Source of the DNA: Fidelibacterota bacterium | GTDB lineage: Bacteria > Fidelibacterota > UBA8477 > JABMPR01 | Length of the DNA: 64,000 nt | NCBI GenBank assembly: GCA_016845065.1 | Contig: JAERTG010000050.1 | Span: 129,948 to 193,947, forward strand | Direction: 5' to 3' | Shown: piece by piece, positions 1 to 64,000 of the stretch | Layout: each line of letters starts with the position of its first letter | Position numbering within the stretch: the first letter of the stretch is position 1 | Position numbers and translations under genes: made by a program | The notes under the pieces: generated by a model | Database searches by the model: none | Seen by the model: the letters and a program-made list of their open reading frames with translations, nothing else | What the model was told of the DNA's origin: nothing

Positions 1-708
1 AAGGGTCTGGCCTTCGTGAAAATAGATCAGTCCTCATTTAACGCGGGAGTGAGCAAATTTTTCCCTGAAGCATTACAGGCTGAAGTAATAAATGATCTAA
101 ATCTGGGTCACAATGATATCCTGTTTTTTGTATCTGATACTGAGGCAAAAACACTCCAGGCTCTGGGTGCCCTCCGCATTGAGTTAGCGAAGCGCGAAAA
201 CCTGATCCCGTCTGGAGTTATAAAACCACTTTTTGTCCTGGATTTCCCATTGTTGGATTGGGATGAAGATAGCAAGCGCTATATCGCCATGCATCATCCT
301 TTTACTTCTCCTAATCCAGAGGATCTCGAGTTAATGAATACGGCTCCCGGTGAAGTGAGGGCTCAGGCCTACGATTTGGTCATCAATGGTTATGAAGTAG
401 CTGGAGGCTCCATCAGGATTCATACGCGCGATATGCAAAGCCGGATGTTTGAACTCATTGGGATGGATGAAGAGGAAGCCCAGGCCAGATTTGGATTTCT
501 CCTAAAGGCCTTCAAATACGGTGCGCCGCCACATGGTGGAATTGCATTTGGATTTGATCGCCTGATCATGCTATTAGCTGGAACAGAGAATATCCGCGAC
601 GTAATCGCCTTTCCTAAGACAACCTCAGCATCCTCATTGATGGATGAAGCTCCCTCAAATGTAGATGCCCAGCAACTCAAGGAGCTTCATATCAATTTAG
701 TTGAGTGA
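1..708 (+). CDS. aspS: Aspartyl-tRNA synthetase, C-terminal part (5' end lies outside the window)
   Basis: The frame is open from nt 1. The class II aaRS motif-3 region reads GGSIRIHTRDMQ...GAPPHGGIAFGFDRLIMLLAGTENIRDVIAFPKT, typical of the AspRS C-terminus. Confidence 0.9.
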   Translation, partial: KGLAFVKIDQSSFNAGVSKFFPEALQAEVINDLNLGHNDILFFVSDTEAKTLQALGALRIELAKRENLIPSGVIKPLFVLDFPLLDWDEDSKRYIAMHHPFTSPNPEDLELMNTAPGEVRAQAYDLVINGYEVAGGSIRIHTRDMQSRMFELIGMDEEEAQARFGFLLKAFKYGAPPHGGIAFGFDRLIMLLAGTENIRDVIAFPKTTSASSLMDEAPSNVDAQQLKELHINLVE

Positions 709-850
709 TTCTAGGCTCAGAGTTATCATGAATCGTCTTATAAGAATGCTTGATTTTATCTAACATATCAGGTTGGTCTTGAATAGATTCATCAACAAGC
801 TGGAAATATTTACAACATTTTTAACTATTTGATGTTCAGGGGATAAATCC

Positions 851-3778
851 ATGAGACGACAATCCATATCGATCGTTCTACTATTTTCAATATTTGCCAT
901 GCCGCTTCTGGGAGAATACTGGCAGCAATATGTTGAGTATGATATGGATGTATATCTGGATTCAGGTCAAAAGACCCTTACCGCTGTCTCTCATCTCACC
1001 TATGTTAATCATTCCCCTGATACGCTTGATCGGATTCTCATGCATCTATATCCAAACGCTTTCAATGAGGGGACCATCGCAGATGAAGTGTGGGGAGAAT
1101 ACGGTCAATCATTCAATGAGGAGAAGGACTGGACAGGTATTCAAATTCAGAAGTTAGTAAGCGATTCACTTGATCTCGCCTTCCATATTCGGGATGATAC
1201 TATCCTTGATATTGCCCTTAACGAGGAACTTGGACCGGGCGATACACTCCTTTTTAGCATGGATTGGCTATTTATGGTACATCCCCTAATCGGTCGCGGT
1301 GGCTGGGAAGGAGAGCAGTTTGACTTCACTCAATGGTATCCAAAATTCGTTGTCTATGATGAGAATGGCTGGCACGATGATCCATTTGGAGATTGGGGTG
1401 AGTTCTATGGTGAATTTGGAAAGTACACCGTAAAGATTGACCTCCCTGAGGCTCAAATTGTGGCTGCAACGGGTGTTGTAATCGATGGTGATCCTGGCTG
1501 GAATTCTGTGCGGGTTGATACATCCCAACTATGGCAGGAATGGGTGGAAAAATTTAGCGAAGATCGCGAGGCTTATCTGGATGACTTGGACAGCACAAGC
1601 AGACGTCAAGTAAGTTTTCAGGCTGAGAATGTTCATGATTTTGCCTGGATTTGTTCGCCAGATTTTGTTTATGAGCACGGTCAGTGGAATGGGATTGATG
1701 TGCATGCCGTCTTTACGACAGAAGTTGGTGAATCGTGGACCAAAGATATGGTCAGATGGGGCGAAAGATCTTTGGAATGGTTATCAGGGAAATTCGGAAT
1801 GTTCACATGGCCACAGATGACCATGGCAAAATCCCTGGGAACGGGTGGAATGGAATACCCCATGATTATACTTGATTACACCGATAGTGAAGGATTAGCT
1901 GTTCATGAAGTCGGTCACAATTGGTTCTACGGTATTTTCGGAAATGACGAACTAGATGATCCCTGGCTTGACGAGGGCTTTACTACATTTCAGACTCGTT
2001 GGTATCTGGAACACTATTATCCTGAAAATGGATATGAACTTTCACGCGAATACATCACACAATTTGAATCTGATCATTTGCATCGAGAGATGTATGAAGA
2101 AGCTGAGCTGAAACCCGCGATTAGGTATATCCTATCGACTGCCAACGAACCCATGGCTACTTCCAGCGTGGATTATGCCTACTACGGATCCTACAGCAGT
2201 AATTCTTATGACAAGGGCTCAATTATGCTGGCCATGCTGAAGAATTATCTGGGAGAAGAACGATTCCTAGCCGGTATGCGACTCTATTTCTCGCGTTGGG
2301 CTCTAAAGCATGTGAATGAAGATCGATTTGTTAATGCCATGGAAGATGGTTGTGGGGAAGAATTGGATTGGTTTTTCGATCAATGGCTACGCACCACGAA
2401 CTATGTTGACTATGAACTGGTTGATTGGTCAGTGGAAGCACTTGATCAGGATCATTTCACAACAATAGTAAATGTCGATAATAAGGGCGGCATGTTTGTA
2501 CCTATCACAGTAACCGTTTTTAGCCAGGAGGGTGAGACCGTATCCGCTCCACTAGAGAATTTTCGGCATCGTACTTCAGGCACAATCGTGGTCGAATCTG
2601 ATTTTCGTCCGGTTAGGGTGTATCTCGATGCAGAGAATACTTTTTATGACCACGATCGGCGCAACAATGATAGTAAAAGAAAACGGGCTTTTCGCTATGA
2701 TTACAAGGGCTGGGATGCTTACCCCGGAGACAGGAATCTTTATCTCTGGAAACCGATTTTTGGATATAGTGATATGGCAGGACCAGGTGTAGGGATAAAT
2801 CTGAAAAAAGTATATAGAAATACAGGTAATTTTACGCAGTTCGGTCTGGACTATAATATTGAATCCGGTAACCCAGATGTCTCAATAAGTTTCAATGAAC
2901 TTCAAGTTGGTCTGCCCTTCAAGGGTACATGGTCTGGTAGTGCAAAAATTTGGCGTTCAATGGTTTTTGGCTCTCTGGCATATGAAATGAATTGGGCAAA
3001 AAAATACTGGAGAAATCCACTTCATTACCTTACAATAAAAATTGAAACCACAGATGCTAAACACGCCGACGTTTTCCCAGAAGATCAAATTGCCGTGACG
3101 AGCCTGGGTCTTCGATATGAATTACAGGATGAATTATTTTCCGGTGATTTTGGTTTTAGCAGTACATTTCAAACTTCTCCTGCGCAACTGGGAAGCTATG
3201 GCTTTGATTTTTCACAATTATTCCTCATGGGTAATTGGTCAAAATCCTTTGCCCATTTCCGTTTGAATAATCGCACAAACATGCTGGCTAATTCAAGTGC
3301 TACACCCGATCTGGTCAAAAGTAGAGTTGCCTCTCAGGATATAAGATCCAGCTATTTGGATAGAATTGCATCAAGTCTGCACGGGATTAAAGATGCTGAG
3401 ATGGTTGGTTCTCATTACTTTTTGCGAGGTGGTGGACGAATGCGCGGGTATGTTGACTCTCTGGATCAGCCGAAGAATTATATATGGTCAAACAATCTGG
3501 ATCTAACTTTTAACTCCATACCGTATATGCCTGAATCCATTGACTATGGGATGTTTTTTGATGTCGGTCAAATATCTAATGATGCTCAGAATTGGACTGG
3601 TGTAGGTGATCTGGGTGTTGGTTTCGATTACAAACCATCCTGGGATCGCACGAATTGGATTTCGACATTGTTTCGTCCCTTTCGCATGAAGTTTGAGCTG
3701 AGTATTTTAAGGTATGAAAATTCTGAATGGGTCAATGCGATAGATTCAAAACAATGGCTATTTACTATCTCTAATTAA
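851..3778 (+). CDS. Secreted M1-family zinc metallopeptidase (HEXXH-X18-E) fused to a C-terminal Omp85/BamA-like beta-barrel domain
   Basis: Signal peptide MRRQSISIVLLFSIFAMPLLG. Gluzincin motif HEVGHNWFYGIFGNDELDDPWLDEGFTTF. The C-terminal ~350 aa have an amphipathic beta-strand pattern, an Omp85 loop-6-like motif (GGGRMRGY), and a terminal ...PFRMKFELSI...KQWLFTISN pattern resembling D15 surface antigen barrels. Confidence 0.7.
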   Translation: MRRQSISIVLLFSIFAMPLLGEYWQQYVEYDMDVYLDSGQKTLTAVSHLTYVNHSPDTLDRILMHLYPNAFNEGTIADEVWGEYGQSFNEEKDWTGIQIQKLVSDSLDLAFHIRDDTILDIALNEELGPGDTLLFSMDWLFMVHPLIGRGGWEGEQFDFTQWYPKFVVYDENGWHDDPFGDWGEFYGEFGKYTVKIDLPEAQIVAATGVVIDGDPGWNSVRVDTSQLWQEWVEKFSEDREAYLDDLDSTSRRQVSFQAENVHDFAWICSPDFVYEHGQWNGIDVHAVFTTEVGESWTKDMVRWGERSLEWLSGKFGMFTWPQMTMAKSLGTGGMEYPMIILDYTDSEGLAVHEVGHNWFYGIFGNDELDDPWLDEGFTTFQTRWYLEHYYPENGYELSREYITQFESDHLHREMYEEAELKPAIRYILSTANEPMATSSVDYAYYGSYSSNSYDKGSIMLAMLKNYLGEERFLAGMRLYFSRWALKHVNEDRFVNAMEDGCGEELDWFFDQWLRTTNYVDYELVDWSVEALDQDHFTTIVNVDNKGGMFVPITVTVFSQEGETVSAPLENFRHRTSGTIVVESDFRPVRVYLDAENTFYDHDRRNNDSKRKRAFRYDYKGWDAYPGDRNLYLWKPIFGYSDMAGPGVGINLKKVYRNTGNFTQFGLDYNIESGNPDVSISFNELQVGLPFKGTWSGSAKIWRSMVFGSLAYEMNWAKKYWRNPLHYLTIKIETTDAKHADVFPEDQIAVTSLGLRYELQDELFSGDFGFSSTFQTSPAQLGSYGFDFSQLFLMGNWSKSFAHFRLNNRTNMLANSSATPDLVKSRVASQDIRSSYLDRIASSLHGIKDAEMVGSHYFLRGGGRMRGYVDSLDQPKNYIWSNNLDLTFNSIPYMPESIDYGMFFDVGQISNDAQNWTGVGDLGVGFDYKPSWDRTNWISTLFRPFRMKFELSILRYENSEWVNAIDSKQWLFTISN

Positions 3779-3797
3779 TGCTTGAATGGGATCATAA

Positions 3798-6047
3798 ATG
3801 ATAAAAAAAATGACATCTCTGTTTCTCCTCCTCCTGTCATTCCAGATGGGAATAGCACAGACAACCTATGATAAAATTAGAGTCTGGTCTGATAATACTG
3901 ATGAGATCATATCTGATTTATTGATTTTGGGAATAGACCCTGAAGGATTTGATGTCCGTAGAGAAGTTTATGTTGAGGCGATTGTAAGTCAGCACGAAAA
4001 GCTCGGGGTCGAAAGTCTGGGGTATGCAACAGAAGATTTAATTCTTGATCTGAGTTCTTATTACGCTTCTCGGTTGAGTCAAGGTGCGGTCAGAGAACTG
4101 GGGTATGGTAGCATGGGCGGCTATTTGACTTATGATGAGATTGTCTCAAGCATTGATTCGCTGCATGCGGAATACCCGGAAATCGTTTCTGACAAACTCA
4201 GTATTGGGCTTAGCTATGAAGGACGCAATATCTGGGCTTTTAAGATATCTGATGCTCAGGGCTTGCCTGATGGTGATCCACAGGTTCTATACAATTCCCT
4301 CACTCATGCTCGTGAACCAGCTGCCATGATGACCTTGATGCATTTCGCCTGGTCTCTTGCAGAAGGCTACAACCAGGATCCAAGTATGACATATTTAGTG
4401 AATGAGCGAGAGATTTGGTTTGTGCCAGTTATCAATCCAGATGGGTATGTCTATAATGAAATCAACGATCCAAATGGTGGTGGCATGCACCGCAAAAACC
4501 GACATCCAGGATGCACCAGTCTACCTGGTGTTGATCTGAATAGAAATTGGGGTTTCCAGTGGGGTTATGACGATGAAGGCTCTACTCCTGATCCCTGCGG
4601 AAACACATATCGCGGGAGCGAACCTTTCTCTGAACCCGAAACGCAGGCTATGCGAGATTTTGTACTTGCCCACGATTTTCAAACCATATTCAACTATCAT
4701 AGTTACGGCAATTTGTTGATTAAACCCTTTGGCTATAACGAAGCTATTGAATTGCCCACTCCAGACAATGAGATATACAGCCAAATGGGTCCAGATCTTG
4801 TGAAAGAGAATGACTATCTGTATGGGACTGGCACTGAAACAGTTGGCTATACGGTAAATGGGGATGCCGTTGATTATATGTATGGTGAACTAGGCATTAT
4901 CAATTTTACACCAGAAGTAGGCGCTGGTTCAGACGGTGCATTTTGGCCTCCTACTGAGCTCATTTTTGAAATGGCTGAAGACAATATTGATATGAATATT
5001 CATCTAGCTGGCTGTGCAGGAAGCTGGATAGAGGTACAACGCTTCGATTTTAATTCTGATGGTCCATTGGAGTCTGGAGACATTGTTGGCTGTGAACTAC
5101 GCGTTATGAATAAGGGTTTGGGGTCGGAGAATTCAGATGCCGCTCTGTATTTATATTCACCTGACAGTAGTATCACGCCATCCCACAGTTCCCTGGATGT
5201 CTCAGGACTGTCATCACAGGTATCGCATGATTTTGGAAGTGAAGGCTTAAGCTTTGAAATTCACTCGAGAACTGGCGAATTGGCTCAGCTTGTTTTGAGC
5301 ATAGAAATGTCTGGATATGAAATACAAGTGGATACACTCGAATGGATAGTTGGCATTCCTGACACCATATTTTTTGATGATTTTACCGACGGAACTCAAA
5401 TGTGGAGTTCTGAAACCTGGGGAGTCGAAATAGGAGCTGACGGTGAACAGTATATGACTGATTCTCCTTCTGGTGATTACGACCCAAGTACCATTTCAAC
5501 AACGATACTCGAAGTCCCCCTTGATATTCGTGGCTATAGCAATCCTATGCTAAGATTTGATGCCAGTTGGGATATTGAATTCAACTGGGATTTTTGTCAG
5601 GTTCTTGGATCGAATGACGGTGGCGCAAGCTGGGTGGCACTGAGTGGTCAGCATACTGATATTGGAAATGGGAGTTCCGTTCAACCCCTTGGAGAACCAG
5701 GATACCATGGCAGCCAAGCATGGATTGCTGAGGAGGTTTCTCTTGCAGTATTCAGCGAATCGCCATCTTTCTTGCTGGCTTTTGAATTGATAAGTGATAC
5801 CTACTATGAAGGTGATGGATTTAAAGTTGACAATGTTGCCGTGGTGGGCTGGGATGCTAGCCTAACCCTGGGTGATGTAACTCAGGACGGGCAAGTAAAT
5901 GTGTCAGATGCAGTCTTTCTATTGGAGTCAATAATCTCTGATCTGGAACTTGATGCGGATCTTAGGGAACAAGCGGATACCAATCAGGACAACATGATCG
6001 ATATCAGGGACCTGATTATTCTTATTGAGTGGATTCTTGAAGGTTAG
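3798..6047 (+). CDS. Secreted M14-family zinc carboxypeptidase with a MAM-like domain and a C-terminal type I dockerin-like domain
   Basis: Signal peptide present. M14 motifs: HAREPAA (HxxE), NRNW, HSYG, and a PEVG glutamate. The C-terminus has two Ca-binding dockerin repeats (GDVTQDGQVNVSDAVFLL and ADTNQDNMIDIRDLIILI). Confidence 0.8.
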   Translation: MIKKMTSLFLLLLSFQMGIAQTTYDKIRVWSDNTDEIISDLLILGIDPEGFDVRREVYVEAIVSQHEKLGVESLGYATEDLILDLSSYYASRLSQGAVRELGYGSMGGYLTYDEIVSSIDSLHAEYPEIVSDKLSIGLSYEGRNIWAFKISDAQGLPDGDPQVLYNSLTHAREPAAMMTLMHFAWSLAEGYNQDPSMTYLVNEREIWFVPVINPDGYVYNEINDPNGGGMHRKNRHPGCTSLPGVDLNRNWGFQWGYDDEGSTPDPCGNTYRGSEPFSEPETQAMRDFVLAHDFQTIFNYHSYGNLLIKPFGYNEAIELPTPDNEIYSQMGPDLVKENDYLYGTGTETVGYTVNGDAVDYMYGELGIINFTPEVGAGSDGAFWPPTELIFEMAEDNIDMNIHLAGCAGSWIEVQRFDFNSDGPLESGDIVGCELRVMNKGLGSENSDAALYLYSPDSSITPSHSSLDVSGLSSQVSHDFGSEGLSFEIHSRTGELAQLVLSIEMSGYEIQVDTLEWIVGIPDTIFFDDFTDGTQMWSSETWGVEIGADGEQYMTDSPSGDYDPSTISTTILEVPLDIRGYSNPMLRFDASWDIEFNWDFCQVLGSNDGGASWVALSGQHTDIGNGSSVQPLGEPGYHGSQAWIAEEVSLAVFSESPSFLLAFELISDTYYEGDGFKVDNVAVVGWDASLTLGDVTQDGQVNVSDAVFLLESIISDLELDADLREQADTNQDNMIDIRDLIILIEWILEG

Positions 6048-6139
6048 CTGCAGCACCAGCTGGTTCTGCCTCTTTTATCGTACGAAAATACAGAAACAAA
6101 TTTGATTTTGGCTTAAACAGCATTTGTAATAGTTGAGTC

Positions 6140-7054
6140 ATGCAGGCTATATTTGGCCGATTTTCAGGAGGGGGGGTTAACTCGAATGGGGAAGGCTCTG
6201 ACGCTTTGCGACATTTTGTTTTATTTTCCGCAATTCTAATCTCTTGTACTTCAACGGATATACCTGTCACACCCGATGCACCAGATCCAATACAAATCAA
6301 TATTGAAAGTGCAGATAGCCTCTGGTCGCTGAGGGCAGATATGGCAAGTGCCCAGGCAGCACTTACAATTTTTCAAAAGCTTGCAGAATCAGATTCATCA
6401 TCTATTGAGCTATGGGCTAAACTTTCCAGGGCTTATTACTTTTGTGGCCAATATTTGACCACCTCTCCACAGGTTCGTGATAGCCTGCTCTTAAAGGGTT
6501 ACGAAGCCAGTCAGTCAGTTCTCAAACAAAATAGCGAATATCGAAATCTGCTGTTCTCAACCGGGGATGAAAGCATGGCGGTTCGTGGACTTGACGAAAA
6601 TTCTCTCAATGCCCTGTATTGGGGTATGGCTAATTATGGACAATGGTTGGCCACTAAAAGCAATTTGATTCGCATGGGACAACGTGAGCTTATTTGGACA
6701 ACTCTGGAGCATATAAACGATTTGGACTCCACCTTTTACTATGGAGCATATTACAGGTATAAAGGTGCCCTGTTAGGGCGTGATCCCAAAACTGAAAATG
6801 ATACAACGGGTATCCGGGAGGCTTTTGATGAGGCTATAAGGGTTTCACCTGATTATCTAGGCAATTATACGCTGATGGCTCAACACTACTGTCCTCTGGC
6901 CCAGGATAAAAATCTGTTTTATAGCCTTTTAACAAAGGTAGTAACGACAACACTGAATCCAGACCTCCCATATTATCCTGAAAATGTCTATGAGAAAGCG
7001 CTGGCTGAAAGATTAATGATCAAAGCAGAAAAGGAAAACTGGTTTAATCTATGA
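6140..7054 (+). CDS. Hypothetical lipoprotein (helical, TPR-like?). The true start may be an internal TTG near 6204.
   Basis: Long ORF. Signal/lipobox-like segment LRHFVLFSAILISCTS. No recognisable catalytic motif. Confidence 0.5.
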   Translation: MQAIFGRFSGGGVNSNGEGSDALRHFVLFSAILISCTSTDIPVTPDAPDPIQINIESADSLWSLRADMASAQAALTIFQKLAESDSSSIELWAKLSRAYYFCGQYLTTSPQVRDSLLLKGYEASQSVLKQNSEYRNLLFSTGDESMAVRGLDENSLNALYWGMANYGQWLATKSNLIRMGQRELIWTTLEHINDLDSTFYYGAYYRYKGALLGRDPKTENDTTGIREAFDEAIRVSPDYLGNYTLMAQHYCPLAQDKNLFYSLLTKVVTTTLNPDLPYYPENVYEKALAERLMIKAEKENWFNL

Positions 7055-7227
7055 AATCATTTCGTGGGGAACGACAAAGTAAAAACGCCTCAGTTCAAGT
7101 CATTTTGACGGTGCTGGTGCTTTTGACATTTATGGTGCTGGTAAATTTTGTACCAACAGATGTCAAGGGAGGTAACTCCCAATCACAGAAGACCAGCTGG
7201 GAATCTTCTGTAGTAAAATTACCATAA
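7051..7227 (+). CDS. Small (58 aa) single-pass membrane protein, translationally coupled to the upstream gene by an ATGA overlap
   Basis: ATG at 7051 overlaps the TGA stop of the upstream ORF. One hydrophobic helix (VQVILTVLVLLTFMVLVNFV). It is below the ORF-track size cutoff. Confidence 0.3.
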   Translation: MKSFRGERQSKNASVQVILTVLVLLTFMVLVNFVPTDVKGGNSQSQKTSWESSVVKLP

Positions 7228-7243
7228 TTTTAGTTAGGTTAAA

Positions 7244-8158
7244 TTAAAACTGAAAAGGAGGCTGCTCCATTTTTGAGAGGGCTTCCCGAAGTTTATCCTC
7301 GTCCAGAGTGAAGACTTTTTCATTCAGCACACGTCGTGCAATCGATACATATTCATCTGATTTGAAATACTGCCTCAGTTGAGCCTGAATGGGTATTATT
7401 TGGCGTCGCGGTTCCCAAATCTGTGGTTTTCCCGTTTCAAGATGAATAATGCTCTCAGTGGCACTTGCCCAGGCGATCACCGCTAGACGATACTTTTTCC
7501 ACAAATCTTGGGCAACTTGCTGGACATGAGCCTGTACATATGGACTTAAAAAGACAAATCGCCTGCTGAAGATCAGACCAGTGTGGAAGTATTCAGGGAC
7601 ATTGATTATGCCATCAACTTGAAGATGGCGACCCATGAGCGTAAACAAAGCCAACAATTGATCTCCAAGACCGAGACCTGGATAGTTCTGTCCGGGAAGA
7701 GGACGTCTTCGATGTGAAAAATCAGCCTTGGGATTCTGAAGGAGGAGCCACTCAACCATCAAAACTTTTAACTGTTTGTTGTACTCATTTTCATCATCAA
7801 TATCGTTAGGAACCAGATGCTGGTATTTTGCCACAAAATCCATGACGATATGATCTTTGTCTCTATGACGCCCATTATAGATGGTTAATCGATGACGGTA
7901 GGGGTCACGCGTGTCGACTGCAACTGCCAGGTGTCTCAGGCCAAGATGACGAGCCTGACGATCCAGACCAAAGCGTTCCATGATAAATTTGATACCATCT
8001 TCGGAATATTTCCCAAGAAAGAGAGAGCTGGAATTCGAGCTTGATCTGTCAGTAAAAAAATTATCCCAACTCAGATCTTCTTGAGAAAAATTGCTGGTCA
8101 AATCCAGAGGAGATATTCGCCTCGCGATTTTTTTATATTTACGATCAAACTTGTTCAT
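7244..8158 (-). CDS. Hypothetical protein, last gene of the MMPL cluster (possible GNAT-like fold, weak)
   Basis: 304-aa ORF sitting 17 nt downstream of the outer-membrane barrel gene. The GLGLGDQLL segment resembles an acyl-CoA-binding motif. No confident family assignment. Confidence 0.45.
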   Translation of the reverse strand: MNKFDRKYKKIARRISPLDLTSNFSQEDLSWDNFFTDRSSSNSSSLFLGKYSEDGIKFIMERFGLDRQARHLGLRHLAVAVDTRDPYRHRLTIYNGRHRDKDHIVMDFVAKYQHLVPNDIDDENEYNKQLKVLMVEWLLLQNPKADFSHRRRPLPGQNYPGLGLGDQLLALFTLMGRHLQVDGIINVPEYFHTGLIFSRRFVFLSPYVQAHVQQVAQDLWKKYRLAVIAWASATESIIHLETGKPQIWEPRRQIIPIQAQLRQYFKSDEYVSIARRVLNEKVFTLDEDKLREALSKMEQPPFQF

Positions 8159-8174
8159 CTAGATGGATAATATC

Positions 8175-9536
8175 CTAAAAACTATAGCTGAGACCAAGGT
8201 TTAGGTTTGAGAAATCTTCAAGTTGCTTGAAACTATTGTCCTGTTCATCTCCTCCCAGGAAATATGCAAGTGTGGCATCAAGACTGAGCCCTTCCAAAAT
8301 TGAGTAGGTTGAGCCAATATTGACCATGTATCCAGTTTCCTCCAGATTAATCATGAACATCCCATTTAGATCGAGAGCGTTGTCTAATAATGTGACCATG
8401 GAAGATAAAACGACTACTTGATCAGCAATCATCGCAAAGGGTGTTCCCATCCCAGCGGAGAATTCAGGAATACCAAGCATAGATAACTGTGCTCGGAGTG
8501 GATCAAGAGAAGGATCAGGATTGGTCTGTGCCATCACCTCAAGTGTTTGTAGATTTCCATCCTTCTCCATTGAAGATTCAACTTTCTGGGTGCTGTTAGT
8601 GATGAGTTGACCCATGAGTTGGACTGTATTTGCAAAGGTATACTCCACTTGAACCACAGATTGCAAATATTCTGCATCATAAACGAATTTCGACATCATA
8701 TAATCAATATCTGGGGTTTTTGTACGGAAATAGGCAAATTCTCCTCTTAGAGTCCAGTTACCGGGGAAGAGAACTGCGTCCATACCTATCGCATCTGTTT
8801 TCCTGTAGGTGAGATGGCTGGTAAATTCAGGAGTGCTTCCCAACATGGGTGGTAATGACTCGATTTCCAAGCCAGCCGGTGAGAAGGAGCGATCGTTCCC
8901 CTTAAAATACGAAGCAGATAGATCTCCGATTCCCATAGCATATTGAACGCGACCCCCAATTTCAACCTCATTCTCAGGCTCAAAATATTGAGCACCCTCT
9001 GGGACAGGAAGAATAATAGGGAAATCTGGCTCATTAAGGGGAAAGCGGTTTGCAACAAATTCAGGAATAACAACCAGTTCAATTTGAAAATGGCTTAGAT
9101 ATGTATTGACTGCAAAACTCATTGATCCCGATTTTCGATCTGTTCCTGCTAGAAACATGTAGTAATAGTCATATGGGCTCAGGTTATCAGTCGGATTATT
9201 GGCATCAGCAGCCCCCCAAGCGTGAATCATCTTACCAAGTTTCACTTCACCAAAGCTGGGATACCACATGAGATAAGCTTCCCTTAGTTGAAGTACGTCT
9301 GCATCGACTTCAGGTTCTACCCAACGGGTTTCCAAAGCTGTGACTGTCTTTAGTTCAAAATCTCCAAAAGCATAATCCACTGAAATGTTTCCTAGTCGGA
9401 AGGGGAGATCGATGAGTGATGCATCACTAAGTCTCAACATGCCAGAAGGAAAAAAATCACCAGAAAAATTGAATTGGGCTGAGATGGTTAGTGGAACCAG
9501 CAAGAGAAAGATTATTAGAGGTGTTAATTTTTTCAT
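8175..9536 (-). CDS. Outer-membrane beta-barrel protein (DUF1302-like partner of RND/MMPL exporters)
   Basis: Signal peptide MKKLTPLIIFLLLVPLTISAQ. Alternating beta-strand pattern. C-terminal ...LGLSYSF ends in an aromatic residue. Confidence 0.65.
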   Translation of the reverse strand: MKKLTPLIIFLLLVPLTISAQFNFSGDFFPSGMLRLSDASLIDLPFRLGNISVDYAFGDFELKTVTALETRWVEPEVDADVLQLREAYLMWYPSFGEVKLGKMIHAWGAADANNPTDNLSPYDYYYMFLAGTDRKSGSMSFAVNTYLSHFQIELVVIPEFVANRFPLNEPDFPIILPVPEGAQYFEPENEVEIGGRVQYAMGIGDLSASYFKGNDRSFSPAGLEIESLPPMLGSTPEFTSHLTYRKTDAIGMDAVLFPGNWTLRGEFAYFRTKTPDIDYMMSKFVYDAEYLQSVVQVEYTFANTVQLMGQLITNSTQKVESSMEKDGNLQTLEVMAQTNPDPSLDPLRAQLSMLGIPEFSAGMGTPFAMIADQVVVLSSMVTLLDNALDLNGMFMINLEETGYMVNIGSTYSILEGLSLDATLAYFLGGDEQDNSFKQLEDFSNLNLGLSYSF

Positions 9537-9545
9537 GGTCTGAAC

Positions 9546-10310
9546 CTATTTGGGCATCCGTTTTAAATTCTTTTCTTGAAAAAGATCAACCTTTACTCCA
9601 GTATCCACCTCCTGGTCACTAAAGGTGAGCCGAGTATTGGATCCCTTCTGAACATTCTCTACATAGATTTCACTGGGAAGGTCATAGCCCTTGTCCTTAT
9701 GATACTTCATTACGCGTCGTTTTAGTAAATTGTTTCTTGTATCGTAGGCTTCATCCAAGATGGAAACTAAATCAGCCTTACTTACATATGTGATAAACCT
9801 TTTGTATGTACGCGTAACACCTGCCTTTGGTGTACTCTCCAGAATATGGCATTCAATTCCATCCACAACTTTTTCACCTAGAATTTCATAGGTATACTCG
9901 TCCAGCTCTCGTGAAGTCATATCTTCATAGCTCAGATCAGAACCCATAAAGGAGTCAGCCTTTTTCTTGGAGCTGATACGACGAACCTTCTTGAAAGCAG
10001 GTAGCCAGAGACGCATCTCATCATCTTTTTGCTCATGCTCGATTTTTAAAAAAGCAACACCCTTGTCATCTGCAGGGGCAAGAAACCAGATGATCTGCTT
10101 CCGATTGTCATCGGCTGAAATGGAACGGATGGTTGATTCTCTGGTTTTGCCCTGTTTGTTCGTCAGAATCATGGTCATGTTGGACTTCATATCAATTGGT
10201 GCGGATTTGTCTTCCATGGCTTTCGCCAATTCGTATCCGGTTTCGGCAAATATCATCATGGGGAGCATGAGGAGTATTACACTGGTGAAGTTTTGGTTGA
10301 TAGTTTTCAT
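9546..10310 (-). CDS. LolA-like outer-membrane lipoprotein-sorting/carrier protein
   Basis: Signal peptide present. Length ~250 aa. Resembles the LolA-like fold family that is routinely encoded next to MMPL transporters. Confidence 0.6.
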   Translation of the reverse strand: MKTINQNFTSVILLMLPMMIFAETGYELAKAMEDKSAPIDMKSNMTMILTNKQGKTRESTIRSISADDNRKQIIWFLAPADDKGVAFLKIEHEQKDDEMRLWLPAFKKVRRISSKKKADSFMGSDLSYEDMTSRELDEYTYEILGEKVVDGIECHILESTPKAGVTRTYKRFITYVSKADLVSILDEAYDTRNNLLKRRVMKYHKDKGYDLPSEIYVENVQKGSNTRLTFSDQEVDTGVKVDLFQEKNLKRMPK

Positions 10311-10336
10311 TTCAAAATCCTTCTTTTGATTAGGTC

Positions 10337-12637
10337 TTATTCAGGGACCGCAATACCTTCAATACGGGCCAATCGTTTTTTGTTCATTTCAAGTAAGATC
10401 GCGAGAAGTGTCAATGTCGCAGTTGAAGTCGAGACCATGGCGAAGACCATTAATCCACCCATATGGATCATGGGGATAAACATGGAAAATAACAGTGCTC
10501 CGAAAGCCATATTGGATGCAGCATCAAGAATAACGGGGAAACCAACATCTCGCATAGTCTCTCGGCTCAATTTGCCATCAAGACCGTGAGTGTGTAGGTG
10601 ATTTCGGAACTGACTGATATAATGAACTGCAAAATCCACTCCCACCCCAATTATGATTGCTGAGAGTAGGGCTGTAACATGGTTGAGGTCCACACCAAAA
10701 ATACCCATGAGCCCAAAGTTCAGAATAACAGCTGAACTGAGTGGGACTACTGCCAGAAGACCCCACAACCAGTGTTTGAAGAAGTATCCGACAATGAGGG
10801 CGATAATGATGATGGAAGCCAGAATGCTGATGAATGAACTCTGTACGATGAGGGCTACCAGATCACGGAAGACTATGAGCAATCCACTTACGGTAATATT
10901 CAAGTCTTTGTATTCATCCTGCTGGAGAAACTCCTCGATCTCTTTGACCAGCACCACGATCTCAGCGGTGGATATTGAGCGCATCATGGAGGTGGCAAGC
11001 CCCTTTTCATAGTCGTAGTCCACAAGCGAACTGAAGTCATCAGGATCTCCAGACATGGAGTACAGGGTGAACAAGTTATTCACTTTAGCTCGCGTATCAG
11101 GAATGGTTTCAAATGCCGGATCATCATCATTGACCATGCGGTGCATCTGTTTGATCACATCGGCAATTGAAATAGACAGGGTCACTGATTCGTATTCTTC
11201 CATGAACTCCTGAATGCTTTCCATTTTATTCAGAATTTCAGGATCCTTCAGGTCTGCATTGATCAACAACTGCAAATCCATAGTGCCTGTCATCTCGCTA
11301 TCCATGAATTCAAGGCTTTGACGAATGGGATTATCGTGTTTGAACATATCTGTCATGTTTACTTCAATGTTAAGTTTGAAAAAGCCCAATATACCAATCA
11401 CGATCACCACAGCACCGCCCACGAGGACGGCCTTAGGACGCCTGATTACCTGTTCACCAAAAGCAATGACAAATCGCTCAAAGTGGCTGGGATGGGATAC
11501 AGCAGCAGAATCTGGATTCCATTTCTTCAGTACGAGTATCGAGGGTAGAAAAATAGTTGAAAGTATCCAGGCCCACAGGATGCCCATTGAGATGGACACA
11601 CCATATCCAAAAAGTGGTTCCAGAGGAGCAAAGACCAGACAGAGAAACGCTGCCACTGTAGTCAGTGCAGTAAGGAAGATAGGTAGTAGGAGGGAGTTAA
11701 TACTGGCTCCGACGGCTTCCCGAGAATCTTTATTTATGCGCATCTTCCTGAAAAACTTGGTGACAACGTGGACACCATATGAGTTGGCAATTGTTAACAG
11801 AATTATGGGCATTGTGGTATTCAAGACACCGAACATGAACTTGTCGGATCCTGTAAAATGAATCATCCATCCGTTGAAGCCCAGCATAAACACGAGGGAA
11901 AGGACTATGGTTGCCAGAACGCTAAGCACAGAGGGGACATTTCTGAAGCTGAAAAGGAGTATGAGCAACATGCCCATCAAGCCAACCCGCATCAATCCCA
12001 TGACATCATCACGTATGATGGACGGCAGTGCTCCAGTAAGATAGGCCTGGCCTCCCCAGTGTACATCGTAGTCAGCAAGGTACTTGTCAGCAACCTCCTG
12101 CATTTCAGTTACGAGTACATCATTTCCAGCTCCGATAACTGGTCGGATGATCACATTGAAATAGTCACCCTTGGATCCAACATTTCTAGTCTTGATCTTT
12201 GAATTTGAATCCAGATACTCACGCAAATTAGCAATCTCCTGCGCATCAAGATCACGATATTCCTGGAGTGAAGAAACCTCCAGAAAACCATCAATACTTT
12301 CCATTTTATCGGTGGTGGAAATACACATAATCTCATCGACATATTCGATCTGCTCCAGCGAGTAGGCCACATCCCAGAGTGTAGCCAGACTCTTTGCATT
12401 CAATACATCTTCACCACGTTTCCCAAAGCCAAGAAACATGAGATCACTGCTGCCAAACTCATCCTTGAGCTCATTCAGGGTCACCATGGTAGGAATATCC
12501 TGGGGCAGCATCTTCATAAAGTCATCTTCTATCACGAAGTGCCTGAGTCCTGAAGCCATCATCAGAGTGAGTAGAATTGTTATAATTATACTACGTTTGG
12601 GGTGATCTACGGACTGGCTGATGAACCACTGTTTCAT
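10337..12637 (-). CDS. MMPL-family RND superfamily exporter (12 TM, two 6-TM halves with periplasmic domains)
   Basis: 766 aa. Two hydrophobic blocks separated by soluble domains. Start overlaps the tetR stop (ATGA). Confidence 0.8.
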   Translation of the reverse strand: MKQWFISQSVDHPKRSIIITILLTLMMASGLRHFVIEDDFMKMLPQDIPTMVTLNELKDEFGSSDLMFLGFGKRGEDVLNAKSLATLWDVAYSLEQIEYVDEIMCISTTDKMESIDGFLEVSSLQEYRDLDAQEIANLREYLDSNSKIKTRNVGSKGDYFNVIIRPVIGAGNDVLVTEMQEVADKYLADYDVHWGGQAYLTGALPSIIRDDVMGLMRVGLMGMLLILLFSFRNVPSVLSVLATIVLSLVFMLGFNGWMIHFTGSDKFMFGVLNTTMPIILLTIANSYGVHVVTKFFRKMRINKDSREAVGASINSLLLPIFLTALTTVAAFLCLVFAPLEPLFGYGVSISMGILWAWILSTIFLPSILVLKKWNPDSAAVSHPSHFERFVIAFGEQVIRRPKAVLVGGAVVIVIGILGFFKLNIEVNMTDMFKHDNPIRQSLEFMDSEMTGTMDLQLLINADLKDPEILNKMESIQEFMEEYESVTLSISIADVIKQMHRMVNDDDPAFETIPDTRAKVNNLFTLYSMSGDPDDFSSLVDYDYEKGLATSMMRSISTAEIVVLVKEIEEFLQQDEYKDLNITVSGLLIVFRDLVALIVQSSFISILASIIIIALIVGYFFKHWLWGLLAVVPLSSAVILNFGLMGIFGVDLNHVTALLSAIIIGVGVDFAVHYISQFRNHLHTHGLDGKLSRETMRDVGFPVILDAASNMAFGALLFSMFIPMIHMGGLMVFAMVSTSTATLTLLAILLEMNKKRLARIEGIAVPE

Positions 12638-13254
12638 GAAAGCTCCTCTAGGATTTGAATCCCCTCTTCCGTCAACATACCTCTCAGGAATATCTCCCGA
12701 AAAGATTGAAATGCCTGTGTGGGATTTAAATTATTTTGAATAAAAAATTCTGGTTGAAAGGTTGAGTTTATGATGTGCATAAACATGGTTGCTGTTAAAT
12801 CGATATCTAATTCCTGCCGGATAAGGCTCTGTTTCTGACCCAACTTGAAGATCGTCAGAAAGTCATCCCTTCTGTTTAGGCGGAATTCCTCCATGCGCTT
12901 CCAAATTTGTGGGTAGCGAATTTTTATATCGCCAAGCCGTCGTATGGAAACTTTGGAAGCCGTGCTTGATAGCAATGTGAGGATTCGATTTAATTGATGA
13001 ATAGCGGTGGGCTCTTTTTCCATGGTCCTCTTGAAATGCCACACGACCTGACCAGACGCGAATTCGAACATCTTTTCGAGAAGTCGCTCTTTGGAAGGGA
13101 AAAATTTATAGATTGTCTTTTTACTCATCCCCAGGTCCTGAGCAAGGTTCTCTACTGTAAACGAGCGAACACCATCACGATGGAGAAGTTCGAAACCACG
13201 CTCAAGAATGAGGTCCTCGGGTTGATTGCTCGATGGAAACGTTTTTCGTGTCAT
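12634..13254 (-). CDS. TetR/AcrR family transcriptional regulator
   Basis: N-terminal HTH segment LILERGFELLHRDGVRSFTVENLAQDLGMSKKTIYKFF. Likely start is MTRKTF at 13254; the ORF track runs to 13290. Confidence 0.8.
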   Translation of the reverse strand: MTRKTFPSSNQPEDLILERGFELLHRDGVRSFTVENLAQDLGMSKKTIYKFFPSKERLLEKMFEFASGQVVWHFKRTMEKEPTAIHQLNRILTLLSSTASKVSIRRLGDIKIRYPQIWKRMEEFRLNRRDDFLTIFKLGQKQSLIRQELDIDLTATMFMHIINSTFQPEFFIQNNLNPTQAFQSFREIFLRGMLTEEGIQILEELS

Positions 13255-13307
13255 ACGTTTCCAATCTATACAGAAATACAATCCATGCAAGACAGATTTT
13301 GATCAAA

Positions 13308-15581
13308 TTACCTGTTAAAAATGAATTTTGGTCGTGTAAGAATGAGCACCAGAGGTAACAGCGTCAAGGCAGCAATTAAGCACATGAAAATGGAGACCGA
13401 GATGAGCCATCCAAAGAAATAGATGGGAATGAAGGTGGAAAGCATGCAAACAGCAAAACCCATCATCACAGAGAATCCATTAATGATGATGCCCTGGCCT
13501 GTGGTGCTTAATGTTTTTACGATGGCCTCCTCATCAGTGAGACCCTTACGGATTTCAGTTCTAAATCGGAACAAAAAGTGAATAGTATAATCAATACCTA
13601 TACCTATCATGATTGAACTAAGCATTGAAGTCGCCGTGTTCAAATATATACCCAGGTACCCCATCAGGCCAAAAACACCTGCAATAGCAAATGCCAGAGG
13701 CATAGCGCTAATTAATGCAGCTGATAAAGATCTGAAAACAAGACCCGTTACCAGTGCAGCAAAGATTACTGACAATACAAGACTGCGAATTTGACCCTTT
13801 ACCATCATAGGCATCAAATTCCCAAGAAGTACAGCATACCCCTCACTTTTGGGCTTGTTATCTACGTGGATATTTTCATTGAGGAATTGATTTAACTCCT
13901 CCTGAAGATCCACCATATAATACACATCCATGGTATTAAGTCTTACCACGATTTGGGCGGTCCGATAATCATAGTCCACATAAGAATCCAGATAGCCATC
14001 GCTGGATTCCCATGAGTATAACAACAAGTATTGGGAAACCAGCTGACGTGATTCAGGTATGGTGTAATAAGCTGGATCCCCACCGTTCATCGACTGGTTC
14101 ATGAGCTTTAGGAAATCTGTTATGGCCAACGTATACCCAACTCCCTCGCGATCCTCAAGAAACTGTTGTATTTGATCAACCTGGTATAATACATCAGGAG
14201 ATTTTATGTCTCCCTCCACTACAACAGACATGGTCGTACTGCCCCCAAAGTGATCTTCGATGATATTGTTGATCACCCTTACATTGGACTCAGGGCTATA
14301 GTAATTGAGGGGGTTGCTATCTAATTCAACTTTGGGAATGCCGATTGCTGCAATGATCATAATCAAAGCAAATGCAGCAAATATGATATTGCGGTGGTGG
14401 AAAACGACGCTTCCAATCCTTACCAAAATCCGTGAAAGCAACCTGTTGGCAGTATTTTTATTCTGTCTTTCAGAACTAGGTTTTTTAGTCAGGACCAATA
14501 CTGCCGGGATGAATGTTATTGATATTCCGAAGGCCAGAACTACACCAAAGGCTGTCAAAATACCCACTTCTCTTGAGGCGGGCAAAATGTGAGAGAGCAA
14601 AGATAAAAATCCAATCACCGTGGTAAGACCAGCCAAAAAGAGGGGTCTCATCATGTGCTCGATGACATTGGTGACAACTTCCTTATTATCTGCATCATCT
14701 GGCAAATCTGCACAATCTTCAAAATAGCGCGTAATGATGTGAATACCATATGCACTGGCGACAGCGATCAGCATGATGGGCATGATACTGGTAATGACAG
14801 ACAACATAAGCCCAAACCATGCCATGAGACCCAAAGTCCCCAGAATCGACAATAAAACAACCAGGAGGGGCAGAGCCACCCCACGACGGGAGCGGAAACT
14901 AAAATAAAGTAGAAGTGCAATCAGCACCATACCGGAAGGAATAAATGTGCGTGTGTCATGAGCAATATCTTCTGATATTTGGGATCTGATGACTGGCATG
15001 CCACCCAACCTTAAATCATGGCTCGCTTCTTGATAGGGCTGAAGCACACGTTTCAGGGTATCAACTACTGCAACCTCATCAACATCTGGATCAGAGTAAA
15101 TGATGATAGCAGTATATTTGCCATCGGCGGACACAAGTAGCCGTCCTAATATTGGATCTGCCAGTGCAGTGCCAGACAATGAATCACTCTCTGCTTGATT
15201 CCGAGGCAATTCCTGAATGAAGCTTTCCACTGTCATTGATTCATCATCACTTGTGATGGATTCATAATTGGTCAAACTGATAATATGATCAATTTCAGTC
15301 AGGGCTTCCAGATCATAGGTCAGATTGTCAATCATCTCAAGACTCTCACTAGCGAAAACATCCTCAGCATGATAGCTGATCAGGATGACATCCAAGCCAC
15401 CAAATTCTTCTTCAAGTTCTTCCATTCGAATGACATCCGGGTCATCAGCTGGGATTAGCGCTTGTAGATCGGGATTAATATGAATCCTATATATGGGGAG
15501 GGCTAAAAGTGTAATTACCAGGATATTTATGAAGATAATGACCTTCGGATGCTGCGTGATTATCCTGGTGAAATTTTTCAT
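13308..15581 (-). CDS. MMPL-family RND superfamily exporter (second copy)
   Basis: ~757 aa with the same two-lobed TM architecture. ATG at 15581; the track's TTG is at 15590. Confidence 0.8.
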   Translation of the reverse strand: MKNFTRIITQHPKVIIFINILVITLLALPIYRIHINPDLQALIPADDPDVIRMEELEEEFGGLDVILISYHAEDVFASESLEMIDNLTYDLEALTEIDHIISLTNYESITSDDESMTVESFIQELPRNQAESDSLSGTALADPILGRLLVSADGKYTAIIIYSDPDVDEVAVVDTLKRVLQPYQEASHDLRLGGMPVIRSQISEDIAHDTRTFIPSGMVLIALLLYFSFRSRRGVALPLLVVLLSILGTLGLMAWFGLMLSVITSIMPIMLIAVASAYGIHIITRYFEDCADLPDDADNKEVVTNVIEHMMRPLFLAGLTTVIGFLSLLSHILPASREVGILTAFGVVLAFGISITFIPAVLVLTKKPSSERQNKNTANRLLSRILVRIGSVVFHHRNIIFAAFALIMIIAAIGIPKVELDSNPLNYYSPESNVRVINNIIEDHFGGSTTMSVVVEGDIKSPDVLYQVDQIQQFLEDREGVGYTLAITDFLKLMNQSMNGGDPAYYTIPESRQLVSQYLLLYSWESSDGYLDSYVDYDYRTAQIVVRLNTMDVYYMVDLQEELNQFLNENIHVDNKPKSEGYAVLLGNLMPMMVKGQIRSLVLSVIFAALVTGLVFRSLSAALISAMPLAFAIAGVFGLMGYLGIYLNTATSMLSSIMIGIGIDYTIHFLFRFRTEIRKGLTDEEAIVKTLSTTGQGIIINGFSVMMGFAVCMLSTFIPIYFFGWLISVSIFMCLIAALTLLPLVLILTRPKFIFNR

Positions 15582-15729
15582 GGCCAGCAATGTATTGTGA
15601 CGCCCAGTCTGATGAAAGAAAAAGGAATATTTCAGCTTTTTTGAAGAAAATATTTTATGGGTTTAAAAAATGCTATGCACGCCTTATTTGAAGGATATAT
15701 TAAGCGTAACTAAGAAGTGAGACACGCTA

Positions 15730-16563
15730 ATGAATGAAAAGCTACTTCCTGCCCTCAAGTCATTCGGATTTACATCCAACGAAGCAAAAACATATCTCAG
15801 TCTTTTGAAGAATAATCCAGCCACTGGATATGAGATTAGTGGTAAGTCGGGTATTCCCAGATCGGCGATATATGAGATACTCAAACGATTGGAAAGTACA
15901 GGGATGGTGAGTTGTGTGGATTCAAACCCCACGCGGTACATCCCGCTGCCTCCAGATCATCTCTTTGACGTTTTGGAGAACAACTTCACTACCAATCTGG
16001 ATACGCTAAAAGATTCATTAAAAAATGTGAATACTGACCTTGAAGTTGGTGATCTGTGGAATATTCGTGGATATGACAGTATGCTCGATCGCGCAAGACA
16101 CATGATCAAAAATGCTGAAAAATCTGTCTATTTATCTTTATGGCTCACAGAATACAATAAGCTCCACACTGATCTTATCGCCGCAGAGAAACGTGGTGTT
16201 AATATTGTCATTTTTTCCTTCTGTGAAATTCCCGTAGATGTAGGGACCGTATTCGCCTACAACCTGGATAGTCGACGTCTTGAAGATGTGTGGAGCAGCA
16301 AAATTTTATTGGTAGTTGACCATGATTCTGCCCTGTTGGGTGGCGTGGAAATGCTACCAACTAATAAGGTCGCTTGGACCAGGAACTCAGCCATTGTTGC
16401 CATCGCGCTGAATTATATCATTCTGGATCTTACCCTATTCGGACAGCGTTACGAACTTGATATGAACCCAGTAATTACTGACATGCTCCACGGTGAGATC
16501 CACAACTTAGATGACCTGTTAAGTGAAGATCACGAAGCAATTATCCACCTTAAAACGAATTGA
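15730..16563 (+). CDS. TrmB-family sugar-responsive transcriptional regulator
   Basis: N-terminal winged HTH LKSFGFTSNEAKTYLSLLKNNPATGYEISGKSGIPRSAIYEILKRLESTGMV, followed by a C-terminal TrmB-like domain. Confidence 0.8.
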   Translation: MNEKLLPALKSFGFTSNEAKTYLSLLKNNPATGYEISGKSGIPRSAIYEILKRLESTGMVSCVDSNPTRYIPLPPDHLFDVLENNFTTNLDTLKDSLKNVNTDLEVGDLWNIRGYDSMLDRARHMIKNAEKSVYLSLWLTEYNKLHTDLIAAEKRGVNIVIFSFCEIPVDVGTVFAYNLDSRRLEDVWSSKILLVVDHDSALLGGVEMLPTNKVAWTRNSAIVAIALNYIILDLTLFGQRYELDMNPVITDMLHGEIHNLDDLLSEDHEAIIHLKTN

Positions 16564-16619
16564 TCAAATGAAATTATACATAACCTTTAACAATCGGTCC
16601 CCTTTGAACAGGGACCGAA

Positions 16620-17651
16620 ATGGAGGCACGTTCTATGAGTAAGATTAGAATCGGGCTGATGGGATTTGGTGAGATCGGTAGAGATGTCTATCGCTTGAGC
16701 TTAAACCAGCCTGAAATGGAAGTTGTAGCAATTAGTGATATCGGTCGCTCCGATATTCTTCACTACTTGCTAAAAAACGATGGGAGAGATCCAGTTGATG
16801 CACAATTAGAGGGTAATTACCTTGTTGTTGGGGATCAGAAGGCTCGTGTCATCCATGGTGTCGCTCCGAAAGATGTTCCATGGGATGCTTTCGATGTTGA
16901 TATAGTAATTGACTCGACCCACAAATACCGCACACGTGAAAGCATGCAAGCTCATCTGGATTCAGGTGCCAAACGTGTAATTCTTGGATCACTGCCACAG
17001 GATGACATTGATCGGGTGATTGTAATGGGTGTCAACGATGAAACAATTAAGGTGAGCGATAAACTTGTATCTGCCGCATCAGCCACGACAAATGCCCTGG
17101 CTTTAATGCTGGATACTCTGGATAAGGCCTTTGGTATTGAATCTGCCATGATGACCACCATCCACGCATACACCAGCGATCAACCCCTGCGCGATACTGC
17201 CGCATCAGATTTTAGACGTAGCCGTTCCGCCGCAGAAAATATTATTCCTAATGTCAACATCAGCCCCTACTGGATGGAACATATCTTACCTCGCTTCAAA
17301 GGTAAGATTGAAGGTTCAGCCCTTAATGTTCCTGTCCCAATGGGATCACTTCTTGATCTGACATGTGTCTTGACCAAAGGTGAGACCACTGCTGAAGAAG
17401 TAAATGCTGCCATGCGAAAGGCTGCTGAATCATTGGCTGGATACATAGAAGTCACTGAAGATCCCATCGTATCCAGTGATGTCATTGGAAATGCTCACTC
17501 CCTGCTGTTTGACACGAAGGGAACCATGAAATCCAGCAAAAGAATGGTGAAGACTTTGAGTTGGTATGATAACAGTCTTGGCCAGGCCGGACGTCTAGTA
17601 GATCTAGCTCTTGCTTATGGTAAGCTTGGGGTAGAAGGAGGTGCTGCATGA
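16620..17651 (+). CDS. GAPDH-fold paralog lacking the catalytic cysteine (probable NAD-binding pseudoenzyme)
   Basis: Rossmann motif GFGEIGR. The canonical SNASCTTNCLAP reads SAASATTNALAL, so Cys149 and Cys153 are both Ala. The S-loop TTGAAKAV and the anion-site Arg are also replaced. Overlaps gap by ATGA. Confidence 0.8.
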   Translation: MEARSMSKIRIGLMGFGEIGRDVYRLSLNQPEMEVVAISDIGRSDILHYLLKNDGRDPVDAQLEGNYLVVGDQKARVIHGVAPKDVPWDAFDVDIVIDSTHKYRTRESMQAHLDSGAKRVILGSLPQDDIDRVIVMGVNDETIKVSDKLVSAASATTNALALMLDTLDKAFGIESAMMTTIHAYTSDQPLRDTAASDFRRSRSAAENIIPNVNISPYWMEHILPRFKGKIEGSALNVPVPMGSLLDLTCVLTKGETTAEEVNAAMRKAAESLAGYIEVTEDPIVSSDVIGNAHSLLFDTKGTMKSSKRMVKTLSWYDNSLGQAGRLVDLALAYGKLGVEGGAA

Positions 17652-18649
17652 GAGTAGCAATCAATGGATTCGGTCGTATCGGTCGTTCCGTATTTCGCAT
17701 TTTAGATAAACGTGATGACATAAATGTTGTCGCAATAAACGACTTGTTTGAGCGGGAAGCCCTGGCTTATCTGCTTAAATATGATACGGTTATGGGTGGG
17801 TTTGGCGATGCATCAGTCCACTTGAAAGAGGATGTTCTCCACACCGCCAATGATACTGTAAAGATGATCAGCGAACGTAATCCTGCAGACCTACCCTGGA
17901 AAGAATTGGATATCGATGTTGTAATCGAGGCTACTGGTGTCTTCAGAACCAAAGAATCCCTAACACCACATTTAACTGCCGGTGCAAAACGTGTCATCCT
18001 GACTGTCCCTTCAAAGGATGAAGTGGATTACACAGTAGTATTGGGTGTAAATGAGGATGGACTGAAACCAGAGCATAGAATTGTATCAAATGCCAGTTGT
18101 ACAACAAACTGTTTGGCCCCGATGGCTAAAGTTCTTAATGATGCTTTTGGTATCGTTGAGGGTGTGATGACTACAACACATGCCTACACCAATGATCAGC
18201 GTCTTGCTGATGTTCCTCACTCAGACTGGCGTCGTAGCCGTGCAGCTGCTGAAAACATTATTCCAACAACCACTGGTGCTGCCCGTGCAGTAGGAAAAGT
18301 ACTTCCTGAACTGAAGGGTAAGTTGGATGGTATTGCAGCTCGAGTGCCTGTAGCTGATGGTTCAGTTGTTGATCTCATTGTTGAATTGAACCGAAACGTG
18401 ACTGTTGAGGATATCAATGCAGCAGTTCGTGAAGCTACTAAGACTGATCGTCTGAAGGATGTTCTTGAATATAACGAAAACCACCTGGTCTCTTCTGATA
18501 TTATCGGAAATCCGTACTCCTCTATATATGATGCATCATATACACGGGTGGTGGGAAATCGAATTGTCAAAACACTGAACTGGTACGACAATGAGTGGGG
18601 TTACTCAAACCGCGTTGTTGACCTGATTAACTTGTTTAAGGGTATGTAG
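17648..18649 (+). CDS. gap: Glyceraldehyde-3-phosphate dehydrogenase, type I (canonical)
   Basis: INGFGRIGR, SNASCTTNCLAP, and WYDNEWGYS are all present. Confidence 0.95.
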   Translation: MRVAINGFGRIGRSVFRILDKRDDINVVAINDLFEREALAYLLKYDTVMGGFGDASVHLKEDVLHTANDTVKMISERNPADLPWKELDIDVVIEATGVFRTKESLTPHLTAGAKRVILTVPSKDEVDYTVVLGVNEDGLKPEHRIVSNASCTTNCLAPMAKVLNDAFGIVEGVMTTTHAYTNDQRLADVPHSDWRRSRAAAENIIPTTTGAARAVGKVLPELKGKLDGIAARVPVADGSVVDLIVELNRNVTVEDINAAVREATKTDRLKDVLEYNENHLVSSDIIGNPYSSIYDASYTRVVGNRIVKTLNWYDNEWGYSNRVVDLINLFKGM

Positions 18650-18672
18650 TTAATATCCATTTATGATAATTA

Positions 18673-18706
18673 GAGCCGGTCGCTTCTCCGACCGGCTCTC
18701 TTGTCT
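18673..18706 (+). terminator. Rho-independent terminator after gap
   Basis: GC-rich hairpin gagccggtcg-cttctc-cgaccggctc followed by a T-rich tail. Confidence 0.6.
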
Positions 18707-18752
18707 AAAAAAAAGCAATATTTCAAACTGTTTTAGCTGGGAAATGTAAAGA

Positions 18753-20822
18753 ATGAAACAAGTCCAATTTATTTTTGGAATTCATAACCACCAACCTGTG
18801 GGAAATTTTGATGATGTATTCCATGATGCCTGTGACCGTTCCTACCTGCCCTTTTTACAAGTGCTGGAGAAGTTCCCGGATATAAGCATGGCCTTCCACT
18901 TTAGTGGATCTCTAATCGAATGGCTTGAAGTACATCGTCCAGATGTTTTGACTATCTTTAAAAAACTGGTCGATCGAGGTAACATCGAAGTGCTTGGAGG
19001 AGGTTTTTACGAACCTATCCTGGCTATGATTCCCGAGGCAGATCAGGTAGGTCAAATCAAAAAAATGAACGACTGGTCTCTGCAGCGTATGAATTATGAG
19101 ATTAAAGGGAACTGGCTTACTGAACGCGTTTGGGAACCGCACCTGGCGAAAAGTTTAAGCAAGGCCGAAATTGAGTATATGGTAGTAGATGACTACCACT
19201 TCCTGACAACGGGCGCAGACCCAGAAAACTTGAATGGGTATTTTTATACAGAGCAAGAGGGGAGGGTTCTCAGCGTTTTCCCTATTAGCCAAAAAATGCG
19301 TTATGCCATGCCTTTTGAAGACCCGCAAGTTGCCATTGATATTTTAAGAGGTTATGCCACGGAAGATGGTGACAGCCTTGTTGTCATGGCTGATGATGGG
19401 GAGAAATTTGGTATTTGGCCTGGAACCTGGGAAACCGTTTACAACCAAAAATGGCTGGAAAGATTTTTTACACTGGTAAGTAAAAATTCTGATTGGCTAT
19501 CAACCACCACATTTAAACAATATCATTCAAACCACAGCCCTCGTGATCTGGTTTACATTCCAACATCCTCTTATTTCGAGATGTCCCAATGGACCCTACC
19601 TACTGAATTGGGTCGCCAGATGGATCAATTTGTTCATGACCTCGAAAACCAAGGCCGTGGCGATGAAACTCGACCCTTTATCAAGGGTGGTATGTGGCGC
19701 AATTTTTTTACTAAATACCCCGAGTCAAACTGGATGCAGAAACGTGTACAGTTCTTATCTCTTAATTTGGATCAACTGGAGAGCAAAGGGGGTACCCCTA
19801 CTCAACTGAGAGATGATCTTTATCGAGCTCAGTGCAACTGTGCATACTGGCATGGTGTGTTTGGTGGCCTATATCTTCCACACCTTCGTCACGCCATATA
19901 TGAACATCTACTCAAAGCCGAAGAAAAATTCCTGTTATCAGGCGGAAGTCTGCCCGGTTTGGCTGATCTTGATAGCGATGGGGTCGATGAATACCGTCTG
20001 CGTTCTGACAATGTCCAACTTTTTATCTCCGCTGACAAAGGGCATATCAAGGAAATCGATTGGCTGCCAGCCCATTTTAATGTGACCAACTATCTTCAGC
20101 GTTATTCTGAGCATTATCATGAAAAACTGGCTTTAGCCAACAATGACCAAAACACCAACGGTTCGATACATGATATCGTATTAACCAAGGAAGAAGGTCT
20201 TGAGAAAAAATTATTTGTAGATTATTATAGACGTCACGGGCTTATCGACCACGTTTTTGACCACAATCAAAGCCAGGAGATGCATTATCAGGGAAAGCTG
20301 GATGACAAATTGTCCCTCCAATCCAGTCAGGTCCAACAGGATGAAGCTGGAGTGCACATTTTAAGTGGCTATCAAGCTGAAGAGTCCCAACTTCAAATAG
20401 AAAAAAAAGTAGAGCTCCATCATAACGATTTAATAGTTAAAATTAATATTTCAAATGCTGGTGAGACCACCCTCAACCAGCTCTATGGAGTTGAAATGAA
20501 TTTCGGACTCCTTGGTGGAGATAGCCCAGATCGCTATTACCAGGTGAACAAAGTAAAAGTTGGCCCCCTGAATAGTCATGGTCAGCACGGGGATGTCGAA
20601 AGTGTCTCACTCGTGAATGAGTGGGATAATTTCAGAATAAATCTGGATTTTGGAACAGAGTGTCAGTTATGGCGCTCTCCAATTGAAACTATCTCAATGT
20701 CAGAAGCTGGATTTGAGCGTGTCTACCAGGCATCAGCTCTTTTGCCACACTGGAAATTGGATTTGAAACCAGGAGCGTCTCTTGAACTGGAGCTTCTCCT
20801 GAGCATAAATAATTTTAAATAA
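18753..20822 (+). CDS. GH57-family glycoside hydrolase (4-alpha-glucanotransferase / alpha-amylase type)
   Basis: N-terminal GH57 signature FIFGIHNHQPVGNF...HFSGSLIEWLE. Length 689 aa. Confidence 0.85.
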   Translation: MKQVQFIFGIHNHQPVGNFDDVFHDACDRSYLPFLQVLEKFPDISMAFHFSGSLIEWLEVHRPDVLTIFKKLVDRGNIEVLGGGFYEPILAMIPEADQVGQIKKMNDWSLQRMNYEIKGNWLTERVWEPHLAKSLSKAEIEYMVVDDYHFLTTGADPENLNGYFYTEQEGRVLSVFPISQKMRYAMPFEDPQVAIDILRGYATEDGDSLVVMADDGEKFGIWPGTWETVYNQKWLERFFTLVSKNSDWLSTTTFKQYHSNHSPRDLVYIPTSSYFEMSQWTLPTELGRQMDQFVHDLENQGRGDETRPFIKGGMWRNFFTKYPESNWMQKRVQFLSLNLDQLESKGGTPTQLRDDLYRAQCNCAYWHGVFGGLYLPHLRHAIYEHLLKAEEKFLLSGGSLPGLADLDSDGVDEYRLRSDNVQLFISADKGHIKEIDWLPAHFNVTNYLQRYSEHYHEKLALANNDQNTNGSIHDIVLTKEEGLEKKLFVDYYRRHGLIDHVFDHNQSQEMHYQGKLDDKLSLQSSQVQQDEAGVHILSGYQAEESQLQIEKKVELHHNDLIVKINISNAGETTLNQLYGVEMNFGLLGGDSPDRYYQVNKVKVGPLNSHGQHGDVESVSLVNEWDNFRINLDFGTECQLWRSPIETISMSEAGFERVYQASALLPHWKLDLKPGASLELELLLSINNFK

Positions 20823-20835
20823 ACACGAGGAATAA

Positions 20836-22482
20836 ATGTCAAATACTCAAGCCACTGTAGCTTATTTCAGTGCAGAAATCGGGATTTCTCCAAGTCTGCA
20901 CACGTATAGTGGGGGACTTGGAATTTTAGCTGGCGACCACATTAAGGCAGCCGCAGATTTAGATGTAAATATGGTTGCAGTAACACTGATGTATAAAGAG
21001 GGCTATTTCAAGCAGAGAATGGATGAAGAAGGTAATCAAACGGAGATTTATCCTCGATTCGAGCCAGATCCGCTACTTGAAAAACTTGATGGGACCATTA
21101 CGTTGCCACTTAGGGGTCGGGAAGTCCATGTCCAGGTGTGGAAATATACGTTTGAAGGAATAAACGGGACGCCAATTGACATCCTTTTACTGGATACGGA
21201 TGTTGCGCAAAATGAAGCAGATGATAGGAAAATTACACTAAGACTATACTCTGGAGGAAAAGATCATCGAATTCTTCAAGAGGCTGTTTTGGGTTTTGCC
21301 GGTATTCGAGCCCTGCGCAATCTTGGGTACAAGGATTTTTCAACTTACCATATGAATGAAGGTCATTGTTCCTTCCTCACTCTGGAACTACTTAAAGAGT
21401 TCAAGGGGAATGAAGAAGAAGTGAGGAAGCGTTGTCACTTTACCACGCATACGCCTGTTCCTGCAGGACATGACCATTTTGCTGCAGATCGTGTTAAACG
21501 TTTGATTGGCGACCTCTTACCACCAAATCTGAAGCTTCCATCCATGGTGCTAAATAGCCGAGTCCACATGACTGAATTGGGTCTTTATTTTAGCCGCAGT
21601 GCAAATGGCGTGTCCGAACTCCATGGTGAGGTTGCACGTGACCAGTTTCCAAAATTTGAGATTGGCCATGTGACCAATGGTGTTTTTCATCGATTCTGGG
21701 TAGGTAAGATCTTCCGAGAAGTATTTGACAGAAATCTTCCTGGATGGCGTGAAGATCCGACCCGTCTACTGGATATAGATACGGTTCCGGATGAGGAAAT
21801 CTTATTCGCCCGTCGGGGCCAAAAGAAATTTTTGCTGGATTATGCCAATTCTCAAACCCAGAGAGCACTTGCAAACAAAACCTTAACCGTTGGGTTTGCC
21901 AGAAGAGCCGCAGAATACAAACGTGCCCGCTTAATCTTTCATGACAAAGAAAGGTTGATTCGTCTTGCGAAAGGGAACAAGATTCAATTTGTCTTTGCCG
22001 GCAAAGCACATCCCCGCGATGATCATGGAAAAGAGATTCTAAAGGAGATCGTTCTTCAAGCAAAAGAACTACTTGGTGATGTAAAAATTGTATTCCTTGA
22101 AAATTACAATATGTGGTTAGGCAATCTGATCACAGCAGGTGTAGATGTTTGGCTGAATACACCTCTCCGACCTAACGAAGCTTCTGGTACTTCCGGAATG
22201 AAGGCCACTCTCAATGGTGTACCCAATTTATCCATTCTTGATGGTTGGTGGGCGGAAGCCTGCGAGGATGGTGTGAATGGGTGGGCTGTCGGTGATGCTG
22301 ATCATGCAAATGATGCCGCTGATGCTGATCATCTCTATAGATTATTAGAAGAGCAGGTTATTCCAACTTATTATAATGATCAGGATAATTGGCTGAAGAT
22401 CATTCGTGAATCCATTAAAACCGGTGTTCAATTTACGGGTACACGGATGGTACAGGATTATCTGAAAGACTATTATAGATAA
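20836..22482 (+). CDS. glgP: Alpha-glucan (glycogen/maltodextrin) phosphorylase, short GT35-like form
   Basis: The N-terminal GGLGILAGDH and the PLP-lysine motif NEASGTSGMK are both present. Confidence 0.85.
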   Translation: MSNTQATVAYFSAEIGISPSLHTYSGGLGILAGDHIKAAADLDVNMVAVTLMYKEGYFKQRMDEEGNQTEIYPRFEPDPLLEKLDGTITLPLRGREVHVQVWKYTFEGINGTPIDILLLDTDVAQNEADDRKITLRLYSGGKDHRILQEAVLGFAGIRALRNLGYKDFSTYHMNEGHCSFLTLELLKEFKGNEEEVRKRCHFTTHTPVPAGHDHFAADRVKRLIGDLLPPNLKLPSMVLNSRVHMTELGLYFSRSANGVSELHGEVARDQFPKFEIGHVTNGVFHRFWVGKIFREVFDRNLPGWREDPTRLLDIDTVPDEEILFARRGQKKFLLDYANSQTQRALANKTLTVGFARRAAEYKRARLIFHDKERLIRLAKGNKIQFVFAGKAHPRDDHGKEILKEIVLQAKELLGDVKIVFLENYNMWLGNLITAGVDVWLNTPLRPNEASGTSGMKATLNGVPNLSILDGWWAEACEDGVNGWAVGDADHANDAADADHLYRLLEEQVIPTYYNDQDNWLKIIRESIKTGVQFTGTRMVQDYLKDYYR

Positions 22483-22500
22483 GCACTAGGCGATATTTAC

Positions 22501-22536
22501 AAAAAAGCCCCGGTGATTTCGTCGGGGCTTTTTTAT
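22501..22536. terminator. Bidirectional rho-independent terminator between convergent glgP and the Spy-like gene
   Basis: The sequence is aaaaaagccccggtgatttcgtcggggctttttta: a hairpin flanked by an A-tract and a T-tract. Confidence 0.65.
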
Positions 22537-22554
22537 CCGAATTGTTTTAGCAGG

Positions 22555-22992
22555 CTAATGCCTTTTGCTCATTTTCTCAAACTTCTTTGCCAATTCATCC
22601 CGCTGTGAATCGTCTAGACTTGCATGGAAATCAGCATAATCTGAGACCATGGTTTTGCGAAAAGCGCTAAACTCATTTTCAATCTCATCAAATTGCATGT
22701 TTAGTGCATCCACATCCATTCGAGCTGTTCTGAGATTCTCATTCAATGAGGTACGCAACCCAGCGTGATTCGCTTGCATACCCTCCTTGAAGAATGCAGC
22801 ATTTTCCAGGACAACTTGAAGTTTTCCTTGCTGCATCTCATTCAGATCGAGTTTCTTGGTAATCCGCTTCATCATTTTGGTTTGATCCATGTTGTGTGGA
22901 CCTCGATGAACTCCACAGGCTGCTATTCCGAGGATGAGGGCAACTACGAGAATACCCATTCCTATTCTTTTATTCAGATTTACTCTTTTCAT
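22555..22992 (-). CDS. Periplasmic Spy/CpxP/ZraP-family (LTXXQ-type) stress protein
   Basis: Signal peptide MKRVNLNKRIGMGILVVALILGIAAC. A helical domain carrying LNEMQQGKL and LDDSQRDEL repeats. Start moved to the internal M so it does not overlap the upstream gene. Confidence 0.6.
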   Translation of the reverse strand: MKRVNLNKRIGMGILVVALILGIAACGVHRGPHNMDQTKMMKRITKKLDLNEMQQGKLQVVLENAAFFKEGMQANHAGLRTSLNENLRTARMDVDALNMQFDEIENEFSAFRKTMVSDYADFHASLDDSQRDELAKKFEKMSKRH

Positions 22993-22996
22993 ATCC

Positions 22997-23329
22997 TTAA
23001 TCCTTTTCTTCTTTAGCAGATTCTGCAGGTGTTTCATCTTCAGCACGAACTTCTTGATGATGCTTCAATTCAATTTTTTCCTTCAAGTGAGATTTCCAGG
23101 GACGATGACTGTGGGATTTATTATGACGATTCCCACCATGACCGCTGGAAAACAAAATCTTAGAAAGAATAATGAGCCCCAGAGCTTGCCAATATGTTAT
23201 TACTGGACCACTAAACAGCGTGGGAATTAACCAATTCCAGAGTAACATAGTAATTGCTGGGAAGAGGGTGATGGCGGCAATCACAAAAAATGCTATGCCA
23301 ATAAATTTACCTTTTGATGGTTTACACAT
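22997..23329 (-). CDS. Small 2-TM membrane protein with a His-rich segment; candidate anti-sigma factor or metal sensor
   Basis: Sits immediately downstream of the ECF sigma gene with a 23-nt gap. Two hydrophobic helices, then HGGNRHNKSHSHRPWKSH and an acidic tail. Confidence 0.5.
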   Translation of the reverse strand: MCKPSKGKFIGIAFFVIAAITLFPAITMLLWNWLIPTLFSGPVITYWQALGLIILSKILFSSGHGGNRHNKSHSHRPWKSHLKEKIELKHHQEVRAEDETPAESAKEEKD

Positions 23330-23352
23330 GATTTACTCCTTTCAAATTATAC

Positions 23353-23949
23353 CTATAGATCATTTAACTTTTTCCGCAAAGCCAGCACAGCGTATCGTTT
23401 TCTGGAGAGTAAAGTGTTTTGTGAGTCCCCAGTGAGATTGGCAATTTCCTTAAAGCTCAAGCCCTCAATTTCATGCCATATAAATACTTCCCGCTGCAGT
23501 TCGGGTAGGTCTTCAATAGCAGCTTCCAATTGCTCCTGGAGTTGAGATTGTTCGAAGAGTGAATCGGTATGCAGCTCTGGATCGTGAAGTAGGTTTTCAA
23601 GAAACTGACCCTCTTCAACATCATCAGATTGAACGGCATGGTGACTTCCCTCAATGGTTCGGGCACGCTTGCGATAAAAATCGTTCACCTTGTTTCTGGC
23701 AGTTTGATATAGCCAGGCAGAGGCTGCTTCCAACGAGCGTAAATCATCAAAGGCCCCTGTGAACTGATGAAAGACATCCTGGACAATATCCTCAGCATCT
23801 TCATACTGGGGCACCATTCCGGAAACCGACCCAAGCAACCATTCCTGTGCATCAAGAATGATCGAGCTCATCCGTAGTGTTTTCTGGGATGGGGGAGTTA
23901 CGGCTTTCTGTGATTCTTTGCTTTGCATGTCACCTATATAGACGTTCAA
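23353..23949 (-). CDS. ECF-type RNA polymerase sigma factor (sigma-70 family, regions 2 and 4)
   Basis: Region 2 reads DAEDIVQDVFHQF...AWLYQTARNKVNDFYRKR. Region 4 reads LPELQREVFIWHEIEGLSFKEIANLTG. The true start may be an internal M. Confidence 0.85.
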   Translation of the reverse strand: MNVYIGDMQSKESQKAVTPPSQKTLRMSSIILDAQEWLLGSVSGMVPQYEDAEDIVQDVFHQFTGAFDDLRSLEAASAWLYQTARNKVNDFYRKRARTIEGSHHAVQSDDVEEGQFLENLLHDPELHTDSLFEQSQLQEQLEAAIEDLPELQREVFIWHEIEGLSFKEIANLTGDSQNTLLSRKRYAVLALRKKLNDL

Positions 23950-24082
23950 TCATGAGAAATATTGTATACTATTTTGGAAATGGTCAAAATATCGCAGGAG
24001 CCAGGAAGCGCTTCATGCAAACACACCTATAAGCACCAGAATTCAACCTGGTGTTATATAAAGCTATGTATTTATAATTACT

Positions 24083-26539
24083 TTAAAATTCCAGAGTAAT
24101 TCCGCCCACTGGAAAGGTTTTGAATTGAAGTGCGATATCTTTGCTACCATCTTCATTATAGACATAATCCCAAGGATTATCTCGGTTGAACACATTCATG
24201 ATATCCCAGAAGGCAACCAGGTTCAATTTCTCGAAGTAAAAACGCTGGAGCAGCATGATGTCGAAACGATAGTATTCGCCCATACGGTGGGTATTCCAAT
24301 CTTCAGAACTATTGGTATACCATTTTCTATAATTATGATTATAAGTTTTAGGCGTATAGGGTTTACCACCTGCATAACGTAATCGAAAGCTAATCTCATA
24401 TTCATCGGCAGGTGCCAGAGGAAACCAGGAGGTAGCTGAGGCAAATTTTGTTTGCTTGTACCTGTTGTACCAATCGTAATCCATATATCTAATCTTATAG
24501 CCACCCACCAGACTTACCACATCACGGTAGTCATAGTCCCATGGATAGTAAACTGTTTCAGCTTTTCGAGGATCGATTCCCTCTGACACTGAATGACTAT
24601 AACTGAAAGTACTGTACCAATTGTTTGAATACTTCTTCTGAATAAAGAATTCAATGCCTTCAGACCGACCCGCTCCCACATTTCGGAAGTCTCCCAGGCT
24701 ATCGGATCCATTGCGGTCTACCAGAAATTCTTGCATGGGCATATCTTTGAATTCCTTTTGATAATATTCAAGAGTTATACGAGTATCCTCAAAGGGCAGG
24801 TATTCTAATCCAAGGGCAATTTGATCTGCATGATAGAAATCCAGAGCCTTAGTATCTTCACCCCCGAATATGAGCATGGCATTGAAGGGTGCCTGGAAGT
24901 AACGACCAGCTGCCAGGTTTGCTTTGAGATGATGGGTAAATTGATAATTGAGGTTTAGTCGTGGAGACAAATTTGACTTTTCAATATAGGCATTGTGTTC
25001 CAGGCGTGCACCCAGGGTGAGCTCTAGTCTCGCCGTTGGATTGTATTTGAGCTGCCCATAGATGCCGAGGCTATTATAGGTTTGCTTGTATGTTGTATCT
25101 TTGCCAGAAAAAGTTGCGAGAGTGTCATATGGTCCGACGATAATGGTGCTATCCCCAAAGTAATTCGCATAGAAATCATCTCTAGTAATTGGTAGGATGG
25201 GAGATAAAGAATCAGCAGCATACCCATAATATATGAGCTCATCACCAAAGGAAATCAAGTCCCAGGTGTTGGGGGCTATTTTAAGCTTAAGACCCAAACT
25301 CCCTTCAATGTTCTTATTGAACTTGTGGACGATATCAGCTTTCGTGATGGTTTCCTGCTCGATAGTAAGACCCTCGTAGAAGGTGTCATGACTTTCCACC
25401 TCTGTTGATCGAAAGGCATCGATCTTGATAGTGACATAGTTTTGACCAATGGAAGCCAGGATGTAACCTTTGCGGGAATAGAGATTTTTATATGTCAAAC
25501 CCAGTGTGTGTTGCTGACTGCTGTAATCGACATTTTCTGCTCCACGGTTCTGTGGGCTGTCTTCACCAACAATATTAATCGCATCAATTCCGCCAAGATA
25601 ATTAAGACTCAATTTCTCTTTGGGGCTCAGATCATAGACAAGTTTGCTCTGGAATGTCCAATAGGTGGGAATTGCCTGCAGTCCACTCTGCTGGATGACA
25701 AAATCCAGGAAGGACCGTTTGATGGAAAATAAATATGAACTTTTGTTGGACATAGGTCCTTCAAAGCTGGCTCCAAAACCAGCCATATCGAAGCTCACCT
25801 TTGACTCGTGACTTTCCCGGTTGCCCTCCCGCACTGTAACATCCATTACTGATGAAAGTTTATCACCGTAACGGGCAGGGAAGGAGCCTGCAAAGAAATC
25901 GATTCTTTCAATGAAATCTGTATTCACCATTGTGACAGGTCCACCGCCAGCTCCCTGCTGAGGGTAGTGGACTGGGTATGGAACGTCCAGATGATCCATG
26001 ACAAAGAGATTTTCACCTGGTGCGCCACCTCGCACGATAATTTCATTGGTTTGATCAGCCCCGGAGACAACTGAGGGAAGGGATTGCATCATACTGAGGA
26101 TATCATGGGCACCTACCGGATCGGACCGGATCTCTTCAAAATCCACACTCCTGACACTGGTAGCTGCATCCTTGACTTTTTCGAAGTAACCAGCAGTGAC
26201 AACAATGTCTGAACCAGTGAGCACTGTTGGCTCCAGGGCTACATTTACTACCCCGGGGCGGTTGGCTAGCGAGTGCACGTTAGCCCGTGCCTGAGATTTA
26301 TATCCGATCATATGAACACGTATGGAATAACTGCCAACAGGAACATTTCGGATCTCAAAACGGCCATTTCCATCCGTGGCTGCACCCAAATTGGTATCAT
26401 CCAGCATCACATTTGCTCCAGGGAGGGGATGTTTGGTATCTCTGTCAGTGATAGTTCCAGTTAATATACCTGTAGGTGCATTTGCAAATAGGGTGATGGT
26501 ACTCAGCACGACGATGATTGTGAGAAGGATAAGCTTCAT
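24083..26539 (-). CDS. TonB-dependent outer-membrane receptor with N-terminal carboxypeptidase-regulatory-like (CarbopepD_reg) domain
   Basis: Signal peptide. The N-domain GTITDRDTKHPLPGANVMLDDTNLGAATDGNGRFEI. A plug domain and a long barrel. The C-terminus ends ...GITLEF. Confidence 0.85.
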   Translation of the reverse strand: MKLILLTIIVVLSTITLFANAPTGILTGTITDRDTKHPLPGANVMLDDTNLGAATDGNGRFEIRNVPVGSYSIRVHMIGYKSQARANVHSLANRPGVVNVALEPTVLTGSDIVVTAGYFEKVKDAATSVRSVDFEEIRSDPVGAHDILSMMQSLPSVVSGADQTNEIIVRGGAPGENLFVMDHLDVPYPVHYPQQGAGGGPVTMVNTDFIERIDFFAGSFPARYGDKLSSVMDVTVREGNRESHESKVSFDMAGFGASFEGPMSNKSSYLFSIKRSFLDFVIQQSGLQAIPTYWTFQSKLVYDLSPKEKLSLNYLGGIDAINIVGEDSPQNRGAENVDYSSQQHTLGLTYKNLYSRKGYILASIGQNYVTIKIDAFRSTEVESHDTFYEGLTIEQETITKADIVHKFNKNIEGSLGLKLKIAPNTWDLISFGDELIYYGYAADSLSPILPITRDDFYANYFGDSTIIVGPYDTLATFSGKDTTYKQTYNSLGIYGQLKYNPTARLELTLGARLEHNAYIEKSNLSPRLNLNYQFTHHLKANLAAGRYFQAPFNAMLIFGGEDTKALDFYHADQIALGLEYLPFEDTRITLEYYQKEFKDMPMQEFLVDRNGSDSLGDFRNVGAGRSEGIEFFIQKKYSNNWYSTFSYSHSVSEGIDPRKAETVYYPWDYDYRDVVSLVGGYKIRYMDYDWYNRYKQTKFASATSWFPLAPADEYEISFRLRYAGGKPYTPKTYNHNYRKWYTNSSEDWNTHRMGEYYRFDIMLLQRFYFEKLNLVAFWDIMNVFNRDNPWDYVYNEDGSKDIALQFKTFPVGGITLEF

Positions 26540-26947
26540 TTTGATTCTGTTCCTTTTGTGGGGTCATGTTTTCTAAACAATCTACATTTTTTCTGAAAGC
26601 AGTCTTTCTTACTGCTCAGTTCAATTAATCTTATGTTACGCGGGTTAATTAATGTCAAACTGTATACCACAATCAAATATTAGTACTGACAATAGAGTGT
26701 GTATTCAATTCTTGAGTAAAGACTATATTAATATGATATATATTTATCTCATGTTTACACACAAATCAAACTGAGAAGCCGTCTGAGAATTGATCTTTGT
26801 TGAGAGAAGCCACTACTGAATTGCCATTTCTGAACCACATCAAACAGCAAAGTTATTCATATTCTATTGAATAGAGGTAAACGTATTGATAATTCTTCTT
26901 GCTTCATAGTTTCATGATGAACAGGTTACGGGATAGGAGCTTCGCAC

Positions 26948-27802
26948 ATGTTTCAAAATGATCTGCTTCAAGGAAAGACGATTTTTATTACAGGAGGTGG
27001 CACTGGGCTGGGTCGTTCTATGGGTGAACGCTTTTTGGAATTGGGTGCAAAACTTGTCATCGCCAGCCGAAAGATTGACACCCTGGAAAAGAGTGCTGCG
27101 GAAATGGTTGAGGCAACCGGTGGAGAAGTATTACCGATTGCTCTGGATGTCCGTGACTACAAAGCAGTAGAAGGAGCTCTGGAGAAAACTCTCCAGCATT
27201 TTGGCTCAGTAGAAATCCTATTAAACAATGCTGCTGGAAATTTTGTGAGTCCCACAGAAGCCTTGAGTCACAAGGCCTTCGATGTCATCACCGATATTGT
27301 TTTAAAGGGGTCCTATAATACGACCCTGGCTTTTGGTAAACACTGGATCAATTCCAGACAATCTGCACGCGTGTTGAATATTGTAACTACCTATGCTACC
27401 ACAGGATCAGGATATGTTGTCCCATCATCAATCGCTAAGGCAGGTGTTCAAACTTTGACCAGAAGTTTGGCGGTAGAATGGGCTAGATATGGAATAACCA
27501 TGAACGCCATCGCCCCTGGACCATTCCCGACTGATGGTGCCTGGGATCGGCTCCTCCCACCTGGGTTGGAAGCAAAGTTTGTGGATAGAATTCCTTTGAA
27601 ACGAGTCGGTGAGCATATTGAATTAGCCAACCTGGCTAGCTTTCTGGTCTCTGATCAATCACAATATATAAATGGTGAAGTAATTACAATTGATGGTGGG
27701 GAATGGCTAAAAGGAGCAGGTGAATTCAACTTTCTTGATGTACTTTCTCCAGCTGAATGGAAGGCCATGGAATTGCAGGTTAGAGAAGCGAATAAGAAGT
27801 AA
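26948..27802 (+). CDS. SDR-family 2,4-dienoyl-CoA reductase (DECR-like)
   Basis: TGGGTGLGR glycine motif. Similar along its length to eukaryotic/bacterial DECR: LNNAAGNF, SKAGV, and a C-terminal NGEVITIDGGEWL. Confidence 0.8.
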   Translation: MFQNDLLQGKTIFITGGGTGLGRSMGERFLELGAKLVIASRKIDTLEKSAAEMVEATGGEVLPIALDVRDYKAVEGALEKTLQHFGSVEILLNNAAGNFVSPTEALSHKAFDVITDIVLKGSYNTTLAFGKHWINSRQSARVLNIVTTYATTGSGYVVPSSIAKAGVQTLTRSLAVEWARYGITMNAIAPGPFPTDGAWDRLLPPGLEAKFVDRIPLKRVGEHIELANLASFLVSDQSQYINGEVITIDGGEWLKGAGEFNFLDVLSPAEWKAMELQVREANKK

Positions 27803-27810
27803 GTAGGTAT

Positions 27811-28317
27811 GTGGAGGGATTTATGAATTCAATATTAAAAATTGTTGTCATCCTGTCGATGATTGTATTGGTCATTGGGTGTGCTGTAACCTATCACCCC
27901 TCAAATGGCAGCGGTGGTTTTAGTGAAAAACGCTTAAATGAAAATACATTTGAAGTCACCTTTGAAGGCAACCAGCACAACAGCCTTGACGAGGTTCGAA
28001 CCTATCTGACTTTTCGCTGTGCCGAGCTAACTCTTGAACAAGGTTTGACCCACTTTCTTATTGTTGAAGATGCCAGTTACGAAGCCATCGGTGATAAAGA
28101 ATTTGCAGATGGTGATCTGACCATTGAAACCCGAACATCCATGTCAGGAGGAGTGAATACGACGGTGAAGAGCAATTTTGGGGCTGAGGCAATGGCAGGA
28201 GAGCCCATTGGTAAATTCATCATCATGATGCGGGTGGGACCGGATCCAGTACATACTACAGCCAGCATGGACGCAAAACATTTTATCGAGGCTAACTCCC
28301 ATCTAATCAAGCGGTAG
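27811..28317 (+). CDS. Hypothetical lipoprotein
   Basis: Signal and lipobox MNSILKIVVILSMIVLVIGCAV. No recognisable domain. Confidence 0.5.
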   Translation: MEGFMNSILKIVVILSMIVLVIGCAVTYHPSNGSGGFSEKRLNENTFEVTFEGNQHNSLDEVRTYLTFRCAELTLEQGLTHFLIVEDASYEAIGDKEFADGDLTIETRTSMSGGVNTTVKSNFGAEAMAGEPIGKFIIMMRVGPDPVHTTASMDAKHFIEANSHLIKR

Positions 28318-28319
28318 TC

Positions 28320-29954
28320 TCAGACCTCAGGAGTGTCCACCCAAACTGGTGAGGAAACGTAAATACCTGGCCATCTCGATCCATCACTACTTATCTCCAT
28401 GCGCAGGTAGGATTTGCCTTTGACTGTGAAATTTTGTGTAATCTCAAACTTCTTAGATATCTCAGATTCATAAAGGAGAAGCGATTCTTTCTGGCTTTCA
28501 AGGTTTCCAGCATATAGGGTAACATCCAAAGACAATCCGAACTCCTCAGTACAAAGACCCTCACATGACAGTTTGAGAATGTCGCCTTTCCTGGCTTCCA
28601 AAGTATCGCCAATCCCGTAATCAGATCCGTCAAAGGAGATTTTTAGATCTCCTATTGGACCTGTTGACAGGGCGGTGCGTCGTGCCTTCATGGCAGCTAC
28701 AATTTCAGCCGTTGCAGTGCCATCACTTCTGACAAGAGTCCTGGATTGAGCAAATATTTGGTCCTCATGGATACCCAATGACAACATGGGTAGTCTGACA
28801 TGCCAGTTTCTGTTTAGGTTGCCATGACCATCGCTTCCACCATATACACCTAATTTGTGATCCTTGAGTAGGGCATCAATCCACAGTTGCCTTGAAGTAT
28901 GGAAGGCTGCATAAGCAGGAGTGCCACAAAGAATTTGTACACCGTCAAGCTCTGGGTTAAGGTGATCCTCGGCTCCCCAGAATCCCCGTTTGAGGAGTAC
29001 CCGCTGAAACCAGGGGAACTTATAAGCAGTGTGGGCACCAACAGATACTGTCCCAGGAGATCGTTGAGCCAATACATCATCGATGCTTAATTGGGATTTA
29101 ATTTTGGGCCAGTCCTCACCACTATCACCGCTCCCCGGGAAATAGACGGGATCATTAAAATGCAGGAAGTGTACCGTTGATCCTCCAGCGTTGGCCACGC
29201 TTATCTCTTCACCTGGGATGATCGTAAGATCGCTCTCCTCATTTAGTGCTATGATATGCTTACGACTTTGGTTCCATTTCGCAAGCTCTGGATCATTTTC
29301 CAAATAATCGTGTGGGTGATCGTCCAGATCATAGGAATGATCGGTAGCTGTTATAAAATCCAATCCCAACAATTGAGCAGCTTTGCGGGTCTGTTCCAAA
29401 GAGGCACCAAATTCAATCTGATCGTTTGTCAGTGAGCTATGAAGATGTGTATCACCGGTTTGCCAACCTGCCAACTTTGGTAGATTTTCTTCGGTGATAG
29501 TGACTCTGAGTGGTGTTTTGCTGATACCGTGATAATTGTCAACCTGCATCCTGCGCTGTTTCCCAGAAATGGAGTAATTCAATGTGGGAATAATATCAAT
29601 TTCTCCAAATGGAAGCATGACCGGATCAAAGGAGAATTCAAAATCGATCTGCCTGTGGCTAAGGTCTTGATTTAATGTCCAGTTCTGTGTGTGGAGTGTT
29701 TGGTTATTTTTAAGTATCTCAATCTCAACAGATCCCAGTTTGACGGGGTAGAGATGCGCGTCCTTCACGACGAGAAAAATGCTTAATTTTTGTCCAGGCT
29801 CTAAACGCCAGGGGGTATCAAAGATTAGCTCAGGTTCTCGCTTGAAATATCGACTGAAGGGAATTCGGAATCGGAAGTGTGTTTCAGCATATAAACCGAT
29901 GAGGGGCACCATATCCAGCAATTTGCCAGAGATGGTATTGAAAGTGTTCTCCAT
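28320..29954 (-). CDS. PHP-domain-like (CehA/McbA-type) metallohydrolase, hypothetical
   Basis: His/Asp metal-ligand pattern GDTHLHS...ITATDHSYD...VHFLHF. 544 aa. Confidence 0.45.
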   Translation of the reverse strand: MENTFNTISGKLLDMVPLIGLYAETHFRFRIPFSRYFKREPELIFDTPWRLEPGQKLSIFLVVKDAHLYPVKLGSVEIEILKNNQTLHTQNWTLNQDLSHRQIDFEFSFDPVMLPFGEIDIIPTLNYSISGKQRRMQVDNYHGISKTPLRVTITEENLPKLAGWQTGDTHLHSSLTNDQIEFGASLEQTRKAAQLLGLDFITATDHSYDLDDHPHDYLENDPELAKWNQSRKHIIALNEESDLTIIPGEEISVANAGGSTVHFLHFNDPVYFPGSGDSGEDWPKIKSQLSIDDVLAQRSPGTVSVGAHTAYKFPWFQRVLLKRGFWGAEDHLNPELDGVQILCGTPAYAAFHTSRQLWIDALLKDHKLGVYGGSDGHGNLNRNWHVRLPMLSLGIHEDQIFAQSRTLVRSDGTATAEIVAAMKARRTALSTGPIGDLKISFDGSDYGIGDTLEARKGDILKLSCEGLCTEEFGLSLDVTLYAGNLESQKESLLLYESEISKKFEITQNFTVKGKSYLRMEISSDGSRWPGIYVSSPVWVDTPEV

Positions 29955-30173
29955 TTAGTGTTAATAGGAATCATATTGCAGGAAGGCAAGTGAAAAGGCT
30001 GAAACAATGTCCATAAGGTGTGTCCAAAACCAGTGAGAATCTCGGGAGTGATTAGCGTACAAATTCAATGGGAGATACAGATGCGTCAGGGAATACTTGC
30101 GGATAAAAAGTTTGCCATGATTTCAGCCCCCGGTTAACTTCGCGCCACTTAAGAAGGAGTCTGGTAAGTAATT

Positions 30174-30737
30174 ATGGGTAGTACATCCGATATAAAAAAC
30201 AATTTGGTGATGGAGTTTAATGGCAATCTTTGGAAAGTTGTTGAATTTCTTCACGTTAAACCTGGCAAAGGAAATGCTTTTGTCAGAACAAAATTAAAAA
30301 AAATTCCAGGCGGTCAGGTCATAGAACAGACCTTTCGATCGGGTGAAAAAATAGATGATGTCAAATTGTTCGCCAATGAAATGACCTATCTGTACTCTGA
30401 TGAATCTCATTACCATATTATGGACAATGAAACCTATGAGCAAATAGCTATTGATGCTGAGCTCATGGAATCTGTTAAAGATTATCTCAAAGAAAACGAT
30501 TTCATTAAAGTCTTGTTTAGAGATTCAACACCCGTGGATGTCGAAGTAGCACCCCATGTGATACTGGAGATCAAAGAAACAGATCCAGGTTTACGTGGAG
30601 ATACAGCCACAGGTGGTTCAAAACCTGCTTTTCTAGAAACCGGTCTAAAAGTAACGGTTCCGCTCTTTCTAAATATCGGGGACAAAGTCAAGGTTGACAC
30701 TCGTACGGGGGAATATCTGGAACGCGTGAGGGCTTAG
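30174..30737 (+). CDS. efp: Translation elongation factor P
   Basis: Full-length match to EF-P, including [14 protein letters not shown]. Confidence 0.95.
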
Positions 30738-30750
30738 GAGAAATTATATT

Positions 30751-31200
30751 TTGAATACTAAAGACATAGAACAGCTCATCGAGTTACTGGAAAAATCTTC
30801 CATATCAGAGATTGAAGTCGGCAAGTGGGGAAAGAAAATTCGAGTCTCCAGACAAGGTGGACACGTAGTTGTACAAAACTCAGACATGGTTTCAGATGCT
30901 ACGCCTACAACTCCTGCAGCCCCTGCTCCCTCCGAGACTACAGAAGATGAGAGCTCACTCCAGGGTGTTGCCATTAAATCACCTATGGTCGGAACCTTCT
31001 ATCGCTCTCCATCACCTGAGGTTGATGCCTTTGTCAAAGTTGGAGATCACGTAAAAAAGGGTGATACGCTCTGTATTATTGAAGCCATGAAAATTATGAA
31101 TGAGGTCGAGGCAGAAGTATCTGGTGTCATTCTCGATATCCAGATTGAAAATGCCCAACCCGTTGAGTATGGTCAGACCCTCTTTCTCATAGAACCTTGA
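30751..31200 (+). CDS. accB: Acetyl-CoA carboxylase biotin carboxyl carrier protein
   Basis: Biotinyl-lysine motif EAMKIMNEV. Pro/Ala-rich linker. TTG start. Confidence 0.9.
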
Positions 31201-31209
31201 TAAACAATT

Positions 31210-32568
31210 ATGTATAACAAAATACTCATTGCCAATCGTGGTGAAATCGCTCTACGCGTGATTCGTGCCTGTCGTGAAATGGGTATCAAGAGTGTTGCGA
31301 TTTATTCGGAGGCAGATGAACTTTCGCTTCACACAAAATTTGCAGATGAAGCCGTTTGCATTGGTCCCGGACCCTCTAATCTTAGTTATTTAAACACCCA
31401 GGCAATTCTTACTGCAGCAGAAGTTACCAATGCTGATGCCATTCATCCAGGATATGGTTTTCTTGCTGAAAGTGCCGATTTTGCTAATATGTGTAAAAAG
31501 CACAATATTGATTTTATTGGCCCAGACGGCGATATGATTGATGCCATGGGTGATAAGGCTTCAGCCAAAGAGACCATGAAATCTGCTGGTGTTCCAGTAA
31601 TTCCTGGTAGCCAGGGAATTCTAAAATCTGCCGGTGCAGCCAGAGAAATGGCTGATGAAATGGGATATCCGGTAATTCTTAAAGCAACAGCCGGTGGTGG
31701 TGGTCGTGGAATGCGGGTAGTCTACAGATCTGAAGACGTAGCGAAATTTTATGGGATGGCCCAAGCTGAATCTGGTACTGCATTTGGCAACGATGGGCTG
31801 TATCTGGAAAAATACATTGAGAATCCTCGCCACATTGAGGTCCAACTATTGGGCGACACACATGGAAATGTTTTTTCCCTCGGCGAGCGTGAATGCTCCA
31901 TCCAGAGACGGCATCAAAAATTACTGGAGGAATCTCCTTCACCTGTCGTATCGGAGGAATTGAGGCATGAAATGGGTGAAGCTGCCGTAGCTGGCGCAAA
32001 ACGGGTAAACTATGTTGGTGCCGGAACCATTGAATTCTTACTTGATAAGCATGGAAAATTTTATTTCATGGAAATGAATACTCGAATTCAAGTTGAACAC
32101 ACCGTTTCAGAAGAAGTGACTGGTATCGATATCGTCAAAGAACAAATCTCCTGCCATGCTGGTGGAAAACTGCCTGGATGGATCGCTGGTATGAAGTTGC
32201 GTGGACATTCTATTGAATGTCGTATCAATGCAGAAGATCCAGCAATGAATTTTCGTCCATCGCCGCTGCTCATCCAAAGTGTACATTTCCCCGGAGGGCG
32301 TGGGATCAGAATAGATAGTCATATTTATAGTGGGTATCAAATTCCACCAAACTATGACTCAATGTTGGCGAAATTGATCGCTACAGGTCAAGACAGAGGA
32401 GAAGCTATAGATCGTATGGTGGGTGCCCTAAAGGAATTTATTATTGAGGGTCCTAAAACAACGATTCCCTTCCACATTCAGTTACTTGAAAATGAACAGA
32501 TCCGAAAGGGGAATTTCGATACACATTTTCTAGAGTCTTTCAAATATGATCCAAGTCGTGAGCAATGA
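31210..32568 (+). CDS. accC: Acetyl-CoA carboxylase biotin carboxylase subunit
   Basis: ATP-grasp biotin carboxylase with [11 protein letters not shown] near the N-terminus. Confidence 0.95.
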
Positions 32569-32699
32569 CCCTGGACCAAGACATTATCTAGAACTTATTG
32601 TCCCGTTTTGAACCGTAGGTTCGGCGGGATTTTTGCTGTTTAGGTGGAAGCTGTAATTTTTGGAAGTTATAAAGAATTGATTTGATTGAGGAGAGAAAG

Positions 32700-33077
32700 A
32701 TGAACGTGCCAGTTGAATTAAAATATACCAGCGACCATGAATGGATTCGTGTGGAAGGTGATTCTGCAACAATTGGTATCACTGACTATGCCCAGGGCGA
32801 ACTTGGTGATGTAGTTTTTGTTGAATTGCCAGATGTAGATGATGAATTTGAAAAGGGTGATGTTGCTGCGACGATTGAAGCTGTAAAAACGGTTGCTGAC
32901 GTATTTCTACCACTGGGTGGGAGTATCGAAGCCGTGAACGAACAACTCGATGATGCATCTGAATTAATCAATCAGGATGCGTATGGAGAAGGATGGATCC
33001 TAAAAATAAAAATGATTGATGCATCTGAATTAGATAGTTGTATGACAGCTGAGGAATATATCGCCAGTATTTCTTGA
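32700..33077 (+). CDS. gcvH: Glycine cleavage system H protein
   Basis: Lipoyl-lysine motif EAVKTV. ATG at 32700 is preceded by a GAGGAGAG RBS; the track starts at 32682. Confidence 0.9.
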   Translation: MNVPVELKYTSDHEWIRVEGDSATIGITDYAQGELGDVVFVELPDVDDEFEKGDVAATIEAVKTVADVFLPLGGSIEAVNEQLDDASELINQDAYGEGWILKIKMIDASELDSCMTAEEYIASIS

Positions 33078-33087
33078 TAGGACGATT

Positions 33088-34431
33088 ATGCACCAATACA
33101 TACCCAACACTGAAGACGAACAACTGAAGATGCTCAATGAGGTGGGAATTGCCTCATTTGAAGAACTCCTGGATAGTATCCCCAAGGACTTACGCTTTGA
33201 AGGTGATCTTCCTTTACCTCCAGCGAAATCTGAAATCGAGCACAAGCAGGACGTGCTGAGCATCCTTTCGGGGGACGCCAGCACAGCTTCTCATGTCTCA
33301 TTCTTGGGAGGGGGAAGCTACGATCACTTTATTCCCCATATCGTAGATGTATTGATTAGTCGCTCGGAGTTTTATACAGCCTATACACCATATCAGGCTG
33401 AAGTGTCTCAAGGCACTCTCCAGGCCATGTATGAATATCAATCAATGATTTGCGAACTTACCGGTATGGATTTGGCTAATTCGTCCATGTATGATGGTGC
33501 TAGTGCTATGGCAGAGGCATGTTTGTTAGCAGCTCGTCATACGCGACGCAAAAAAATACTAATCTCCAGAAGTGTAAATCCCATCTATGTTGACGTAGCT
33601 ATTACATATGCCCATTATCAAGGATTAGAATTTGATTTCATTAATTTGGACGAAGGTGTTACCTCACTTAATTCATTGTGTGGTCAACTCAATGCTGATA
33701 TAGCCGGGGTTGTGATTCAGAACCCCAATTTCTATGGTGGCCTTGAAGATTTGGCAGGCATCAAGGAAAGTATTGAAGATAAGAAGATTCAGCTAATTGC
33801 CGTGGTTAACCCCATCAGTCTGAACCTGCTGGAAGCTCCTGGTAAACTCGGAGTGGATATCGCTATTGGAGAGGGACAGTCCCTTGGAAATCATCTTAGC
33901 TTTGGTGGTCCTTATCTTGGTTTTATGGCGGTCAAGGAACCCCTTATTCGGAAAGTCCCAGGTCGAATCGCTGGTGAAAGTGTCGACGTACATGGTAACC
34001 GGGCATTTGTCATGGTACTTCGTACTAGAGAACAGGATATTCGTCGAGAAAAAGCCACCTCAAATATTTGTACTAATCAAGGACTGAACGCATTGGCTGC
34101 CTGTATTTACATGTCCACTCTGGGCAAGAATGGTATGAGGAAGGTCGCCGAACTAAGTGTGCAAAAAGCCCACTATCTGGCTGAAGCAATCAATGATCTC
34201 CCAGGTTTTTCGCTCAGGACCGAACTTTTTTTCAATGAATTCGTCATTGAAGTCCCTGGGGAAGCCAAAACTCTTGTTTCAAAGGCATCTGGAGCAGGAT
34301 TTTTTCCAGGAATTGCCTTGAGTCAATTTGAGAAGGATTCTGATAACCAGCTGCTTGTCGCTGTGACAGAAAAACGTAGCAAGAGCGAGATGGATAATCT
34401 GGTATCATTTCTGAAAGGGTATTCAGTTTGA
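33088..34431 (+). CDS. gcvPA: Glycine dehydrogenase (aminomethyl-transferring) subunit 1
   Basis: N-terminal MHQYIPNTEDEQLKML and the PLP-fold core. gcvPB is absent from this window. Confidence 0.9.
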   Translation: MHQYIPNTEDEQLKMLNEVGIASFEELLDSIPKDLRFEGDLPLPPAKSEIEHKQDVLSILSGDASTASHVSFLGGGSYDHFIPHIVDVLISRSEFYTAYTPYQAEVSQGTLQAMYEYQSMICELTGMDLANSSMYDGASAMAEACLLAARHTRRKKILISRSVNPIYVDVAITYAHYQGLEFDFINLDEGVTSLNSLCGQLNADIAGVVIQNPNFYGGLEDLAGIKESIEDKKIQLIAVVNPISLNLLEAPGKLGVDIAIGEGQSLGNHLSFGGPYLGFMAVKEPLIRKVPGRIAGESVDVHGNRAFVMVLRTREQDIRREKATSNICTNQGLNALAACIYMSTLGKNGMRKVAELSVQKAHYLAEAINDLPGFSLRTELFFNEFVIEVPGEAKTLVSKASGAGFFPGIALSQFEKDSDNQLLVAVTEKRSKSEMDNLVSFLKGYSV

Positions 34432-35171
34432 GTGTCTATGAACAAATGCTGGCAACCAAGTCTTCCAAAGGTGCTGGTTATCTGGTTCTGGTTGATCCCG
34501 ACCGCTGGGATTTGGATGAAGTTGAAGTATTCATAAATAAAATTAATAATTCTGGAGCTGATGGGATCATGGTGGGCAGTTCACTCATTCTTGGTGAAGG
34601 TGCCCAACGAAAAGTGAAACGGATTCAGGAAATTGCTACCTTACCAGTCATTCTTTTCCCTGGAAACGTAAACCAGTTGACACCTCATGTTGATGCCGTG
34701 TTCTATCTCTCAGTTATTAGCGGGCGCAATCCCCAATTTCTTATCGGTGATCAAGTTCAAGCCGCACCTGTAGTGAGAGAGCTCGGGATTGAACCAATGG
34801 CTACAGCCTACATGCTTATCGAAAGCGGTCGAGTCACCACGGCTGAGTTTGTCAGTGGTTCTAAGCCAATCCCCAGGGATAAGGATGAAATCGCTGTTGC
34901 ACACGCCCTGGCAGCTGACTATCTCGGTTTCAAGTTCATCTATCTTGAAGCAGGGAGCGGTGCCCAATATTCAGTTACACCTCAGATGGTAAAAGCCGTC
35001 ACTTCCTATACAGATGTCCCGGTTATCGTTGGTGGAGGTATCCATAGTCCAGATGTAGCCGCAACCCTTGTTCAAGCTGGTGCCTCATTTGTGGTGACAG
35101 GTAATGTTCTTGAAGATCCAGAGAACTCACATCTAATGGAAGCTTTTTCCAAAGCTATCCATAATAGCTAG
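34428..35171 (+). CDS. GGGPS/PcrB-family (hepta/geranylgeranyl)glyceryl-phosphate synthase, archaeal-type ether-lipid prenyltransferase homolog
   Basis: (beta/alpha)8-barrel family motifs LVDPDR, FIYLEAGSGA, and VIVGGGIHSPD...VVTGNVLED. The start is TTG at 34428 or ATG at 34446, coupled to the gcvPA stop. Confidence 0.8.
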   Translation: MSVYEQMLATKSSKGAGYLVLVDPDRWDLDEVEVFINKINNSGADGIMVGSSLILGEGAQRKVKRIQEIATLPVILFPGNVNQLTPHVDAVFYLSVISGRNPQFLIGDQVQAAPVVRELGIEPMATAYMLIESGRVTTAEFVSGSKPIPRDKDEIAVAHALAADYLGFKFIYLEAGSGAQYSVTPQMVKAVTSYTDVPVIVGGGIHSPDVAATLVQAGASFVVTGNVLEDPENSHLMEAFSKAIHNS

Positions 35172-35379
35172 TCCCTTCAGAATATTTCTTTTTACTGATT
35201 ACCGAGAGAAATTCTAAGTTCTTATTTTTACCAGGAAATCATTAAGTCATCCCGAGTGTCGCAATTAGCGTAATCGAAGTGTCAAGAATCGTGTGTTTTT
35301 GGACAATAGTTTGTGACCACTCGACTCTCCTCGAGGAGACGAGGTGAGGATTTAAGTAATACCTGGACTATATTCGCCC

Positions 35380-36285
35380 ATGGCTCGCTCTGAACAATAT
35401 CTTCAGGATTTCCTAAACTATCTCCGTATTGAACGCAATCTGGCCAAGAATACCCAGGACGCCTATCTGGATGATCTGGCAAATTTCTGGGAGTTTTTAA
35501 GCTCACTGAAAATTAGTTCACCTGAGAACGTGGACCATAAAACTCTCACTGAGTATGCACGTGTGTTGAAAAAGCGAAAAATGGCTGAAACTAGTGTAGC
35601 TCGCCACTTCTCCTCTCTGAGAGCCTACTACAAGTTTTTAGTCATGGAGGGCCACCTCTCTGATGACCCGACACAATTTTTAGATTCCCCAAAACTTCCA
35701 GCAAGTTTACCAAAAATTCTGAATTTTGAAGATATTATACTCCTATTGGAAAGCATTGACACGAAGACGGCCTTGGGATTGAGGGACAGAGCCATGTTTG
35801 AGCTCATGTATGCTGCAGGTATGAGAGTTTCTGAAGTATGTAATTTGACCATGGAACAGATCCTAATAGATGATGACCTCATTCTCATTCGTGGAAAGGG
35901 GAATAAGGAAAGAATTGTTCCCCTTGGCGAAGAAGCCAAAAACTGGCTAATTGAATACATAGAACATGGTCGACCATCTCTTGAAAAAGGGTACTTTAAT
36001 GAAGGTATTCTCTTCCTGAACAATAAGGGTAAACAACTGCAGCGGAAAGGAATCTGGTTTATCCTTAAGAAACTGGCTGAAAAGGCAGATCTACATAAAC
36101 CAGTAAGTCCACACACTTTCCGACATTCTTTTGCCACACATTTGCTGGAAGGGGGAGCGGATCTCCGAATTGTACAGGAAATGCTAGGCCATGTAGATAT
36201 TTCTACAACCCAGATTTATACTCATCTTGATAGCACTTATCTCAAAGAAGTCCACAGCAGTTTCCACCCTCGAGCACGTCGCTAA
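35380..36285 (+). CDS. xerD: Tyrosine site-specific recombinase XerD/XerC
   Basis: N-terminal SAM-like domain and the catalytic box HTFRHSFATHLLEGGADLRIVQEMLGHVDISTTQIYTHL. Confidence 0.85.
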   Translation: MARSEQYLQDFLNYLRIERNLAKNTQDAYLDDLANFWEFLSSLKISSPENVDHKTLTEYARVLKKRKMAETSVARHFSSLRAYYKFLVMEGHLSDDPTQFLDSPKLPASLPKILNFEDIILLLESIDTKTALGLRDRAMFELMYAAGMRVSEVCNLTMEQILIDDDLILIRGKGNKERIVPLGEEAKNWLIEYIEHGRPSLEKGYFNEGILFLNNKGKQLQRKGIWFILKKLAEKADLHKPVSPHTFRHSFATHLLEGGADLRIVQEMLGHVDISTTQIYTHLDSTYLKEVHSSFHPRARR

Positions 36286-36368
36286 TATGCAAAACAATCA
36301 GTCTCCCTGATAAGTCGCATCAATTCTAATCCATTGGTAGCTGTCATTTTCTCGTTTATTTTGATTCT

Positions 36369-37601
36369 ATGATCTTGAAAAATACATTCTATACGGATTG
36401 GGATTGTGAATCGATGGGGGAACGTCACCTCCCTGAGAATGAATATCGCAATGCCTTTGAAATTGACCGCGACCGGATCATTCATTCCACAGCGTTTCGA
36501 CGTCTGCAGGGGAAAACGCAGGTCTACGTGACAGGACAATCTGACCAATATCGTACCCGGCTGACACATTCCATTGAGGTTGCCCAAATTGGTAGATCAA
36601 TTGTAAACTATCTAAATAGAAGTTCGGAGCTATTGACAGCAGATTATCAGATTGATTCTGCCCTCGTGGAAGCTGCTTGTCTAGCTCATGATCTGGGCAA
36701 CCCACCCATTGGTCATAAGGGAGAATCCCGCTTAAATGAACTCATGGATGAATGGGGTGGTTTTGAGGGCAATGCTCAATCATTACGCATTCTAACAGAT
36801 ATTGTCAGGGGTGATCGCCGATATTACTCAAATGCAGGTATGCAAGCCACCCGTGCTTGTCTGGATAGTATACTGAAGTATAAAATTGTTGGTAAGCAAT
36901 ACACGGAAAATGGTGCGAAGTTTCTATACCCTGATCAGCAGGATATTATATCCTGGGTACACCAAGACCCTGCACTCGACGATTTAGTGCAAAGCGGAAC
37001 CCAGGTTCGCCCCATTGAGTGTGCAATTATGGATCTTTCTGATGACATTGCCTACACTACCTCTGATTTGTTTGATGGTGTAAAACAGAGCTTGTTAACA
37101 ACTGAACAAGTGGAGCGATTCTGGCTTGATCAGTATCCTCAAGCGAGCCAAAAAATCAGAGCTGATGTGGATCAAGTATTGAGAAATCAGTTCCCCATGT
37201 CACGCTTTATTGCAGGACTCATTGGGAGATGGATTTATTCAATTTCCCTCATTTCCATAGAAGCTCCCTATCTTGATGTTCCTCGATACAAGTATGGGTT
37301 GGAGATGGCAGAAGAGTCTCATTCAGATCTCATGGCTCTGAGATCCTTAAATTATAACTTGATTTATAATTCAGACTATGTGAAAATTCCAGAATCAAAA
37401 GGTGTAGAGATTCTGGAAGAACTGTTTCTGTATTTCCGAGATGTAATATTTAAGAAACGAGATATACTCGAACCCTTGCCTTTGCCGGCAGGGATATCAG
37501 ACGATTTTGATGAGAATCAGAAAATGCGCATGGTTTGTGATTTTGTAGCGGGAATGACGGACAATCATGCAATTCGGCTCCATTCCTGTCTTATAGCTTG
37601 A
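36369..37601 (+). CDS. dgt: dGTPase-family deoxynucleoside triphosphate triphosphohydrolase (HD domain)
   Basis: HD domain residues THSIEVAQIGRSI...AHDLGNPPIGH. Confidence 0.85.
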   Translation: MILKNTFYTDWDCESMGERHLPENEYRNAFEIDRDRIIHSTAFRRLQGKTQVYVTGQSDQYRTRLTHSIEVAQIGRSIVNYLNRSSELLTADYQIDSALVEAACLAHDLGNPPIGHKGESRLNELMDEWGGFEGNAQSLRILTDIVRGDRRYYSNAGMQATRACLDSILKYKIVGKQYTENGAKFLYPDQQDIISWVHQDPALDDLVQSGTQVRPIECAIMDLSDDIAYTTSDLFDGVKQSLLTTEQVERFWLDQYPQASQKIRADVDQVLRNQFPMSRFIAGLIGRWIYSISLISIEAPYLDVPRYKYGLEMAEESHSDLMALRSLNYNLIYNSDYVKIPESKGVEILEELFLYFRDVIFKKRDILEPLPLPAGISDDFDENQKMRMVCDFVAGMTDNHAIRLHSCLIA

Positions 37602-38184
37602 GTTCCTTGTAAAAAATATCAACCTTTGCCAACAGCTCAATCAGACTGCCATCATTGTTAATGACATGGTCAGCCCTGCGAATCTTCTCTTCGATGGGCA
37701 TTTGAAGGGCATCACGTCGATCAAAATCAACCTTGGAAATGCTACTTCGTCGTTCAACCCGACCTTCTCTAAACATGCGTTTTGCTACCACGACTAACAC
37801 ACCATCGGTGATGCTATCCGCATGGGCTTCAAATAGCAGTGGAGCATCAACAACAAATAGTGACTTCCCTTGAGATCGCGCCATCTCGATGCGATCCAGG
37901 GTAATTCGGCGGACTTCAGGGTGAATGAGATGATTCAGAAAAAGTTGATCTTCCCTGGTGTTAAAAGCTCTTTCGGCTAATATCTGTTTTTGAAGATTTC
38001 CCGCTTCATCAAGGATATCTGTACCAAATCGCTGAGCCAGACTGGCTAATATTTCAGGATCGTTTCTGAGAATTTCTTTTGCGAGTGGGTCGGAGTGAGA
38101 TACGACGGCTCCATGGTGGGCAAGGCGGTCACTAACCGTACTCTTACCCGAACCGATATTTCCCGTAACCCCGAGGATATACAT
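37591..38184 (-). CDS. coaE: Dephospho-CoA kinase
   Basis: P-loop ILGVTGNIGSGKST and the CoaE fold. Confidence 0.9.
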   Translation of the reverse strand: MYILGVTGNIGSGKSTVSDRLAHHGAVVSHSDPLAKEILRNDPEILASLAQRFGTDILDEAGNLQKQILAERAFNTREDQLFLNHLIHPEVRRITLDRIEMARSQGKSLFVVDAPLLFEAHADSITDGVLVVVAKRMFREGRVERRSSISKVDFDRRDALQMPIEEKIRRADHVINNDGSLIELLAKVDIFYKELKL

Positions 38185-38186
38185 AT

Positions 38187-38828
38187 CTACTTCAATACGG
38201 CGAGGATACGTTGGTAAATATCCTGCATATCTCCTGTACCATCAATATGCCGTACGACTCCCTGAGGATGGTAATGATCAATGAGAGGTTTTGTCTGTTT
38301 CTTATAAACCTCCAGCCTGTTGACTACAGTTTCCTCAGTATCATCGGAGCGATGAATGAGGGGACTGCCATCATGGTCGCAGATTCCCTCCACAGCAGGA
38401 GGATTAAACACCATGTTATAAATATGACCACACTCAGAGCAAGACCTTCTGGCTGTCAGGCGGCGCACCAATTCAGAGTCAGGCACCTCCAGCACAAGGA
38501 CGTGATCCAGAGCCAGCCCACGATCACTCAAAAGTTGATCAAGCCCTTTGGCCTGGGGGCAGGTCCTGGGAAATCCATCCAGGATGTAGCCAGGTTCGAG
38601 TTCAGGCTTTTCAAATTCATCCGCCACCATGCTGAGAATGACATCATCTGGTACAAGGTTTCCTCCATCCATAAAACGCTGGGCGGTCTTACCTAATGGC
38701 GTGTTTCGCTGTCGGTTGTCTCGAAGCAGATCACCAGTAGAGAGCTGAATGATATGAAAATCTTTGACAATTAGTTTTGCCTGGGTTCCTTTGCCAGCTC
38801 CGGGAGGTCCTATAATAATGATGCGCAT
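38187..38828 (-). CDS. adk: Adenylate kinase (zinc-lid type)
   Basis: GPPGAGKGTQA, and the lid Cys/Cys/Cys/Asp pattern CSECGHIYN...CDHDG. Confidence 0.95.
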   Translation of the reverse strand: MRIIIIGPPGAGKGTQAKLIVKDFHIIQLSTGDLLRDNRQRNTPLGKTAQRFMDGGNLVPDDVILSMVADEFEKPELEPGYILDGFPRTCPQAKGLDQLLSDRGLALDHVLVLEVPDSELVRRLTARRSCSECGHIYNMVFNPPAVEGICDHDGSPLIHRSDDTEETVVNRLEVYKKQTKPLIDHYHPQGVVRHIDGTGDMQDIYQRILAVLK

Positions 38829-38901
38829 GTTAGTGTTTTCTCCGTTTATATAAGATCTAACAAATTTTATGCCTGAAACGCTTCATCTGTGAAAGATTCT
38901 C

Positions 38902-40119
38902 CTAAATCATTATGCCTGCGACAGTGGCAGTTAACCACGACGCTAAAGCTCCACCAATCATAGCCTTAAAGGCAACCTTGGATAGATCACCTCGTCGCTC
39001 AGGAGCCAACGCCCCGATTCCGCCAATCTGGATTCCGATTGAGGAAAAATTGGCAAACCCACAGAGGGCATAGGAACTAATGATCATGGACTTCTCATCA
39101 ATTTGTCCCATTACATCTTGTAGGTGGCTGTATGCAATAAGCTCAGTAAGTACAATCTTTTCTCCCATGAGTTGACCTACGAGAGTTACATCAGCCCAGG
39201 GGACGCCCATGAGGAACGCCAACGGGGAGAAAACCCATCCTAACATCTGCTGAATACTAAGACCGATCATGCCCAGTGCAAAATTTGCTGCTGCAACCAG
39301 GGCGACAATGGCTATGAGCATAGCCCCAACGTTTGCAGCCAGACGCATCCCATCAGAGGTTCCATTCGCAATGGACTCCATGACATTGCCCTGGGGCTTC
39401 TCAATATCCACCATTTTGTCTCCAGCAGTAGGGGAGTCCTCAACCTCTGGATAGATGATTTTAGCCAGAACTAAGGCAGCGGGAGCACTCATCACTGATG
39501 CTGCCATGAGATGTCCTGCAATATTGGGGATATCAGTGAGCCACTTGGCATAGATGGCCAGAACTCCACCAGCCATGGTTGCAAAACCACCTGTCATCAC
39601 AGCCATGAATTCACTTTTGGTCATAGTTTTTATAAAGGGACGAATCAAGAGTGGCGCTTCGGTTTGGCCGACAAATATGTTTCCTGAGGCGGAGAGTGTT
39701 TCAGAACCACTGGTGCCCATGGTTCTCTGCATCCCCTTTGCGATATATTTCACAACGACTTGCATGATTCCAAAGTGATAGAGGATTGCCATGAAGGCAG
39801 AAAAGAAAATAATTGTCGGGAGAATCTGGAAGGCAAAAAAGAATCCCAAACTATTCTCTTGCCCTGGACTTATCGCCAAGGCCCCAAAGAGGAACTCCGC
39901 TCCAGCATCAGAAAATGACAATAGTTTATTGATAGCTCCATCCAGAAACATGAAAACCGGTTTACCTACAGGTGTTGCCAGGATAAATATCGCGAAGGCG
40001 AGCTGGAGACCCAGCCCCCAGAAAACAACGTGATAATTAATAGCCTTACGATTGTTTGACATGAGAAAAGCAATTCCTAGAATTGCAGCAATGCCCAAAA
40101 ATCCAATTAGTCTATGCAT
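38902..40119 (-). CDS. nupC: NupC/CNT-family concentrative nucleoside transporter
   Basis: Multi-TM protein with NupC N- and C-terminal signature regions. Confidence 0.85.
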   Translation of the reverse strand: MHRLIGFLGIAAILGIAFLMSNNRKAINYHVVFWGLGLQLAFAIFILATPVGKPVFMFLDGAINKLLSFSDAGAEFLFGALAISPGQENSLGFFFAFQILPTIIFFSAFMAILYHFGIMQVVVKYIAKGMQRTMGTSGSETLSASGNIFVGQTEAPLLIRPFIKTMTKSEFMAVMTGGFATMAGGVLAIYAKWLTDIPNIAGHLMAASVMSAPAALVLAKIIYPEVEDSPTAGDKMVDIEKPQGNVMESIANGTSDGMRLAANVGAMLIAIVALVAAANFALGMIGLSIQQMLGWVFSPLAFLMGVPWADVTLVGQLMGEKIVLTELIAYSHLQDVMGQIDEKSMIISSYALCGFANFSSIGIQIGGIGALAPERRGDLSKVAFKAMIGGALASWLTATVAGIMI

Positions 40120-40122
40120 GGT

Positions 40123-40686
40123 CTATTCCTTTGGTTCTTCATAACAGTTTCGACATCTCGCTTCATAGGACTCGGCCTCACCAACCAAAATCTGATCCCC
40201 TGTGTTATTCAAGCGCTGAGTGAATCCAGCTGGATTACCACAGATAACGCAAATCGCCAAATTTTTGGTCACATATTCTGCGTCGATGATGAGATCAGGC
40301 ATGGGACCAAATGATTTTGCCATATAGTCCTTTTCAAGACCTGCCACGATGACACGTTTTTTTTGTTTGGCCAGAATCCGACATACTTCCACAATTTCAT
40401 CATCAAAGAATTGCGCCTCATCGATACCCACAACTTGAACATGTTTTGCCAGTGGCAATATATCTTTAGCAACTTTCACCTTAGTAGATTCGAGCTGTTG
40501 CTGGCTGTGAGAAACAATATGATCCTCGCTAAACCGATTGTCTATATCAGGCTTAAAGATGGCAACATGCTGTCGAGCGATCTGAGCTCGTCGAAGTCTC
40601 CTGATGAGTTCTTCAGTTTTACCACTGAACATGGATCCAGTAATCACTTCAATCCAACCACTGTGATGGGGCGCTAAATGCTCCAT
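40123..40686 (-). CDS. tdk: Thymidine kinase
   Basis: P-loop GSMFSGKTEEL and the C-terminal zinc ribbon CVICGNPAG...CRNCY. Confidence 0.9.
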   Translation of the reverse strand: MEHLAPHHSGWIEVITGSMFSGKTEELIRRLRRAQIARQHVAIFKPDIDNRFSEDHIVSHSQQQLESTKVKVAKDILPLAKHVQVVGIDEAQFFDDEIVEVCRILAKQKKRVIVAGLEKDYMAKSFGPMPDLIIDAEYVTKNLAICVICGNPAGFTQRLNNTGDQILVGEAESYEARCRNCYEEPKE

Positions 40687-40726
40687 AACCTAATCATCTC
40701 CTGAGTTTTTAATTTGAATCTGGTTC

Positions 40727-41113
40727 CTAAGAACCGAGATCCTGTTGACCGAAGGCCTGGGGCAATAATTGTGAAGAGCTTGTTTCAGTGCAGACTCCTG
40801 TTTCACTAACCAGTGTGATTGGTATTTCCCCACATAATTCCCATATAACCTGGCGACAGGCACCACAGGGGCTAACCCCATTTTCAGTAGCCACCACGAG
40901 ATGGGTGAAATTATTTTCACCAGCAGCAATAGCGGAAAACAAGGCAGTGCGCTCAGCACAAATCGTCAAGCTATAGCTGGCATTTTCAATATTACATCCC
41001 TGATATATTTCCCCATTGGCGGTTTCTAGAGCCGCACCAACGTGAAAATTGGAGTAGGGAGCATAGGCTTTTTTACGAGCGTCCAGGGCGACATCTTTAA
41101 GTTTGCTTTGCAT
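40727..41113 (-). CDS. cdd: Cytidine deaminase
   Basis: CAERTA and PCGACRQ zinc motifs. Start set at the internal ATG (41113), which overlaps the rhomboid stop by 1 nt. The ORF-track N-terminal extension was rejected. Confidence 0.85.
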   Translation of the reverse strand: MQSKLKDVALDARKKAYAPYSNFHVGAALETANGEIYQGCNIENASYSLTICAERTALFSAIAAGENNFTHLVVATENGVSPCGACRQVIWELCGEIPITLVSETGVCTETSSSQLLPQAFGQQDLGS

Positions 41114-41751
41114 TATGAATTCCCGCTTAGTCGATATTTGTGGTATATGCTGTAAAATACCAGTCCAAGAATAAATCCACCGATGTGCGCAATATAAGCG
41201 GTTGTGCCTTGAGGTGTCAGTATTTCGAATAAAAATTGTGTAGCGATCCAGATGCCAATGAACCACGCTGCCCTGATTTTTAAAAAGAGTACAAAAAAAG
41301 TCCAGGTTAAGATTTTAGCACTGGGGTATCGCAATGCGTAACTGGCTAAAACCCCGGAAATAGATCCAGATGCTCCAATGAGCAATCCGGGTCCATCAGC
41401 ACCAAAGTAGGGATCAAAATAAACCTCAAACAAGGCTGCACCTGCCCCACATCCTAGATAAAAGAGCAAGAAAAATTTTCGACCCAGGGACCCTTCCATA
41501 TTGTCACCAAAAATGTAAAGGAAGAGCATATTGAAAATCAGGTGACTCCAACTCCCGTGTAGAAACTGGTGTGTTATAAGACTAGGGAAAGCCTGAATTG
41601 GGTTGCTGCGAAACAAATCCTCTGAGAAAACGAACAAGTCAAAATTGTAAAAATAGGTGAGGAGATACAGGGCAAAGTTTGCAATAATAAGACCATAAGT
41701 GGTGTAGGGTTTACGTAGAGCAGGATTAGTATCTGAAATTGGAATAAACAT
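41113..41751 (-). CDS. Rhomboid-family intramembrane serine protease
   Basis: 6-TM protein with catalytic GASGSISG and HIGG. Confidence 0.8.
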   Translation of the reverse strand: MFIPISDTNPALRKPYTTYGLIIANFALYLLTYFYNFDLFVFSEDLFRSNPIQAFPSLITHQFLHGSWSHLIFNMLFLYIFGDNMEGSLGRKFFLLFYLGCGAGAALFEVYFDPYFGADGPGLLIGASGSISGVLASYALRYPSAKILTWTFFVLFLKIRAAWFIGIWIATQFLFEILTPQGTTAYIAHIGGFILGLVFYSIYHKYRLSGNS

Positions 41752-41752
41752 A

Positions 41753-43891
41753 TCACGAGGTCACTGAGAAAGTGTGTTTGAACTCTCTCACATTCCCAGA
41801 TTCATCACTGATCGAAACTTCAAAGATGTGTTGGCCCCGTCCAAGTCTGCTGGGCACATGGAATGAAAGTTCATGCCTAAGTGGATTATAGTCTGGAAAA
41901 AATAGTGATCCATCCAGTGTCGCTCTAATCCCTGTTCTTGGATATGTGATCACTCCTGTGTTGTCCCTGACATTAAAGACCAACCGTGTGCCACGTCGCA
42001 CTTTGGAGTAAGAATTTTGTGGGGTAATAATTGGTGCTTGATTGTCCTCGAACAGAAAGAAAGTCCCACCTTCACTAATCTCAAGCTCAAACTGCTTCGT
42101 GGAATCAGCAGAAATTTGACGTTGCCAGGTTTTCTTTTTACCTGGTGAAAATATAGCCAACTTCGGATTTTGTCCGGCGTTCTTAAAATATACTTTGCCA
42201 CTAAAATTACTTTGTGGAGTATTCAATACCCGCACAGAAAGCCCTGTCACGGGTTGGCTACCCATTACTCCCATGGCAGTATCAATTCTTACATATAGAT
42301 CAGCTTTACCGGAATTTGCCACGGTTAACTCAGCATTAATCAAATCGAGATTGAATCGATTAGCTTCTCCTTCCGATATAGGCTGCATTGGGTTCAGCTC
42401 AAGAGAAGTGAGCCGTTTTTGGCCACTAAGTAAATCAATGTTCTGGGCTAAAGCAGCATGACTCAACGGAATGATATCAGACTCTACAGAATTGGGGCTA
42501 GTTTGAACCAATTCACCACAAAATTCGATTTGATTTCCCGCCAGGGTATAAGCCAGTGGAAAGATAAGAGGTTCTCCACTTTCAATTATAATCACATACC
42601 CCTCGCCCTTTTTCCTCCAGCTATGGGTCAGATCCCAGATACCTTGATTCTGCGGGGGGATGATCCATTTTATTTTACCACCAGCCGATCCCAGAGCCCG
42701 TACTCCGGAACTAAAATTAGTATTCCCCAGGACCCATGTAGTGGAGTTCAGCCTGTAGAGTGTTTCCGCTACGGGAATATAGGTGTTGTTTCCAGTGAAG
42801 AATTGAATGTTTTCATAACCACTGTCAGGGAAATGACGTGTGATGACATATTTCTCACCCTCAACTTTGAGATCCCACCTTGCTGGTAAAGTCTCATGGA
42901 ATATGAGACTTTTACTTACCTTATTTCCAACTATATCAGTTACATCGACCTGGAGATGGGAGAGACCGGCCGGAGAAATCTCTCCATCAAGGAGATCAGG
43001 AACAAATGGGGATGCTTCACTTAAATGTTTGTTAAACAAGGACATAAAGCGCCACCCTCGTCTACCCTTCAGACCTGGATATACCTTATCAACATCATCG
43101 GTAAGCCGCATTGCTACTCGGTCAAATTCTCTGGCGAAGAACAGCGAGTCGTTTACCAGAAGCTTTGCACTATAGATATTGTATTTATTGTAGGTACCGT
43201 TGGCCCGATCATGGGTGTTGATGGCGACTCTAAAAGAACCTGTTACTGATACTGGTTTAATCTCAGAGCGCATATCGAAAATCACAGGGAAACGACTCCC
43301 ATTTATTTGACAACCCATGTCAACCGGAATAAGCAAAATCTCATCAAGGATGGGTGCAATCACATCTTTTATATCTGGATAAAATATTTGGGGATTAAGT
43401 ACCTGCCCAGTAGTATCCCTTATTTCAAAATGCAAATGCGGGTGTTCAGTTCCTGATGTTCCACTATATCCAATTATTGCTCCAGCTTTCACCGGATGCT
43501 CATCTGGATCGAATTTGAGGCGCATAGAGTATCTGTCTCGCGCCAATTGTTCGGAACGGATTTGGGATTCAATGACTGGACTGAATTGTTCGAGGTGTCC
43601 ATAGACAGCTACATTTCCGTCATTTAACCTCAGCCACACACCTTTGCCATAGCCATTATACCCAATCGCAATGCGCTCGATGTATCCATCCCCAGTGGCC
43701 AGACAGGGTACTTCCATTTCTCCCCAGGTTTTGATATCAACACCCGCATGCAGGTGCCCCGACCGATACTCTGAAAAGGTAGCAGACAAACTTTGGGAAG
43801 CCCTAATGGGCCAACGATAGCTTTGACCTGATAGGATTGAACCCATGACTAAAGTGATTAGGACGATTCGAAACATGGTGCATAAATTCAT
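41753..43891 (-). CDS. M23-family (LytM-like) metallopeptidase with a large C-terminal extension
   Basis: Signal peptide present. M23 motifs HAGVD and HLHFEIR near the N-terminus. 712 aa. Confidence 0.8.
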   Translation of the reverse strand: MNLCTMFRIVLITLVMGSILSGQSYRWPIRASQSLSATFSEYRSGHLHAGVDIKTWGEMEVPCLATGDGYIERIAIGYNGYGKGVWLRLNDGNVAVYGHLEQFSPVIESQIRSEQLARDRYSMRLKFDPDEHPVKAGAIIGYSGTSGTEHPHLHFEIRDTTGQVLNPQIFYPDIKDVIAPILDEILLIPVDMGCQINGSRFPVIFDMRSEIKPVSVTGSFRVAINTHDRANGTYNKYNIYSAKLLVNDSLFFAREFDRVAMRLTDDVDKVYPGLKGRRGWRFMSLFNKHLSEASPFVPDLLDGEISPAGLSHLQVDVTDIVGNKVSKSLIFHETLPARWDLKVEGEKYVITRHFPDSGYENIQFFTGNNTYIPVAETLYRLNSTTWVLGNTNFSSGVRALGSAGGKIKWIIPPQNQGIWDLTHSWRKKGEGYVIIIESGEPLIFPLAYTLAGNQIEFCGELVQTSPNSVESDIIPLSHAALAQNIDLLSGQKRLTSLELNPMQPISEGEANRFNLDLINAELTVANSGKADLYVRIDTAMGVMGSQPVTGLSVRVLNTPQSNFSGKVYFKNAGQNPKLAIFSPGKKKTWQRQISADSTKQFELEISEGGTFFLFEDNQAPIITPQNSYSKVRRGTRLVFNVRDNTGVITYPRTGIRATLDGSLFFPDYNPLRHELSFHVPSRLGRGQHIFEVSISDESGNVREFKHTFSVTS

Positions 43892-43987
43892 TTTTCCTCA
43901 ACACGAAGCAATGATTTTCAGGGTCAAATTGGAATTAATAAATAGGTCATTGATTCTGGAGGATATATCAGTTAAATAACTGACCTT

Positions 43988-44476
43988 ATGAGACTATTAA
44001 AATCAAAGCCGGAACCAGCCGAAATCCCCTACAGTTTTCAGGATAGATTTCAGAATATTCAACGAATTGCAATTATTTATCCCCAGGATGTGACCTGGCT
44101 TAGAATAGCTCGATATGCGCTCCAACGCATGTATAATCTACCTGAGCAATTCAGTTACATGTTATTGGTTCCTGATGCCAGCAAGGAGCAATCGCTTAAC
44201 ATACAGCATCAATACTTCGATATGAGATATGATCCAAGGTCTGAGGAGAGGATGAGCATTCAGAATAGTATCGTAGGATTTAACCCTGATATCTTACTTC
44301 AATTGGAACCGAAACCTGGTGATCGTCTAATCAGTTTAATCAAACAGGTGGATGTCTCTTTGAAAATTGGCTTTGGCGATGAGAAGTCAGACCTAAATGT
44401 AATCTACTCTCAGAGTGAGAGTGGCTTCTACGAAAAAAATATTTTAAATCTGATTGCTCTGCTGGAGAAGAAGTAG
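43988..44476 (+). CDS. Hypothetical protein
   Basis: ORF only, 162 aa. No recognisable motif. Confidence 0.4.
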   Translation: MRLLKSKPEPAEIPYSFQDRFQNIQRIAIIYPQDVTWLRIARYALQRMYNLPEQFSYMLLVPDASKEQSLNIQHQYFDMRYDPRSEERMSIQNSIVGFNPDILLQLEPKPGDRLISLIKQVDVSLKIGFGDEKSDLNVIYSQSESGFYEKNILNLIALLEKK

Positions 44477-44493
44477 AGGGTGATTTAGCGCAC

Positions 44494-44889
44494 TTACTGG
44501 TTGTGGTTGCGCTGATTTTGAGTCTCTTTACATGAGACATGGTACTTAGCGATTGGAGCTGCCATTAAACGACCTTCTTCAATTAACTCCCCACAGATGA
44601 TACATACCCCATAGGTTTGTTCTTCGACACGGTCGAGGGCCTCATCGACATCACTTAAGTATTTAGCTTGGCGATGGGCGAACAAACTGGTCTTTTCTCT
44701 TTCCGCCATATCAGTCCCTACGTCAGCCATATGATAGGTAGCAGAGGACAATTCACCAGCTCCTTCAGTAATCGTTTTGTTGAGTTCACTTTTCTGATAA
44801 TCAAGATCCTCAGCGATACGATTACGCTCATCCAGAAGTAGTTGTTTAAACTTCTTAAGTGTGGTTTTGTTGTACTTTTTTGCTGCCAT
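44494..44889 (-). CDS. DksA/TraR-family C4 zinc-finger transcriptional regulator
   Basis: Coiled-coil N-terminal half and the C4 finger CIICGELIEEGRL...C. Confidence 0.7.
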   Translation of the reverse strand: MAAKKYNKTTLKKFKQLLLDERNRIAEDLDYQKSELNKTITEGAGELSSATYHMADVGTDMAEREKTSLFAHRQAKYLSDVDEALDRVEEQTYGVCIICGELIEEGRLMAAPIAKYHVSCKETQNQRNHNQ

Positions 44890-45056
44890 TATTACCCTTC
44901 AAGTATTGCTTCGATTGTTGCAATATATCGTCTAAGTATGATTTTCCTAGCAAATTTAGCTCATTTAAAAACCTCTTGGCACCCCCTATGTGTCCGACTA
45001 CATTTGCGCGCTTTTATGAACGGTCATTTAATCATATTATAAAGGGTGAGGGTATA

Positions 45057-45398
45057 ATGGAAGATATTGTATGCCCGAATTGTGGCGAGGAATTATCAGA
45101 AGAGAAATTAGCTAAATCTCTCATCTGTCCGCACTGTGCAACAAATCTAAAAAATAAAAAATACATGGATTTCTTGGAATTCCTTATGGTGTCAGAAATT
45201 GTCCAGGATATCGATTTTTTTGATGAATCGGTATATGGTGATGAATACCTGAGATTTGAAGAGTCCGGTTTTGATGATCAGGATTTACCTGATACTCAGG
45301 CTGCTGAGATTGATTGGGATAAGGATCCTGATCATACTGAGGAAGAGTGGGGTGAAGACAATCCCAATCTTTCCAGAAACAAGCCCTGGCAGTCATAG
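45057..45398 (+). CDS. Small zinc-ribbon protein with an acidic C-terminal tail
   Basis: CPNCG...CPHC zinc ribbon. ATG at 45057 sits after a GGTGAGGGT RBS. The longer track ORF from 44859 was rejected. Confidence 0.5.
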   Translation: MEDIVCPNCGEELSEEKLAKSLICPHCATNLKNKKYMDFLEFLMVSEIVQDIDFFDESVYGDEYLRFEESGFDDQDLPDTQAAEIDWDKDPDHTEEEWGEDNPNLSRNKPWQS

Positions 45399-45428
45399 TC
45401 AGAGCCTCATACTGGAGAGGATCTTTTA

Positions 45429-45746
45429 ATGGAATCTAAGAGTAAACCAGCCCAACAGATTCAAATTCAAGTGAATGAAAAAGTAGCTGATGGTGAATAT
45501 GCGAACTTGGCTATAATCACCCATTCCGCTGCCGAATTTGTTATGGATTTTGTACGGGTCATGCCAGGTTCCCCCAAGGCTAATGTTCAGTCACGTATCA
45601 TTATGACACCTAGTCATACCAAAGCGTTACTTCGAGCCCTGGAGCAGAACATAACCAAGTACGAATCTGAACATGGTGAGATTAGAATGCCTGATCCCAT
45701 GGCATTTCCTGGTATGCCTCCCAAAACTGGGAACATGCCGAACTAG
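45429..45746 (+). CDS. DUF3467-family protein
   Basis: The segment GEYANLAIITHSAAEFVMDFVRVMPG matches the DUF3467 core. Confidence 0.6.
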   Translation: MESKSKPAQQIQIQVNEKVADGEYANLAIITHSAAEFVMDFVRVMPGSPKANVQSRIIMTPSHTKALLRALEQNITKYESEHGEIRMPDPMAFPGMPPKTGNMPN

Positions 45747-45770
45747 TACTAAACTAGCGATGTTTTTTTA

Positions 45771-45797
45771 AAGGGTCCATCTGGACCCTTTTTTTAT
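45771..45797. terminator. Bidirectional rho-independent terminator between DUF3467 (+) and copA (-)
   Basis: Hairpin aagggtcca-tc-tggaccctt flanked by A-tracts and T-tracts. Confidence 0.65.
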
Positions 45798-45799
45798 AT

Positions 45800-48022
45800 C
45801 TACTTAAAATACTTTTTGCTTCGCAATAGCAAGGTATTGGTTACCACAGATACTGATGAGAAAGCCATTGCCATTCCAGCGAACATTGGGTTCAGAAGTG
45901 TTCCAGTGAAGGGATATAGAAGTCCCATCGCAATTGGGATCCCCGCGAGATTGTAGATGAAAGCCCAAAACAAGTTCTGGTGGATTTTAGAAATCGTGGC
46001 CTGGGCGATCCGGTGTCCAAAAACTAGATTATTCAATGAGTTATTCATAAATATGATATCTGCTGCATTCACAGCAATATCGGTTCCACCACCAAATGAT
46101 AGGCCAATATCAGCTGCAACAAGTGCTGGCGCATCGTTAATACCGTCGCCTAGCATACCTACAATCTTCCCTTCAGCCCTTAAAGCCTTTATGTGGTCAT
46201 GCTTATCAGAAGGTAGTACTTCTGACCTATAGTTTTGGATTCCAATTTGATGGGCAACCTGACAGGCAGCTTCTTCCTTATCCCCAGTCAAGAGGTAAGT
46301 CTGGATACCTTTTTCTGCGAGGGATTGGATAACTGCTGAGCTTTCCGACTTAATGGTATCAGAAAAAGCCACCAACCCTATTGGAGTGTCTTCTGCAAAG
46401 ACAGCTGAAACAATATATCCCCTGGTATAATACGCTTCTACAGTGTCTGAATAACTCTGTGGAAGCTTATCGGAGGTGTCAATTTTTCGAACACGATACA
46501 GAGTTTTATTGTTGTATCCTTCAAGGCCTCGGGCTGCTTCCTCTTTCACATCTGACATCTGCAACATTTGGATGGATTGGCTTGTTCCGTAGTCAATGAG
46601 AGTTTTCGCCAGTGGATGCTGGCTATGCTGCTCAAGCCCCATAGCAATTGCCAGATAGTGTAAATCTTCCTGTGGATAATGATCCACCAGTCGAGGCTTT
46701 GATTCTGTAATAGTCCCTGTCTTATCGAATACCATCATATCTACTTTACTTAACAATTGAAACGCGTCAGCTGATTTGATGAGGATGCCACCTCTTGCAG
46801 CAATACCACTTCCAACTACCAGAGCTGTAGGTGTTGCTAATCCCAGAGCACAGGGACAGGCAATGATCAATACAGAAATCATTACATTTATTGCGAATGT
46901 TAATCCATATCCCAGCATAAACCAGGTGATGCCACTAAGGACTGCAAGTCCAAGAACAACTGGGACAAATACGGAGGCAATTTTATCTACCAATTTTTGA
47001 ATTTTGGGTTTACCCATTTGAGCTTTTTCCACAAGATCTATGATCTGCCCAAACATGGAATAACGACCCACTTTCTCAGCCCGAATAATTAGTCCAGCCT
47101 GAAGGTTCAAACTAGCGCCTATCACCTGGCCACCCCTGAGTTTTTCAACTGGAAGTGATTCACCGCTGATTGCTGATTCATCCACAGAACTAGCTCCCTC
47201 TATGACCATTCCATCAACGGGAATTTTTGAATGGGGGTTTACTCGAATTTCATCTCCGTTTTTAACCTCATTAAGAGGAACCGTTATCCAATTCCCATCC
47301 TTTTTTACTTCAGCCTCAGTAGGCATATGTTCCATGAGTCCTGTAAGAGCTTCAGTGGATTTCCCTCTAGCCATAGCTTCCAACCATTTACCAAAGGTAA
47401 TAAAAAGTAGAATAGTTCCAGCTGCTTCGAAATAGAGTGTTTGAAATCCAATCAGACCCCAGCCCAACTGTATGTTTAGTGCGGAAACAAGTGAATAGAT
47501 ATAGGCTGAGCCTGTTCCAAGGGCGACCAGTGAATCCATATTGGGTACAAGCATGAGCAAATGCTTTATCCCTCGGTGGTAATAACCAAATCCGCTGATC
47601 ACGAGGATGGTAGCCAAAGCCAATTGGACCAGGATATTCCATTGAACTGGAAGCAATGGGTTCTCCAACATCATTTCCAGCATAGCATAGATAAGTAAGG
47701 GGATTCCAAAAACTGCTTGAATCAATAGTAAACGCTTCCAGGTAGCAATGGTACGTTGTTGCCGATGAACGAGGGAGGATGAACCCTGTGGTTCCAGTTT
47801 ATAGCCTATTTTCGAAACTGCTTTAGTCAACCTATTTATGGGAATTGATTCATCCGAAGTCACAATAGCTGATTCTGTAGCCAAATTAACCGATACTTCC
47901 TTGACACCAGGCAAGCCTTTTATGGCTGATTCAACAGAGGTGACACAGGCAGCACAGCTCATGCCTTCAACATCAAACTGATAATTATGTGATGGGGGGA
48001 TATCTGTATCTTTTTCGGGCAT
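45800..48022 (-). CDS. copA: Copper-translocating P1B-type ATPase with N-terminal HMA domain
   Basis: GMSCAACVTSVE (HMA domain), CPC (ACPCALGLATP), DKTGTIT, and GDGINDAP. Confidence 0.95.
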   Translation of the reverse strand: MPEKDTDIPPSHNYQFDVEGMSCAACVTSVESAIKGLPGVKEVSVNLATESAIVTSDESIPINRLTKAVSKIGYKLEPQGSSSLVHRQQRTIATWKRLLLIQAVFGIPLLIYAMLEMMLENPLLPVQWNILVQLALATILVISGFGYYHRGIKHLLMLVPNMDSLVALGTGSAYIYSLVSALNIQLGWGLIGFQTLYFEAAGTILLFITFGKWLEAMARGKSTEALTGLMEHMPTEAEVKKDGNWITVPLNEVKNGDEIRVNPHSKIPVDGMVIEGASSVDESAISGESLPVEKLRGGQVIGASLNLQAGLIIRAEKVGRYSMFGQIIDLVEKAQMGKPKIQKLVDKIASVFVPVVLGLAVLSGITWFMLGYGLTFAINVMISVLIIACPCALGLATPTALVVGSGIAARGGILIKSADAFQLLSKVDMMVFDKTGTITESKPRLVDHYPQEDLHYLAIAMGLEQHSQHPLAKTLIDYGTSQSIQMLQMSDVKEEAARGLEGYNNKTLYRVRKIDTSDKLPQSYSDTVEAYYTRGYIVSAVFAEDTPIGLVAFSDTIKSESSAVIQSLAEKGIQTYLLTGDKEEAACQVAHQIGIQNYRSEVLPSDKHDHIKALRAEGKIVGMLGDGINDAPALVAADIGLSFGGGTDIAVNAADIIFMNNSLNNLVFGHRIAQATISKIHQNLFWAFIYNLAGIPIAMGLLYPFTGTLLNPMFAGMAMAFSSVSVVTNTLLLRSKKYFK

Positions 48023-48150
48023 TGGCGCTCTCTTTTTTTGTTTACTTCAGCATTGAACATGTTTAACTAAGTCAGGTTCTAAACGAAATAATCAGCTTTA
48101 CCACAATATGTCAATATAAAATAACTTTTAGTCTATCTGGAGGGGAAACC

Positions 48151-48351
48151 ATGTGGCAATCAAAAAAAGTCATTGTTATTGGATCTGGTTTTGCGGGTCA
48201 GACTGCCGCGCTCTACCTGGGTGATTCACTTTGGGATGGATCTGCAGCTGTGATAATCGCTCACCCCATTGTGCCTGATTGGAAGAAATACCCAGTGAGT
48301 GGGAGGGATATGTTTGTCTCAAACATGGAGATGGGACTGTCCGGTGCATGA
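48151..48351 (+). pseudogene. Probable N-terminal remnant of a FAD/NAD(P)-binding oxidoreductase (SQR/Ndh-like)
   Basis: 66-aa ORF. It begins with a dinucleotide-binding Rossmann motif KKVIVIGSGFAGQTAALYL and then stops. It is followed by ~285 bp with no ORF. Confidence 0.35.
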
Positions 48352-48637
48352 ATGAAGCGCATGATTCATACAACTTTCAACCACAAATTACGCGGTCGCA
48401 TGGGTTGGTCGCTAATTCCTGAATAGGAGCACCTCATGGAAATCACCAAAACTCAGCGTTTTCTTATGAACTGCAAAGCCTTTCAACTTTATCGCTTTGT
48501 TGTATTGAACCTGAAAATACTCAAAGGTGTAAGTCAGGCGAAACGTTCTTAAGCGATCATCACTGCACAGCAAATCTATCTCAATAATTATATTGCATTA
48601 TATTTGTGATAATTATTATCATGTAATTACTTGATGA

Positions 48638-49666
48638 ATGACCTTTGATGAGTTATATCTGAAGATGAAGAATTTAATGAAAACATTGTTAAGTGGGATG
48701 TCGCTCCTGATAATCCTGGGAAGCTGTAGCGATATGGGTGAACCAGAGATTCTGTTACCACAGATGGAAGTAGAAACAACCCTAATTGATTTCTCTACTG
48801 TAACCATTGGATCTCCCCAAACGAGACAGATTCTGATTGTTAATACTGGTGAAGGTGAGCTTAAGGGTGACTTGAGTCTGGTTCAGGACAGTTCTGTATA
48901 TGCACTTCAGCCCAACGGCGCATTTACTCTATCCAATGATGACACTCTGGTAGCTGAATTATCTTTTACTCCTTCTGCTGAATTTACATATACTGCTCAA
49001 ATTATAATCAGCAGTGACGACCTGGGAAATCCTGAACATGTAGTTGATCTTAACGGCGTGGGCACAGCCTTACCCGTACCAGCACTGACCGTTTCAAGCA
49101 CCAGCTTGAATTTTGGAACCATACTGACTGATAGTAGTAGCCAACAGCAAATCACTCTTAGTAGTACAGGAAATGATACCTTGTTGATTTCATCAATTGC
49201 TTTTGACCTGTCTGCTTATCGTGTTGATGTGGGCACACCACTCGAACTGATTCCTGGTGCTTCGCAAACTCTGACTATCACCTTTCATTCTGATGAAGCA
49301 GGAACCTTTAATGGGAACCTTTCTATTGTATCAAATAGCCCATCCACACCGGATGTTGTCTCACTCTCAGGCGTGACGGAAGCAGCTGTGAGTTATGCAG
49401 CAGCGATCCAGCCAGTTTGGGACGCCAGTTGTGGTGGGTGCCATGGTTCAAATGGTGGATTAAATTTAACATCGTATAATAATCTCATGTTGGGAACCTC
49501 TTCCAACGGACCTGCTGTGATTCCTTTTGATGGTGCAAATAGTTTGATCATCAGACGAATTGATGGGACAACTGGTGGACTTATGCCACAGGGCGGTCCT
49601 TCTCTCTCAGCAAGTACCATTGCTACAATTGAAACGTGGATCAACCAGGGAGCGCTAAACAATTGA
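48638..49666 (+). CDS. Lipoprotein with Ig-like (HYDIN/ASH-type) repeats and a C-terminal PSCyt1-type mono-heme cytochrome c domain
   Basis: Likely start MKTLLSGMSLLIILGSCSD at 48677. Heme-binding CGGCHG, followed by the pattern ...GGLNL...GPAVIPFDGANSLI...GGLMPQGGPSLS...IETWINQGA typical of the Planctomycete cytochrome C domain. Confidence 0.6.
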   Translation: MTFDELYLKMKNLMKTLLSGMSLLIILGSCSDMGEPEILLPQMEVETTLIDFSTVTIGSPQTRQILIVNTGEGELKGDLSLVQDSSVYALQPNGAFTLSNDDTLVAELSFTPSAEFTYTAQIIISSDDLGNPEHVVDLNGVGTALPVPALTVSSTSLNFGTILTDSSSQQQITLSSTGNDTLLISSIAFDLSAYRVDVGTPLELIPGASQTLTITFHSDEAGTFNGNLSIVSNSPSTPDVVSLSGVTEAAVSYAAAIQPVWDASCGGCHGSNGGLNLTSYNNLMLGTSSNGPAVIPFDGANSLIIRRIDGTTGGLMPQGGPSLSASTIATIETWINQGALNN

Positions 49667-50754
49667 AATTACTTATTCGAATTACTCTCATTAGTCTAAC
49701 TACTGCTAGTCTTTTCGCACTTCCCAGGTTTGCCATGATGGAGGAAGTCAGTTGTGGAACCTGTCATTCCTACCAGGGTGGTGGTGGCAACAGGACTGCG
49801 TATGGAGAAGAATATGCCCGAGAAAGTCTAATCATGCGAGATTTCTCACTGCCCTGGGAGAATGAGGACAATGATTTCCCCGTTTATTTTGGTGCAGATA
49901 CAAGATATCAAATGATTGCTCAGGCAGATGAAGACCTGAGGCAGTTTCCCATGCAGTTTTCACTCTATGGTGGGGTTGAACTGGGTAGTCTCATCGCGCA
50001 TGCTGAAGTTTCCAGGATATCTGAGGAAATTAGAGTAGCGGGTGGTCTCAGGTATGAGGAGTTGCCACTTGAGAGTTGGGTTGGTCTGGCCAAGGCAATG
50101 CCGGTCTTGGGATGGAGGATAGATGATCATAGCATTTTTACCCGCGGTGGCAACCTGACACTCCAGGGCCTTTCCCGTGAGGGCATGCCGTATACTCCAT
50201 TTATGGAATCACCTGAAATGGTTCAGTTTGGAACTTCCTTCATCTATGGATTTGATCTAACGTTCATGGCAGGTACTCCATTTATTGATCCGACCAGGAC
50301 ACTCGATGCCAAGCTCTTTAAGGCTGCGAAAATGAATTACCAACTATCTGGAGATCTTTTTTCAGCCCAGATAGGTCTGGCATATTTTGACGAGAATGAT
50401 CTGATAAGCGGATCCGTTGCCAGCTGGGGTTTGTCTAGTCATGGATTTGTCTGGTTGGGTGAGTGGTCTCAAATGAATGGATGGATACAACCTGAAATCA
50501 CCAACTTAGCCACGATGCATCAATTGAGTTACCGCTTATTTCAGGGTTTGGATCTGGTTGGGCGCTATGAATTTTTTGATCCTGACGTTGATCTTACCAC
50601 TGGTGCCATCCAGCGAACCAGTCTGGGTGTAGAGTTTTTTCCTCTTCGAAGTGTAGAGATGAAATTGAGTTATCGGACCAGCACGCTAGATTTACCTGAT
50701 AGCAGTCCTGATTCCGAATCACAGATATTGAGTCAGATTCACTTCTATCTCTAG
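49636..50754 (+). CDS. Putative outer-membrane beta-barrel protein with an N-terminal CXXCH heme motif
   Basis: Probable TTG start at 49663 (in frame), giving the signal peptide KLLIRITLISLTTASLFA. CGTCHS lies just after the signal. Amphipathic beta-strands run to the C-terminus (...LSQIHFYL). Confidence 0.5.
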   Translation: MDQPGSAKQLKLLIRITLISLTTASLFALPRFAMMEEVSCGTCHSYQGGGGNRTAYGEEYARESLIMRDFSLPWENEDNDFPVYFGADTRYQMIAQADEDLRQFPMQFSLYGGVELGSLIAHAEVSRISEEIRVAGGLRYEELPLESWVGLAKAMPVLGWRIDDHSIFTRGGNLTLQGLSREGMPYTPFMESPEMVQFGTSFIYGFDLTFMAGTPFIDPTRTLDAKLFKAAKMNYQLSGDLFSAQIGLAYFDENDLISGSVASWGLSSHGFVWLGEWSQMNGWIQPEITNLATMHQLSYRLFQGLDLVGRYEFFDPDVDLTTGAIQRTSLGVEFFPLRSVEMKLSYRTSTLDLPDSSPDSESQILSQIHFYL

Positions 50755-50800
50755 CTACAATCTGGTCCGCCAACTTCTCTATCAGGCTGGTGTAAGTATT

Positions 50801-51856
50801 CTATTTCTGCAGGGAAATGCGTGGTTCAGCGCTTGAATTGCTGATTTCGCCAATAATTGTAGCCTCACTAACATCATTGGCATGAAGATCTTCAATGAAG
50901 GCTTCGGCATGGGTCGCTGGGATACTTACCAGTAGACCGCCAGAAGTCTGGGGATCAACTACCAATAATTCTTCCAATCTGTTGACATTCACTCCAACCG
51001 ACAACCGAGGTTTGTAGAAGGCGTGATTGTTTTTTAACCCACCTGGCACCACTTTTTGTTCAGCGTAATCATAGGTTCCTGGGAGGACAGGAAGTTGGTC
51101 TATAAATATTTTTGCATCCATAAAGCTGGAATCCAACATTTCCAGCAAGTGACCAACCAAACCATAGCCTGTCACATCGGTCATGGCATTTACATTGTAT
51201 TTCGCCACCACATCGGCTGCATACTTATTCAATTTGATCATGCTTGCAATCATGGAGTCCAGCTGATCGGGAGCGATTATCTTGCGTTTCAACGCTGTGG
51301 CAACAATCCCAGTACCCAGAGGCTTGGTGAGAACCAGTACATCTCCAGGTTGAGCTCCACCATTCGAAATAATTTTGTCAGGGTGGACTACTCCTGTGAC
51401 AGAGAGTCCATATTTTAACTCATCATCCTTTATTGAATGCCCCCCTGCAAGTACCGCACCTGATTCGTTGATCTTACTCAGACCTCCACGCAGAATATCT
51501 CGCAGCACGGAATTGTCCATATCATCCACAGGGAAACCAACGATGTTCAATGCAGTAATGGGTTTAGCACCCATGGCATAGAGATCACTAAATGCATTAG
51601 CTGCAGTGATTTGTCCAAATGTGAATGGATCATCCACAATAGGTGTAAAGAAGTCTAAAGATTGGACAACAGCAATGTCCTCACTCACCTTGAAAGCAGA
51701 GCTGTCATCGCGATGGTCAATCCCTACGAGCAGGTCGGGATGTGATGGAATATCAATCCCGCAAAGTATGTCGTCCAGGTCCCCTGGACCGATTTTACCT
51801 GCTCAGCCAGCGGCCTTGACTTTTGCGGTTAGATTTATTTCTAAGCTTCTTGTCAT
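50801..51856 (-). CDS. selD: Selenophosphate synthetase (selenide, water dikinase), selenocysteine-containing form with in-frame TGA at 51803..51805
   Basis: The ORF track starts at 51688. Manual translation upstream gives MTRSLEINLTAKVKAAG-U-AGKIGPGDLDDIL..., which aligns with the E. coli SHGAGCGCKISP region and places TGA (Sec) at Cys17. The rest matches SelD along its length. Confidence 0.85.
51773..51789 (-). promoter_or_regulatory. SECIS-like hairpin, 13 nt 3' of the selD UGA
   Basis: Perfect inverted repeat GUCCAGG-GGA-CCUGGAC on the mRNA. The plus strand reads gtccaggtcccctggac. Confidence 0.55.
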
Positions 51857-51957
51857 CTACAGAAAATAAGCAGAGCAATTCAGCAGCCAATGCCAAAAGC
51901 TAGCTGATTTGATTGTTTTAGTATTGAATTCCCAGGACACTTATCCTAAGATCACAG

Positions 51958-53793
51958 ATGCATAAAATTGTAAAGATCCTCTTAACCGTCATGGTCTCAT
52001 TCCTTTTGCTCATTCAGTGTACTCCTACCTCTGATCCGGTGAAGGCTGATATCATGTACTTTTTGCTGATTGATCGTTTTGTAGATGGCGACCCCAAGAA
52101 TAATTGGGGAACTAATCCTCGAAGCTACCAACCTTATGATGGAAGTAATCCAGAAGCTTTGAAGGCTTATCAAGGTGGGGATCTCCTTGGTGTAACAAAT
52201 TCTTTGGATAGCCTTAAGACTTTGGGGATCAGTATGATCTGGATATCCCCATTTATAGACAATTCAAATACAGACTATGTAGGTTGGTGGCCCTATCATG
52301 GCTATCATCCGATTGATTTCTATAAAGTGGATGAACACTTTGGGACTCTGGAGGATTTGAAAAATTTAGTAGATGAAGCTCATTTAAGAGACATGAAAAT
52401 CATATTTGATATGCCTTTTAACCAAACAGCAGCTGATCACCCATGGATTGATGATGAGAGCAAAAAGAACTGGTTCCATGCAGATGAGCAGGGTAAACCA
52501 TTTGCCATAACAGATTGGCAAAACCAGGATCAAATAGAGCGTGGTGAGTTACATGGCCTACCCGATCTTGCCCAGGAAAATGTGGATGTGAGCAATTATT
52601 TATTTGAGGTGTCGAAATACTGGATCGAAGAGACTGGATGTGATGGTTTCCGTTTGGATGCTGTCAAACATGCACCTATAAGTTTCTGGAAAAACTACAC
52701 AAAACAGATTCGAGAGCTGGCAGGTAAGGACTTTTTACTTTTTGGTGAGGTTTTCTGGGGTGAAGCCTGGAGAATTGAACCCTATGATAATATTGGTTTT
52801 GACTATCTCTTCGATATTCCAGGTTATTACGCCATCCGCAATACTTTCAATAAAGGAGCTGGTCTGGGAGACTTCTCAAGATTTTATGAGATAAATTCTG
52901 CAAAACTACCAAATACTAGTTTTGCTACACTCATAGATAATCATGATGTTGCCCGATTTAATGTAGATCTAGAAGATAAGGCCTGGGAAAAGCAACTACT
53001 GGCATTGGGTTGGCTAATGACAGCGCCAGGATTGCCGGTTATTTACTCCGGAACTGAGATAGGGATGAAGGGCTACTCCGTGGACGAGGTGAGTAGTGAA
53101 TCTCAAGACTATTTAAATCGTTTGCCGTACCCACAATCATTTTCAAATGAACAGATACTTCGTAGAAAAGAGTTTATTAAACTTACAAACCTTCGTAGCA
53201 ATCATGGTGCGCTGAGTCATGGTGAATTTAGGGAACTGTACAAGGATTGGTCAATATATGCCTATATAAGAACCCAGGGGGAGGAGAACATTTTGACCTG
53301 CTTGAATAATGCAAGCACCCAGGAATTTATCTCGATTCCCATTCCTCAAGGTATGGCTGTCTCTCAGACGCATAAAATATATGGAGAAGGAGTCATTCGT
53401 CATGAGGAGGCTGAGTTACTGCTCCGACTCCCACCAAATGCTATGTCAGTTTGGGCATTTGAGGGCGAAATAAGTAGCGATTTGCCTACATGGGTTGGAT
53501 TTACAGATAGACTTTCGTCTGATTATCAGGTGAAAGAATTGTACTATATAGATAGGGATGAAAGTGTTAATCAGCTCCAGGTTGCTGGAGATTTCAGCAA
53601 CTGGACAGCAGGTGATTATTCAACTAGCAGGATAGGTGATAGCCTGTTGATTGAGGTTCCCTTAAAACCGGGAAGGTATCATTATAAATTAATCCTTAAC
53701 GGAGATACATGGATTGCTGATCCACATGCCGCAGAATCCACAACGGATCCCTATGGTGGAACCAATAGCATAATGGTGGTTTCTTCACCCTGA
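51958..53793 (+). CDS. GH13-family alpha-amylase lipoprotein with C-terminal CBM48/E-set-like glycogen-binding domain
   Basis: Lipobox LLIQCTP. GH13 regions DRFVDGD, GFRLDAVKH, FGEVFWGE, and IDNHDVARF. The C-terminal ~90 aa form a beta-sandwich reading ...VAGDFSNWT...GRYHYKLILNGDTWIADP. Confidence 0.85.
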   Translation: MHKIVKILLTVMVSFLLLIQCTPTSDPVKADIMYFLLIDRFVDGDPKNNWGTNPRSYQPYDGSNPEALKAYQGGDLLGVTNSLDSLKTLGISMIWISPFIDNSNTDYVGWWPYHGYHPIDFYKVDEHFGTLEDLKNLVDEAHLRDMKIIFDMPFNQTAADHPWIDDESKKNWFHADEQGKPFAITDWQNQDQIERGELHGLPDLAQENVDVSNYLFEVSKYWIEETGCDGFRLDAVKHAPISFWKNYTKQIRELAGKDFLLFGEVFWGEAWRIEPYDNIGFDYLFDIPGYYAIRNTFNKGAGLGDFSRFYEINSAKLPNTSFATLIDNHDVARFNVDLEDKAWEKQLLALGWLMTAPGLPVIYSGTEIGMKGYSVDEVSSESQDYLNRLPYPQSFSNEQILRRKEFIKLTNLRSNHGALSHGEFRELYKDWSIYAYIRTQGEENILTCLNNASTQEFISIPIPQGMAVSQTHKIYGEGVIRHEEAELLLRLPPNAMSVWAFEGEISSDLPTWVGFTDRLSSDYQVKELYYIDRDESVNQLQVAGDFSNWTAGDYSTSRIGDSLLIEVPLKPGRYHYKLILNGDTWIADPHAAESTTDPYGGTNSIMVVSSP

Positions 53794-54039
53794 TTTTACA
53801 AACCCCTCAAATGTTGACTGATGAATTATTAATTGATCAATCAATTCTCTTCGGACCCAATTTTGTTGTGCGTATAAAGTGTTGTCCAAACACTGCCTTA
53901 CTCTCCTTGGGTTTTCTCAAAATTGTTGATAAGGTGTATGGAAATATTGTTGACAAGGGTAGGGGGGAACCATAAATTGAAGAAACGTAACTCAGGAAAG
54001 GGTTACTAAAATTAAAAGCATGGGGTTAAGTTGTTTCTG

Positions 54040-56943
54040 ATGACTAGATTTTTTCGCATTTTACTCCGTCTAATTACAGTAGCGTATCTTGTGAGTTCCT
54101 TTTCGATTGCTGGTACAACTGGTAAAATCTCTGGTACAGTAAGAGATGCAGAAAGTCTCGAAGGCCTCATTGGATGTAATGTTATCGTTGACAAAACACG
54201 GTTTGGAGCCTCTGTGGACCTTGATGGGAGTTTTTATATTATTGGCCTCGAACCTGGAGAGTATTCACTCACTGCTACCATGATTGGATATCAACAAGTT
54301 CGCCTATCTGAAGTACAGGTGCGTGCTGATCTAACAACCAATGTGGAGTTTGAACTACCATCAACTATTCTGATGTCAAGCGAAGTGGTTGAAGTTGTCG
54401 CGAAACGTGAAACTATCGTAAAGGATTTAACTGCCACCTCGGCTATCGTGTCATCTGAACAGATCGCCTCAATGCCAGTGACTGATATGGGGGATATCAT
54501 TAACCTCCAAGCTGGAATGGTTGATGGTCACATGCGGGGGGGACGCTCAGGTGAGGTTGCATATTGGATCGATGGCATCCCTGTTACTGATGTTTATGAT
54601 GGTGGTCAAATGTTTGAAGTATCCAAGGACTTAATCCAGGAGCTTCAGGTTATCTCAGGTGCTTTTAACGCTGAATATGGTCAGGCAATGTCAGGTATTG
54701 TCAATGTAACGACTAAAACCGGATACAAGGACTGGGGGGGTAATCTATCAGTCTACACAGGAGACTATCTGAGCCGTCATAATGAACTCTATATGGGTAT
54801 TGATGAGTTCAATCCCATTACCATCAAGAATCTCGACCTCTCCCTTCATGGCCCCATTATAAAAGACAAATTAGATATTAGCATTTCTCTCAGGGATGTT
54901 TATTGGCAAGGATGGCTCAATGGCCGGCACCAATTTAATCCTTGGGCTGTTCCGGTTATTGGATTCGATGGTTTAACCTCTCTGGGAGTCGATGCCCAAC
55001 TGGATTCACTCGTGACGAGTGTTTTTACAGAAATACCTGATCAGGGACCCATGAGTGATGATGAATACGCTGCTCTGAAAGACAGTCTCTTTGCGGATGG
55101 ATATGCAAAAGTTCATGGAAATCATTTGGATTCCATGGGTGATGGTGAATACAAACCCATGCAATGGAATCATCGTCAATTTTATCATGGACGTGTAAAC
55201 TGGTATCTATCCCCAGGATTAAGGTTGTCCTTTCAAGGCTCCTATACTGATGTTACCTATCAGGATTATGAGCGATCCTATCGATTAAATCCTTATGGCG
55301 ATTTGACCCGACAGACTCAAAGCTATAATTACCTTGCAAAATTGATGCACAGTTTGAACACGAACAGCTATTATTCTATTGGTCTTTCGAGGGCTACTAA
55401 AACATACTTCCATTATAACGCTGATGATTATGTTGTGTATGATGAAATGGGAGCCCCCATGCATTCGTACGCTTTTCCAACTTCCGGTACAAACAATGGG
55501 CGATTTAATAGAGTGAGTCTCACAGACCTCATCAAGATCGATTATGTGAATCAACTGACTTCTCATCACCAAATGAAAGCTGGAATTGAATACCGTCAAC
55601 ACTTGCTAACGCTTCAGGACAGTACCTTGCAGCCTCCTTCTGATAAAACCACTCTCAATCCAGTCTTTGATGATCCTCGCATTGCCGATCCTCGTATCCT
55701 TGATATTTCCACCATTTATAACAGTCAGTACGAACACCAACCCATTGAATTCTCAGCATACATTCAGGATAAAATCGAACTCAAGGAACTCATCATTAAT
55801 ATCGGTGTGCGTATGGATTACTTCAAACCAGATGGTCATGTCTTAGCTGATCCATCTGATCCTAGCATTTACGAACCACTTCGATTGAATAACATCTACC
55901 ATGATACTGATAGCGATGGTGTTTATGGTAATGAAAGTGATGCGCTTAAAACTGTGGCTGAGCGAAGTGAATATTGGTATGTGGCAGCCGAAGATAAAGT
56001 GCAGATTAGTCCAAGATTCGGAGCAAGTTTCCCAGTGACTGATAAGGGTGTGATTCATGTTTCCTATGGCCATTTCCTGCAGATTCCTCGGTTTGAACAT
56101 CTCTATCGCAACCCTGATTTTGATCTGGACAGTGGAACTGGGAACATTGGTGTCATAGGAAATGCAGACTTAAAGCCTGAAAAAACAATTTCAGGAGAAA
56201 TCGGAGTTACACAGGAAATTATGGACGGTGTGAGTCTTGATTTGACTGGCTACTTTAGAGATATCCGTAATTTGATTGGGACGAACTCTGAACAGATTGA
56301 AATTTTTGGTGGATCAGCCTTTTACAGCAAAATTGAAAACAGTGATTTTGCATATGTGAAGGGCATGGTGCTGGCATTGAACTATTACAATTCGAACGGA
56401 ATATCTGGCAACATTGATTACACCTTCCAGGTAGCTGAAGGAACTGCGTCTGATGCGGAAGAGGCCAGAAATTCCGTAACAGGTGGAGCTGAGCCAGGCA
56501 TCTATATTCGAGCTCTTAATTGGGATCAAAGGCACACTGTGAATCTGTCAGTAAACTATAATGCAGCATTTTGGGGTGTAAGTACCATCGGAGCCATGGG
56601 CAGCGGTCTACCCTATACACCGAATCTAGCTGCTGAAAATACACTTCTGACAAATAGCGCAACCAAGCCAATCACTCTTAATCTCGATTTGAACATTTAC
56701 TACAAATTCAAAGTGTTCAACAAAGAAAGTCAAGTATTCTTGAGAGTTCAAAATGTCCTGGATCATTTGAATCAATCGGGTGTCTATGATAAGACAGGAG
56801 TGGCAGATTTTACTCCAGATGAGCAACAAGTTAGAAACCTCAATGTAGATGAGTCCGTGAATACTGTTGAAGAGTGGTTCCGCAACGAAACTTTCTACTC
56901 TGAACCGCGACGCATTGAATTGGGATTGGGGCTTAATTTCTGA
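54040..56943 (+). CDS. TonB-dependent outer-membrane receptor (SusC-like, CarbopepD_reg N-domain)
   Basis: Signal peptide. The N-domain GKISGTVRDAESLEGLIGCNVIVDKTRFGASVDLDGSFYI. Plug and barrel. Ends ...LGLGLNF. Its stop overlaps the next gene's ATG (TGATG). Confidence 0.85.
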   Translation: MTRFFRILLRLITVAYLVSSFSIAGTTGKISGTVRDAESLEGLIGCNVIVDKTRFGASVDLDGSFYIIGLEPGEYSLTATMIGYQQVRLSEVQVRADLTTNVEFELPSTILMSSEVVEVVAKRETIVKDLTATSAIVSSEQIASMPVTDMGDIINLQAGMVDGHMRGGRSGEVAYWIDGIPVTDVYDGGQMFEVSKDLIQELQVISGAFNAEYGQAMSGIVNVTTKTGYKDWGGNLSVYTGDYLSRHNELYMGIDEFNPITIKNLDLSLHGPIIKDKLDISISLRDVYWQGWLNGRHQFNPWAVPVIGFDGLTSLGVDAQLDSLVTSVFTEIPDQGPMSDDEYAALKDSLFADGYAKVHGNHLDSMGDGEYKPMQWNHRQFYHGRVNWYLSPGLRLSFQGSYTDVTYQDYERSYRLNPYGDLTRQTQSYNYLAKLMHSLNTNSYYSIGLSRATKTYFHYNADDYVVYDEMGAPMHSYAFPTSGTNNGRFNRVSLTDLIKIDYVNQLTSHHQMKAGIEYRQHLLTLQDSTLQPPSDKTTLNPVFDDPRIADPRILDISTIYNSQYEHQPIEFSAYIQDKIELKELIINIGVRMDYFKPDGHVLADPSDPSIYEPLRLNNIYHDTDSDGVYGNESDALKTVAERSEYWYVAAEDKVQISPRFGASFPVTDKGVIHVSYGHFLQIPRFEHLYRNPDFDLDSGTGNIGVIGNADLKPEKTISGEIGVTQEIMDGVSLDLTGYFRDIRNLIGTNSEQIEIFGGSAFYSKIENSDFAYVKGMVLALNYYNSNGISGNIDYTFQVAEGTASDAEEARNSVTGGAEPGIYIRALNWDQRHTVNLSVNYNAAFWGVSTIGAMGSGLPYTPNLAAENTLLTNSATKPITLNLDLNIYYKFKVFNKESQVFLRVQNVLDHLNQSGVYDKTGVADFTPDEQQVRNLNVDESVNTVEEWFRNETFYSEPRRIELGLGLNF

Positions 56944-59900
56944 TGAATACCAAGCTGAATATTTACACGATCAAAATAATTTTCATTATACTTTTTATTA
57001 CCCCGGGACTAATTGCCGAAAGTGGAAGAGCCCACCGAAAGAACGCAGTCCATAAGGGAAACCTTGTTAAGACTGTCTTTGGAAACTGGGGCGTAGTTGG
57101 ACAACCATCTGGAAAGGGACCTCGAGGTGCCTGGATACACGATAATAATGGATATGTAGGGGATGTAAGTCCGTTGGTTGGAGCGCAAATCACGACTCAT
57201 GATACTTCTGGAAATGAGAGAACATTTCATACCGTCGTAGTATCTCCTGTCAGTCGACCTTCGAACGGTGGACATGAGATAAGCCCTTCTGGTAAACAGT
57301 GGGGTTTTGAACCTGTGTCTGGTTACGCCAATCCTGATCAATCTTCCATCGCCATGAGTACAAATCCTCAGAGCTGGCCTTCAATCTGGCCAGATGAGCC
57401 TACTTGGGCAGGAACCTGGAATGGGTATTTTGGGCAAATTTCCAACGCCTCTGAGGAAAGTTATTATGTCATGGATGATGCCAATGACGAAGAATTTAAC
57501 TTTGCAGAAAATAATAATTACCGTGTGGCTTTTAAACCCGATAGTACAGATACAGAACGCAATGGTCTAGGATTGGAAGTCAAAGTAAGAGGCATGCAGT
57601 GGGGGCAATTTCTTGCCCAGGATGTAATTTTCTGGCTATATGAAGTAACCAATACAAGCACCACTGATTATGATCAGATCGTTTTTGGAATGCTTGTGGG
57701 AACCTATGTTGGTGTTACCGGTACGGATGATACTCCCAATGAATATGATGATGATTGGTCATTCTTTGATGTGGAGCGGGATTTGACGTTTACTGGTGAT
57801 TTTGACAATAATGTTTCCCGCAACTCGAATTGGGTTGGCAACGAAGTAGGCATGGTGGGATATGCTTTCTTGGAAAGTCCAGGAAATCCTTTTGATGGCA
57901 TCGATAATGATCGAGATGCAGCTGAATATGGTGACGCTGATTTCTTTGAAGAGGAAGATTTTCAAAACCGCGTGTTAAATCTTGGTGATGAGCTCATTCT
58001 CATTGATGATCAATTTAATCGCTCCTCACATTTTCTCTCCGCCGGGCCAGACACGTTAACTAGTAGGGGTTTGGTTCTGGTGGTCTCACCTGGTGATACC
58101 TTGCTTCCAGAGGGTAATGAAGTTTTAGCGCCCCATGCTGTCAATAGCAGTGATTTAGTTGTGAATGGCAATGCTGTTGATGGTCTTGATAATGATTTTG
58201 ACGGTTTGATTGACGAGAATTATTATCTCCACTACCGTCAGGTAAGGAAGGACCAGGAGGGCAATATTCTCTTTGATATTCTCAATCCTACAGCCTTTGT
58301 GAACTACGTGACAGGCATGGGATCTTTGAATCCCATGATTGATGAAAAACGTGATGATCTTGAAGACAATGATGGAGATTGGATCGCGGAATTTGATGAT
58401 GTTGGTTCTGATGGAGTTCCTGGAACGGATGATTTAGATGGAACTGAGGGAAATGGTTGGCCTGATGTAGGAGAACCCAATTTTGATCACACAGACCCCG
58501 ATGAATCAGACCAGATCGGTCTATCAGCATTTAATTACTTCGCACCTGCCGGTGATATCGAGATGCATAACGACGAAGGTCTCTGGGATATGATGGAACC
58601 GGGCTATTTTGATGTACCTGCATCTATACAGAACGGAAGACCCGTAGCTGGTGAAGATGGTGATTTTGTCTATAGCTCTGGATATTTCCCCCTCCAGGCT
58701 GGACAAACTGAAAGATTCTCCATCGGGCTGCTCTACGGTGAAGATCAGGCGGATTTACTGAAAAATTTGGCCACAGTTAAAAATATTTACGATAGTGATT
58801 ATCGCTTCCCAACAGCCCCACTGAAACCTACCGTATCTGCAGTAGCAGGAGATGGTTCCGTCACATTGTACTGGGATAGAAGAGCGGAAGAATCCATTGA
58901 TCCTGTATTGAAAATCAAGGATTTTGAGGGATATAAAATTTATCGAGCAACAGATCCTAACTTTAATGATATTCGAAATATCACCAACAGCCTAGGTGTA
59001 GTGGAAGGCTATGAATTTCTGGATCAGTTTGACCTGATCAATGAGTACTCCGGTCCTTTCTACCCAAGTGAAGATTTATTTACTCAGAGTGATGGTTATA
59101 CATTTTATCTGGGAGACAATTCAGGTCTGCAACATAGTTTTACAGATAACGACGTCCTCAACGGCAGAACATATTATTATGCAGTTGTTGCTTATGATCG
59201 TGGAGATGGAGATTCGGATATATTTCCATCAGAGAACACGAAATTTGTAGCGATTTCACCATCAGGTGAGGTGACTTTAGACCAGAATACTGTAATGATT
59301 GTGCCAGGTCCTACTCCACCAGGATACACTTCATCAATGGGCATAATTCCAATCGATCACGTTTCACCTGTGGGGACTGGTAATGTTCAGGTGAATGTGA
59401 TAGATCCTGATGCCCTCAAAGATCATGTCTATATCCTCAGCTTTAAAGATATGGCCACAGATGGCGTGGATAATGACGGGGATTGGAACGCTGCTACTGA
59501 CGATGTGGGAACGGATGGTGTTGCTGGAACAAATGATGTAGATGGCAGTGAGGGGGATGGTCTGCCTCAAGACGGTGAGCCCAATTTCGAATTTAGTGAC
59601 GCTGAGGAGCTCAACAGACTCACTACTTCTTATTCAGTTTTAGATTCCACCGGTTTTAATGTGGCATTTGAACCTCTGGATACCCTGTATGTTCAACTTG
59701 GTGTAAAAAATATTGTGGAATCTAGTGTACAATTGGTAGATGAGAGCGGAAACACCGTGCCCTCTGCAGAATTTGATCTGAGAAGCGAAAGCGGGGCAAT
59801 ACGAGCTTCATCAACAGGAAGTCTTCCATATGATAGTTATACATTATCTGGTCAATACTATCCAGTTTTTGAAAGCCCTTACGTATACGACTCACCATTT

Positions 59901-60815
59901 GTGAGTGAGGCATTTGACAGTGATATTTTTGATGGTCTAGAACTCTATTTCGAGAATGATTGGGATGTTGAGCTCATTGATTCTCTTACAGGTTGGAACA
60001 CCCTTGATAAATATGATTTCATTTTTGGAACCACGATTATCAATCTTGGTGGGGGTGTGTCTTTATATCCCATCAGATATCCGTCAAACTATCAAATAAC
60101 TTTCACAACTGATCCTGAATATATCGCCAATGATTCTACCTTTATGGTTGATTTCTTTGGAGGTGCACAAAATGAGAATCTGGCTGTCAATTTCCAGCTT
60201 GAAAACGTAACAGGAGGGTATAGCCCACAAATCCTGTTTGATGATCAGGATAGCAATGGGAAACTCACCAGCGGTGATGTCATATTGATTTTTGATCAAG
60301 ATATTAATGGCAATTATTTTTACACCTGGAACATTGTTTTTAGAGATTCGCCTACATACCCCGACTTGGATACAGTTTTTACGTTTACGGAAGCTGATAC
60401 AATATTTGTAAATACTACCCAACCTTTCCGTGATGGGGATGTGTTCGTATTTAGTCCTGAGATTCCCCGGATTGAAACTACCACAATAAAGGAATCTCTC
60501 GATGACATCAAGGTCTTCCCCAATCCCTACATAGCAGCTAATATTTTTGAGCACCCCCTATCTCCAGGCATTACAAGTGGAAGAGGGGAGAGACGAGTCA
60601 CCTTTACCCATATCCCTTATGATGCTTCAATTCACATTTATACTGCCCGTGGGGATCACGTGAAAACCCTGGTGAACGATAGTTCCATCGAAAACTCCAT
60701 GGTGAATTGGAATCTCAAAACAAAAGAGAATCTGGAGATTGCCTACGGTATCTATTTTTATGTCGTGGATACAGAATTTGGACGTAAAACTGGCAAACTG
60801 GCGATTGTGAAGTAG
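56943..60815 (+). CDS. Large secreted surface protein (1290 aa) with internal Ca-binding-like repeats and a T9SS C-terminal sorting domain
   Basis: Signal peptide. Two ~40-aa repeats reading DNDGDW...DDVG[ST]DGV.GT.D.DG[ST]EG.G.P..GEPNF. The C-terminal ~80 aa follow the T9SS CTD pattern (KVFPNPY...IYFYVVDTEFGRKTGKLAIVK). Confidence 0.7.
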   Translation: MNTKLNIYTIKIIFIILFITPGLIAESGRAHRKNAVHKGNLVKTVFGNWGVVGQPSGKGPRGAWIHDNNGYVGDVSPLVGAQITTHDTSGNERTFHTVVVSPVSRPSNGGHEISPSGKQWGFEPVSGYANPDQSSIAMSTNPQSWPSIWPDEPTWAGTWNGYFGQISNASEESYYVMDDANDEEFNFAENNNYRVAFKPDSTDTERNGLGLEVKVRGMQWGQFLAQDVIFWLYEVTNTSTTDYDQIVFGMLVGTYVGVTGTDDTPNEYDDDWSFFDVERDLTFTGDFDNNVSRNSNWVGNEVGMVGYAFLESPGNPFDGIDNDRDAAEYGDADFFEEEDFQNRVLNLGDELILIDDQFNRSSHFLSAGPDTLTSRGLVLVVSPGDTLLPEGNEVLAPHAVNSSDLVVNGNAVDGLDNDFDGLIDENYYLHYRQVRKDQEGNILFDILNPTAFVNYVTGMGSLNPMIDEKRDDLEDNDGDWIAEFDDVGSDGVPGTDDLDGTEGNGWPDVGEPNFDHTDPDESDQIGLSAFNYFAPAGDIEMHNDEGLWDMMEPGYFDVPASIQNGRPVAGEDGDFVYSSGYFPLQAGQTERFSIGLLYGEDQADLLKNLATVKNIYDSDYRFPTAPLKPTVSAVAGDGSVTLYWDRRAEESIDPVLKIKDFEGYKIYRATDPNFNDIRNITNSLGVVEGYEFLDQFDLINEYSGPFYPSEDLFTQSDGYTFYLGDNSGLQHSFTDNDVLNGRTYYYAVVAYDRGDGDSDIFPSENTKFVAISPSGEVTLDQNTVMIVPGPTPPGYTSSMGIIPIDHVSPVGTGNVQVNVIDPDALKDHVYILSFKDMATDGVDNDGDWNAATDDVGTDGVAGTNDVDGSEGDGLPQDGEPNFEFSDAEELNRLTTSYSVLDSTGFNVAFEPLDTLYVQLGVKNIVESSVQLVDESGNTVPSAEFDLRSESGAIRASSTGSLPYDSYTLSGQYYPVFESPYVYDSPFVSEAFDSDIFDGLELYFENDWDVELIDSLTGWNTLDKYDFIFGTTIINLGGGVSLYPIRYPSNYQITFTTDPEYIANDSTFMVDFFGGAQNENLAVNFQLENVTGGYSPQILFDDQDSNGKLTSGDVILIFDQDINGNYFYTWNIVFRDSPTYPDLDTVFTFTEADTIFVNTTQPFRDGDVFVFSPEIPRIETTTIKESLDDIKVFPNPYIAANIFEHPLSPGITSGRGERRVTFTHIPYDASIHIYTARGDHVKTLVNDSSIENSMVNWNLKTKENLEIAYGIYFYVVDTEFGRKTGKLAIVK

Positions 60816-60828
60816 GGTGGTGAAGCAG

Positions 60829-61827
60829 ATGAAATCAAAAATTATCGTACTTTTTGTACTACCTCTACTCATTTTTGGACAGGCAAAAGTTGGAACAAGC
60901 GCTGCACCTTTTCTGGGCATCGATGTTGGTGCTGTAGGTATCGCTATGGGGGGTAGTCAGGTTGCTCGAGCCCAGGACGCTTCAACCATCTATTGGAATC
61001 CAGGTGCTGCAGCTCAACTCCAGGGCAATCATCTACAATTCACCAGCAGCAATTGGTTTGTCGGTTCAAAATTTCAATATGCTGCTGGTATAATCAAAAT
61101 CTCTTCATCAGATGCCATTGGTCTGAGCTTTACTGTACTGGACTATGGTGAGGAGGAAATCACCGATGTATACAACCAGGAGGGTACGGGTCAATACTGG
61201 CAAGCAAGTGATTTATCCATTAGCTTGAATTACTCACGTATGCTCACTGATCGATTCTCAATCGGTGGAACAGGTAAATATATCCAACAGAAAATATGGC
61301 ATGAAACTGCATCATCCATGGCATTGGATGTGGGTATCCTCTTCCGTACCCAGTTGTCCGGTCTCCAGATTGGTATGAGTATATCTAATTTTGGTGCGAA
61401 TATGATCCTGGATGGAGCAGATCTGTTAACCCGAATCGACATTGACCCAGAGAATACGGGGAATAATGAAACACTGGTTGCTAAATTAAAGGTAGATGAC
61501 TGGCCCTTGCCTTTATTTTTTCGTCTTGGAGTAGCGTACGAGTATTCATTGGGTTCTACTACATCCATCACCTTTCTAACTGATGCTCTGGTTCCTTCTG
61601 ACAATGTGGAAGTTATAAATACTGGAGTTGAGGTTGGTGTACTTGATAAATTTTTTATCAGAACTGGTCTGAAAAATATCGGAAATGATGACAGTCTGAT
61701 TAATTACTCAGCTGGGGCTGGTTTGAAGCTTCCCGTCAATAGAAATATGGTGAGCTTTGATTACAGTATGCAGGAGTATGAATATTTTGGGTTAATCCAT
61801 ACTTATGGTGTGGAATTTACATTTTAA
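60829..61827 (+). CDS. PorV/PorQ-family T9SS-associated outer-membrane beta-barrel protein
   Basis: ATG at 60829. Signal peptide. N-terminal signature GTSAAPFLGIDVGAVGIAMGGSQVA. The barrel ends ...YGVEFTF. Confidence 0.6.
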   Translation: MKSKIIVLFVLPLLIFGQAKVGTSAAPFLGIDVGAVGIAMGGSQVARAQDASTIYWNPGAAAQLQGNHLQFTSSNWFVGSKFQYAAGIIKISSSDAIGLSFTVLDYGEEEITDVYNQEGTGQYWQASDLSISLNYSRMLTDRFSIGGTGKYIQQKIWHETASSMALDVGILFRTQLSGLQIGMSISNFGANMILDGADLLTRIDIDPENTGNNETLVAKLKVDDWPLPLFFRLGVAYEYSLGSTTSITFLTDALVPSDNVEVINTGVEVGVLDKFFIRTGLKNIGNDDSLINYSAGAGLKLPVNRNMVSFDYSMQEYEYFGLIHTYGVEFTF

Positions 61828-61856
61828 CAAGCAATAACAAACCAGAGGAGGTTTAA

Positions 61857-63869
61857 ATGCGCTTTATAGCTACACTAACCCTTTCACTGATGATGATAGT
61901 TTCTCTTTCAGCTGATGTGAATGTAACCTTCCGTGCAAATACAGCATTTGTACCGGATACCCTTAACGCAATGAGCTCCGTTCAAATGCGCGGTGCTCTA
62001 CCAACCCTGACATGGGACAACACATCCCCTGTTATCTTCACCAACGTGGGTGGAGATTACTGGGAAGCTACCATGACTGTTCCAGATGCAACGGTTGGAG
62101 AATACAAATTCTTTACTAATTCGCTTCCAGGTCCCATTGACGCTGCTTGGGGTGGCTGGGAAGGTGATCCAAACAGGACCTTAGATCTTTCAGGTTTCTC
62201 AGGATCTGATACCACACTGCCCTTGCAGTATGTGAATGGTTATGAAAATGGTGCCTCACAATTCGATCCACCTTATGAAACCAATGACTCAACCATTGTT
62301 GTACACATTCGTGTAAATATGCAGGGTTGGGAAGATTTCAATGATGAAACCATGTGGGTAGGTGCCCGCGGAGGATTCGGTGACCTGGATTGGGGCTCAA
62401 CCATGTGGCTCACCCAGGAATCACCTCATGTAAATGGTGGTAGCCAACAGTACAATGCGGATAACTTCTATTCTGCTAATGTCCGCGTTCCGCTGGCTGA
62501 TGCAACGGGTAGCAATGGTTTCAAGTTTGTGGTCCACGCTGCCGGTTCTGAACCAACACAGGACTGGGGTGATATGCTTTACAACCCTAATGGAGACATC
62601 CCTGCTAGCTATTCTGGTGCGGATACCACCCTCTATTGGAGCTGGTTCGCTGGTCTTGAACCTGCTGGTTTTACAGGTACAGATACTACCCCTCTGACCT
62701 TCAAGGCTGATTTTTCAACAACAATTGCTGAAAATGGATACGCAATCGGTGACTCTGTCATCGTGCGTTATGGCTATTTTGGGTCTGCTGGTGAAGTAAG
62801 CGAAGCTGGACTTACAAAAGAAGGTTTATTTGGCAATGAATATTCCGTTAGAATTCCTGAAGTAACTGTGAATTTTGGTGAGAAACTATATTACCAGTAT
62901 TATAAACTGGATGAAAGCCTAGCTGAATATCGGGAGATCTACTTCAATTTTGACTACGCAGGTGATACACCTTCAGAGGCGGAGCGTCGTGAAGTCATTG
63001 TCACTGCAGCTGATACCACGATCATGGATGTGGTCGTTAGTACCGTAGATTCACGCCGTCAGCCACTCTTCCGCAACACCAACGCTGTTGGTCAGCATGT
63101 AACCGTGTCTTACACCGTCGATATGCGTCCAGCTTACTGGCACGTTGACGCGGGTGTAACTTTAGAAGATATACAGGGAAATCTTGATATCTCTAGAGCC
63201 GGACAAATTGACAGCCTGGGCGTGTTTATGAATGGTCCAGCCACTGGTGGTTGGTCTGGTTGGGGTTTGGATCTTGCTTCACTTGAAGAAAAACAACTCT
63301 TTGATGACGGAACTCATGGTGATGTCACAGCCGATGATGATGTCTATACCCTTCAGTTTGAATACGCACCAGATAGCTCCAACAATGTTATCGGACAGGA
63401 ATTCAAGTTCGGTATTGGTGGTGGCGACAATGAAAGCAATTACGGTCTGAATCACGTTGAGAATATCAATGATGCCAATGATACGTATACAATTGCTTCT
63501 GCTTGGGGTAGTATTAACCCGAATTTTTATTCACTATGGGACTTTGACAACATGATTGGTCTGGTCGGTGTGGATGAATTTGTTGCTCCTAATGCCCTTA
63601 GTCTGTCACAGAACTACCCCAACCCATTCAACCCAACAACAAACATCAGCTATATCTTGCCACAAGCTGGCCATGTTGAATTGGTAATTTATAATGCTCT
63701 TGGTCAGGAAGTACGGACCTTGAAAGCTGGATACAGCAATGCTGGAAGCTATTCTGTTAATTGGAATGGTCTTGATCATGCTGGTAACAGCGTTGCCAGT
63801 GGTCTGTATATTTATACTTTGACCACCGGTGATCAAAGCATTAGCAAGAAAATGCTCATGCTGAAATAA
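61857..63869 (+). CDS. Secreted multi-module carbohydrate-binding protein (CBM20/25-like starch-binding modules) with T9SS C-terminal sorting domain
   Basis: Signal peptide. Repeated beta-sandwich modules with W...GxW...EYKF-type motifs. Canonical T9SS type-A CTD LSQNYPNPFNPTT...YSVNWNG...ASGLYIYTL. Confidence 0.7.
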   Translation: MRFIATLTLSLMMIVSLSADVNVTFRANTAFVPDTLNAMSSVQMRGALPTLTWDNTSPVIFTNVGGDYWEATMTVPDATVGEYKFFTNSLPGPIDAAWGGWEGDPNRTLDLSGFSGSDTTLPLQYVNGYENGASQFDPPYETNDSTIVVHIRVNMQGWEDFNDETMWVGARGGFGDLDWGSTMWLTQESPHVNGGSQQYNADNFYSANVRVPLADATGSNGFKFVVHAAGSEPTQDWGDMLYNPNGDIPASYSGADTTLYWSWFAGLEPAGFTGTDTTPLTFKADFSTTIAENGYAIGDSVIVRYGYFGSAGEVSEAGLTKEGLFGNEYSVRIPEVTVNFGEKLYYQYYKLDESLAEYREIYFNFDYAGDTPSEAERREVIVTAADTTIMDVVVSTVDSRRQPLFRNTNAVGQHVTVSYTVDMRPAYWHVDAGVTLEDIQGNLDISRAGQIDSLGVFMNGPATGGWSGWGLDLASLEEKQLFDDGTHGDVTADDDVYTLQFEYAPDSSNNVIGQEFKFGIGGGDNESNYGLNHVENINDANDTYTIASAWGSINPNFYSLWDFDNMIGLVGVDEFVAPNALSLSQNYPNPFNPTTNISYILPQAGHVELVIYNALGQEVRTLKAGYSNAGSYSVNWNGLDHAGNSVASGLYIYTLTTGDQSISKKMLMLK

Positions 63870-63900
63870 TCGCAATGCGATTGCTTTAATCTTATTACAG

Positions 63901-63926
63901 GGTGGAGAATTTCTTCTCCACCCTGT
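63901..63926 (+). terminator. Rho-independent terminator
   Basis: Hairpin gggtggagaa-tttc-ttctccaccc followed by tgtttta. Confidence 0.65.
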
Positions 63927-64000
63927 TTTATTAAAAGGGGAGTTAATCAGTTCATCATGGTTTTATCGAGAAAACTGACCCAGAACAAACTGAAATTCTT

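What the first reader, a model, noticed from the sequence alone, without database searches (positions are those of the whole stretch)
851..3778. M1 zinc aminopeptidase fused to an Omp85-like C-terminal beta-barrel: candidate type Vd-like self-exporting protease
The N-terminal ~590 aa carry a full gluzincin M1 active site (HEVGH-X18-E). The C-terminal ~350 aa look like an Omp85/D15 16-strand barrel: alternating amphipathic strands, a loop-6-like GGGRMRGY motif, and a terminal PFRMKFELSI...WLFTISN strand pattern. The known passenger-plus-Omp85-barrel architecture is PlpD-type (type Vd) secretion of a patatin lipase. An M1 peptidase passenger on such a barrel would be an unusual surface-displayed or self-exporting protease. 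It sits next to another secreted peptidase (M14-dockerin), which suggests an extracellular peptide-scavenging pair.
Basis: inference. Interest (0 to 1): 0.65.

Follow-up and report, generated by a model that had tools for sequence, protein, structure and literature searches.

The report
M1 aminopeptidase fused to Omp85 barrel
This gene encodes a zinc aminopeptidase joined in one chain to a BamA/TamA-type outer-membrane barrel; the family is widespread and unstudied in Marinimicrobia and related phyla, and the enzyme most likely faces the periplasm rather than being exported to the cell surface.

Summary
ORF 851..3778 (+, 975 aa) has four parts:
- a Sec-type signal peptide;
- an M1 aminopeptidase with every catalytic residue intact (domains I-III, no ERAP-like domain IV);
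- a 22-residue linker;
- a 16-strand C-terminal barrel of the Omp85 superfamily.

The barrel assignment rests on these results:
- a confident AlphaFold model (pLDDT 90.8);
- 50 of 50 top Foldseek PDB hits being TamA, BamA or Sam50;
- both Omp85 "lid-lock" motifs at the correct structural positions, (L/M)RG(Y/F) in loop 6 and FxDxG on strand 13;
- an hhalign match to E. coli TamA with those motifs in register.

Pfam and NCBIfam miss the barrel in this protein.

The "type Vd-like self-exporting protease" reading is not supported. There is no POTRA domain. The barrel is the closed BamA/TamA type. The type Vd prototype PlpD has itself been shown to keep its enzyme domain in the periplasm. Unfused relatives look periplasmic. 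About 22 related Marinimicrobia loci place the gene beside DsbD and a thioredoxin-like protein, often with DegP downstream.

The family has about 720 clusters at 50% identity across FCB-group phyla. It is absent from the 2014 Omp85 census. The nearest precedent is that census's "WD40-like" class. I rate it a new variant of a known kind. Its function is untested.

The parts
851..913 (+). Signal peptide (about residues 1-21, MRRQSISIVLLFSIFAMPLLG). Sec/SPI type with no lipobox Cys.
   Evidence: Read from the sequence. The model shows a helix at 2-20 with low pLDDT at 17-20. The conserved mature start YWQQ (Y23, Q25, Q26) follows in 54 homologs. The cleavage site is inferred.
914..1690 (+). M1 domain I (N-terminal beta domain, about residues 22-280, with an inserted helix at 228-244).
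   Evidence: Secondary structure of the AF2 model. Foldseek aligns about 620-650 columns of the model to ERAP1/2, IRAP and tricorn factor F3. The boundary is approximate.
1691..2395 (+). M1 catalytic (thermolysin-like) domain II, about residues 281-515. It carries GGMEY 332-336 (nt 1844-1858), HEVGH 352-356 (nt 1904-1918), E375 (nt 1973-1975) and the catalytic Tyr Y453 (nt 2207-2209).
   Evidence: Pfam PF01433 matches residues 345-512, E = 4.5e-22. All listed residues are invariant in 54/54 sequences.
2396..2668 (+). M1 domain III (beta sandwich, about residues 516-606), ending in the conserved D-x-D-R-R-N-N motif (600-606). This is the fusion boundary.
   Evidence: All-beta secondary structure at 521-592. 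Stand-alone M1 homologs of 586-663 aa end a few residues after the same NN motif.
2669..2734 (+). Linker, residues 607-628, with a short strand at 612-616 that stays docked when the C-domain is modelled alone. There is no POTRA domain.
   Evidence: the strand appears as E23-27 in the C-domain-only model, pLDDT about 84. No POTRA family hit at E <= 1.
2735..3775 (+). 16-strand Omp85-superfamily beta barrel (residues 629-975). Strand 16 is kinked (959-962 plus 969-974).
   Evidence: AF2 full-length model pLDDT 90.8 and C-domain model pLDDT 85.6. The top 50 Foldseek PDB hits are all TamA, BamA or Sam50, E = 1e-8 to 2e-5. hhalign against E. coli TamA gives E = 3.6e-5. Two of 30 family members hit PF01103, best E = 1e-6.
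3293..3478 (+). Loop 6 (residues 815-876) between strands 11 and 12. It carries the lid-lock motif MRGY 864-867 (nt 3440-3451).
   Evidence: One search gives the loop position. One search gives conservation: R865 in 53/54, G866 as 42 G and 11 A, position 867 as 40 Y, 9 F and 4 W. The motif is defined in PMC4490367.
3554..3616 (+). Barrel-wall half of the lid lock: F902-x-D904-x-G906 on strand 13 (nt 3554-3568) and D920-x-G922 on strand 14 (nt 3608-3616).
   Evidence: F902 in 53/54, D904 in 53/54, G906 in 51/54, D920 in 53/54, G922 in 54/54. These lie on strands 897-909 and 916-927. They align to TamA FVDSG and GTGVG.
3798..6047 (+). Downstream gene, probably co-transcribed (19-nt gap): a secreted M14 carboxypeptidase with an InhA-like MAM domain and a type I dockerin.
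   Evidence: Pfam E = 1.5e-63, 9.3e-12 and 6.4e-07. The adjacency is kept in 12 related loci down to about 43-47% identity. No terminator-like site lies in the gap.

Best explanation
The gene encodes a single-chain fusion of a Sec signal peptide, an active M1 zinc aminopeptidase (domains I-III, without the helical domain IV of ERAP or PepN), a 22-residue linker, and a POTRA-less 16-strand Omp85-superfamily barrel with an intact BamA/TamA-type lid lock.

Proposed mechanism, with the basis of each step. The precursor crosses the inner membrane through Sec (inferred from the signal peptide). [quoted passage not shown] Strand 1 of an Omp85 barrel starts at the periplasmic face and the lumen is closed by loop 6. 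The M1 module therefore stays in the periplasm, tethered under the outer membrane (inferred, not shown). There it removes N-terminal residues from oligopeptides. These would be imported nutrient peptides and/or fragments released by envelope proteases such as DegP. In the window's clade it would work alongside the co-transcribed M14 carboxypeptidase.

The barrel is best read as an Omp85 scaffold reused as a membrane anchor, as now proposed for PlpD.

Confidence by step: about 0.95 that the architecture is M1 plus an Omp85 barrel; about 0.65 that the enzyme faces the periplasm; about 0.4 for the specific physiological role.
For: Architecture: searches give the ORF, Pfam M1, confident AF2 models, Foldseek hits to TamA/BamA/Sam50 for the C-domain and to ERAP/IRAP/F3 for the N-terminal part, invariant catalytic and lid-lock residues, and an hhalign match to TamA with the motifs in register.

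No POTRA.

Topology:
(a) The long loop carrying RGY lies between strands 11 and 12, which fixes the Omp85 strand register and puts the N-terminus of strand 1 on the periplasmic side.
(b) The lid lock is the FxDxG type, which is linked to the narrow closed barrels of BamA and TamA rather than the wider GxDxG barrel of FhaC.
(c) The PlpD enzyme domain was shown experimentally to be periplasmic, and the authors argue that a folded domain cannot pass a folded Omp85 barrel.
(d) Stand-alone homologs of the M1 module (586-663 aa) in Thermonema rossianum, a Flavobacteriales MAG and Gemmatimonadota have an SPI-type signal, no lipobox and no T9SS C-terminal domain. They end at the fusion point. This is what a soluble periplasmic enzyme looks like.
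(e) In about 22 Marinimicrobia loci the gene follows DsbD and/or a TlpA-like redoxin, usually with a PPIase further upstream. A DegP/HtrA gene follows immediately in 8 of them and within about 5 kb in 4 more.

Family reality and spread.
Against: No experiment exists for any member. I could not read the model coordinates, so the side of the barrel on which AF2 places the M1 module was not measured. The 22-residue linker is long enough in principle to cross a barrel lumen.

Gene neighbourhood is only suggestive. The window's own clade has lost the DsbD/DegP context and sits beside a dockerin-bearing M14 enzyme, which could be extracellular. The lid-lock motifs and a kinked strand 16 are conserved as strictly as in working Omp85 machines, so the barrel may do more than anchor.

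The window protein itself gets no PF01103 hit. The Foldseek TM-scores are moderate (0.43-0.54).
Confidence: 0.6

Rival explanations
1. One reading: a type Vd-like autotransporter. The Omp85 barrel translocates the N-terminal M1 domain to the cell surface, where it stays displayed or is released as an extracellular peptide-scavenging protease working with the secreted M14-dockerin enzyme.
For: The order of parts, N-terminal enzyme then C-terminal Omp85 barrel, is the same as in PlpD. In the window's clade the gene is probably co-transcribed with a signal-peptide M14 carboxypeptidase carrying a dockerin, a module typical of extracellular assemblies. The same window encodes TonB-dependent receptors that could take up peptides.
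Against: There is no POTRA domain. The barrel has a closed BamA/TamA-type FxDxG lid lock. The type Vd prototype does not secrete its enzyme domain, and translocating a folded domain through a folded Omp85 barrel is considered energetically implausible. The M1 module is about 67 kDa and binds zinc. The M14 adjacency is limited to one clade, while the majority context is periplasmic proteostasis genes. Unfused homologs carry no surface-export signal.
Confidence: 0.12
2. The barrel is a working Omp85 machine and not just an anchor. In this model the M1 module replaces the POTRA domains as the periplasmic substrate-handling unit. The protein would then be an envelope quality-control device that engages stalled or misfolded outer-membrane-protein precursors or lipoproteins at the barrel seam and trims them. 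This would be comparable to E. coli BamA acting with the BAM-associated zinc protease BepA. Alternatively it could be a gated peptide conduit feeding the active site directly.
For: The lid-lock motifs are conserved in 51-54 of 54 sequences, and G922 on strand 14 is invariant. Strand 16 is short and kinked as in BamA. A short strand (612-616) docks on the barrel domain, and Pro635 is invariant in the middle of strand 1. Clade-B genes sit beside PPIase, DsbD, a TlpA-like redoxin and DegP, all envelope folding or quality-control factors. The 2014 census also suggested a periplasmic quality-control role for its enzyme-fused Omp85 class.
Against: M1 enzymes are exopeptidases acting on free N-termini, which suits peptide clean-up better than degrading folded or stalled proteins. 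PlpD keeps a normal Omp85 barrel without any known transport role. Conserved lid-lock residues may simply be needed for barrel stability. There is no direct evidence for this model.
Confidence: 0.18
3. The fusion is a gene-calling or assembly artefact: two adjacent genes, an M1 peptidase and a stand-alone noNterm-type Omp85, joined by a frameshift or a missed stop.
For: Stand-alone M1 proteins ending exactly at the junction do exist in other phyla.
Against: The single ORF of about 975 aa recurs in thousands of independently assembled genomes and metagenomes across several phyla. The short barrel-only hit that was looked up clusters with a full-length protein. There is no stop or frame change at the junction.
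Confidence: 0.01

Closest known systems
PlpD / FplA (patatin-like Omp85 proteins, formerly 'type Vd secretion')
   Same: One chain with a signal peptide, an N-terminal hydrolase and a C-terminal 16-strand Omp85 barrel. The barrel resembles BamA/TamA rather than TpsB. The likely logic is an enzyme held at the periplasmic face of the outer membrane (PMC11116518).
   Different: The enzyme here is an M1 zinc aminopeptidase, not a patatin phospholipase. There is no POTRA domain between enzyme and barrel. Dimerisation and a strand-swapping lid are unknown here. The substrate would be peptides rather than lipids.
'WD40-like' Omp85 subfamily of Heinz & Lithgow 2014 (PMC4104836)
   Same: An Omp85 barrel without POTRA, found largely in FCB-group bacteria. 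Supplementary Table S3 lists Phyre2 hits at 98.7-99.6% to templates 1Z5H, 4KXD, 3QNF and 4FGM. By my own recollection of those PDB entries they are M1 aminopeptidases. It also lists collagenase templates (4AR1, 4AR9). These hits sit upstream of the barrel.
   Different: Those proteins also carry a TolB-like PD40 propeller. The window family has no PD40 hit, and its N-terminal ~620 residues align to ERAP/IRAP/F3-type M1 enzymes. None of the census entries has PF01433, and the peptidase module is never mentioned in the main text. I could not fetch a member to test direct homology.
'Metallo' (PF00149 metallophosphoesterase) and 'noNterm' Omp85 subfamilies
   Same: POTRA-less Omp85 barrels, with or without an N-terminal enzyme domain, common in Bacteroidota and relatives. 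Leptospira noNterm proteins use the same (L/M)RG(W/Y) variant of the loop-6 motif.
   Different: The N-terminal domain is different or absent. Their barrels are recognised by PF01103, whereas this family's barrel mostly is not.
E. coli TamA / BamA barrels
   Same: 16 strands, loop 6 between strands 11 and 12, the RG(Y/F) and FxDxG lid lock, a conserved Gly on strand 14 and a kinked last strand. Best Foldseek hit is TamA 4C00, E = 1.1e-8. hhalign against TamA gives E = 3.6e-5.
   Different: There are no POTRA domains and no known partner such as TamB or BamB-E. Sequence identity is only 8-14%, and the hhalign match to BamA is not significant on its own (E = 0.032).
AaaA of Pseudomonas aeruginosa (type Va autotransporter with an aminopeptidase passenger, PMC3426542)
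   Same: An aminopeptidase covalently joined to an outer-membrane barrel (title and abstract).
   Different: As I recall, AaaA is an M28 enzyme on a 12-strand classical autotransporter barrel and is surface-exposed. Here the barrel has 16 strands and is Omp85-type, which is a different fold and a different assembly logic.
Short secreted M1 peptidases of Bacteroidota and Gemmatimonadota (586-663 aa)
   Same: The same M1 sub-type: a YWQQ-like mature N-terminus, a GG(M/T)E(Y/F)PM motif, domains I-III only, and an ending at the NN motif.
   Different: They lack the barrel and are presumably soluble.

Membership tests
Peptidase family M1 (gluzincin aminopeptidases) | HEXXH-X18-E zinc-binding motif | tested here: met
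   H352-E-V-G-H356 and E375 are invariant in 54/54 sequences.
Peptidase family M1 (gluzincin aminopeptidases) | GXMEN exopeptidase motif that binds the substrate's free N-terminus | tested here: inconclusive
   The motif is present as GGMEY (332-336) and is invariant. The Glu is kept but the final Asn is Tyr in the whole family. The effect on specificity is unknown.
Peptidase family M1 (gluzincin aminopeptidases) | Catalytic Tyr that stabilises the transition state (Y-x-K-G region) | tested here: met
   Y453 is in 54/54 sequences, and position 455 is K in 52 and R in 2. The assignment is by motif position, not by structural superposition.
Peptidase family M1 (gluzincin aminopeptidases) | Pfam PF01433 above its gathering score, and the M1 fold | tested here: met
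   79.2 bits against a cut-off of 27.7. Foldseek to ERAP1/2, IRAP and F3 gives E about 1e-24 to 1e-21 over about 620-650 columns.
Peptidase family M1 (gluzincin aminopeptidases) | C-terminal helical domain IV (ERAP/PepN type) | tested here: not met
   After domain III (to about residue 606) the chain goes into the barrel. There is no helical domain. This domain is not universal in M1.
Omp85 superfamily | C-terminal 16-stranded transmembrane beta barrel | tested here: met
   16 strands between 629 and 974 in two independent AF2 runs. The top 50 Foldseek PDB hits are all Omp85 proteins. These are predictions, not solved structures.
Omp85 superfamily | (V/I)RG(Y/F) signature at the tip of loop L6 (between strands 11 and 12) | tested here: met
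   (L/M)RG(Y/F) at 864-867 inside the 815-876 loop, with R865 in 53/54 sequences. The definition is from PMC4490367. The L/M variant is also seen in F. johnsoniae BamA and Leptospira Omp85s.
Omp85 superfamily | (F/G)xDxG signature on strand 13, plus a conserved Gly on strand 14 | tested here: met
   F902, D904 and G906 (53, 53 and 51 of 54) lie on strand 897-909. G922 (54/54) lies on strand 916-927. They align to TamA FVDSG and GTGVG. The Arg-Asp contact itself could not be measured because no coordinates were available.
Omp85 superfamily | [quoted passage not shown] | tested here: not met
   No POTRA family hit at E <= 1. There is no beta-alpha-alpha-beta-beta unit between residues 517 and 628. 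POTRA-less subfamilies (noNterm, Metallo, WD40-like) are accepted members of the superfamily, so this does not exclude membership.
Omp85 superfamily | Match to Pfam PF01103 (Omp85 / bacterial surface antigen) | tested here: not met
   The window protein has no hit at E <= 1. Only 2 of 30 family members reach it, best E = 1e-6. P0120 is annotated PF01103 (weak). Homology is instead supported by hhalign to TamA, E = 3.6e-5.
Type Vd secretion (PlpD-like) | Patatin-like passenger domain | tested here: not met
   The N-terminal domain is M1. There is no PF01734 hit.
Type Vd secretion (PlpD-like) | Single POTRA domain between passenger and barrel | tested here: not met
   as above.
Type Vd secretion (PlpD-like) | Translocation of the N-terminal domain across the outer membrane | not testable with these tools
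   This needs protease-accessibility experiments. For PlpD itself the feature has been contradicted (PMC11116518).
Type Va classical autotransporter | 12-strand barrel with an alpha-helical linker in the lumen | tested here: not met
   There are 16 strands. The linker holds only a 4-residue helix. No autotransporter hit appears in Pfam or among the top Foldseek hits.
'WD40-like' Omp85 subfamily (Heinz & Lithgow 2014) | N-terminal TolB-like PD40 / WD40 beta propeller | tested here: not met
   There is no PF07676 hit in the window protein or in 10 divergent members. The N-terminal ~620-650 residues align to ERAP/IRAP/F3-type M1 enzymes.
'WD40-like' Omp85 subfamily (Heinz & Lithgow 2014) | Direct homology of the barrel and peptidase-like module to that cluster | not tested

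The most novel reading that the evidence does not exclude
The M1-Omp85 protein is not a passively anchored enzyme. It would be a previously unrecognised envelope machine of FCB-group bacteria in which an Omp85 barrel, with its lid lock and a BamA-like seam, captures polypeptides at the outer membrane. These could be stalled outer-membrane-protein precursors or peptides in transit. The barrel would hand them to a covalently attached zinc aminopeptidase. That would make it a one-chain functional analogue of BamA acting with a quality-control protease such as BepA or DegP.
Probability: 0.15. Interest if true: 0.8.

Novelty: new variant of a known kind. Interest (0 to 1): 0.5.

Why it matters
Omp85 proteins are the universal machines that build outer membranes. 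The 2024 PlpD study proposed that evolution also reused the Omp85 scaffold for other jobs. This family would be a second, large and phylogenetically broad example of an enzyme fused to an Omp85 barrel, with about 720 clusters at 50% identity across Marinimicrobia, KSB1, Zixibacteria, Latescibacteria, Krumholzibacteria, Calditrichota, Kryptonia and some Gemmatimonadota. It differs from PlpD in carrying a different enzyme and no POTRA domain.

Current annotation calls these proteins only 'M1 family metallopeptidase'. Their membrane location is therefore overlooked when peptide and protein degradation by abundant ocean bacteria such as Marinimicrobia (SAR406) is reconstructed from genomes.

Knowing whether the enzyme faces in or out decides whether it counts as an extracellular enzyme in models of marine organic-matter turnover. 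If the barrel turns out to be functional, the family would be a new kind of envelope quality-control or peptide-handling device.

Tried and rejected
- Pfam and NCBIfam scans of the C-terminal 375 aa gave no usable hit. Pfam found nothing and NCBIfam's only match was noise (LldD, E = 0.19).
- An HMM profile of the barrel searched against all PDB sequences gave only a spurious Sul2 match, E = 1.1. Sequence-to-profile methods therefore cannot see the Omp85 link. It needed structure prediction, motif mapping and hhalign.
- Model coordinates are not exposed. The position of the M1 module relative to the barrel faces, the R865-D904 contact and the pairing partner of strand 612-616 could not be measured.
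- The promoter and terminator scan of 600..7300 gave fewer sites than the shuffled controls and is uninformative. The organism may also use non-sigma-70-type promoters.
- The tRNA scan of the window found none.
- Literature searches for an M1-Omp85 fusion, for Marinimicrobia aminopeptidases at the outer membrane, and for follow-up on WD40-like Omp85 proteins found nothing specific. The library is limited to open-access papers, so this is not proof of absence.
- The idea that the ~400-aa barrel-only hits are stand-alone noNterm relatives was dropped. The one looked up (P0256) clusters with a 1020-aa protein.
- A second copy of the gene in the window was considered. The only other ORF of about 970 aa (54031..56943) is a TonB-dependent receptor.
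- An assembly or gene-fusion artefact was rejected because the ORF recurs in many independent assemblies.


Full report
**1. What is there**

An uninterrupted ORF runs from 851 to 3778 on the + strand and encodes 975 aa. Upstream lies the 3' end of an aspartyl-tRNA synthetase gene (16..708). This is named from the homologous loci, where the corresponding gene carries tRNA-synt_2 and GAD domains.

Nineteen nucleotides downstream starts a 749-aa protein with Peptidase_M14 (E = 1.5e-63), an InhA-like MAM domain and a type I dockerin.

**2. The N-terminal part is an active-looking M1 aminopeptidase**

- Pfam Peptidase_M1 matches residues 345-512 at 79.2 bits against a cut-off of 27.7.
- An AlphaFold2 model built on a 54-sequence alignment is confident: mean pLDDT 90.8, pTM 0.87.
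- Foldseek aligns about 620-650 columns of the model to ERAP1/2, IRAP, puromycin-sensitive aminopeptidase and tricorn factor F3, with E about 1e-24 to 1e-21.
- H352, E353, H356, E375, Y453 and the whole GGMEYPM motif are invariant in 54/54 homologs.

The classical GXMEN motif is GGMEY in this family. The Glu that binds the substrate's amino group is retained and the Asn is replaced by Tyr.

The enzyme has domains I-III only. After the beta sandwich at 516-606 there is no helical ERAP/PepN-type domain IV.

The first about 21 residues look like a Sec/SPI signal peptide with no lipobox Cys (sequence). The conserved mature start YWQQ follows.

**3. The C-terminal part is an Omp85-superfamily barrel**

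Direct family searches fail. The 375 C-terminal residues get no usable Pfam or NCBIfam hit; NCBIfam's only match is noise at E = 0.19. An HMM of the domain finds no Omp85 protein among PDB sequences.

Four other lines of evidence agree.

(a) Two AF2 runs, one full-length and one of residues 590-975 alone (pLDDT 85.6), give 16 long strands between 629 and 974. The single very long loop (815-876, with three short helices) lies between strands 11 and 12. The last strand is short and kinked.

(b) Foldseek of the C-domain model against the PDB returns only Omp85 proteins in the top 50: E. coli and P. aeruginosa TamA, BamA from several species, and mitochondrial Sam50. E ranges from 1.1e-8 to 2.4e-5 and probability is 1.00. 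TM-scores are moderate at 0.43-0.54.

(c) The two motifs that define the Omp85 'lid lock' are (V/I)RG(Y/F) at the tip of L6 and (F/G)xDxG on strand 13, plus a conserved Gly on strand 14 (PMC4490367). They sit at exactly those structural positions:
- (L/M)RG(Y/F) at 864-867, with R865 in 53/54 sequences;
- F902-x-D904-x-G906, in 53, 53 and 51 of 54;
- G922 in 54/54.

The L/M variant of the first motif also occurs in F. johnsoniae BamA (LRGY) and in Leptospira Omp85 proteins.

(d) hhalign of the barrel alignment against E. coli TamA gives E = 3.6e-5. It aligns GGGRMRGY with GGDRSIRGY, FFDVG with FVDSG and DLGVG with GTGVG. The match to BamA is weak (E = 0.032) but in the same register.

In addition, two of the 30 family members scanned reach PF01103 on their own, best E = 1e-6. 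One distant member (P0120) is already named 'BamA/TamA family outer membrane protein' by NCBI.

I regard the Omp85 assignment as secure, at about 0.95, with the caveat that it rests on predicted structures.

**4. What is missing: POTRA**

Residues 517-600 are the all-beta M1 domain III. Only 22 residues (607-628) connect it to strand 1. They contain a 4-residue helix and a 5-residue strand. No POTRA model matches at E <= 1.

POTRA-less Omp85 subfamilies are accepted in the literature (noNterm, Metallo, WD40-like). Their existence means this does not exclude superfamily membership. It does separate the protein from PlpD-type ('type Vd') proteins, which have one POTRA domain.

**5. The family**

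The protein belongs to a large, length-conserved family.
- The word-indexed search gave 5747 hits. Full-length matches of about 975 aa run from 81% down to about 33% identity. Most are labelled Marinimicrobia, Neomarinimicrobiota, Fidelibacterota or FCB group.
- An exhaustive profile search with the barrel alone found 720 representative clusters (50% identity level) at E <= 1e-3 and 384 at E <= 1e-10.
- Essentially all complete proteins are 940-1090 aa with the barrel at the C-terminus.
- The shorter barrel-only hits look like fragments: the one looked up, a 404-aa hit, clusters with a 1020-aa protein.
- Eight of ten divergent or odd-length members scanned still carry PF01433, including four of the five longest. 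They come from Zixibacteria, KSB1 and Gemmatimonadales MAGs.

A scan of species-representative genomes, followed by ORF extension and an HMM of the barrel, gave two forms.
- **Long form**, with LRG[YF] and FxDxG: found in Neomarinimicrobiota, KSB1, Latescibacteria, Krumholzibacteria, Calditrichaceae, Kryptonia and some Gemmatimonadota.
- **Short form**, 586-663 aa and M1 only: found in Thermonema rossianum DSM 10300, a Flavobacteriales MAG and many Gemmatimonadota. It ends a few residues after the conserved NN motif, which corresponds to residue 606 here.

The gene is therefore a true domain fusion with a sharp boundary at about 606.

**6. Which side of the membrane?**

The evidence favours the periplasm.

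(i) The position of L6 fixes the Omp85 strand register. The N-terminus of strand 1, and so the M1 module, emerges on the periplasmic side unless the linker threads the lumen.

(ii) The strand-13 motif is FxDxG in 53/54 sequences. That is the form tied to the narrow, closed barrels of BamA and TamA. TpsB translocases, which let a helix pass, use GxDxG and a wider barrel.

(iii) The prototype of the 'passenger plus Omp85 barrel' class has been re-examined. The PlpD patatin domain is exclusively periplasmic. The authors argue that passing a folded domain through a folded Omp85 barrel is structurally and energetically unfavourable (PMC11116518).

(iv) The unfused short forms have an SPI-type signal, no lipobox and no type IX secretion C-terminal domain. 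By what is known of Bacteroidota export signals, that is how a soluble periplasmic protein looks. The window's own genome does use T9SS tails on other proteins (61857..63869), but neither peptidase gene has one.

(v) Gene context within Marinimicrobia falls into two exclusive classes.
- **Window clade** (12 loci plus the window, down to about 43-47% identity): AspS, then the gene, then M14-MAM-dockerin, usually followed by a TAtT-like TPR protein (11 of the 12 loci).
- **Other class** (about 22 loci): DsbD and/or a TlpA-like redoxin immediately upstream of the gene, usually with a cyclophilin-type PPIase further upstream. A DegP/HtrA protease follows immediately in 8 of them and within about 5 kb in 4 more.

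No MAG among the best 80 loci shows both classes, so these are probably orthologs whose neighbourhood changed. DsbD, TlpA-like redoxins and DegP all act in the periplasm.

Outside Marinimicrobia neither context is kept, so the neighbourhood evidence is supportive only.

Against the periplasmic model:
- I could not read the model coordinates.
- A 22-residue linker could in principle cross a barrel.
- The window clade's partner carries a dockerin, a module usually found on extracellular proteins.

**7. Most likely mechanism**

- Shown: the architecture, intact catalytic and lid-lock residues, the breadth of the family, the fusion boundary and the contexts.
- Inferred: Sec export; BAM-dependent insertion of the barrel; the M1 module retained under the outer membrane; N-terminal trimming of periplasmic oligopeptides (imported peptides and/or products of envelope proteases); and, in this clade, cooperation with the M14 carboxypeptidase, which would attack the same peptides from the other end.
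- The absence of domain IV, which caps the active site in ERAP/PepN-type enzymes, suggests an open active site that may accept longer peptides. This is speculative.

**8. Rivals**

- A working Omp85 barrel that hands polypeptides to the peptidase, as envelope quality control or a peptide conduit: about 0.18. It is favoured by the strict conservation of the lid lock, the kinked strand 16, the invariant Pro635 in strand 1, the docked strand 612-616 and the proteostasis neighbourhood. It is weakened by the exopeptidase nature of M1 enzymes and by the PlpD precedent of a non-transporting barrel.
- An assembly artefact is excluded by recurrence.

**9. Comparison with what is known**

The closest characterised analogue is PlpD/FplA: an enzyme joined to an Omp85 barrel, with the enzyme periplasmic. 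It differs in its enzyme and in having a POTRA domain.

The 2014 census of the superfamily lists ten subfamilies, including three without POTRA: Metallo (PF00149), noNterm and WD40-like.
- None of its entries carries PF01433.
- The words peptidase and aminopeptidase do not occur in its main text.
- Its Table S3 does record, for nearly every 'WD40-like' member, a Phyre2 'best aminopeptidase hit' at about 99% to 1Z5H, 4KXD, 3QNF or 4FGM, or to collagenase templates 4AR1 and 4AR9. This sits beside a TolB-like propeller and a BamA/TamA barrel. By my own recollection of those PDB entries, the first four are M1 enzymes.

A gluzincin-like module next to an Omp85 barrel has therefore been seen before, but it was neither discussed nor followed up.

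The window family differs in having no propeller. It also has a complete Pfam-recognisable M1 enzyme, and a barrel that PF01103 mostly misses. Whether it is a propeller-less sister of that class could not be tested here.

**10. Verdict**

Novelty is a new variant of a known kind, that is, an enzyme-fused, POTRA-less Omp85 protein. The family is large, unannotated as a membrane protein and experimentally untouched.

Interest is moderate, at 0.5. A specialist would find the breadth of the family and the parallel with the revised PlpD story noteworthy, but the concept has precedents and the function is still inferred.

Noticed in passing
window 3798-6047 (+): M14 carboxypeptidase with an InhA-like MAM domain and a C-terminal type I dockerin, 19 nt downstream of the M1-barrel gene. 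The pairing is conserved in 12 related loci. No cohesin partner was looked for, so where the dockerin attaches is unknown.
   Followed up: partly
window 7244-15590 (-): A conserved minus-strand cluster. It holds a 304-aa protein with no significant family hit, a 453-aa protein with a sub-threshold outer-membrane-barrel match, and a 254-aa ORF (9546-10310) whose counterpart in homologous loci is TP_0789-like/DUF1329 (LolA-like). Two MMPL/RND-type transporters follow (10337-12637 and 13308-15590), with a small unannotated 218-aa ORF between them. The first two genes are syntenic in all clade-A relatives. The cluster looks like an envelope lipid or lipoprotein export module.
   Followed up: partly
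window 54031-63869 (+): A TonB-dependent receptor with a CarboxypepD_reg domain (970 aa) is followed, with a 1-nt overlap, by a 1290-aa ORF with no Pfam hit. After a 336-aa ORF that was not examined comes a 670-aa protein with FlgD-Ig and a T9SS C-terminal sorting domain. The organism therefore has type IX secretion, yet neither peptidase at 851-6047 carries a T9SS tail.
   Followed up: no
L004 2478-3392 (+), upstream of the clade-B homolog: A stand-alone 304-aa patatin-family gene sits inside the PPIase-DsbD-redoxin cluster just upstream of the M1-barrel gene in this Marinimicrobia contig. This is curious because the other enzyme known to be fused to an Omp85 barrel (PlpD) is a patatin. It may be coincidence.
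   Followed up: no
window 2684-2698 (residues 612-616) and 2753-2755 (Pro635): A short strand just before the barrel stays docked to the barrel domain even when the M1 part is left out of the prediction. A Pro in the middle of barrel strand 1 is invariant in 54/54 homologs. Neither feature is explained. Both lie near the strand 1 / strand 16 seam, which is the working edge of BamA.
   Followed up: no
PMC4104836, supplementary Table S3: The 'WD40-like' Omp85 subfamily of the 2014 census has a column of about 99%-confidence Phyre2 hits to M1 aminopeptidase or collagenase templates that the paper's main text never mentions. That class probably also contains a gluzincin-like peptidase module.
   Followed up: partly
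window 18753-22482 (+): A GH57 alpha-amylase/4-alpha-glucanotransferase is followed by a glycogen-phosphorylase-like gene, forming a small alpha-glucan metabolism pair. Elsewhere in the window are a 712-aa M23 peptidase (41753-43891, -) and a heavy-metal P-type ATPase (45800-48022, -).
   Followed up: no
window 1-64000: No tRNA or tmRNA genes were found in the whole 64-kb window. GC content is even at 41-48%, with no sign of a foreign island around the gene.
   Followed up: yes

Follow-up and report, generated by a model that had tools for sequence, protein, structure and literature searches.

Glyceraldehyde-3-phosphate dehydrogenase (GAPDH), one of the most studied enzymes, is an obligate tetramer that in bacteria is treated as a homotetramer. 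In chloroplasts, two GAPDH paralogs that arose by duplication, GapA and GapB, form an A2B2 heterotetramer in which one subunit is regulatory. Several other enzymes have pseudoenzyme partners, among them the trypanosomatid AdoMetDC and DHS "prozymes," plant PPi-PFK alpha/beta, and yeast NAD-IDH1/IDH2.

Trypanosoma brucei HXK2 is inactive unless it is co-expressed with HXK1 (cited in PMC4106842). The Chlamydia TrpA protein is reported to be catalytically impaired and to regulate TrpB (PMC8376405). The trypanosome flagellum contains a GAPDH homolog, TbGAPDHL, that is predicted to be inactive, with possibly part of the cofactor site left; it is associated with the cytoskeleton, is weakly conserved between species, and has been interpreted as a relic (PMC4106842). 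GAPDHs engineered to C149A or C149S still fold, tetramerize, and bind NAD, G3P, and phosphate, and the C150S and H177A mutants of Escherichia coli GAPDH are described as having essentially no activity; Arg232, Thr209, Ser149, and Thr151 make up the Ps and new-Pi sites (PMC8615399). In the literature searched, we found no Cys-less, inactive, or heteromeric bacterial GAPDH, the nearest case being the trypanosome GAPDH-like protein. For the terms searched, a GapDH superfamily review from 2025 likewise yielded no relevant passage.

The window (the whole 64-kb stretch of DNA that was analyzed) carries, as the initial annotation had it, two GAPDH genes in tandem. The upstream gene, A (16635 to 17651, + strand), encodes a 338-amino-acid (aa) protein with a type I GAPDH fold, and the downstream gene, B (17648 to 18649, + strand), encodes a canonical NAD-dependent phosphorylating GAPDH of 333 aa. 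Both have the Pfam domains Gp_dh_N and Gp_dh_C (3e-20 and 3e-45, respectively, for A; 5e-36 and 2e-65 for B). The stop codon of A and the start codon of B overlap in an ATGA (17648 to 17651, + strand; GCT GCA TGA at the end of A and ATG AGA GTA at the start of B), an arrangement for translational coupling. No second, solitary gap was found within the window.

The start of A had been placed at 16620, but the ATG at that position is not conserved in 11 aligned Marinimicrobia loci. Because, in addition, the homologs are 338 aa long and a GGAGG Shine-Dalgarno sequence (16622 to 16626, + strand), 8 nucleotides (nt) 5' of the ATG at 16635, is invariant across the same 11 loci, we take 16635 as the true start. 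The Shine-Dalgarno sequence of B, AAGGAGGT (17635 to 17642, + strand), lies inside the last codons of A (..E-G-G-A-A-stop) and is kept in nearly all of 73 parsed A-B junctions; the C-terminal Gly-Gly of A is conserved because its codons double as this ribosome-binding sequence. The junction itself had the form ATGA or TAATG in every one of the 73 genome loci parsed, and the spacing among 134 pairs was mostly −4 or −1. A perfect 11-bp G+C-rich hairpin (18672 to 18699, + strand; ΔG, −25 kcal/mol; z = −6.7 versus shuffled sequences) begins 23 nt past the stop codon of B and is probably the terminator that closes the A-B bicistron. It was missed by a terminator pattern scan because it has no strong T run. 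Matches in that scan and in a scan for sigma-70 promoters were at or below the shuffle expectation, and an Rfam search of the whole window gave zero matches.

Upstream of the pair is a gene for a TrmB-family sugar regulator (15730 to 16563, + strand; Pfam TrmB and Regulator_TrmB), and downstream are genes for a GH57 alpha-glucan enzyme (18753 to 20822, + strand; Pfam) and an alpha-glucan phosphorylase (20836 to 22482, + strand; Pfam). These are the TrmB, GH57, and glgP neighbors already pointed out, but they fall outside the conserved unit. TrmB synteny was found only in Marinimicrobia loci (L001 to L018 and L050), GH57/alpha-glucan phosphorylase synteny was limited to the Marinimicrobia clade, and the neighbors of the pair differed among Marinimicrobia, Bacteroidales, Lentimicrobiaceae, and the Cys-retaining (Acidobacteriota-type) locus. 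Because the flanking genes differ between phyla, the A-B pair itself is the conserved unit, and the glycogen/TrmB context was dropped as Marinimicrobia-specific.

A and B are 43% identical across 327 aa, and A is collinear with GAPDH along its whole length, with no extra domain or signal peptide. Residues of A are numbered here as in Bacillus stearothermophilus GAPDH. The substitutions quoted in the initial annotation are all present. The active-site segment SNASCTTNCLAP of B is SAASATTNALAL in A, giving Cys149Ala and Cys153Ala (GCC codons at 17082 to 17084 and 17094 to 17096, + strand, read from the sequence). The segment GIAARVPV is GSALNVPV, giving Arg231Asn at the Ps site (AAT codon at 17325 to 17327, + strand), the hallmark of the paralog family. 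A third change had been quoted as TTGAAKAV and assigned to the S-loop; the segment is indeed altered (TTGAARAV in B, NVNISPYW in A), but it is the phosphate (Pi) loop, residues 207 to 214, in which Thr208-Gly209 became Asn-Ile, Ala213 became Trp, and Pro211 is present. A keeps His176, Ser148, Thr150, Thr179, Arg195, and the S-loop; it also has Asn6Met and a Ser at position 314. The NAD-binding motif was said to be kept, and the glycine motif (GxGxxG, here GFGEIGR) is intact, as are Asp32 and Asn313; however, this overstates the retention of the NAD site, since three other contacts are replaced (Arg10Glu, Arg77Val, and Ser119Gly) and Gly12 and Asn313 vary across the clade. The C terminus of A (..AYGKLGVEGGAA) contains no Cys, and the paired-Cys extension of the CP12/GapB type is absent; the "CP12-like" role that had been suggested has no basis in the sequence.

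B scored 441.6 against TIGR01534 (GAPDH-I, EC 1.2.1.12), above the equivalog cutoff of 367.2, and its catalytic, Ps, Pi, and NAD residues are all present. A scored 297.3 bits against the same profile, below the cutoff, and fell below every curated NCBIfam cutoff, including those for Epd (TIGR01532, 233 versus 530.55; NF010058, 238.7 versus 539). Pfam found only Gp_dh_N and Gp_dh_C in A and no Aldedh domain (PF00171, ALDH/GapN). Thus, as had been proposed, A is not an Epd, given its scores and the absence of Cys149, nor is it a GapN, given the absence of an ALDH domain. Its architecture and fold are those of a type I GAPDH; in place of the Cys149/His176 pair it has Ala149 and His176, and in the Ps and Pi/new-Pi anion sites Ser148, Thr150, and Thr179 are kept while Arg231 and Thr208-Gly209 are replaced. 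Judged by these residues, A is incapable of thioacyl chemistry. It is prozyme-like in being a paralog without catalytic residues that is under purifying selection.

The AlphaFold2 (AF2) model of A (pLDDT, 87) matched GAPDH structures at TM scores of 0.85 to 0.90, in agreement with the earlier statement that the fold is kept, and C149A and C149S mutant chains were among the best PDB matches to A in both sequence and fold. The model was confident throughout except in the S-loop. In GAPDH, the S-loop is ordered by the neighboring subunits, and its low confidence in this single-chain prediction may count, weakly, for a hetero-oligomer.

The search for orthologous Cys-less copies in related genomes, proposed in the initial annotation, found relatives of A in the genomes of at least 451 species. 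The upstream GAPDH paralogs, A among them, make up a large, ancient family, undescribed in the literature searched, that forms one clade, monophyletic in 91 of 100 neighbor-joining (NJ) bootstraps. Asn231 was present in all 176 FCB-clade members and in 153 of 154 upstream paralogs; the other marks of the family are a hydrophobic residue 6, Pro211, and a residue other than Glu at 314, and A has the full set (Asn231, Met6, Pro211, and Ser314). The pair occurs in Marinimicrobia/SAR406, environmental Bacteroidales, and Latescibacterota-type and Acidobacteriota-type lineages, which are large and mostly uncultured. With no exception among loci that extend at least 300 nt downstream, the Asn231-type paralog is paired with a canonical gap (defined by Cys149/His176/Arg231), which it usually overlaps. 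All 76 genome loci, and in total all 134 complete pairs, have the paralog directly 5' of this gene on the same strand, so the coupling to a bona fide gap that had been claimed for one locus holds across phyla. Four long matches were considered as natural A-B fusions and rejected (P0121, P0167, P0129, and P0128): they were multi-GAPDH polyproteins or fragmentary chimeras, and the polyproteins are unrelated, with a Cys in every GAPDH domain. Pairwise distances among the upstream paralogs tracked those among the downstream genes (r = 0.93), but any two neighboring genes that are inherited together would be expected to co-diversify in this way. The downstream genes grouped as a GAPDH subclade of their own in one NJ tree, but with support from 22 of 100 bootstraps; therefore, a special adaptation of B to its partner cannot be claimed.

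A is under strong purifying selection, with a dN/dS of 0.043 compared with 0.037 for B, but this constraint is unevenly distributed. Position 149 is A, S, N, P, I, or G across the family, and because it drifts in this way there is no conserved nucleophile there. An exception is the basal clade, in which Cys149, His176, and every NAD contact are kept in 120 of 120 sequences and both anion sites are rebuilt; from these sequences, the ancestral paralog may have been an enzyme. Because this branch retains Cys149 and the NAD site, the earlier label of noncatalytic pseudoenzyme fits the window's clade, where position 149 drifts under the selection just described, whereas for the family as a whole it may not hold. 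The NAD site of the window's clade is eroded: Glu stands at position 10 in 166 of 176 members, Gly12 is kept in 94 and Asn313 in 110 of the 176, and Arg77 and Ser119 are variable. This clade also has a deletion in the Tyr46/Ser48 segment, which contributes to an inter-subunit contact in GAPDH. His176, Ser148, Thr150, Thr179, Arg195, and Asn231 are invariant in the family, except that one subclade has Lys for His176, and Trp213 is invariant in the window's clade. The S-loop (residues 178 to 201) is the best-conserved part of A, and the VPV..GS..D strand and the PIVS.D loop are likewise conserved in the paralogs. The decaying parts are the Pi loop and Asn313/Glu314/Tyr317, joined in the window's clade by Arg10 and Gly12; within the protein, variability is highest in the 207-215 loop (entropy, 2.28 versus 1.66 overall).

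A most likely joins B in one oligomer, given that GAPDH functions only as a tetramer and that A retains the inter-subunit S-loop as well as the fold. We consider it reasonably probable that A is a noncatalytic subunit of a heterotetramer with B, hetero-oligomer formation being one of the roles considered in the initial annotation. This reading also draws on the loss of catalysis, the purifying selection, the obligate and coupled pairing, the persistence of the pair among differing neighbors, the co-diversification, and the pattern of conserved and decaying segments. Weighing against it are the absence of a natural A-B fusion among the long matches, the Cys-retaining basal clade, the poorly supported grouping of the downstream genes, and the Tyr46/Ser48 deletion. 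One bicistronic, translationally coupled mRNA would yield A in step with B; in the mixed tetramer, plausibly A2B2, only the B subunits would oxidize glyceraldehyde-3-phosphate. The part of A would be to supply interface and shape, and it might also offer an effector pocket rebuilt from the old active site (invariant Asn231, Pro211, and Trp213). A may regulate B, or the heteromer may be entrenched but functionally neutral, a sub-case that the data do not separate from the regulatory one. The pocket is evidently constrained, since its six family-wide residues are invariant instead of drifting, and these residues, Asn231 included, could mean a ligand-binding or catalytic role instead of a passive scaffold. 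There is a small chance that the rebuilt pocket (invariant Asn231, Pro211, His176, Thr179, and Arg195, with Trp213 in the window's clade) binds a metabolite or carries out cysteine-independent chemistry, making the GAPDH step in these uncultured phyla the work of a dedicated two-subunit machine. Such a machine would have properties beyond those of any homotetrameric GAPDH, for example, triose or bisphosphate allostery, an altered balance of phosphorolysis versus hydrolysis, or channeling.

The same invariant pocket would also be expected if A were a stand-alone, homo-oligomeric enzyme with a cysteine-independent chemistry on the GAPDH scaffold, linked to gap merely by a shared pathway. Such an enzyme might carry out a hydride transfer assisted by His176, with a hydrated aldehyde or an alcohol as the donor, or a hydrolysis or transfer on 1,3-bisphosphoglycerate. 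The GxGxxG, Asp32, and Asn313 retained in the window's A are consistent with this possibility, and an engineered C149A GAPDH was reported by Corbier et al. (1992) to retain slow nonphosphorylating oxidation of the gem-diol form. Furthermore, the basal clade has the full Cys/His/NAD set together with two rebuilt anion sites, so a changed specificity may be ancestral. We nevertheless regard a stand-alone enzyme as unlikely. Position 149 varies freely, the NAD contacts decay in the window's clade (Arg10, Gly12, Asn313, Arg77, and Ser119), the loop at 207 to 215 is more variable than any other part of the protein, and His176 itself is replaced by Lys in one subclade. In addition, a stop/start overlap that is strict across phyla is more typical of the subunits of a complex than of consecutive enzymes in a pathway.

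Purifying selection in the absence of catalytic residues, and a conserved, remodeled pocket (Asn231, Pro211, and Trp213), would also suit a nonenzymatic regulator or moonlighting protein outside the GAPDH tetramer. As its own oligomer, such a protein would act transiently on B or another target as a metabolite sensor, a CP12-like inhibitor, or a nucleic acid or surface binder; the trypanosome flagellar GAPDH-like protein, a nonglycolytic dead homolog, is a precedent (PMC4106842). However, A has neither an added domain or signal peptide nor a Cys-pair tail like that of CP12, and its universal 1:1 coupling with gap, in whatever genomic context, favors a stoichiometric partner, making a free regulator improbable. 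Lastly, that A is a decaying pseudogene, or that its missing Cys is the sequencing or assembly error named at the outset as a possible refutation, can be dismissed: nothing speaks for it except the lost catalytic residues, whereas the 338-aa frame is intact and selected, all 120 of the closest database relatives carry the same substitutions, as do loci from at least 451 species genomes, and a sequencing error is not credible because each GCC codon is two base changes from a Cys codon (TGY).

Thus, a Cys-less GAPDH look-alike that overlaps the real gap in hundreds of uncultured bacteria suggests a two-protein glycolytic GAPDH. If A and B assemble into a heterotetramer, GAPDH, a universal enzyme of glycolysis, would gain a new quaternary form, and bacteria would provide a case of an enzyme and its dead paralog in one complex. 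The family also provides a graded natural series, from Cys and NAD site kept, to Cys lost, to NAD site eroded, that, given such assembly, could show how a pseudoenzyme subunit evolves. Annotation pipelines label A-type genes "glyceraldehyde-3-phosphate dehydrogenase," "aldehyde dehydrogenase," or "hypothetical," and, consequently, metabolic reconstructions list two GAPDHs for what is probably a single one.

Of the systems described above and their relatives, Epd/GapB of the gamma-proteobacteria and GapN are, like A, GAPDH-step variants with altered phosphate handling, and Epd also has a changed 208-210 loop. But Epd keeps Cys149, His176, and Arg231, of which A keeps only His176, and GapN belongs to the ALDH superfamily, whose domain A lacks. 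The engineered C149A and C149S GAPDHs (PDB 1NPT, 1NQ5, 7C5G, and 7C5I; PMC8615399) have the same changes of the nucleophile as A but keep the Pi loop, Arg231, and the full set of NAD contacts, which A has lost or rebuilt. TbGAPDHL is eukaryotic and is not gene-linked to an active GAPDH, whereas A is strongly conserved and always coupled to gap; a common origin of the two is unlikely. In the pseudoenzyme partners, a dead or impaired paralog or subunit is kept by selection because it oligomerizes with the active enzyme and modulates or enables it, often reusing its degenerate active site as an effector site. The literature searched describes no such partner for GAPDH; A might activate B, tune it, or simply complete it. 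Chloroplast GapA/GapB resembles the present pair in consisting of two GAPDH paralogs, although here assembly is what we infer. GapA and GapB are both catalytic, and regulation by GapB depends on a Cys-containing tail at its C terminus that resembles CP12; A has no such tail and also lacks Cys149, Arg231, and the Pi loop. Unlike the chloroplast genes, those for A and B form a translationally coupled bacterial bicistron.

The window carries two adjacent GAPDH-fold genes on the same strand, A (upstream, first called as an ORF at 16620..17651) and B (downstream, the canonical gap, at 17648..18649). Both matched Pfam Gp_dh_N and Gp_dh_C and have a full-length type I GAPDH fold; they are 43% identical. 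The overlap of the stop of A with the start of B in an ATGA, as described in the initial annotation, is present at 17648-17651. The ATG at 16620, which had been taken as the start of A, is not conserved; the actual start is the ATG at 16635, which has an invariant GGAGG 8 nt 5' of it and gives a protein of 338 aa, the length of the homologs. A strong hairpin lies 3' of B (18672-18699; dG, -25 kcal/mol; z, -6.7), with which an A-B bicistron is consistent. Between the trmB stop and the Shine-Dalgarno (SD) sequence of A is a short stem (CGGTCCC ... GGGACCG, 16597-16617) that could be a trmB terminator or a 5'-UTR element; it had no Rfam match, and related Marinimicrobia loci share just its TCCC/GGGA core.

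By all tests applied, B is an ordinary GAPDH, with a TIGR01534 score of 441.6 bits (cutoff, 367.2) and its catalytic, Ps, Pi, and NAD residues all in place. A fell under all curated cutoffs (GAPDH-I, 297.3 versus 367.2; Epd, 233 versus 530.55). The domain search and these cutoffs placed A outside the GAPDH-I, Epd, and GapN equivalogs, in agreement with the earlier view that it is not an E4P- or GapN-type variant. The substitutions reported for A were all found: SAASATTNALAL for SNASCTTNCLAP, NVNISPYW for TTGAARAV, and GSALNVPV for GIAARVPV. The segment read as the S-loop ("TTGAAKAV") is actually the mobile phosphate loop, residues 207-214 in B. stearothermophilus numbering (used here unless noted) and 208-215 in E. 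coli (PMC8615399). The NAD-binding motif was said to be kept; its glycine motif is intact, but the NAD-contact Arg10 is Glu. In E. coli numbering, the Ps site is Thr180, Thr182, and Arg232; the new Pi site is Ser149, Thr151, Thr209, and His177; and the NAD contacts are Arg11, Ile12, Asp34, Arg78, Ser120, and Asn315 (PMC8615399). Judged by its sequence, A would be non-catalytic, as initially proposed: Cys149 is absent, so that no thioacyl intermediate can form, and both anion sites are gone. An AlphaFold2 model of A (mean pLDDT, 87) aligned with solved GAPDHs at TM values of 0.85 to 0.90, and its best structural matches include engineered C149A and C149S mutants.

Even so, selection on A is strong. 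Among Marinimicrobia orthologs, dN/dS was 0.043 for A versus 0.037 for B; thus, A is constrained as tightly as the real enzyme. Neither Cys149 nor Cys153 is present in any of the 120 closest database proteins listed (56 to 96% identical to A; Marinimicrobia, Bacteroidota, and FCB-group MAGs), and residue 231 is Asn in each. The former Cys codons of A are GCC (17082-17084 and 17094-17096), each two changes from a Cys codon. These codons, the dN/dS value, and the same changes in 120 of 120 relatives refute a pseudogene or a sequencing error. The search for Cys-less orthologs in related genomes, which the initial annotation had suggested, gave relatives of A in at least 451 species (pattern scan, one genome per species). 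The best 80 of these were all MAGs, from Neomarinimicrobiota/Fidelibacterota, Bacteroidales, Lentimicrobiaceae, and Latescibacterota, plus a few labels that are probably mis-binned. Several MAG labels are at odds with content and look unreliable: loci L008, L017, L018, and L050 ("Lentisphaeria"), L024 ("Binatia"), L030 ("Clostridia"), and L020 ("Gemmatimonadaceae"). L008, for example, encodes a protein 92% identical to the Marinimicrobia one, and its gene order matches from the RND transporter through GlgP.

We call the upstream paralog at any locus U and its canonical downstream gene D. Wherever a genome locus extends past the Cys-less gene (76 loci), a canonical SNASCTTN gap lies directly 3' of it on the same strand, and stop and start overlap in 73 of 73 parsed junctions (ATGA, rarely TAATG). 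In A, AAGGAGGT forms part of the last codons (17635-17642), which explains the conserved C-terminal Gly-Gly. This strong SD is kept 6 to 7 nt 5' of the downstream gap start even in Bacteroidales loci (L022-L080 junctions; e.g., L023 at about 6990-7017), a lineage in which SD-led initiation is generally little used. Pooling the genomes with 80 more loci from a metagenome scan seeded with distant members gave 134 complete tandem pairs, with spacing mostly -4 or -1. D was Cys-His-Arg at 149-176-231 in every pair. U was Ala-His-Asn (61 pairs), Ser-His-Asn (52), Asn-Lys-Asn (10), Asn-His-Asn (5), Cys-His-Asn (3), or, in one pair each, Pro-His-Asn, Ile-His-Asn, and Cys-His-Cys. Every U followed by 300 nt or more of sequence had its partner. 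At L050 (6182-7344), the downstream gap is broken into overlapping frames for residues 1-284 and 268-333, probably an assembly frameshift and not a real truncation.

The conserved unit is the A-B pair. The order TrmB-A-B-GH57-GlgP, noted initially, is present in the window and confined to the Marinimicrobia clade; the Bacteroidales pair is flanked by divergent lepA and a surface-protein/relA region, and the Lentimicrobiaceae pair has yet other neighbors. Upstream of trmB, genes for a TetR-family regulator and an RND/MMPL-type transporter occupy the minus strand (12634-15590); every close Marinimicrobia locus shares this synteny, and a second transporter copy (25% identical) lies beyond these two genes. 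The window "glgP" (20836-22482, 548 aa) matches only the central third of Pfam Phosphorylase (positions 321-581 of 713, 105 bits); it represents a short and divergent type of alpha-glucan phosphorylase, not a classical GlgP. The feature extends far beyond one locus: it is a two-gene GAPDH module that is ancient, widespread, and so far without annotation. We found no description of such a bacterial pair in the literature searched, including a 2025 superfamily review; this coverage is incomplete, and an earlier description is possible.

The U proteins, including Cys-retaining ones, formed one clade (91 of 100 NJ bootstraps); a clade of D genes was unsupported (22 of 100). U-U and D-D distances correlate (r = 0.93), with U evolving about 1.6 times faster. 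GAPDH-I scores were 321 (Ser), 297 (Ala), and 284 (Asn) bits for the upstream types and 383 bits for the Cys-retaining basal members, which are annotated as true GAPDH because they exceed the cutoff. The basal clade, one member of which NCBI labels Candidatus Polarisedimenticolaceae (Acidobacteriota), keeps Cys149, His176, Arg10, Gly12, Asp32, Asn313, and Tyr317 in 120 of 120 sequences. Already changed are Asn (or Cys) 231, Trp/His/Phe/Tyr 209, Ser210, Pro211, Gly314, Met6, and Ala153. The window's clade is furthest along this degeneration series: of 176 sequences, all have lost Cys149 (Ala, 116; Ser, 57; Pro, 2; Gly, 1), 166 have Arg10 replaced by Glu, just 94 retain Gly12 and 110 Asn313, and Arg77 and Ser119 vary. 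In a subset of L135-L157, from soil and sediment metagenomes, U is Asn149/Lys176/Asn231, with His176 replaced by Lys and Thr179 by Ser; four partner genes of this subclade have Cys153Ser. In an exhaustive profile-free search of cluster representatives, the 133 best full-length GAPDH-like ones included 21 without Cys149, most of them with Asn231. Two database matches have several GAPDH domains: P0167 (1455 aa) has two, and P0121 (a giant predicted protein, 2089 aa, signal-like N terminus) reads GAPDH-GAPDH-phosphoglycerate kinase-GAPDH-GAPDH. The P0121 domains are of two alternating types, SNASCTTNCAAP and SAASCTTNA[YF]AP, both retaining Cys, and the protein is possibly a fused hetero-GAPDH/PGK assembly.

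GAPDH is an obligate tetramer with a core built from S-loops. Across the U family, entropy is 1.66 overall, 1.16 in the S-loop, and highest, at 2.28, in the 207-215 loop. The conserved parts are the S-loop, the VPV..GS..D strand, and the PIVS.D loop. Keeping the S-loop while the active site decays points to a mixed tetramer that A probably enters with B as a non-catalytic subunit, the likeliest of the readings considered. There, A may tune B, through cooperativity or an effector bound in the rebuilt pocket, or may simply serve as an entrenched structural partner. Asn231, Pro211, His176, Thr179, and Arg195 are invariant, and this, with the Cys149 conserved in the basal clade, argues against a purely inert scaffold. 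The same two observations keep alive a stand-alone Cys-independent enzyme, which we think improbable, and, just as doubtfully, a free regulator or moonlighting protein. By its gene pairing, A is always made together with canonical GAPDH. The initial observation is confirmed, and the reading given to it is, in essence, supported.

Chloroplast GapA/GapB is a paralog heterotetramer, as the proposed A-B complex would be; there, however, both subunits are active and regulation is via a Cys-bearing tail, which A lacks. As proposed, A would work like pseudoenzyme partner subunits, such as prozymes, PPi-PFK alpha/beta, and NAD-IDH1/2. Further examples are T. brucei HXK2/HXK1 (cited in PMC4106842) and an impaired Chlamydia TrpA (PMC8376405). 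Trypanosome flagella also contain a dead GAPDH homolog; unlike A, however, it shows little conservation, and its gene has no link to that of an active GAPDH (PMC4106842).

Follow-up and report, generated by a model that had tools for sequence, protein, structure and literature searches.

A predicted group II geranylgeranylglyceryl phosphate synthase gene that overlaps gcvPA in a Marinimicrobia bacterium

Geranylgeranylglyceryl phosphate synthase (GGGPS) carries out the committed ether-bond step that divides archaeal from bacterial membranes. Its occurrence in bacteria of the FCB group is central to the debate on the lipid divide and mixed membranes. We analyzed a 64-kb stretch of DNA (the window) from a bacterium of the Marinimicrobia (SAR406, now Fidelibacterota), a phylum of the FCB group that is among the most abundant bacteria of the dark and the oxygen-poor ocean. 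The closest reference genome to the window was that of Ca. Neomarinimicrobiota BS150m-G71 (JADHVL01; 94% identical), from the Black Sea. A sequence-only reading of the window had proposed an archaeal-type prenyltransferase of the GGGPS/PcrB family, coupled to a glycine cleavage gene in an odd operon context and perhaps tied to unusual envelope lipids. This raises the question of which enzyme the gene encodes and whether its neighborhood has any bearing on the lipids of its host. The features discussed below are as follows, in window positions.

30174-32568, plus strand: efp-accB-accC block (elongation factor P, biotin carboxyl carrier protein, biotin carboxylase), 5' of gcvH; identified from Pfam (accC), precomputed Pfam in relatives and tblastn synteny
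32600-32635, plus strand: hairpin with T-run between accC and gcvH, terminator-like (-15.8 kcal/mol)
32682-33077, plus strand: gcvH, glycine cleavage H protein (Pfam GCV_H, 7.5e-40; NF002270 and TIGR00527 above cut-off)
33088-34431, plus strand: gcvPA, glycine dehydrogenase (decarboxylating), alpha subunit (NF001696, 594.9 bits, cut-off 364; Pfam GDC-P)
34415-34419, plus strand: purine-rich AAGGG, 8 nt 5' of the TTG and within the gcvPA coding sequence; possible ribosome-binding site
34428-34431, plus strand: TTGA overlap, GGGPS start TTG (34428-34430) over gcvPA stop TGA (34429-34431), read from the sequence
34428-35171, plus strand: GGGPS gene, 247 aa from a TTG start (241 aa from an internal ATG at 34446)
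35380-36285, plus strand: xerC/xerD-like tyrosine recombinase (Phage_integrase and Phage_int_SAM_1), after a 208-nt gap 3' of GGGPS

Family, fold and conserved residues of the encoded protein

The open reading frame matched PF01884 (PcrB) in a Pfam scan with an E-value of 1.4e-44 and 152.7 bits (cut-off 23.9). The alignment was full-length, with residues 18-240 covering profile positions 8-222 of 226. Two NCBIfam cut-offs were also exceeded, that of NF003198 (278.8 bits over 247) and that of the GGGP equivalog model TIGR01769 (214.9 bits over 161.55), and the GGGP-family model TIGR01768 scored 183.1 bits against a cut-off of 113.25. All the motifs quoted in the sequence-only reading were present: LVDPDR at residues 21-26, FIYLEAGSG at 170-178, VIVGGGI at 199-205 and VVTGN at 222-226. 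The family assignment is thus borne out, and by its sequence the reading frame at 34428-35171 is identified as a genuine archaeal-type prenyltransferase of the GGGPS/PcrB family.

Within this family, the protein was classified by how it scored with HMMs and PDB sequences and by its similarity in structure. The PcrB equivalog model failed (NF003197, PcrB/heptaprenyl, 38 bits against a cut-off of 260). Group I archaeal models gave 32-51 bits against cut-offs of 300-320, and TIGR04146 and TIGR04147 were far below threshold. Among PDB sequences, group II structures scored 144-168 bits versus 30-39 bits for group I. The former included 4JEJ from F. johnsoniae (168 bits) and 4MM1 from M. thermautotrophicus (161 bits); A. 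fulgidus GGGPS (2F6U) scored 39.5 bits and B. subtilis PcrB about 30 bits. In the AF2 model (pLDDT 86.6, pTM 0.88), strands and helices alternate in a (beta-alpha)8 barrel, to which a further helix, alpha0, is added at the N-terminus (residues 3-14). Foldseek comparison of this model gave TM 0.90-0.93 and rmsd 1.6-1.8 A with group II structures, versus TM 0.72-0.78 and rmsd 2.8-3.5 A with group I and PcrB. The top 27 PDB matches were all GGGPS (TM 0.76-0.93 query-normalised, 0.90-0.95 target-normalised). Sequence scores and the modelled fold therefore place the predicted protein in group II (bacterial, FCB-type) and not with group I or PcrB.

The start codon was placed differently by a gene caller, which used the internal ATG at 34446 (241 aa) on an identical public contig. 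An exact-sequence look-up with the 247-aa protein returned no match, and the 241-aa version was found as an exact match on two short contigs with identical gene order. The upstream TTG is better supported as the start than the ATG, because residues 2-6 match up with the first helix of F. johnsoniae GGGPS, at its N-terminus, and are kept in relatives that do not have the internal ATG, and because the N-terminal residues form a confident helix (3-14) in the AF2 model.

We compared the protein with 13 homologues of 52-89% identity. Residues Y128, Y172, E174, S177, G178, G202-204, T224 and G225 were invariant, and N226 was kept in at least 90%. The residues Y128, Y172 and E174 align with the Tyr/Tyr/Glu of the Methanothermobacter and Flavobacterium enzymes. 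The A. fulgidus residues Y124, Y165 and E167 position G1P and act in catalysis; these residue roles and the phosphate loops have been described (PMC9385802). The phosphate-binding loops beta-alpha 6, 7 and 8 were all present, as EAGSG (S177-G178), GGG (202-204) and TGN (224-226), with Asn at position 226, where group II enzymes are described with a conserved Thr. The substrate-binding residues, the loss of which had been named as a reason to doubt the assignment, are thus retained: the Tyr/Tyr/Glu set and the phosphate loops are conserved in the alignment. The dN/dS of GGGPS was about 0.025 relative to a 94%-identical orthologue, and no stop codons were found in GGGPS orthologues. The gene is under strong purifying selection.

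Two further positions bear on chain length and assembly. L84, in helix alpha3', aligns with the limiter residues I90 (F. johnsoniae) and V86 (Methanothermobacter), and this column held L, I or V in 13 of 13 homologues. An aliphatic limiter at this position would give C20 specificity. In the alignment, F141 falls opposite W141 of the Methanothermobacter enzyme, at a site where Flavobacterium has Arg; the mapping covers this aromatic position alone. Because F141 occupies the aromatic anchor's place, the enzyme is predicted to form a hexamer (trimer of dimers), whereas the Flavobacterium enzyme is a dimer.

We consider it likely, from all the evidence combined, that the reading frame encodes a functional group II (bacterial, FCB-type) GGGPS. 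The reaction GGPP + G1P -> GGGP + PPi is established for Bacteroidetes and Cloacimonetes homologues only. In the mechanism that we propose, the (beta-alpha)8 barrel would bind glycerol phosphate through S177-G178, G203-G204 and T224-G225-N226, and Mg2+-GGPP would lie in a hydrophobic groove, with L84 determining how deep the groove is. Once the diphosphate ionises, an allylic C20 carbocation would form and be attacked by the hydroxyl of glycerol phosphate, which E174, together with Y128 and Y172, would polarise. The products would be GGGP, an ether lipid precursor, and pyrophosphate. The genes for later steps, namely a second prenylation by a UbiA-type DGGGPS, CDP activation and addition of head groups, would lie elsewhere in the genome.

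Gene order around GGGPS in the window and in relatives

The sequence-only reading had described GGGPS as coupled to gcvPA, and this holds: the TTGA start/stop overlap was seen in the window and is also kept in relatives. The purine-rich AAGGG upstream may be the ribosome-binding site of GGGPS, and AAGGA, AAGGG or GAAGGAG motifs occur at equal spacing in relatives. Because the same bases encode the C-terminus of gcvPA, we infer this role only tentatively. GGGPS would be the last cistron of gcvH-gcvPA-GGGPS, and ribosomes leaving gcvPA would probably re-initiate at the TTG. Coupled in this way to housekeeping genes, GGGPS would be made constitutively. In relatives, gcvH is called from the ATG equivalent to 32700, which gives 125 aa.

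The closest GGGPS homologues came from Candidatus Marinimicrobia/Neomarinimicrobiota and FCB-group genomes, in agreement with the FCB-group type claimed before. A TTGA or GTGA overlap with a non-ATG start was found in 8 distinct loci (L003, L006, L008, L010, L012, L013, L015 and L017). The order efp-accB-accC/gcvH-gcvPA-GGGPS-xerD and the 4-nt overlap were kept down to 54% GGGPS identity, and the xerC/xerD-like gene was found at the same position in relatives with 63-94% GGGPS identity. Variants also occur. One relative, L011, has a 21-nt gap between gcvPA and GGGPS and an ATG start, and in two Marinimicrobia genomes (L028 and L070) gcvH is directly followed by GGGPS, without gcvPA. In other FCB phyla, GGGPS lies 3' of alaS and 5' of a gmhA-like gene.

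The absence of gcvPB from the window, also part of the earlier description, was upheld within the scope of the scan. Neither gcvPB nor gcvT was found among the scanned window ORFs, which were those of at least 150 aa except five overlapping longer ORFs and the adenylate-kinase ORF. The GcvPB model gave only 73 bits on the gcvPA ORF, and no gcvPB was found in the flanks of related loci. The coupling and the absence of gcvPB are therefore real, but the context is not odd, as had been proposed; it is a conserved arrangement across the phylum. Because gene order and overlap recur in relatives, this setting is a usual one for the lineage and consists of housekeeping genes, and by sequence comparison the gcvPA-GGGPS overlap is the normal arrangement in the Marinimicrobia lineage.

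The hairpin between accC and gcvH was conserved in L013, L003, L017, L015 and L006, with a compensatory change from C-G to T-A. It is probably an intrinsic terminator, and with such a terminator after accC, gcvH-gcvPA-GGGPS would be a separate transcription unit. Co-transcription with accBC as a lipid-balance operon is disfavoured by this conserved, terminator-like hairpin. A scan for sigma-70 promoters and terminators across 29900-37700 gave counts equal to the shuffled expectation and was uninformative save for the same hairpin. We also considered a glycine riboswitch 5' of gcvH, which would have put GGGPS under the control of glycine, and rejected it; the hairpin fits no Rfam family. The Rfam scan of the window found no family at threshold, and a permissive scan of 32450-32800 gave only chance-level matches.

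The 'integrase' downstream had hinted at a mobile element or at horizontal transfer in the recent past, and this was likewise rejected. GC content is flat (0.41-0.47) across 28-40 kb, and the XerC/D-type neighbor is conserved in relatives as part of the gene order.

Pathway partners and alternative explanations

The gene is already documented for the FCB superphylum, Marinimicrobia included, and databases annotate the family correctly. All 12 FCB phyla surveyed, among them Marinimicrobia, carry GGGPS and DGGGPS (PMC6431249). Marinimicrobia as a phylum are reported to be without G1P dehydrogenase (G1PDH), which among the surveyed phyla was found only in Fibrobacteres and Cloacimonetes (PMC6431249). 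One Marinimicrobia genome is listed with both GGGPS and DGGGPS (supplementary table 5). Group II enzymes of Bacteroidetes and Ca. Cloacimonetes make GGGP in vitro, and the Cloacimonetes GGGPS and DGGGPS co-expressed in E. coli gave PG-archaeol (PMC7852524). The lipid analysis of the sole cultured member of the phylum covers fatty acid methyl esters only. Mixed ether lipids in FCB bacteria are a published hypothesis (PMC7852524, PMC6431249), for which the window brings no new evidence.

We searched the window for the partners of GGGPS. Pfam scans of ORFs of at least 150 aa found no DGGGPS/UbiA, GGPP synthase, GGR or G1PDH, including no match to PF01040 (UbiA family), and tblastn with bacterial DGGGPS and GGR gave no match in the window. 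When the window and 92 related loci were screened for UbiA, DGGGPS and GGR by motifs and TM segments and by tblastn, matches were found only in L083, L090 and L064, with none in Marinimicrobia loci. A search for a Marinimicrobia DGGGPS, with the DGGGPS adjoining GGGPS in L083 as the query, was uninformative on Marinimicrobia, as its best 120 matches were Poribacteria-like or without taxon.

Since the lineage is reported to be without G1PDH, GGGPS could act in vivo on G3P, which would give an ether with bacterial stereochemistry, or on G1P from some other source. We regard this as possible but doubtful. It is consistent with the narrow distribution of G1PDH in the FCB survey (PMC6431249), with the absence of a G1PDH-like gene from the window, and with the report by Villanueva et al. 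that GGGPS also accepts G3P, such that FCB archaeal-like lipids could be of either stereochemistry (PMC7852524). On the other hand, the G1P-stereospecificity residues Y128, Y172 and E174 are fully conserved, and E. coli without G1PDH still made G1P-based ether lipids, so that another source of G1P may exist in bacteria (PMC13400652). Either case would amount to a variant of the main explanation, with which it is compatible. A larger departure would be an enzyme that works like PcrB, with a prenyl chain other than C20 (e.g. C35), and yields a minor lipid with no structural role, as happens in Bacillus by dephosphorylation and acetylation of the product. The shared Pfam family, the absence of a DGGGPS adjoining GGGPS and the published statement that bacterial GGGPS products have no known physiological role (PMC7888582) point in this direction. 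Nevertheless, the heptaprenylglyceryl phosphate synthase model stays far below its cut-off, PcrB structures match poorly (TM 0.72-0.78, 17-22% identity), the limiter Leu resembles the Ile/Val of C20-specific group II enzymes, and those bacterial group II enzymes that have been characterised synthesise GGGP. PcrB-like behavior is thus quite improbable.

Three other explanations start from the surroundings or the direction of the reaction. With GGGPS in the gcvPB slot, coupling to gcvPA might mark a real link between glycine cleavage and ether lipids, through co-regulation (glycine/one-carbon) or physical association. The overlap and gene order kept down to 54% GGGPS identity, and the absence of gcvPB from the window and all related flanks, would fit such a link, but it is made very improbable by the loci that have gcvH and GGGPS without gcvPA, by the gap and ATG start of L011, by the alaS context in other FCB phyla and by the lack of a glycine riboswitch in the Rfam scan. 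This variation suggests that the neighborhood of GGGPS is simply housekeeping. Glycine cleavage and ether-lipid synthesis are not known to be connected biochemically. The sequence-only reading had also tied GGGPS to an MMPL/LolA-like cluster, which might export the ether lipid. The cluster (9546-15590, minus strand) does hold two MMPL/RND-type transporters, a TetR regulator and a LolA-like protein. However, it is some 19 kb from GGGPS and on the other strand, with unrelated sugar-metabolism, sigma-factor and TonB-receptor genes in between, has its own TetR regulator, and was near GGGPS in none of the 92 related loci (7-10 kb flanks), which leaves the link unsupported and extremely improbable. 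Equally hard to credit is that GGGPS works in reverse or in salvage, to degrade or reuse archaeal lipids from the environment, as raised by Coleman et al. for FCB genomes without G1PDH (PMC6431249). A reaction that releases pyrophosphate is unlikely to run backwards, strong purifying selection and a housekeeping context extend across the whole superphylum, and recombinant FCB enzymes are synthases.

The preferred explanation is therefore a group II GGGP synthase. A stronger claim, that Marinimicrobia constitutively express GGGPS, tied to housekeeping genes through the conserved overlap, and build substantial isoprenoid glycerol ethers without a canonical G1PDH, giving mixed membranes, appears unlikely to us. 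If it were true, these bacteria would contribute to the marine lipid pool that is now read as archaeal. Our analysis makes two modest additions: Marinimicrobia GGGPS is a strongly conserved, housekeeping-type gene that appears translationally coupled to gcvPA, and it has an aromatic residue at the anchor position, from which a hexamer is predicted. Both are useful for choosing a Marinimicrobia enzyme for biochemistry and for the design of transcript assays; the current picture is unchanged.

Comparison with known enzymes

The most distant of the known enzymes compared here is B. subtilis PcrB (group Ib). It shares the Pfam family and the TIM-barrel fold with the window enzyme and uses G1P as acceptor, but matches it at only about 30 bits and 17-22% identity, and has its chain-length ruler elsewhere (helix alpha4a), with C35 specificity.

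The M. thermautotrophicus enzyme (4MM1; group IIa, an archaeal hexamer) is much closer, with TM 0.91 and rmsd 1.6 A. The aromatic anchor W141 aligns with F141, and the limiter V86 with L84. M. thermautotrophicus has the complete G1PDH-GGGPS-DGGGPS pathway and builds its whole membrane from it, whereas the window has none of the partner genes, and its host is a bacterium with the fatty-acid genes accBC close by.

The GGGPS/DGGGPS pair of Ca. Cloacimonetes (Villanueva et al., ISME J 2021, PMC7852524) likewise includes a GGGPS of an FCB bacterium, and comes from anoxic marine water and a lineage without egsA/araM. There GGGPS adjoins DGGGPS; in our locus the order is gcvH-gcvPA-GGGPS-xerD, and the scans of the 64-kb window found no UbiA gene.

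The best solved match was F. johnsoniae GGGPS (4JEJ; group IIb, bacterial), with residues 2-236 aligned, 37% identity, TM 0.90 and rmsd 1.6 A. This FCB-group enzyme has been shown to make GGGP. Their genomic contexts are unlike, and the window enzyme has Phe141 as in hexameric group II enzymes, unlike F. johnsoniae, and Asn226 in place of the Thr of the Flavobacterium and Methanothermobacter enzymes. The two share the Tyr/Tyr/Glu set, the phosphate loops and the aliphatic limiter (I90 versus L84).

Group II assignment and functional residues

The open reading frame at 34428-35171 (+) encodes 247 amino acids, read from a TTG start. The sequence-only reading placed it in the GGGPS/PcrB family along its length. 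We found that the Pfam PcrB profile (PF01884) matched over nearly its full length (E 1.4e-44), in line with this, and all of the quoted motifs were present in the translation (LVDPDR at residues 21-26, FIYLEAGSG at 170-178, VIVGGGI at 199-205, and VVTGN at 222-226). The protein passed the cut-offs of NCBIfam NF003198 (278.8 bits vs 247), the GGGP equivalog TIGR01769 (214.9 vs 161.55), and TIGR01768. The heptaprenyl PcrB model NF003197 gave only 38 bits vs 260, and two models for archaeal enzymes of group I, TIGR04146 and TIGR04147, only 51 and 32 vs 320 and 300, all far short of the cut-offs. The best solved-structure matches were all to group II enzymes, from F. johnsoniae (4JEJ, 168 bits) and M. 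thermautotrophicus (4MM1, 161 bits), and the group II Thermoplasma structures 6JO3 and 6NKE scored 149 and 144 bits. The group I comparison scores were 39.5 bits for A. fulgidus 2F6U and ~30 for B. subtilis PcrB. With an alignment of 13 sequences as input, AlphaFold2 gave a TIM barrel that has one additional helix at the N-terminus (pLDDT 86.6, pTM 0.88). The model superposed on group II GGGPS with TM 0.90-0.93 and rmsd 1.6-1.8 Å, and on group I enzymes and PcrB with TM 0.72-0.78 and rmsd 2.8-3.5 Å. Judged by profile, solved-structure, and superposition scores, the predicted protein belongs unambiguously to group II.

We mapped residue roles from PMC9385802 and PMC7888582 through pairwise alignments. 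The catalytic and stereospecificity Tyr/Tyr/Glu correspond to Y128, Y172, and E174, the phosphate-binding loops to S177-G178, G203-G204, and T224-G225-N226, and the N-terminal DPD to residues 23-25. All were invariant in homologues of 52-89% identity except N226, which was conserved in at least 90% of them; Thr is described at this position for group II enzymes, a small deviation. Loss of the conserved substrate-binding residues, named earlier as a possible refutation, was not observed. The chain-length limiter position is L84, aligned with I90 (Flavobacterium) and V86 (Methanothermobacter), and every homologue has L, I, or V in this column, as would fit C20 specificity. The aromatic-anchor position is F141, where the Methanothermobacter enzyme has W141 and the dimeric Flavobacterium enzyme has Arg; a hexamer is predicted from this Phe. 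Compared with a 94%-identical orthologue, pN was 0.032, pS 0.62, and dN/dS ~0.025, and no orthologue contained a stop codon, indicating strong purifying selection on the gene.

Junction with gcvPA and conserved gene order

Three features lie upstream of the GGGPS gene:
32600-32635 (+), hairpin and T-run between accC and gcvH
32682-33077 (+), gcvH (GCV_H, 7.5e-40)
33088-34431 (+), gcvPA (NF001696, 594.9 bits vs cut-off 364; GcvPB model 73 bits only)

At the junction TTGA, the GGGPS start (34428-34430) overlaps the gcvPA stop TGA (34429-34431). Eight distinct loci kept this 4-nt overlap, as TTGA or GTGA and with starts other than ATG; in a groundwater relative (L011) the genes are 21 nt apart and GGGPS starts with ATG. 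The window's internal ATG was missing from several of the eight, residues 2-6 align with Flavobacterium helix alpha0, and the model has a confident helix at residues 3-14. These observations support TTG as the start and translational coupling to gcvPA as real.

The nearest homologues, 70-95% identical, carry the annotation Candidatus Marinimicrobia or FCB group, and the nearest species-representative genome is Ca. Neomarinimicrobiota BS150m-G71 (94%). NCBI's current name for the phylum is Fidelibacterota, within the FCB group. The order efp-accB-accC-gcvH-gcvPA-GGGPS-xerD was kept in related contigs at 94, 89, 87, 83, 78, 71, 63, 58, and 54% GGGPS identity, with xerD not found downstream at the 54% loci (L012 and L019). 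Two deeper Marinimicrobia genomes (L028 and L070, GGGPS at 7001) have efp-accB-accC-gcvH-GGGPS without gcvPA between, suggesting that gcvPA was either inserted at or lost from the GGGPS-adjacent position within the phylum. The coupling noted by the sequence-only reading stands. Its "odd operon context" is not special to this genome: the arrangement is conserved and lineage-typical, without demonstrable functional meaning.

Six related loci keep the hairpin (GTCCCGTTTTGAACCGTAGGTTCGGCGGGAT TTTTG, -15.8 kcal/mol), with a single compensatory change from C-G to T-A; the element is probably an intrinsic terminator. Its position upstream of gcvH makes gcvH-gcvPA-GGGPS the likely transcription unit. 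A glycine riboswitch at this site was rejected, as no Rfam family matched.

Immediately before efp, the minus strand carries a 544-aa ORF without Pfam domain (28320-29954). It was kept in related Marinimicrobia loci with precomputed gene calls (58-89% GGGPS identity; 541-546 aa, no Pfam match on record). Three GTDB bins titled "uncultured Lentisphaeria bacterium" (L015, L016, and L018) showed the Marinimicrobia-type order at 63-83% GGGPS identity, and these titles are probably taxonomic mislabels.

Pathway partners and other genes in the window

Pfam scans covered all window ORFs of at least 150 aa save five overlapping longer ORFs and the adenylate-kinase ORF. Among the ORFs scanned there was no UbiA/DGGGPS (the second prenyltransferase), polyprenyl synthase, geranylgeranyl reductase (GGR), or Fe-ADH-type G1P dehydrogenase (G1PDH), and no gcvT or gcvPB, the last as already noted from sequence. 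Searches by tblastn with bacterial DGGGPS and GGR gave no match in the window or the Marinimicrobia loci.

A link to lipid export had also been suggested, through the MMPL/LolA-like genes. These belong to a minus-strand cluster (7244-15590) in which two transporters are of MMPL/RND type, one of them matching Patched and sterol-sensing domains; a TetR regulator, a LolA-like protein, and a pair of ORFs lacking Pfam matches (304 and 453 aa) make up the rest. The MMPL, TetR, and LolA-like genes span 9546-15590 (-). We found no evidence for this link. The cluster is ~19 kb from GGGPS, separated by the TrmB/GAPDH/GH57/phosphorylase cluster, a sigma factor, and a TonB-dependent receptor, and was never seen near GGGPS in related loci.

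The intervening genes at 15730-22482 (+) make up a cluster for alpha-glucan utilisation. Its sugar regulator, a TrmB protein, is of archaeal type and is followed by two GAPDH paralogues in tandem, a GH57 4-alpha-glucanotransferase, and a glucan phosphorylase. At 54031-63869 (+), a TonB-dependent receptor precedes a 1290-aa ORF without Pfam match, a PorV-like protein, and a protein of 670 aa carrying a C-terminal T9SS sorting domain; together these may constitute a surface or secretion locus. The longest cytidine deaminase ORF (40727-41266, -; 179 aa, GTG start) overlaps a rhomboid gene (41113-41751, -) by ~150 nt; its true start is probably further downstream, since relatives are called at 128-129 aa.

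Comparison with other FCB bacteria

Outside the phylum (Bacteroidota, Ignavibacteria, KSB1, Calditrichota, Latescibacterota, and others), GGGPS follows alaS in 30 of ~70 loci. There, alaS is often preceded by recA-recX, and a gmhA-like SIS or CpsB-like protein lies downstream of GGGPS. What the loci share is a housekeeping setting and not a lipid operon. In the alaS-type block of ~30 loci (among L020-L092; e.g. L092 4258-6921, L044 1209-1802), a BatA/VWA protein comes next.

One locus, L083 (970-7744; GTDB genome CAZMCH01, Poribacteria-like by homologue names), carries a compact archaeal-type lipid cluster: a UbiA of 349 aa, a gene resembling polysaccharide pyruvyl transferase, a 552-aa gene of no known function, a second UbiA that is DGGGPS-like (280 aa, 245 bits to NF009521), a GGR fused to ferredoxin, and then GGGPS. 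GGR is also immediately upstream of GGGPS in L090 (TA06) and L064 (Poribacteria). Co-localisation of bacterial GGGPS and DGGGPS has been described as seemingly restricted to Cloacimonetes (Villanueva et al., PMC7852524).

Lipid analysis of Fidelibacter multiformis, the phylum's sole cultured member, comprised fatty acid methyl esters only. Cloacimonetes GGGPS makes GGGP in vitro from G1P, accepting G3P too, and with DGGGPS yields PG-archaeol in E. coli (Villanueva et al. 2021, PMC7852524). Coleman et al. 2019 (PMC6431249) surveyed 12 FCB phyla, Marinimicrobia among them, and reported GGGPS and DGGGPS in every one and G1PDH in none but Fibrobacteres and Cloacimonetes. Marinimicrobia bacterium CG1_02_48_14 appears in their supplementary table with both GGGPS and DGGGPS. 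Close homologues of the window protein are annotated as GGGPS in public databases. The finding is already known: by sequence and model, the ORF encodes a group II GGGPS that looks functional and is of a type already described for FCB bacteria, this phylum included.
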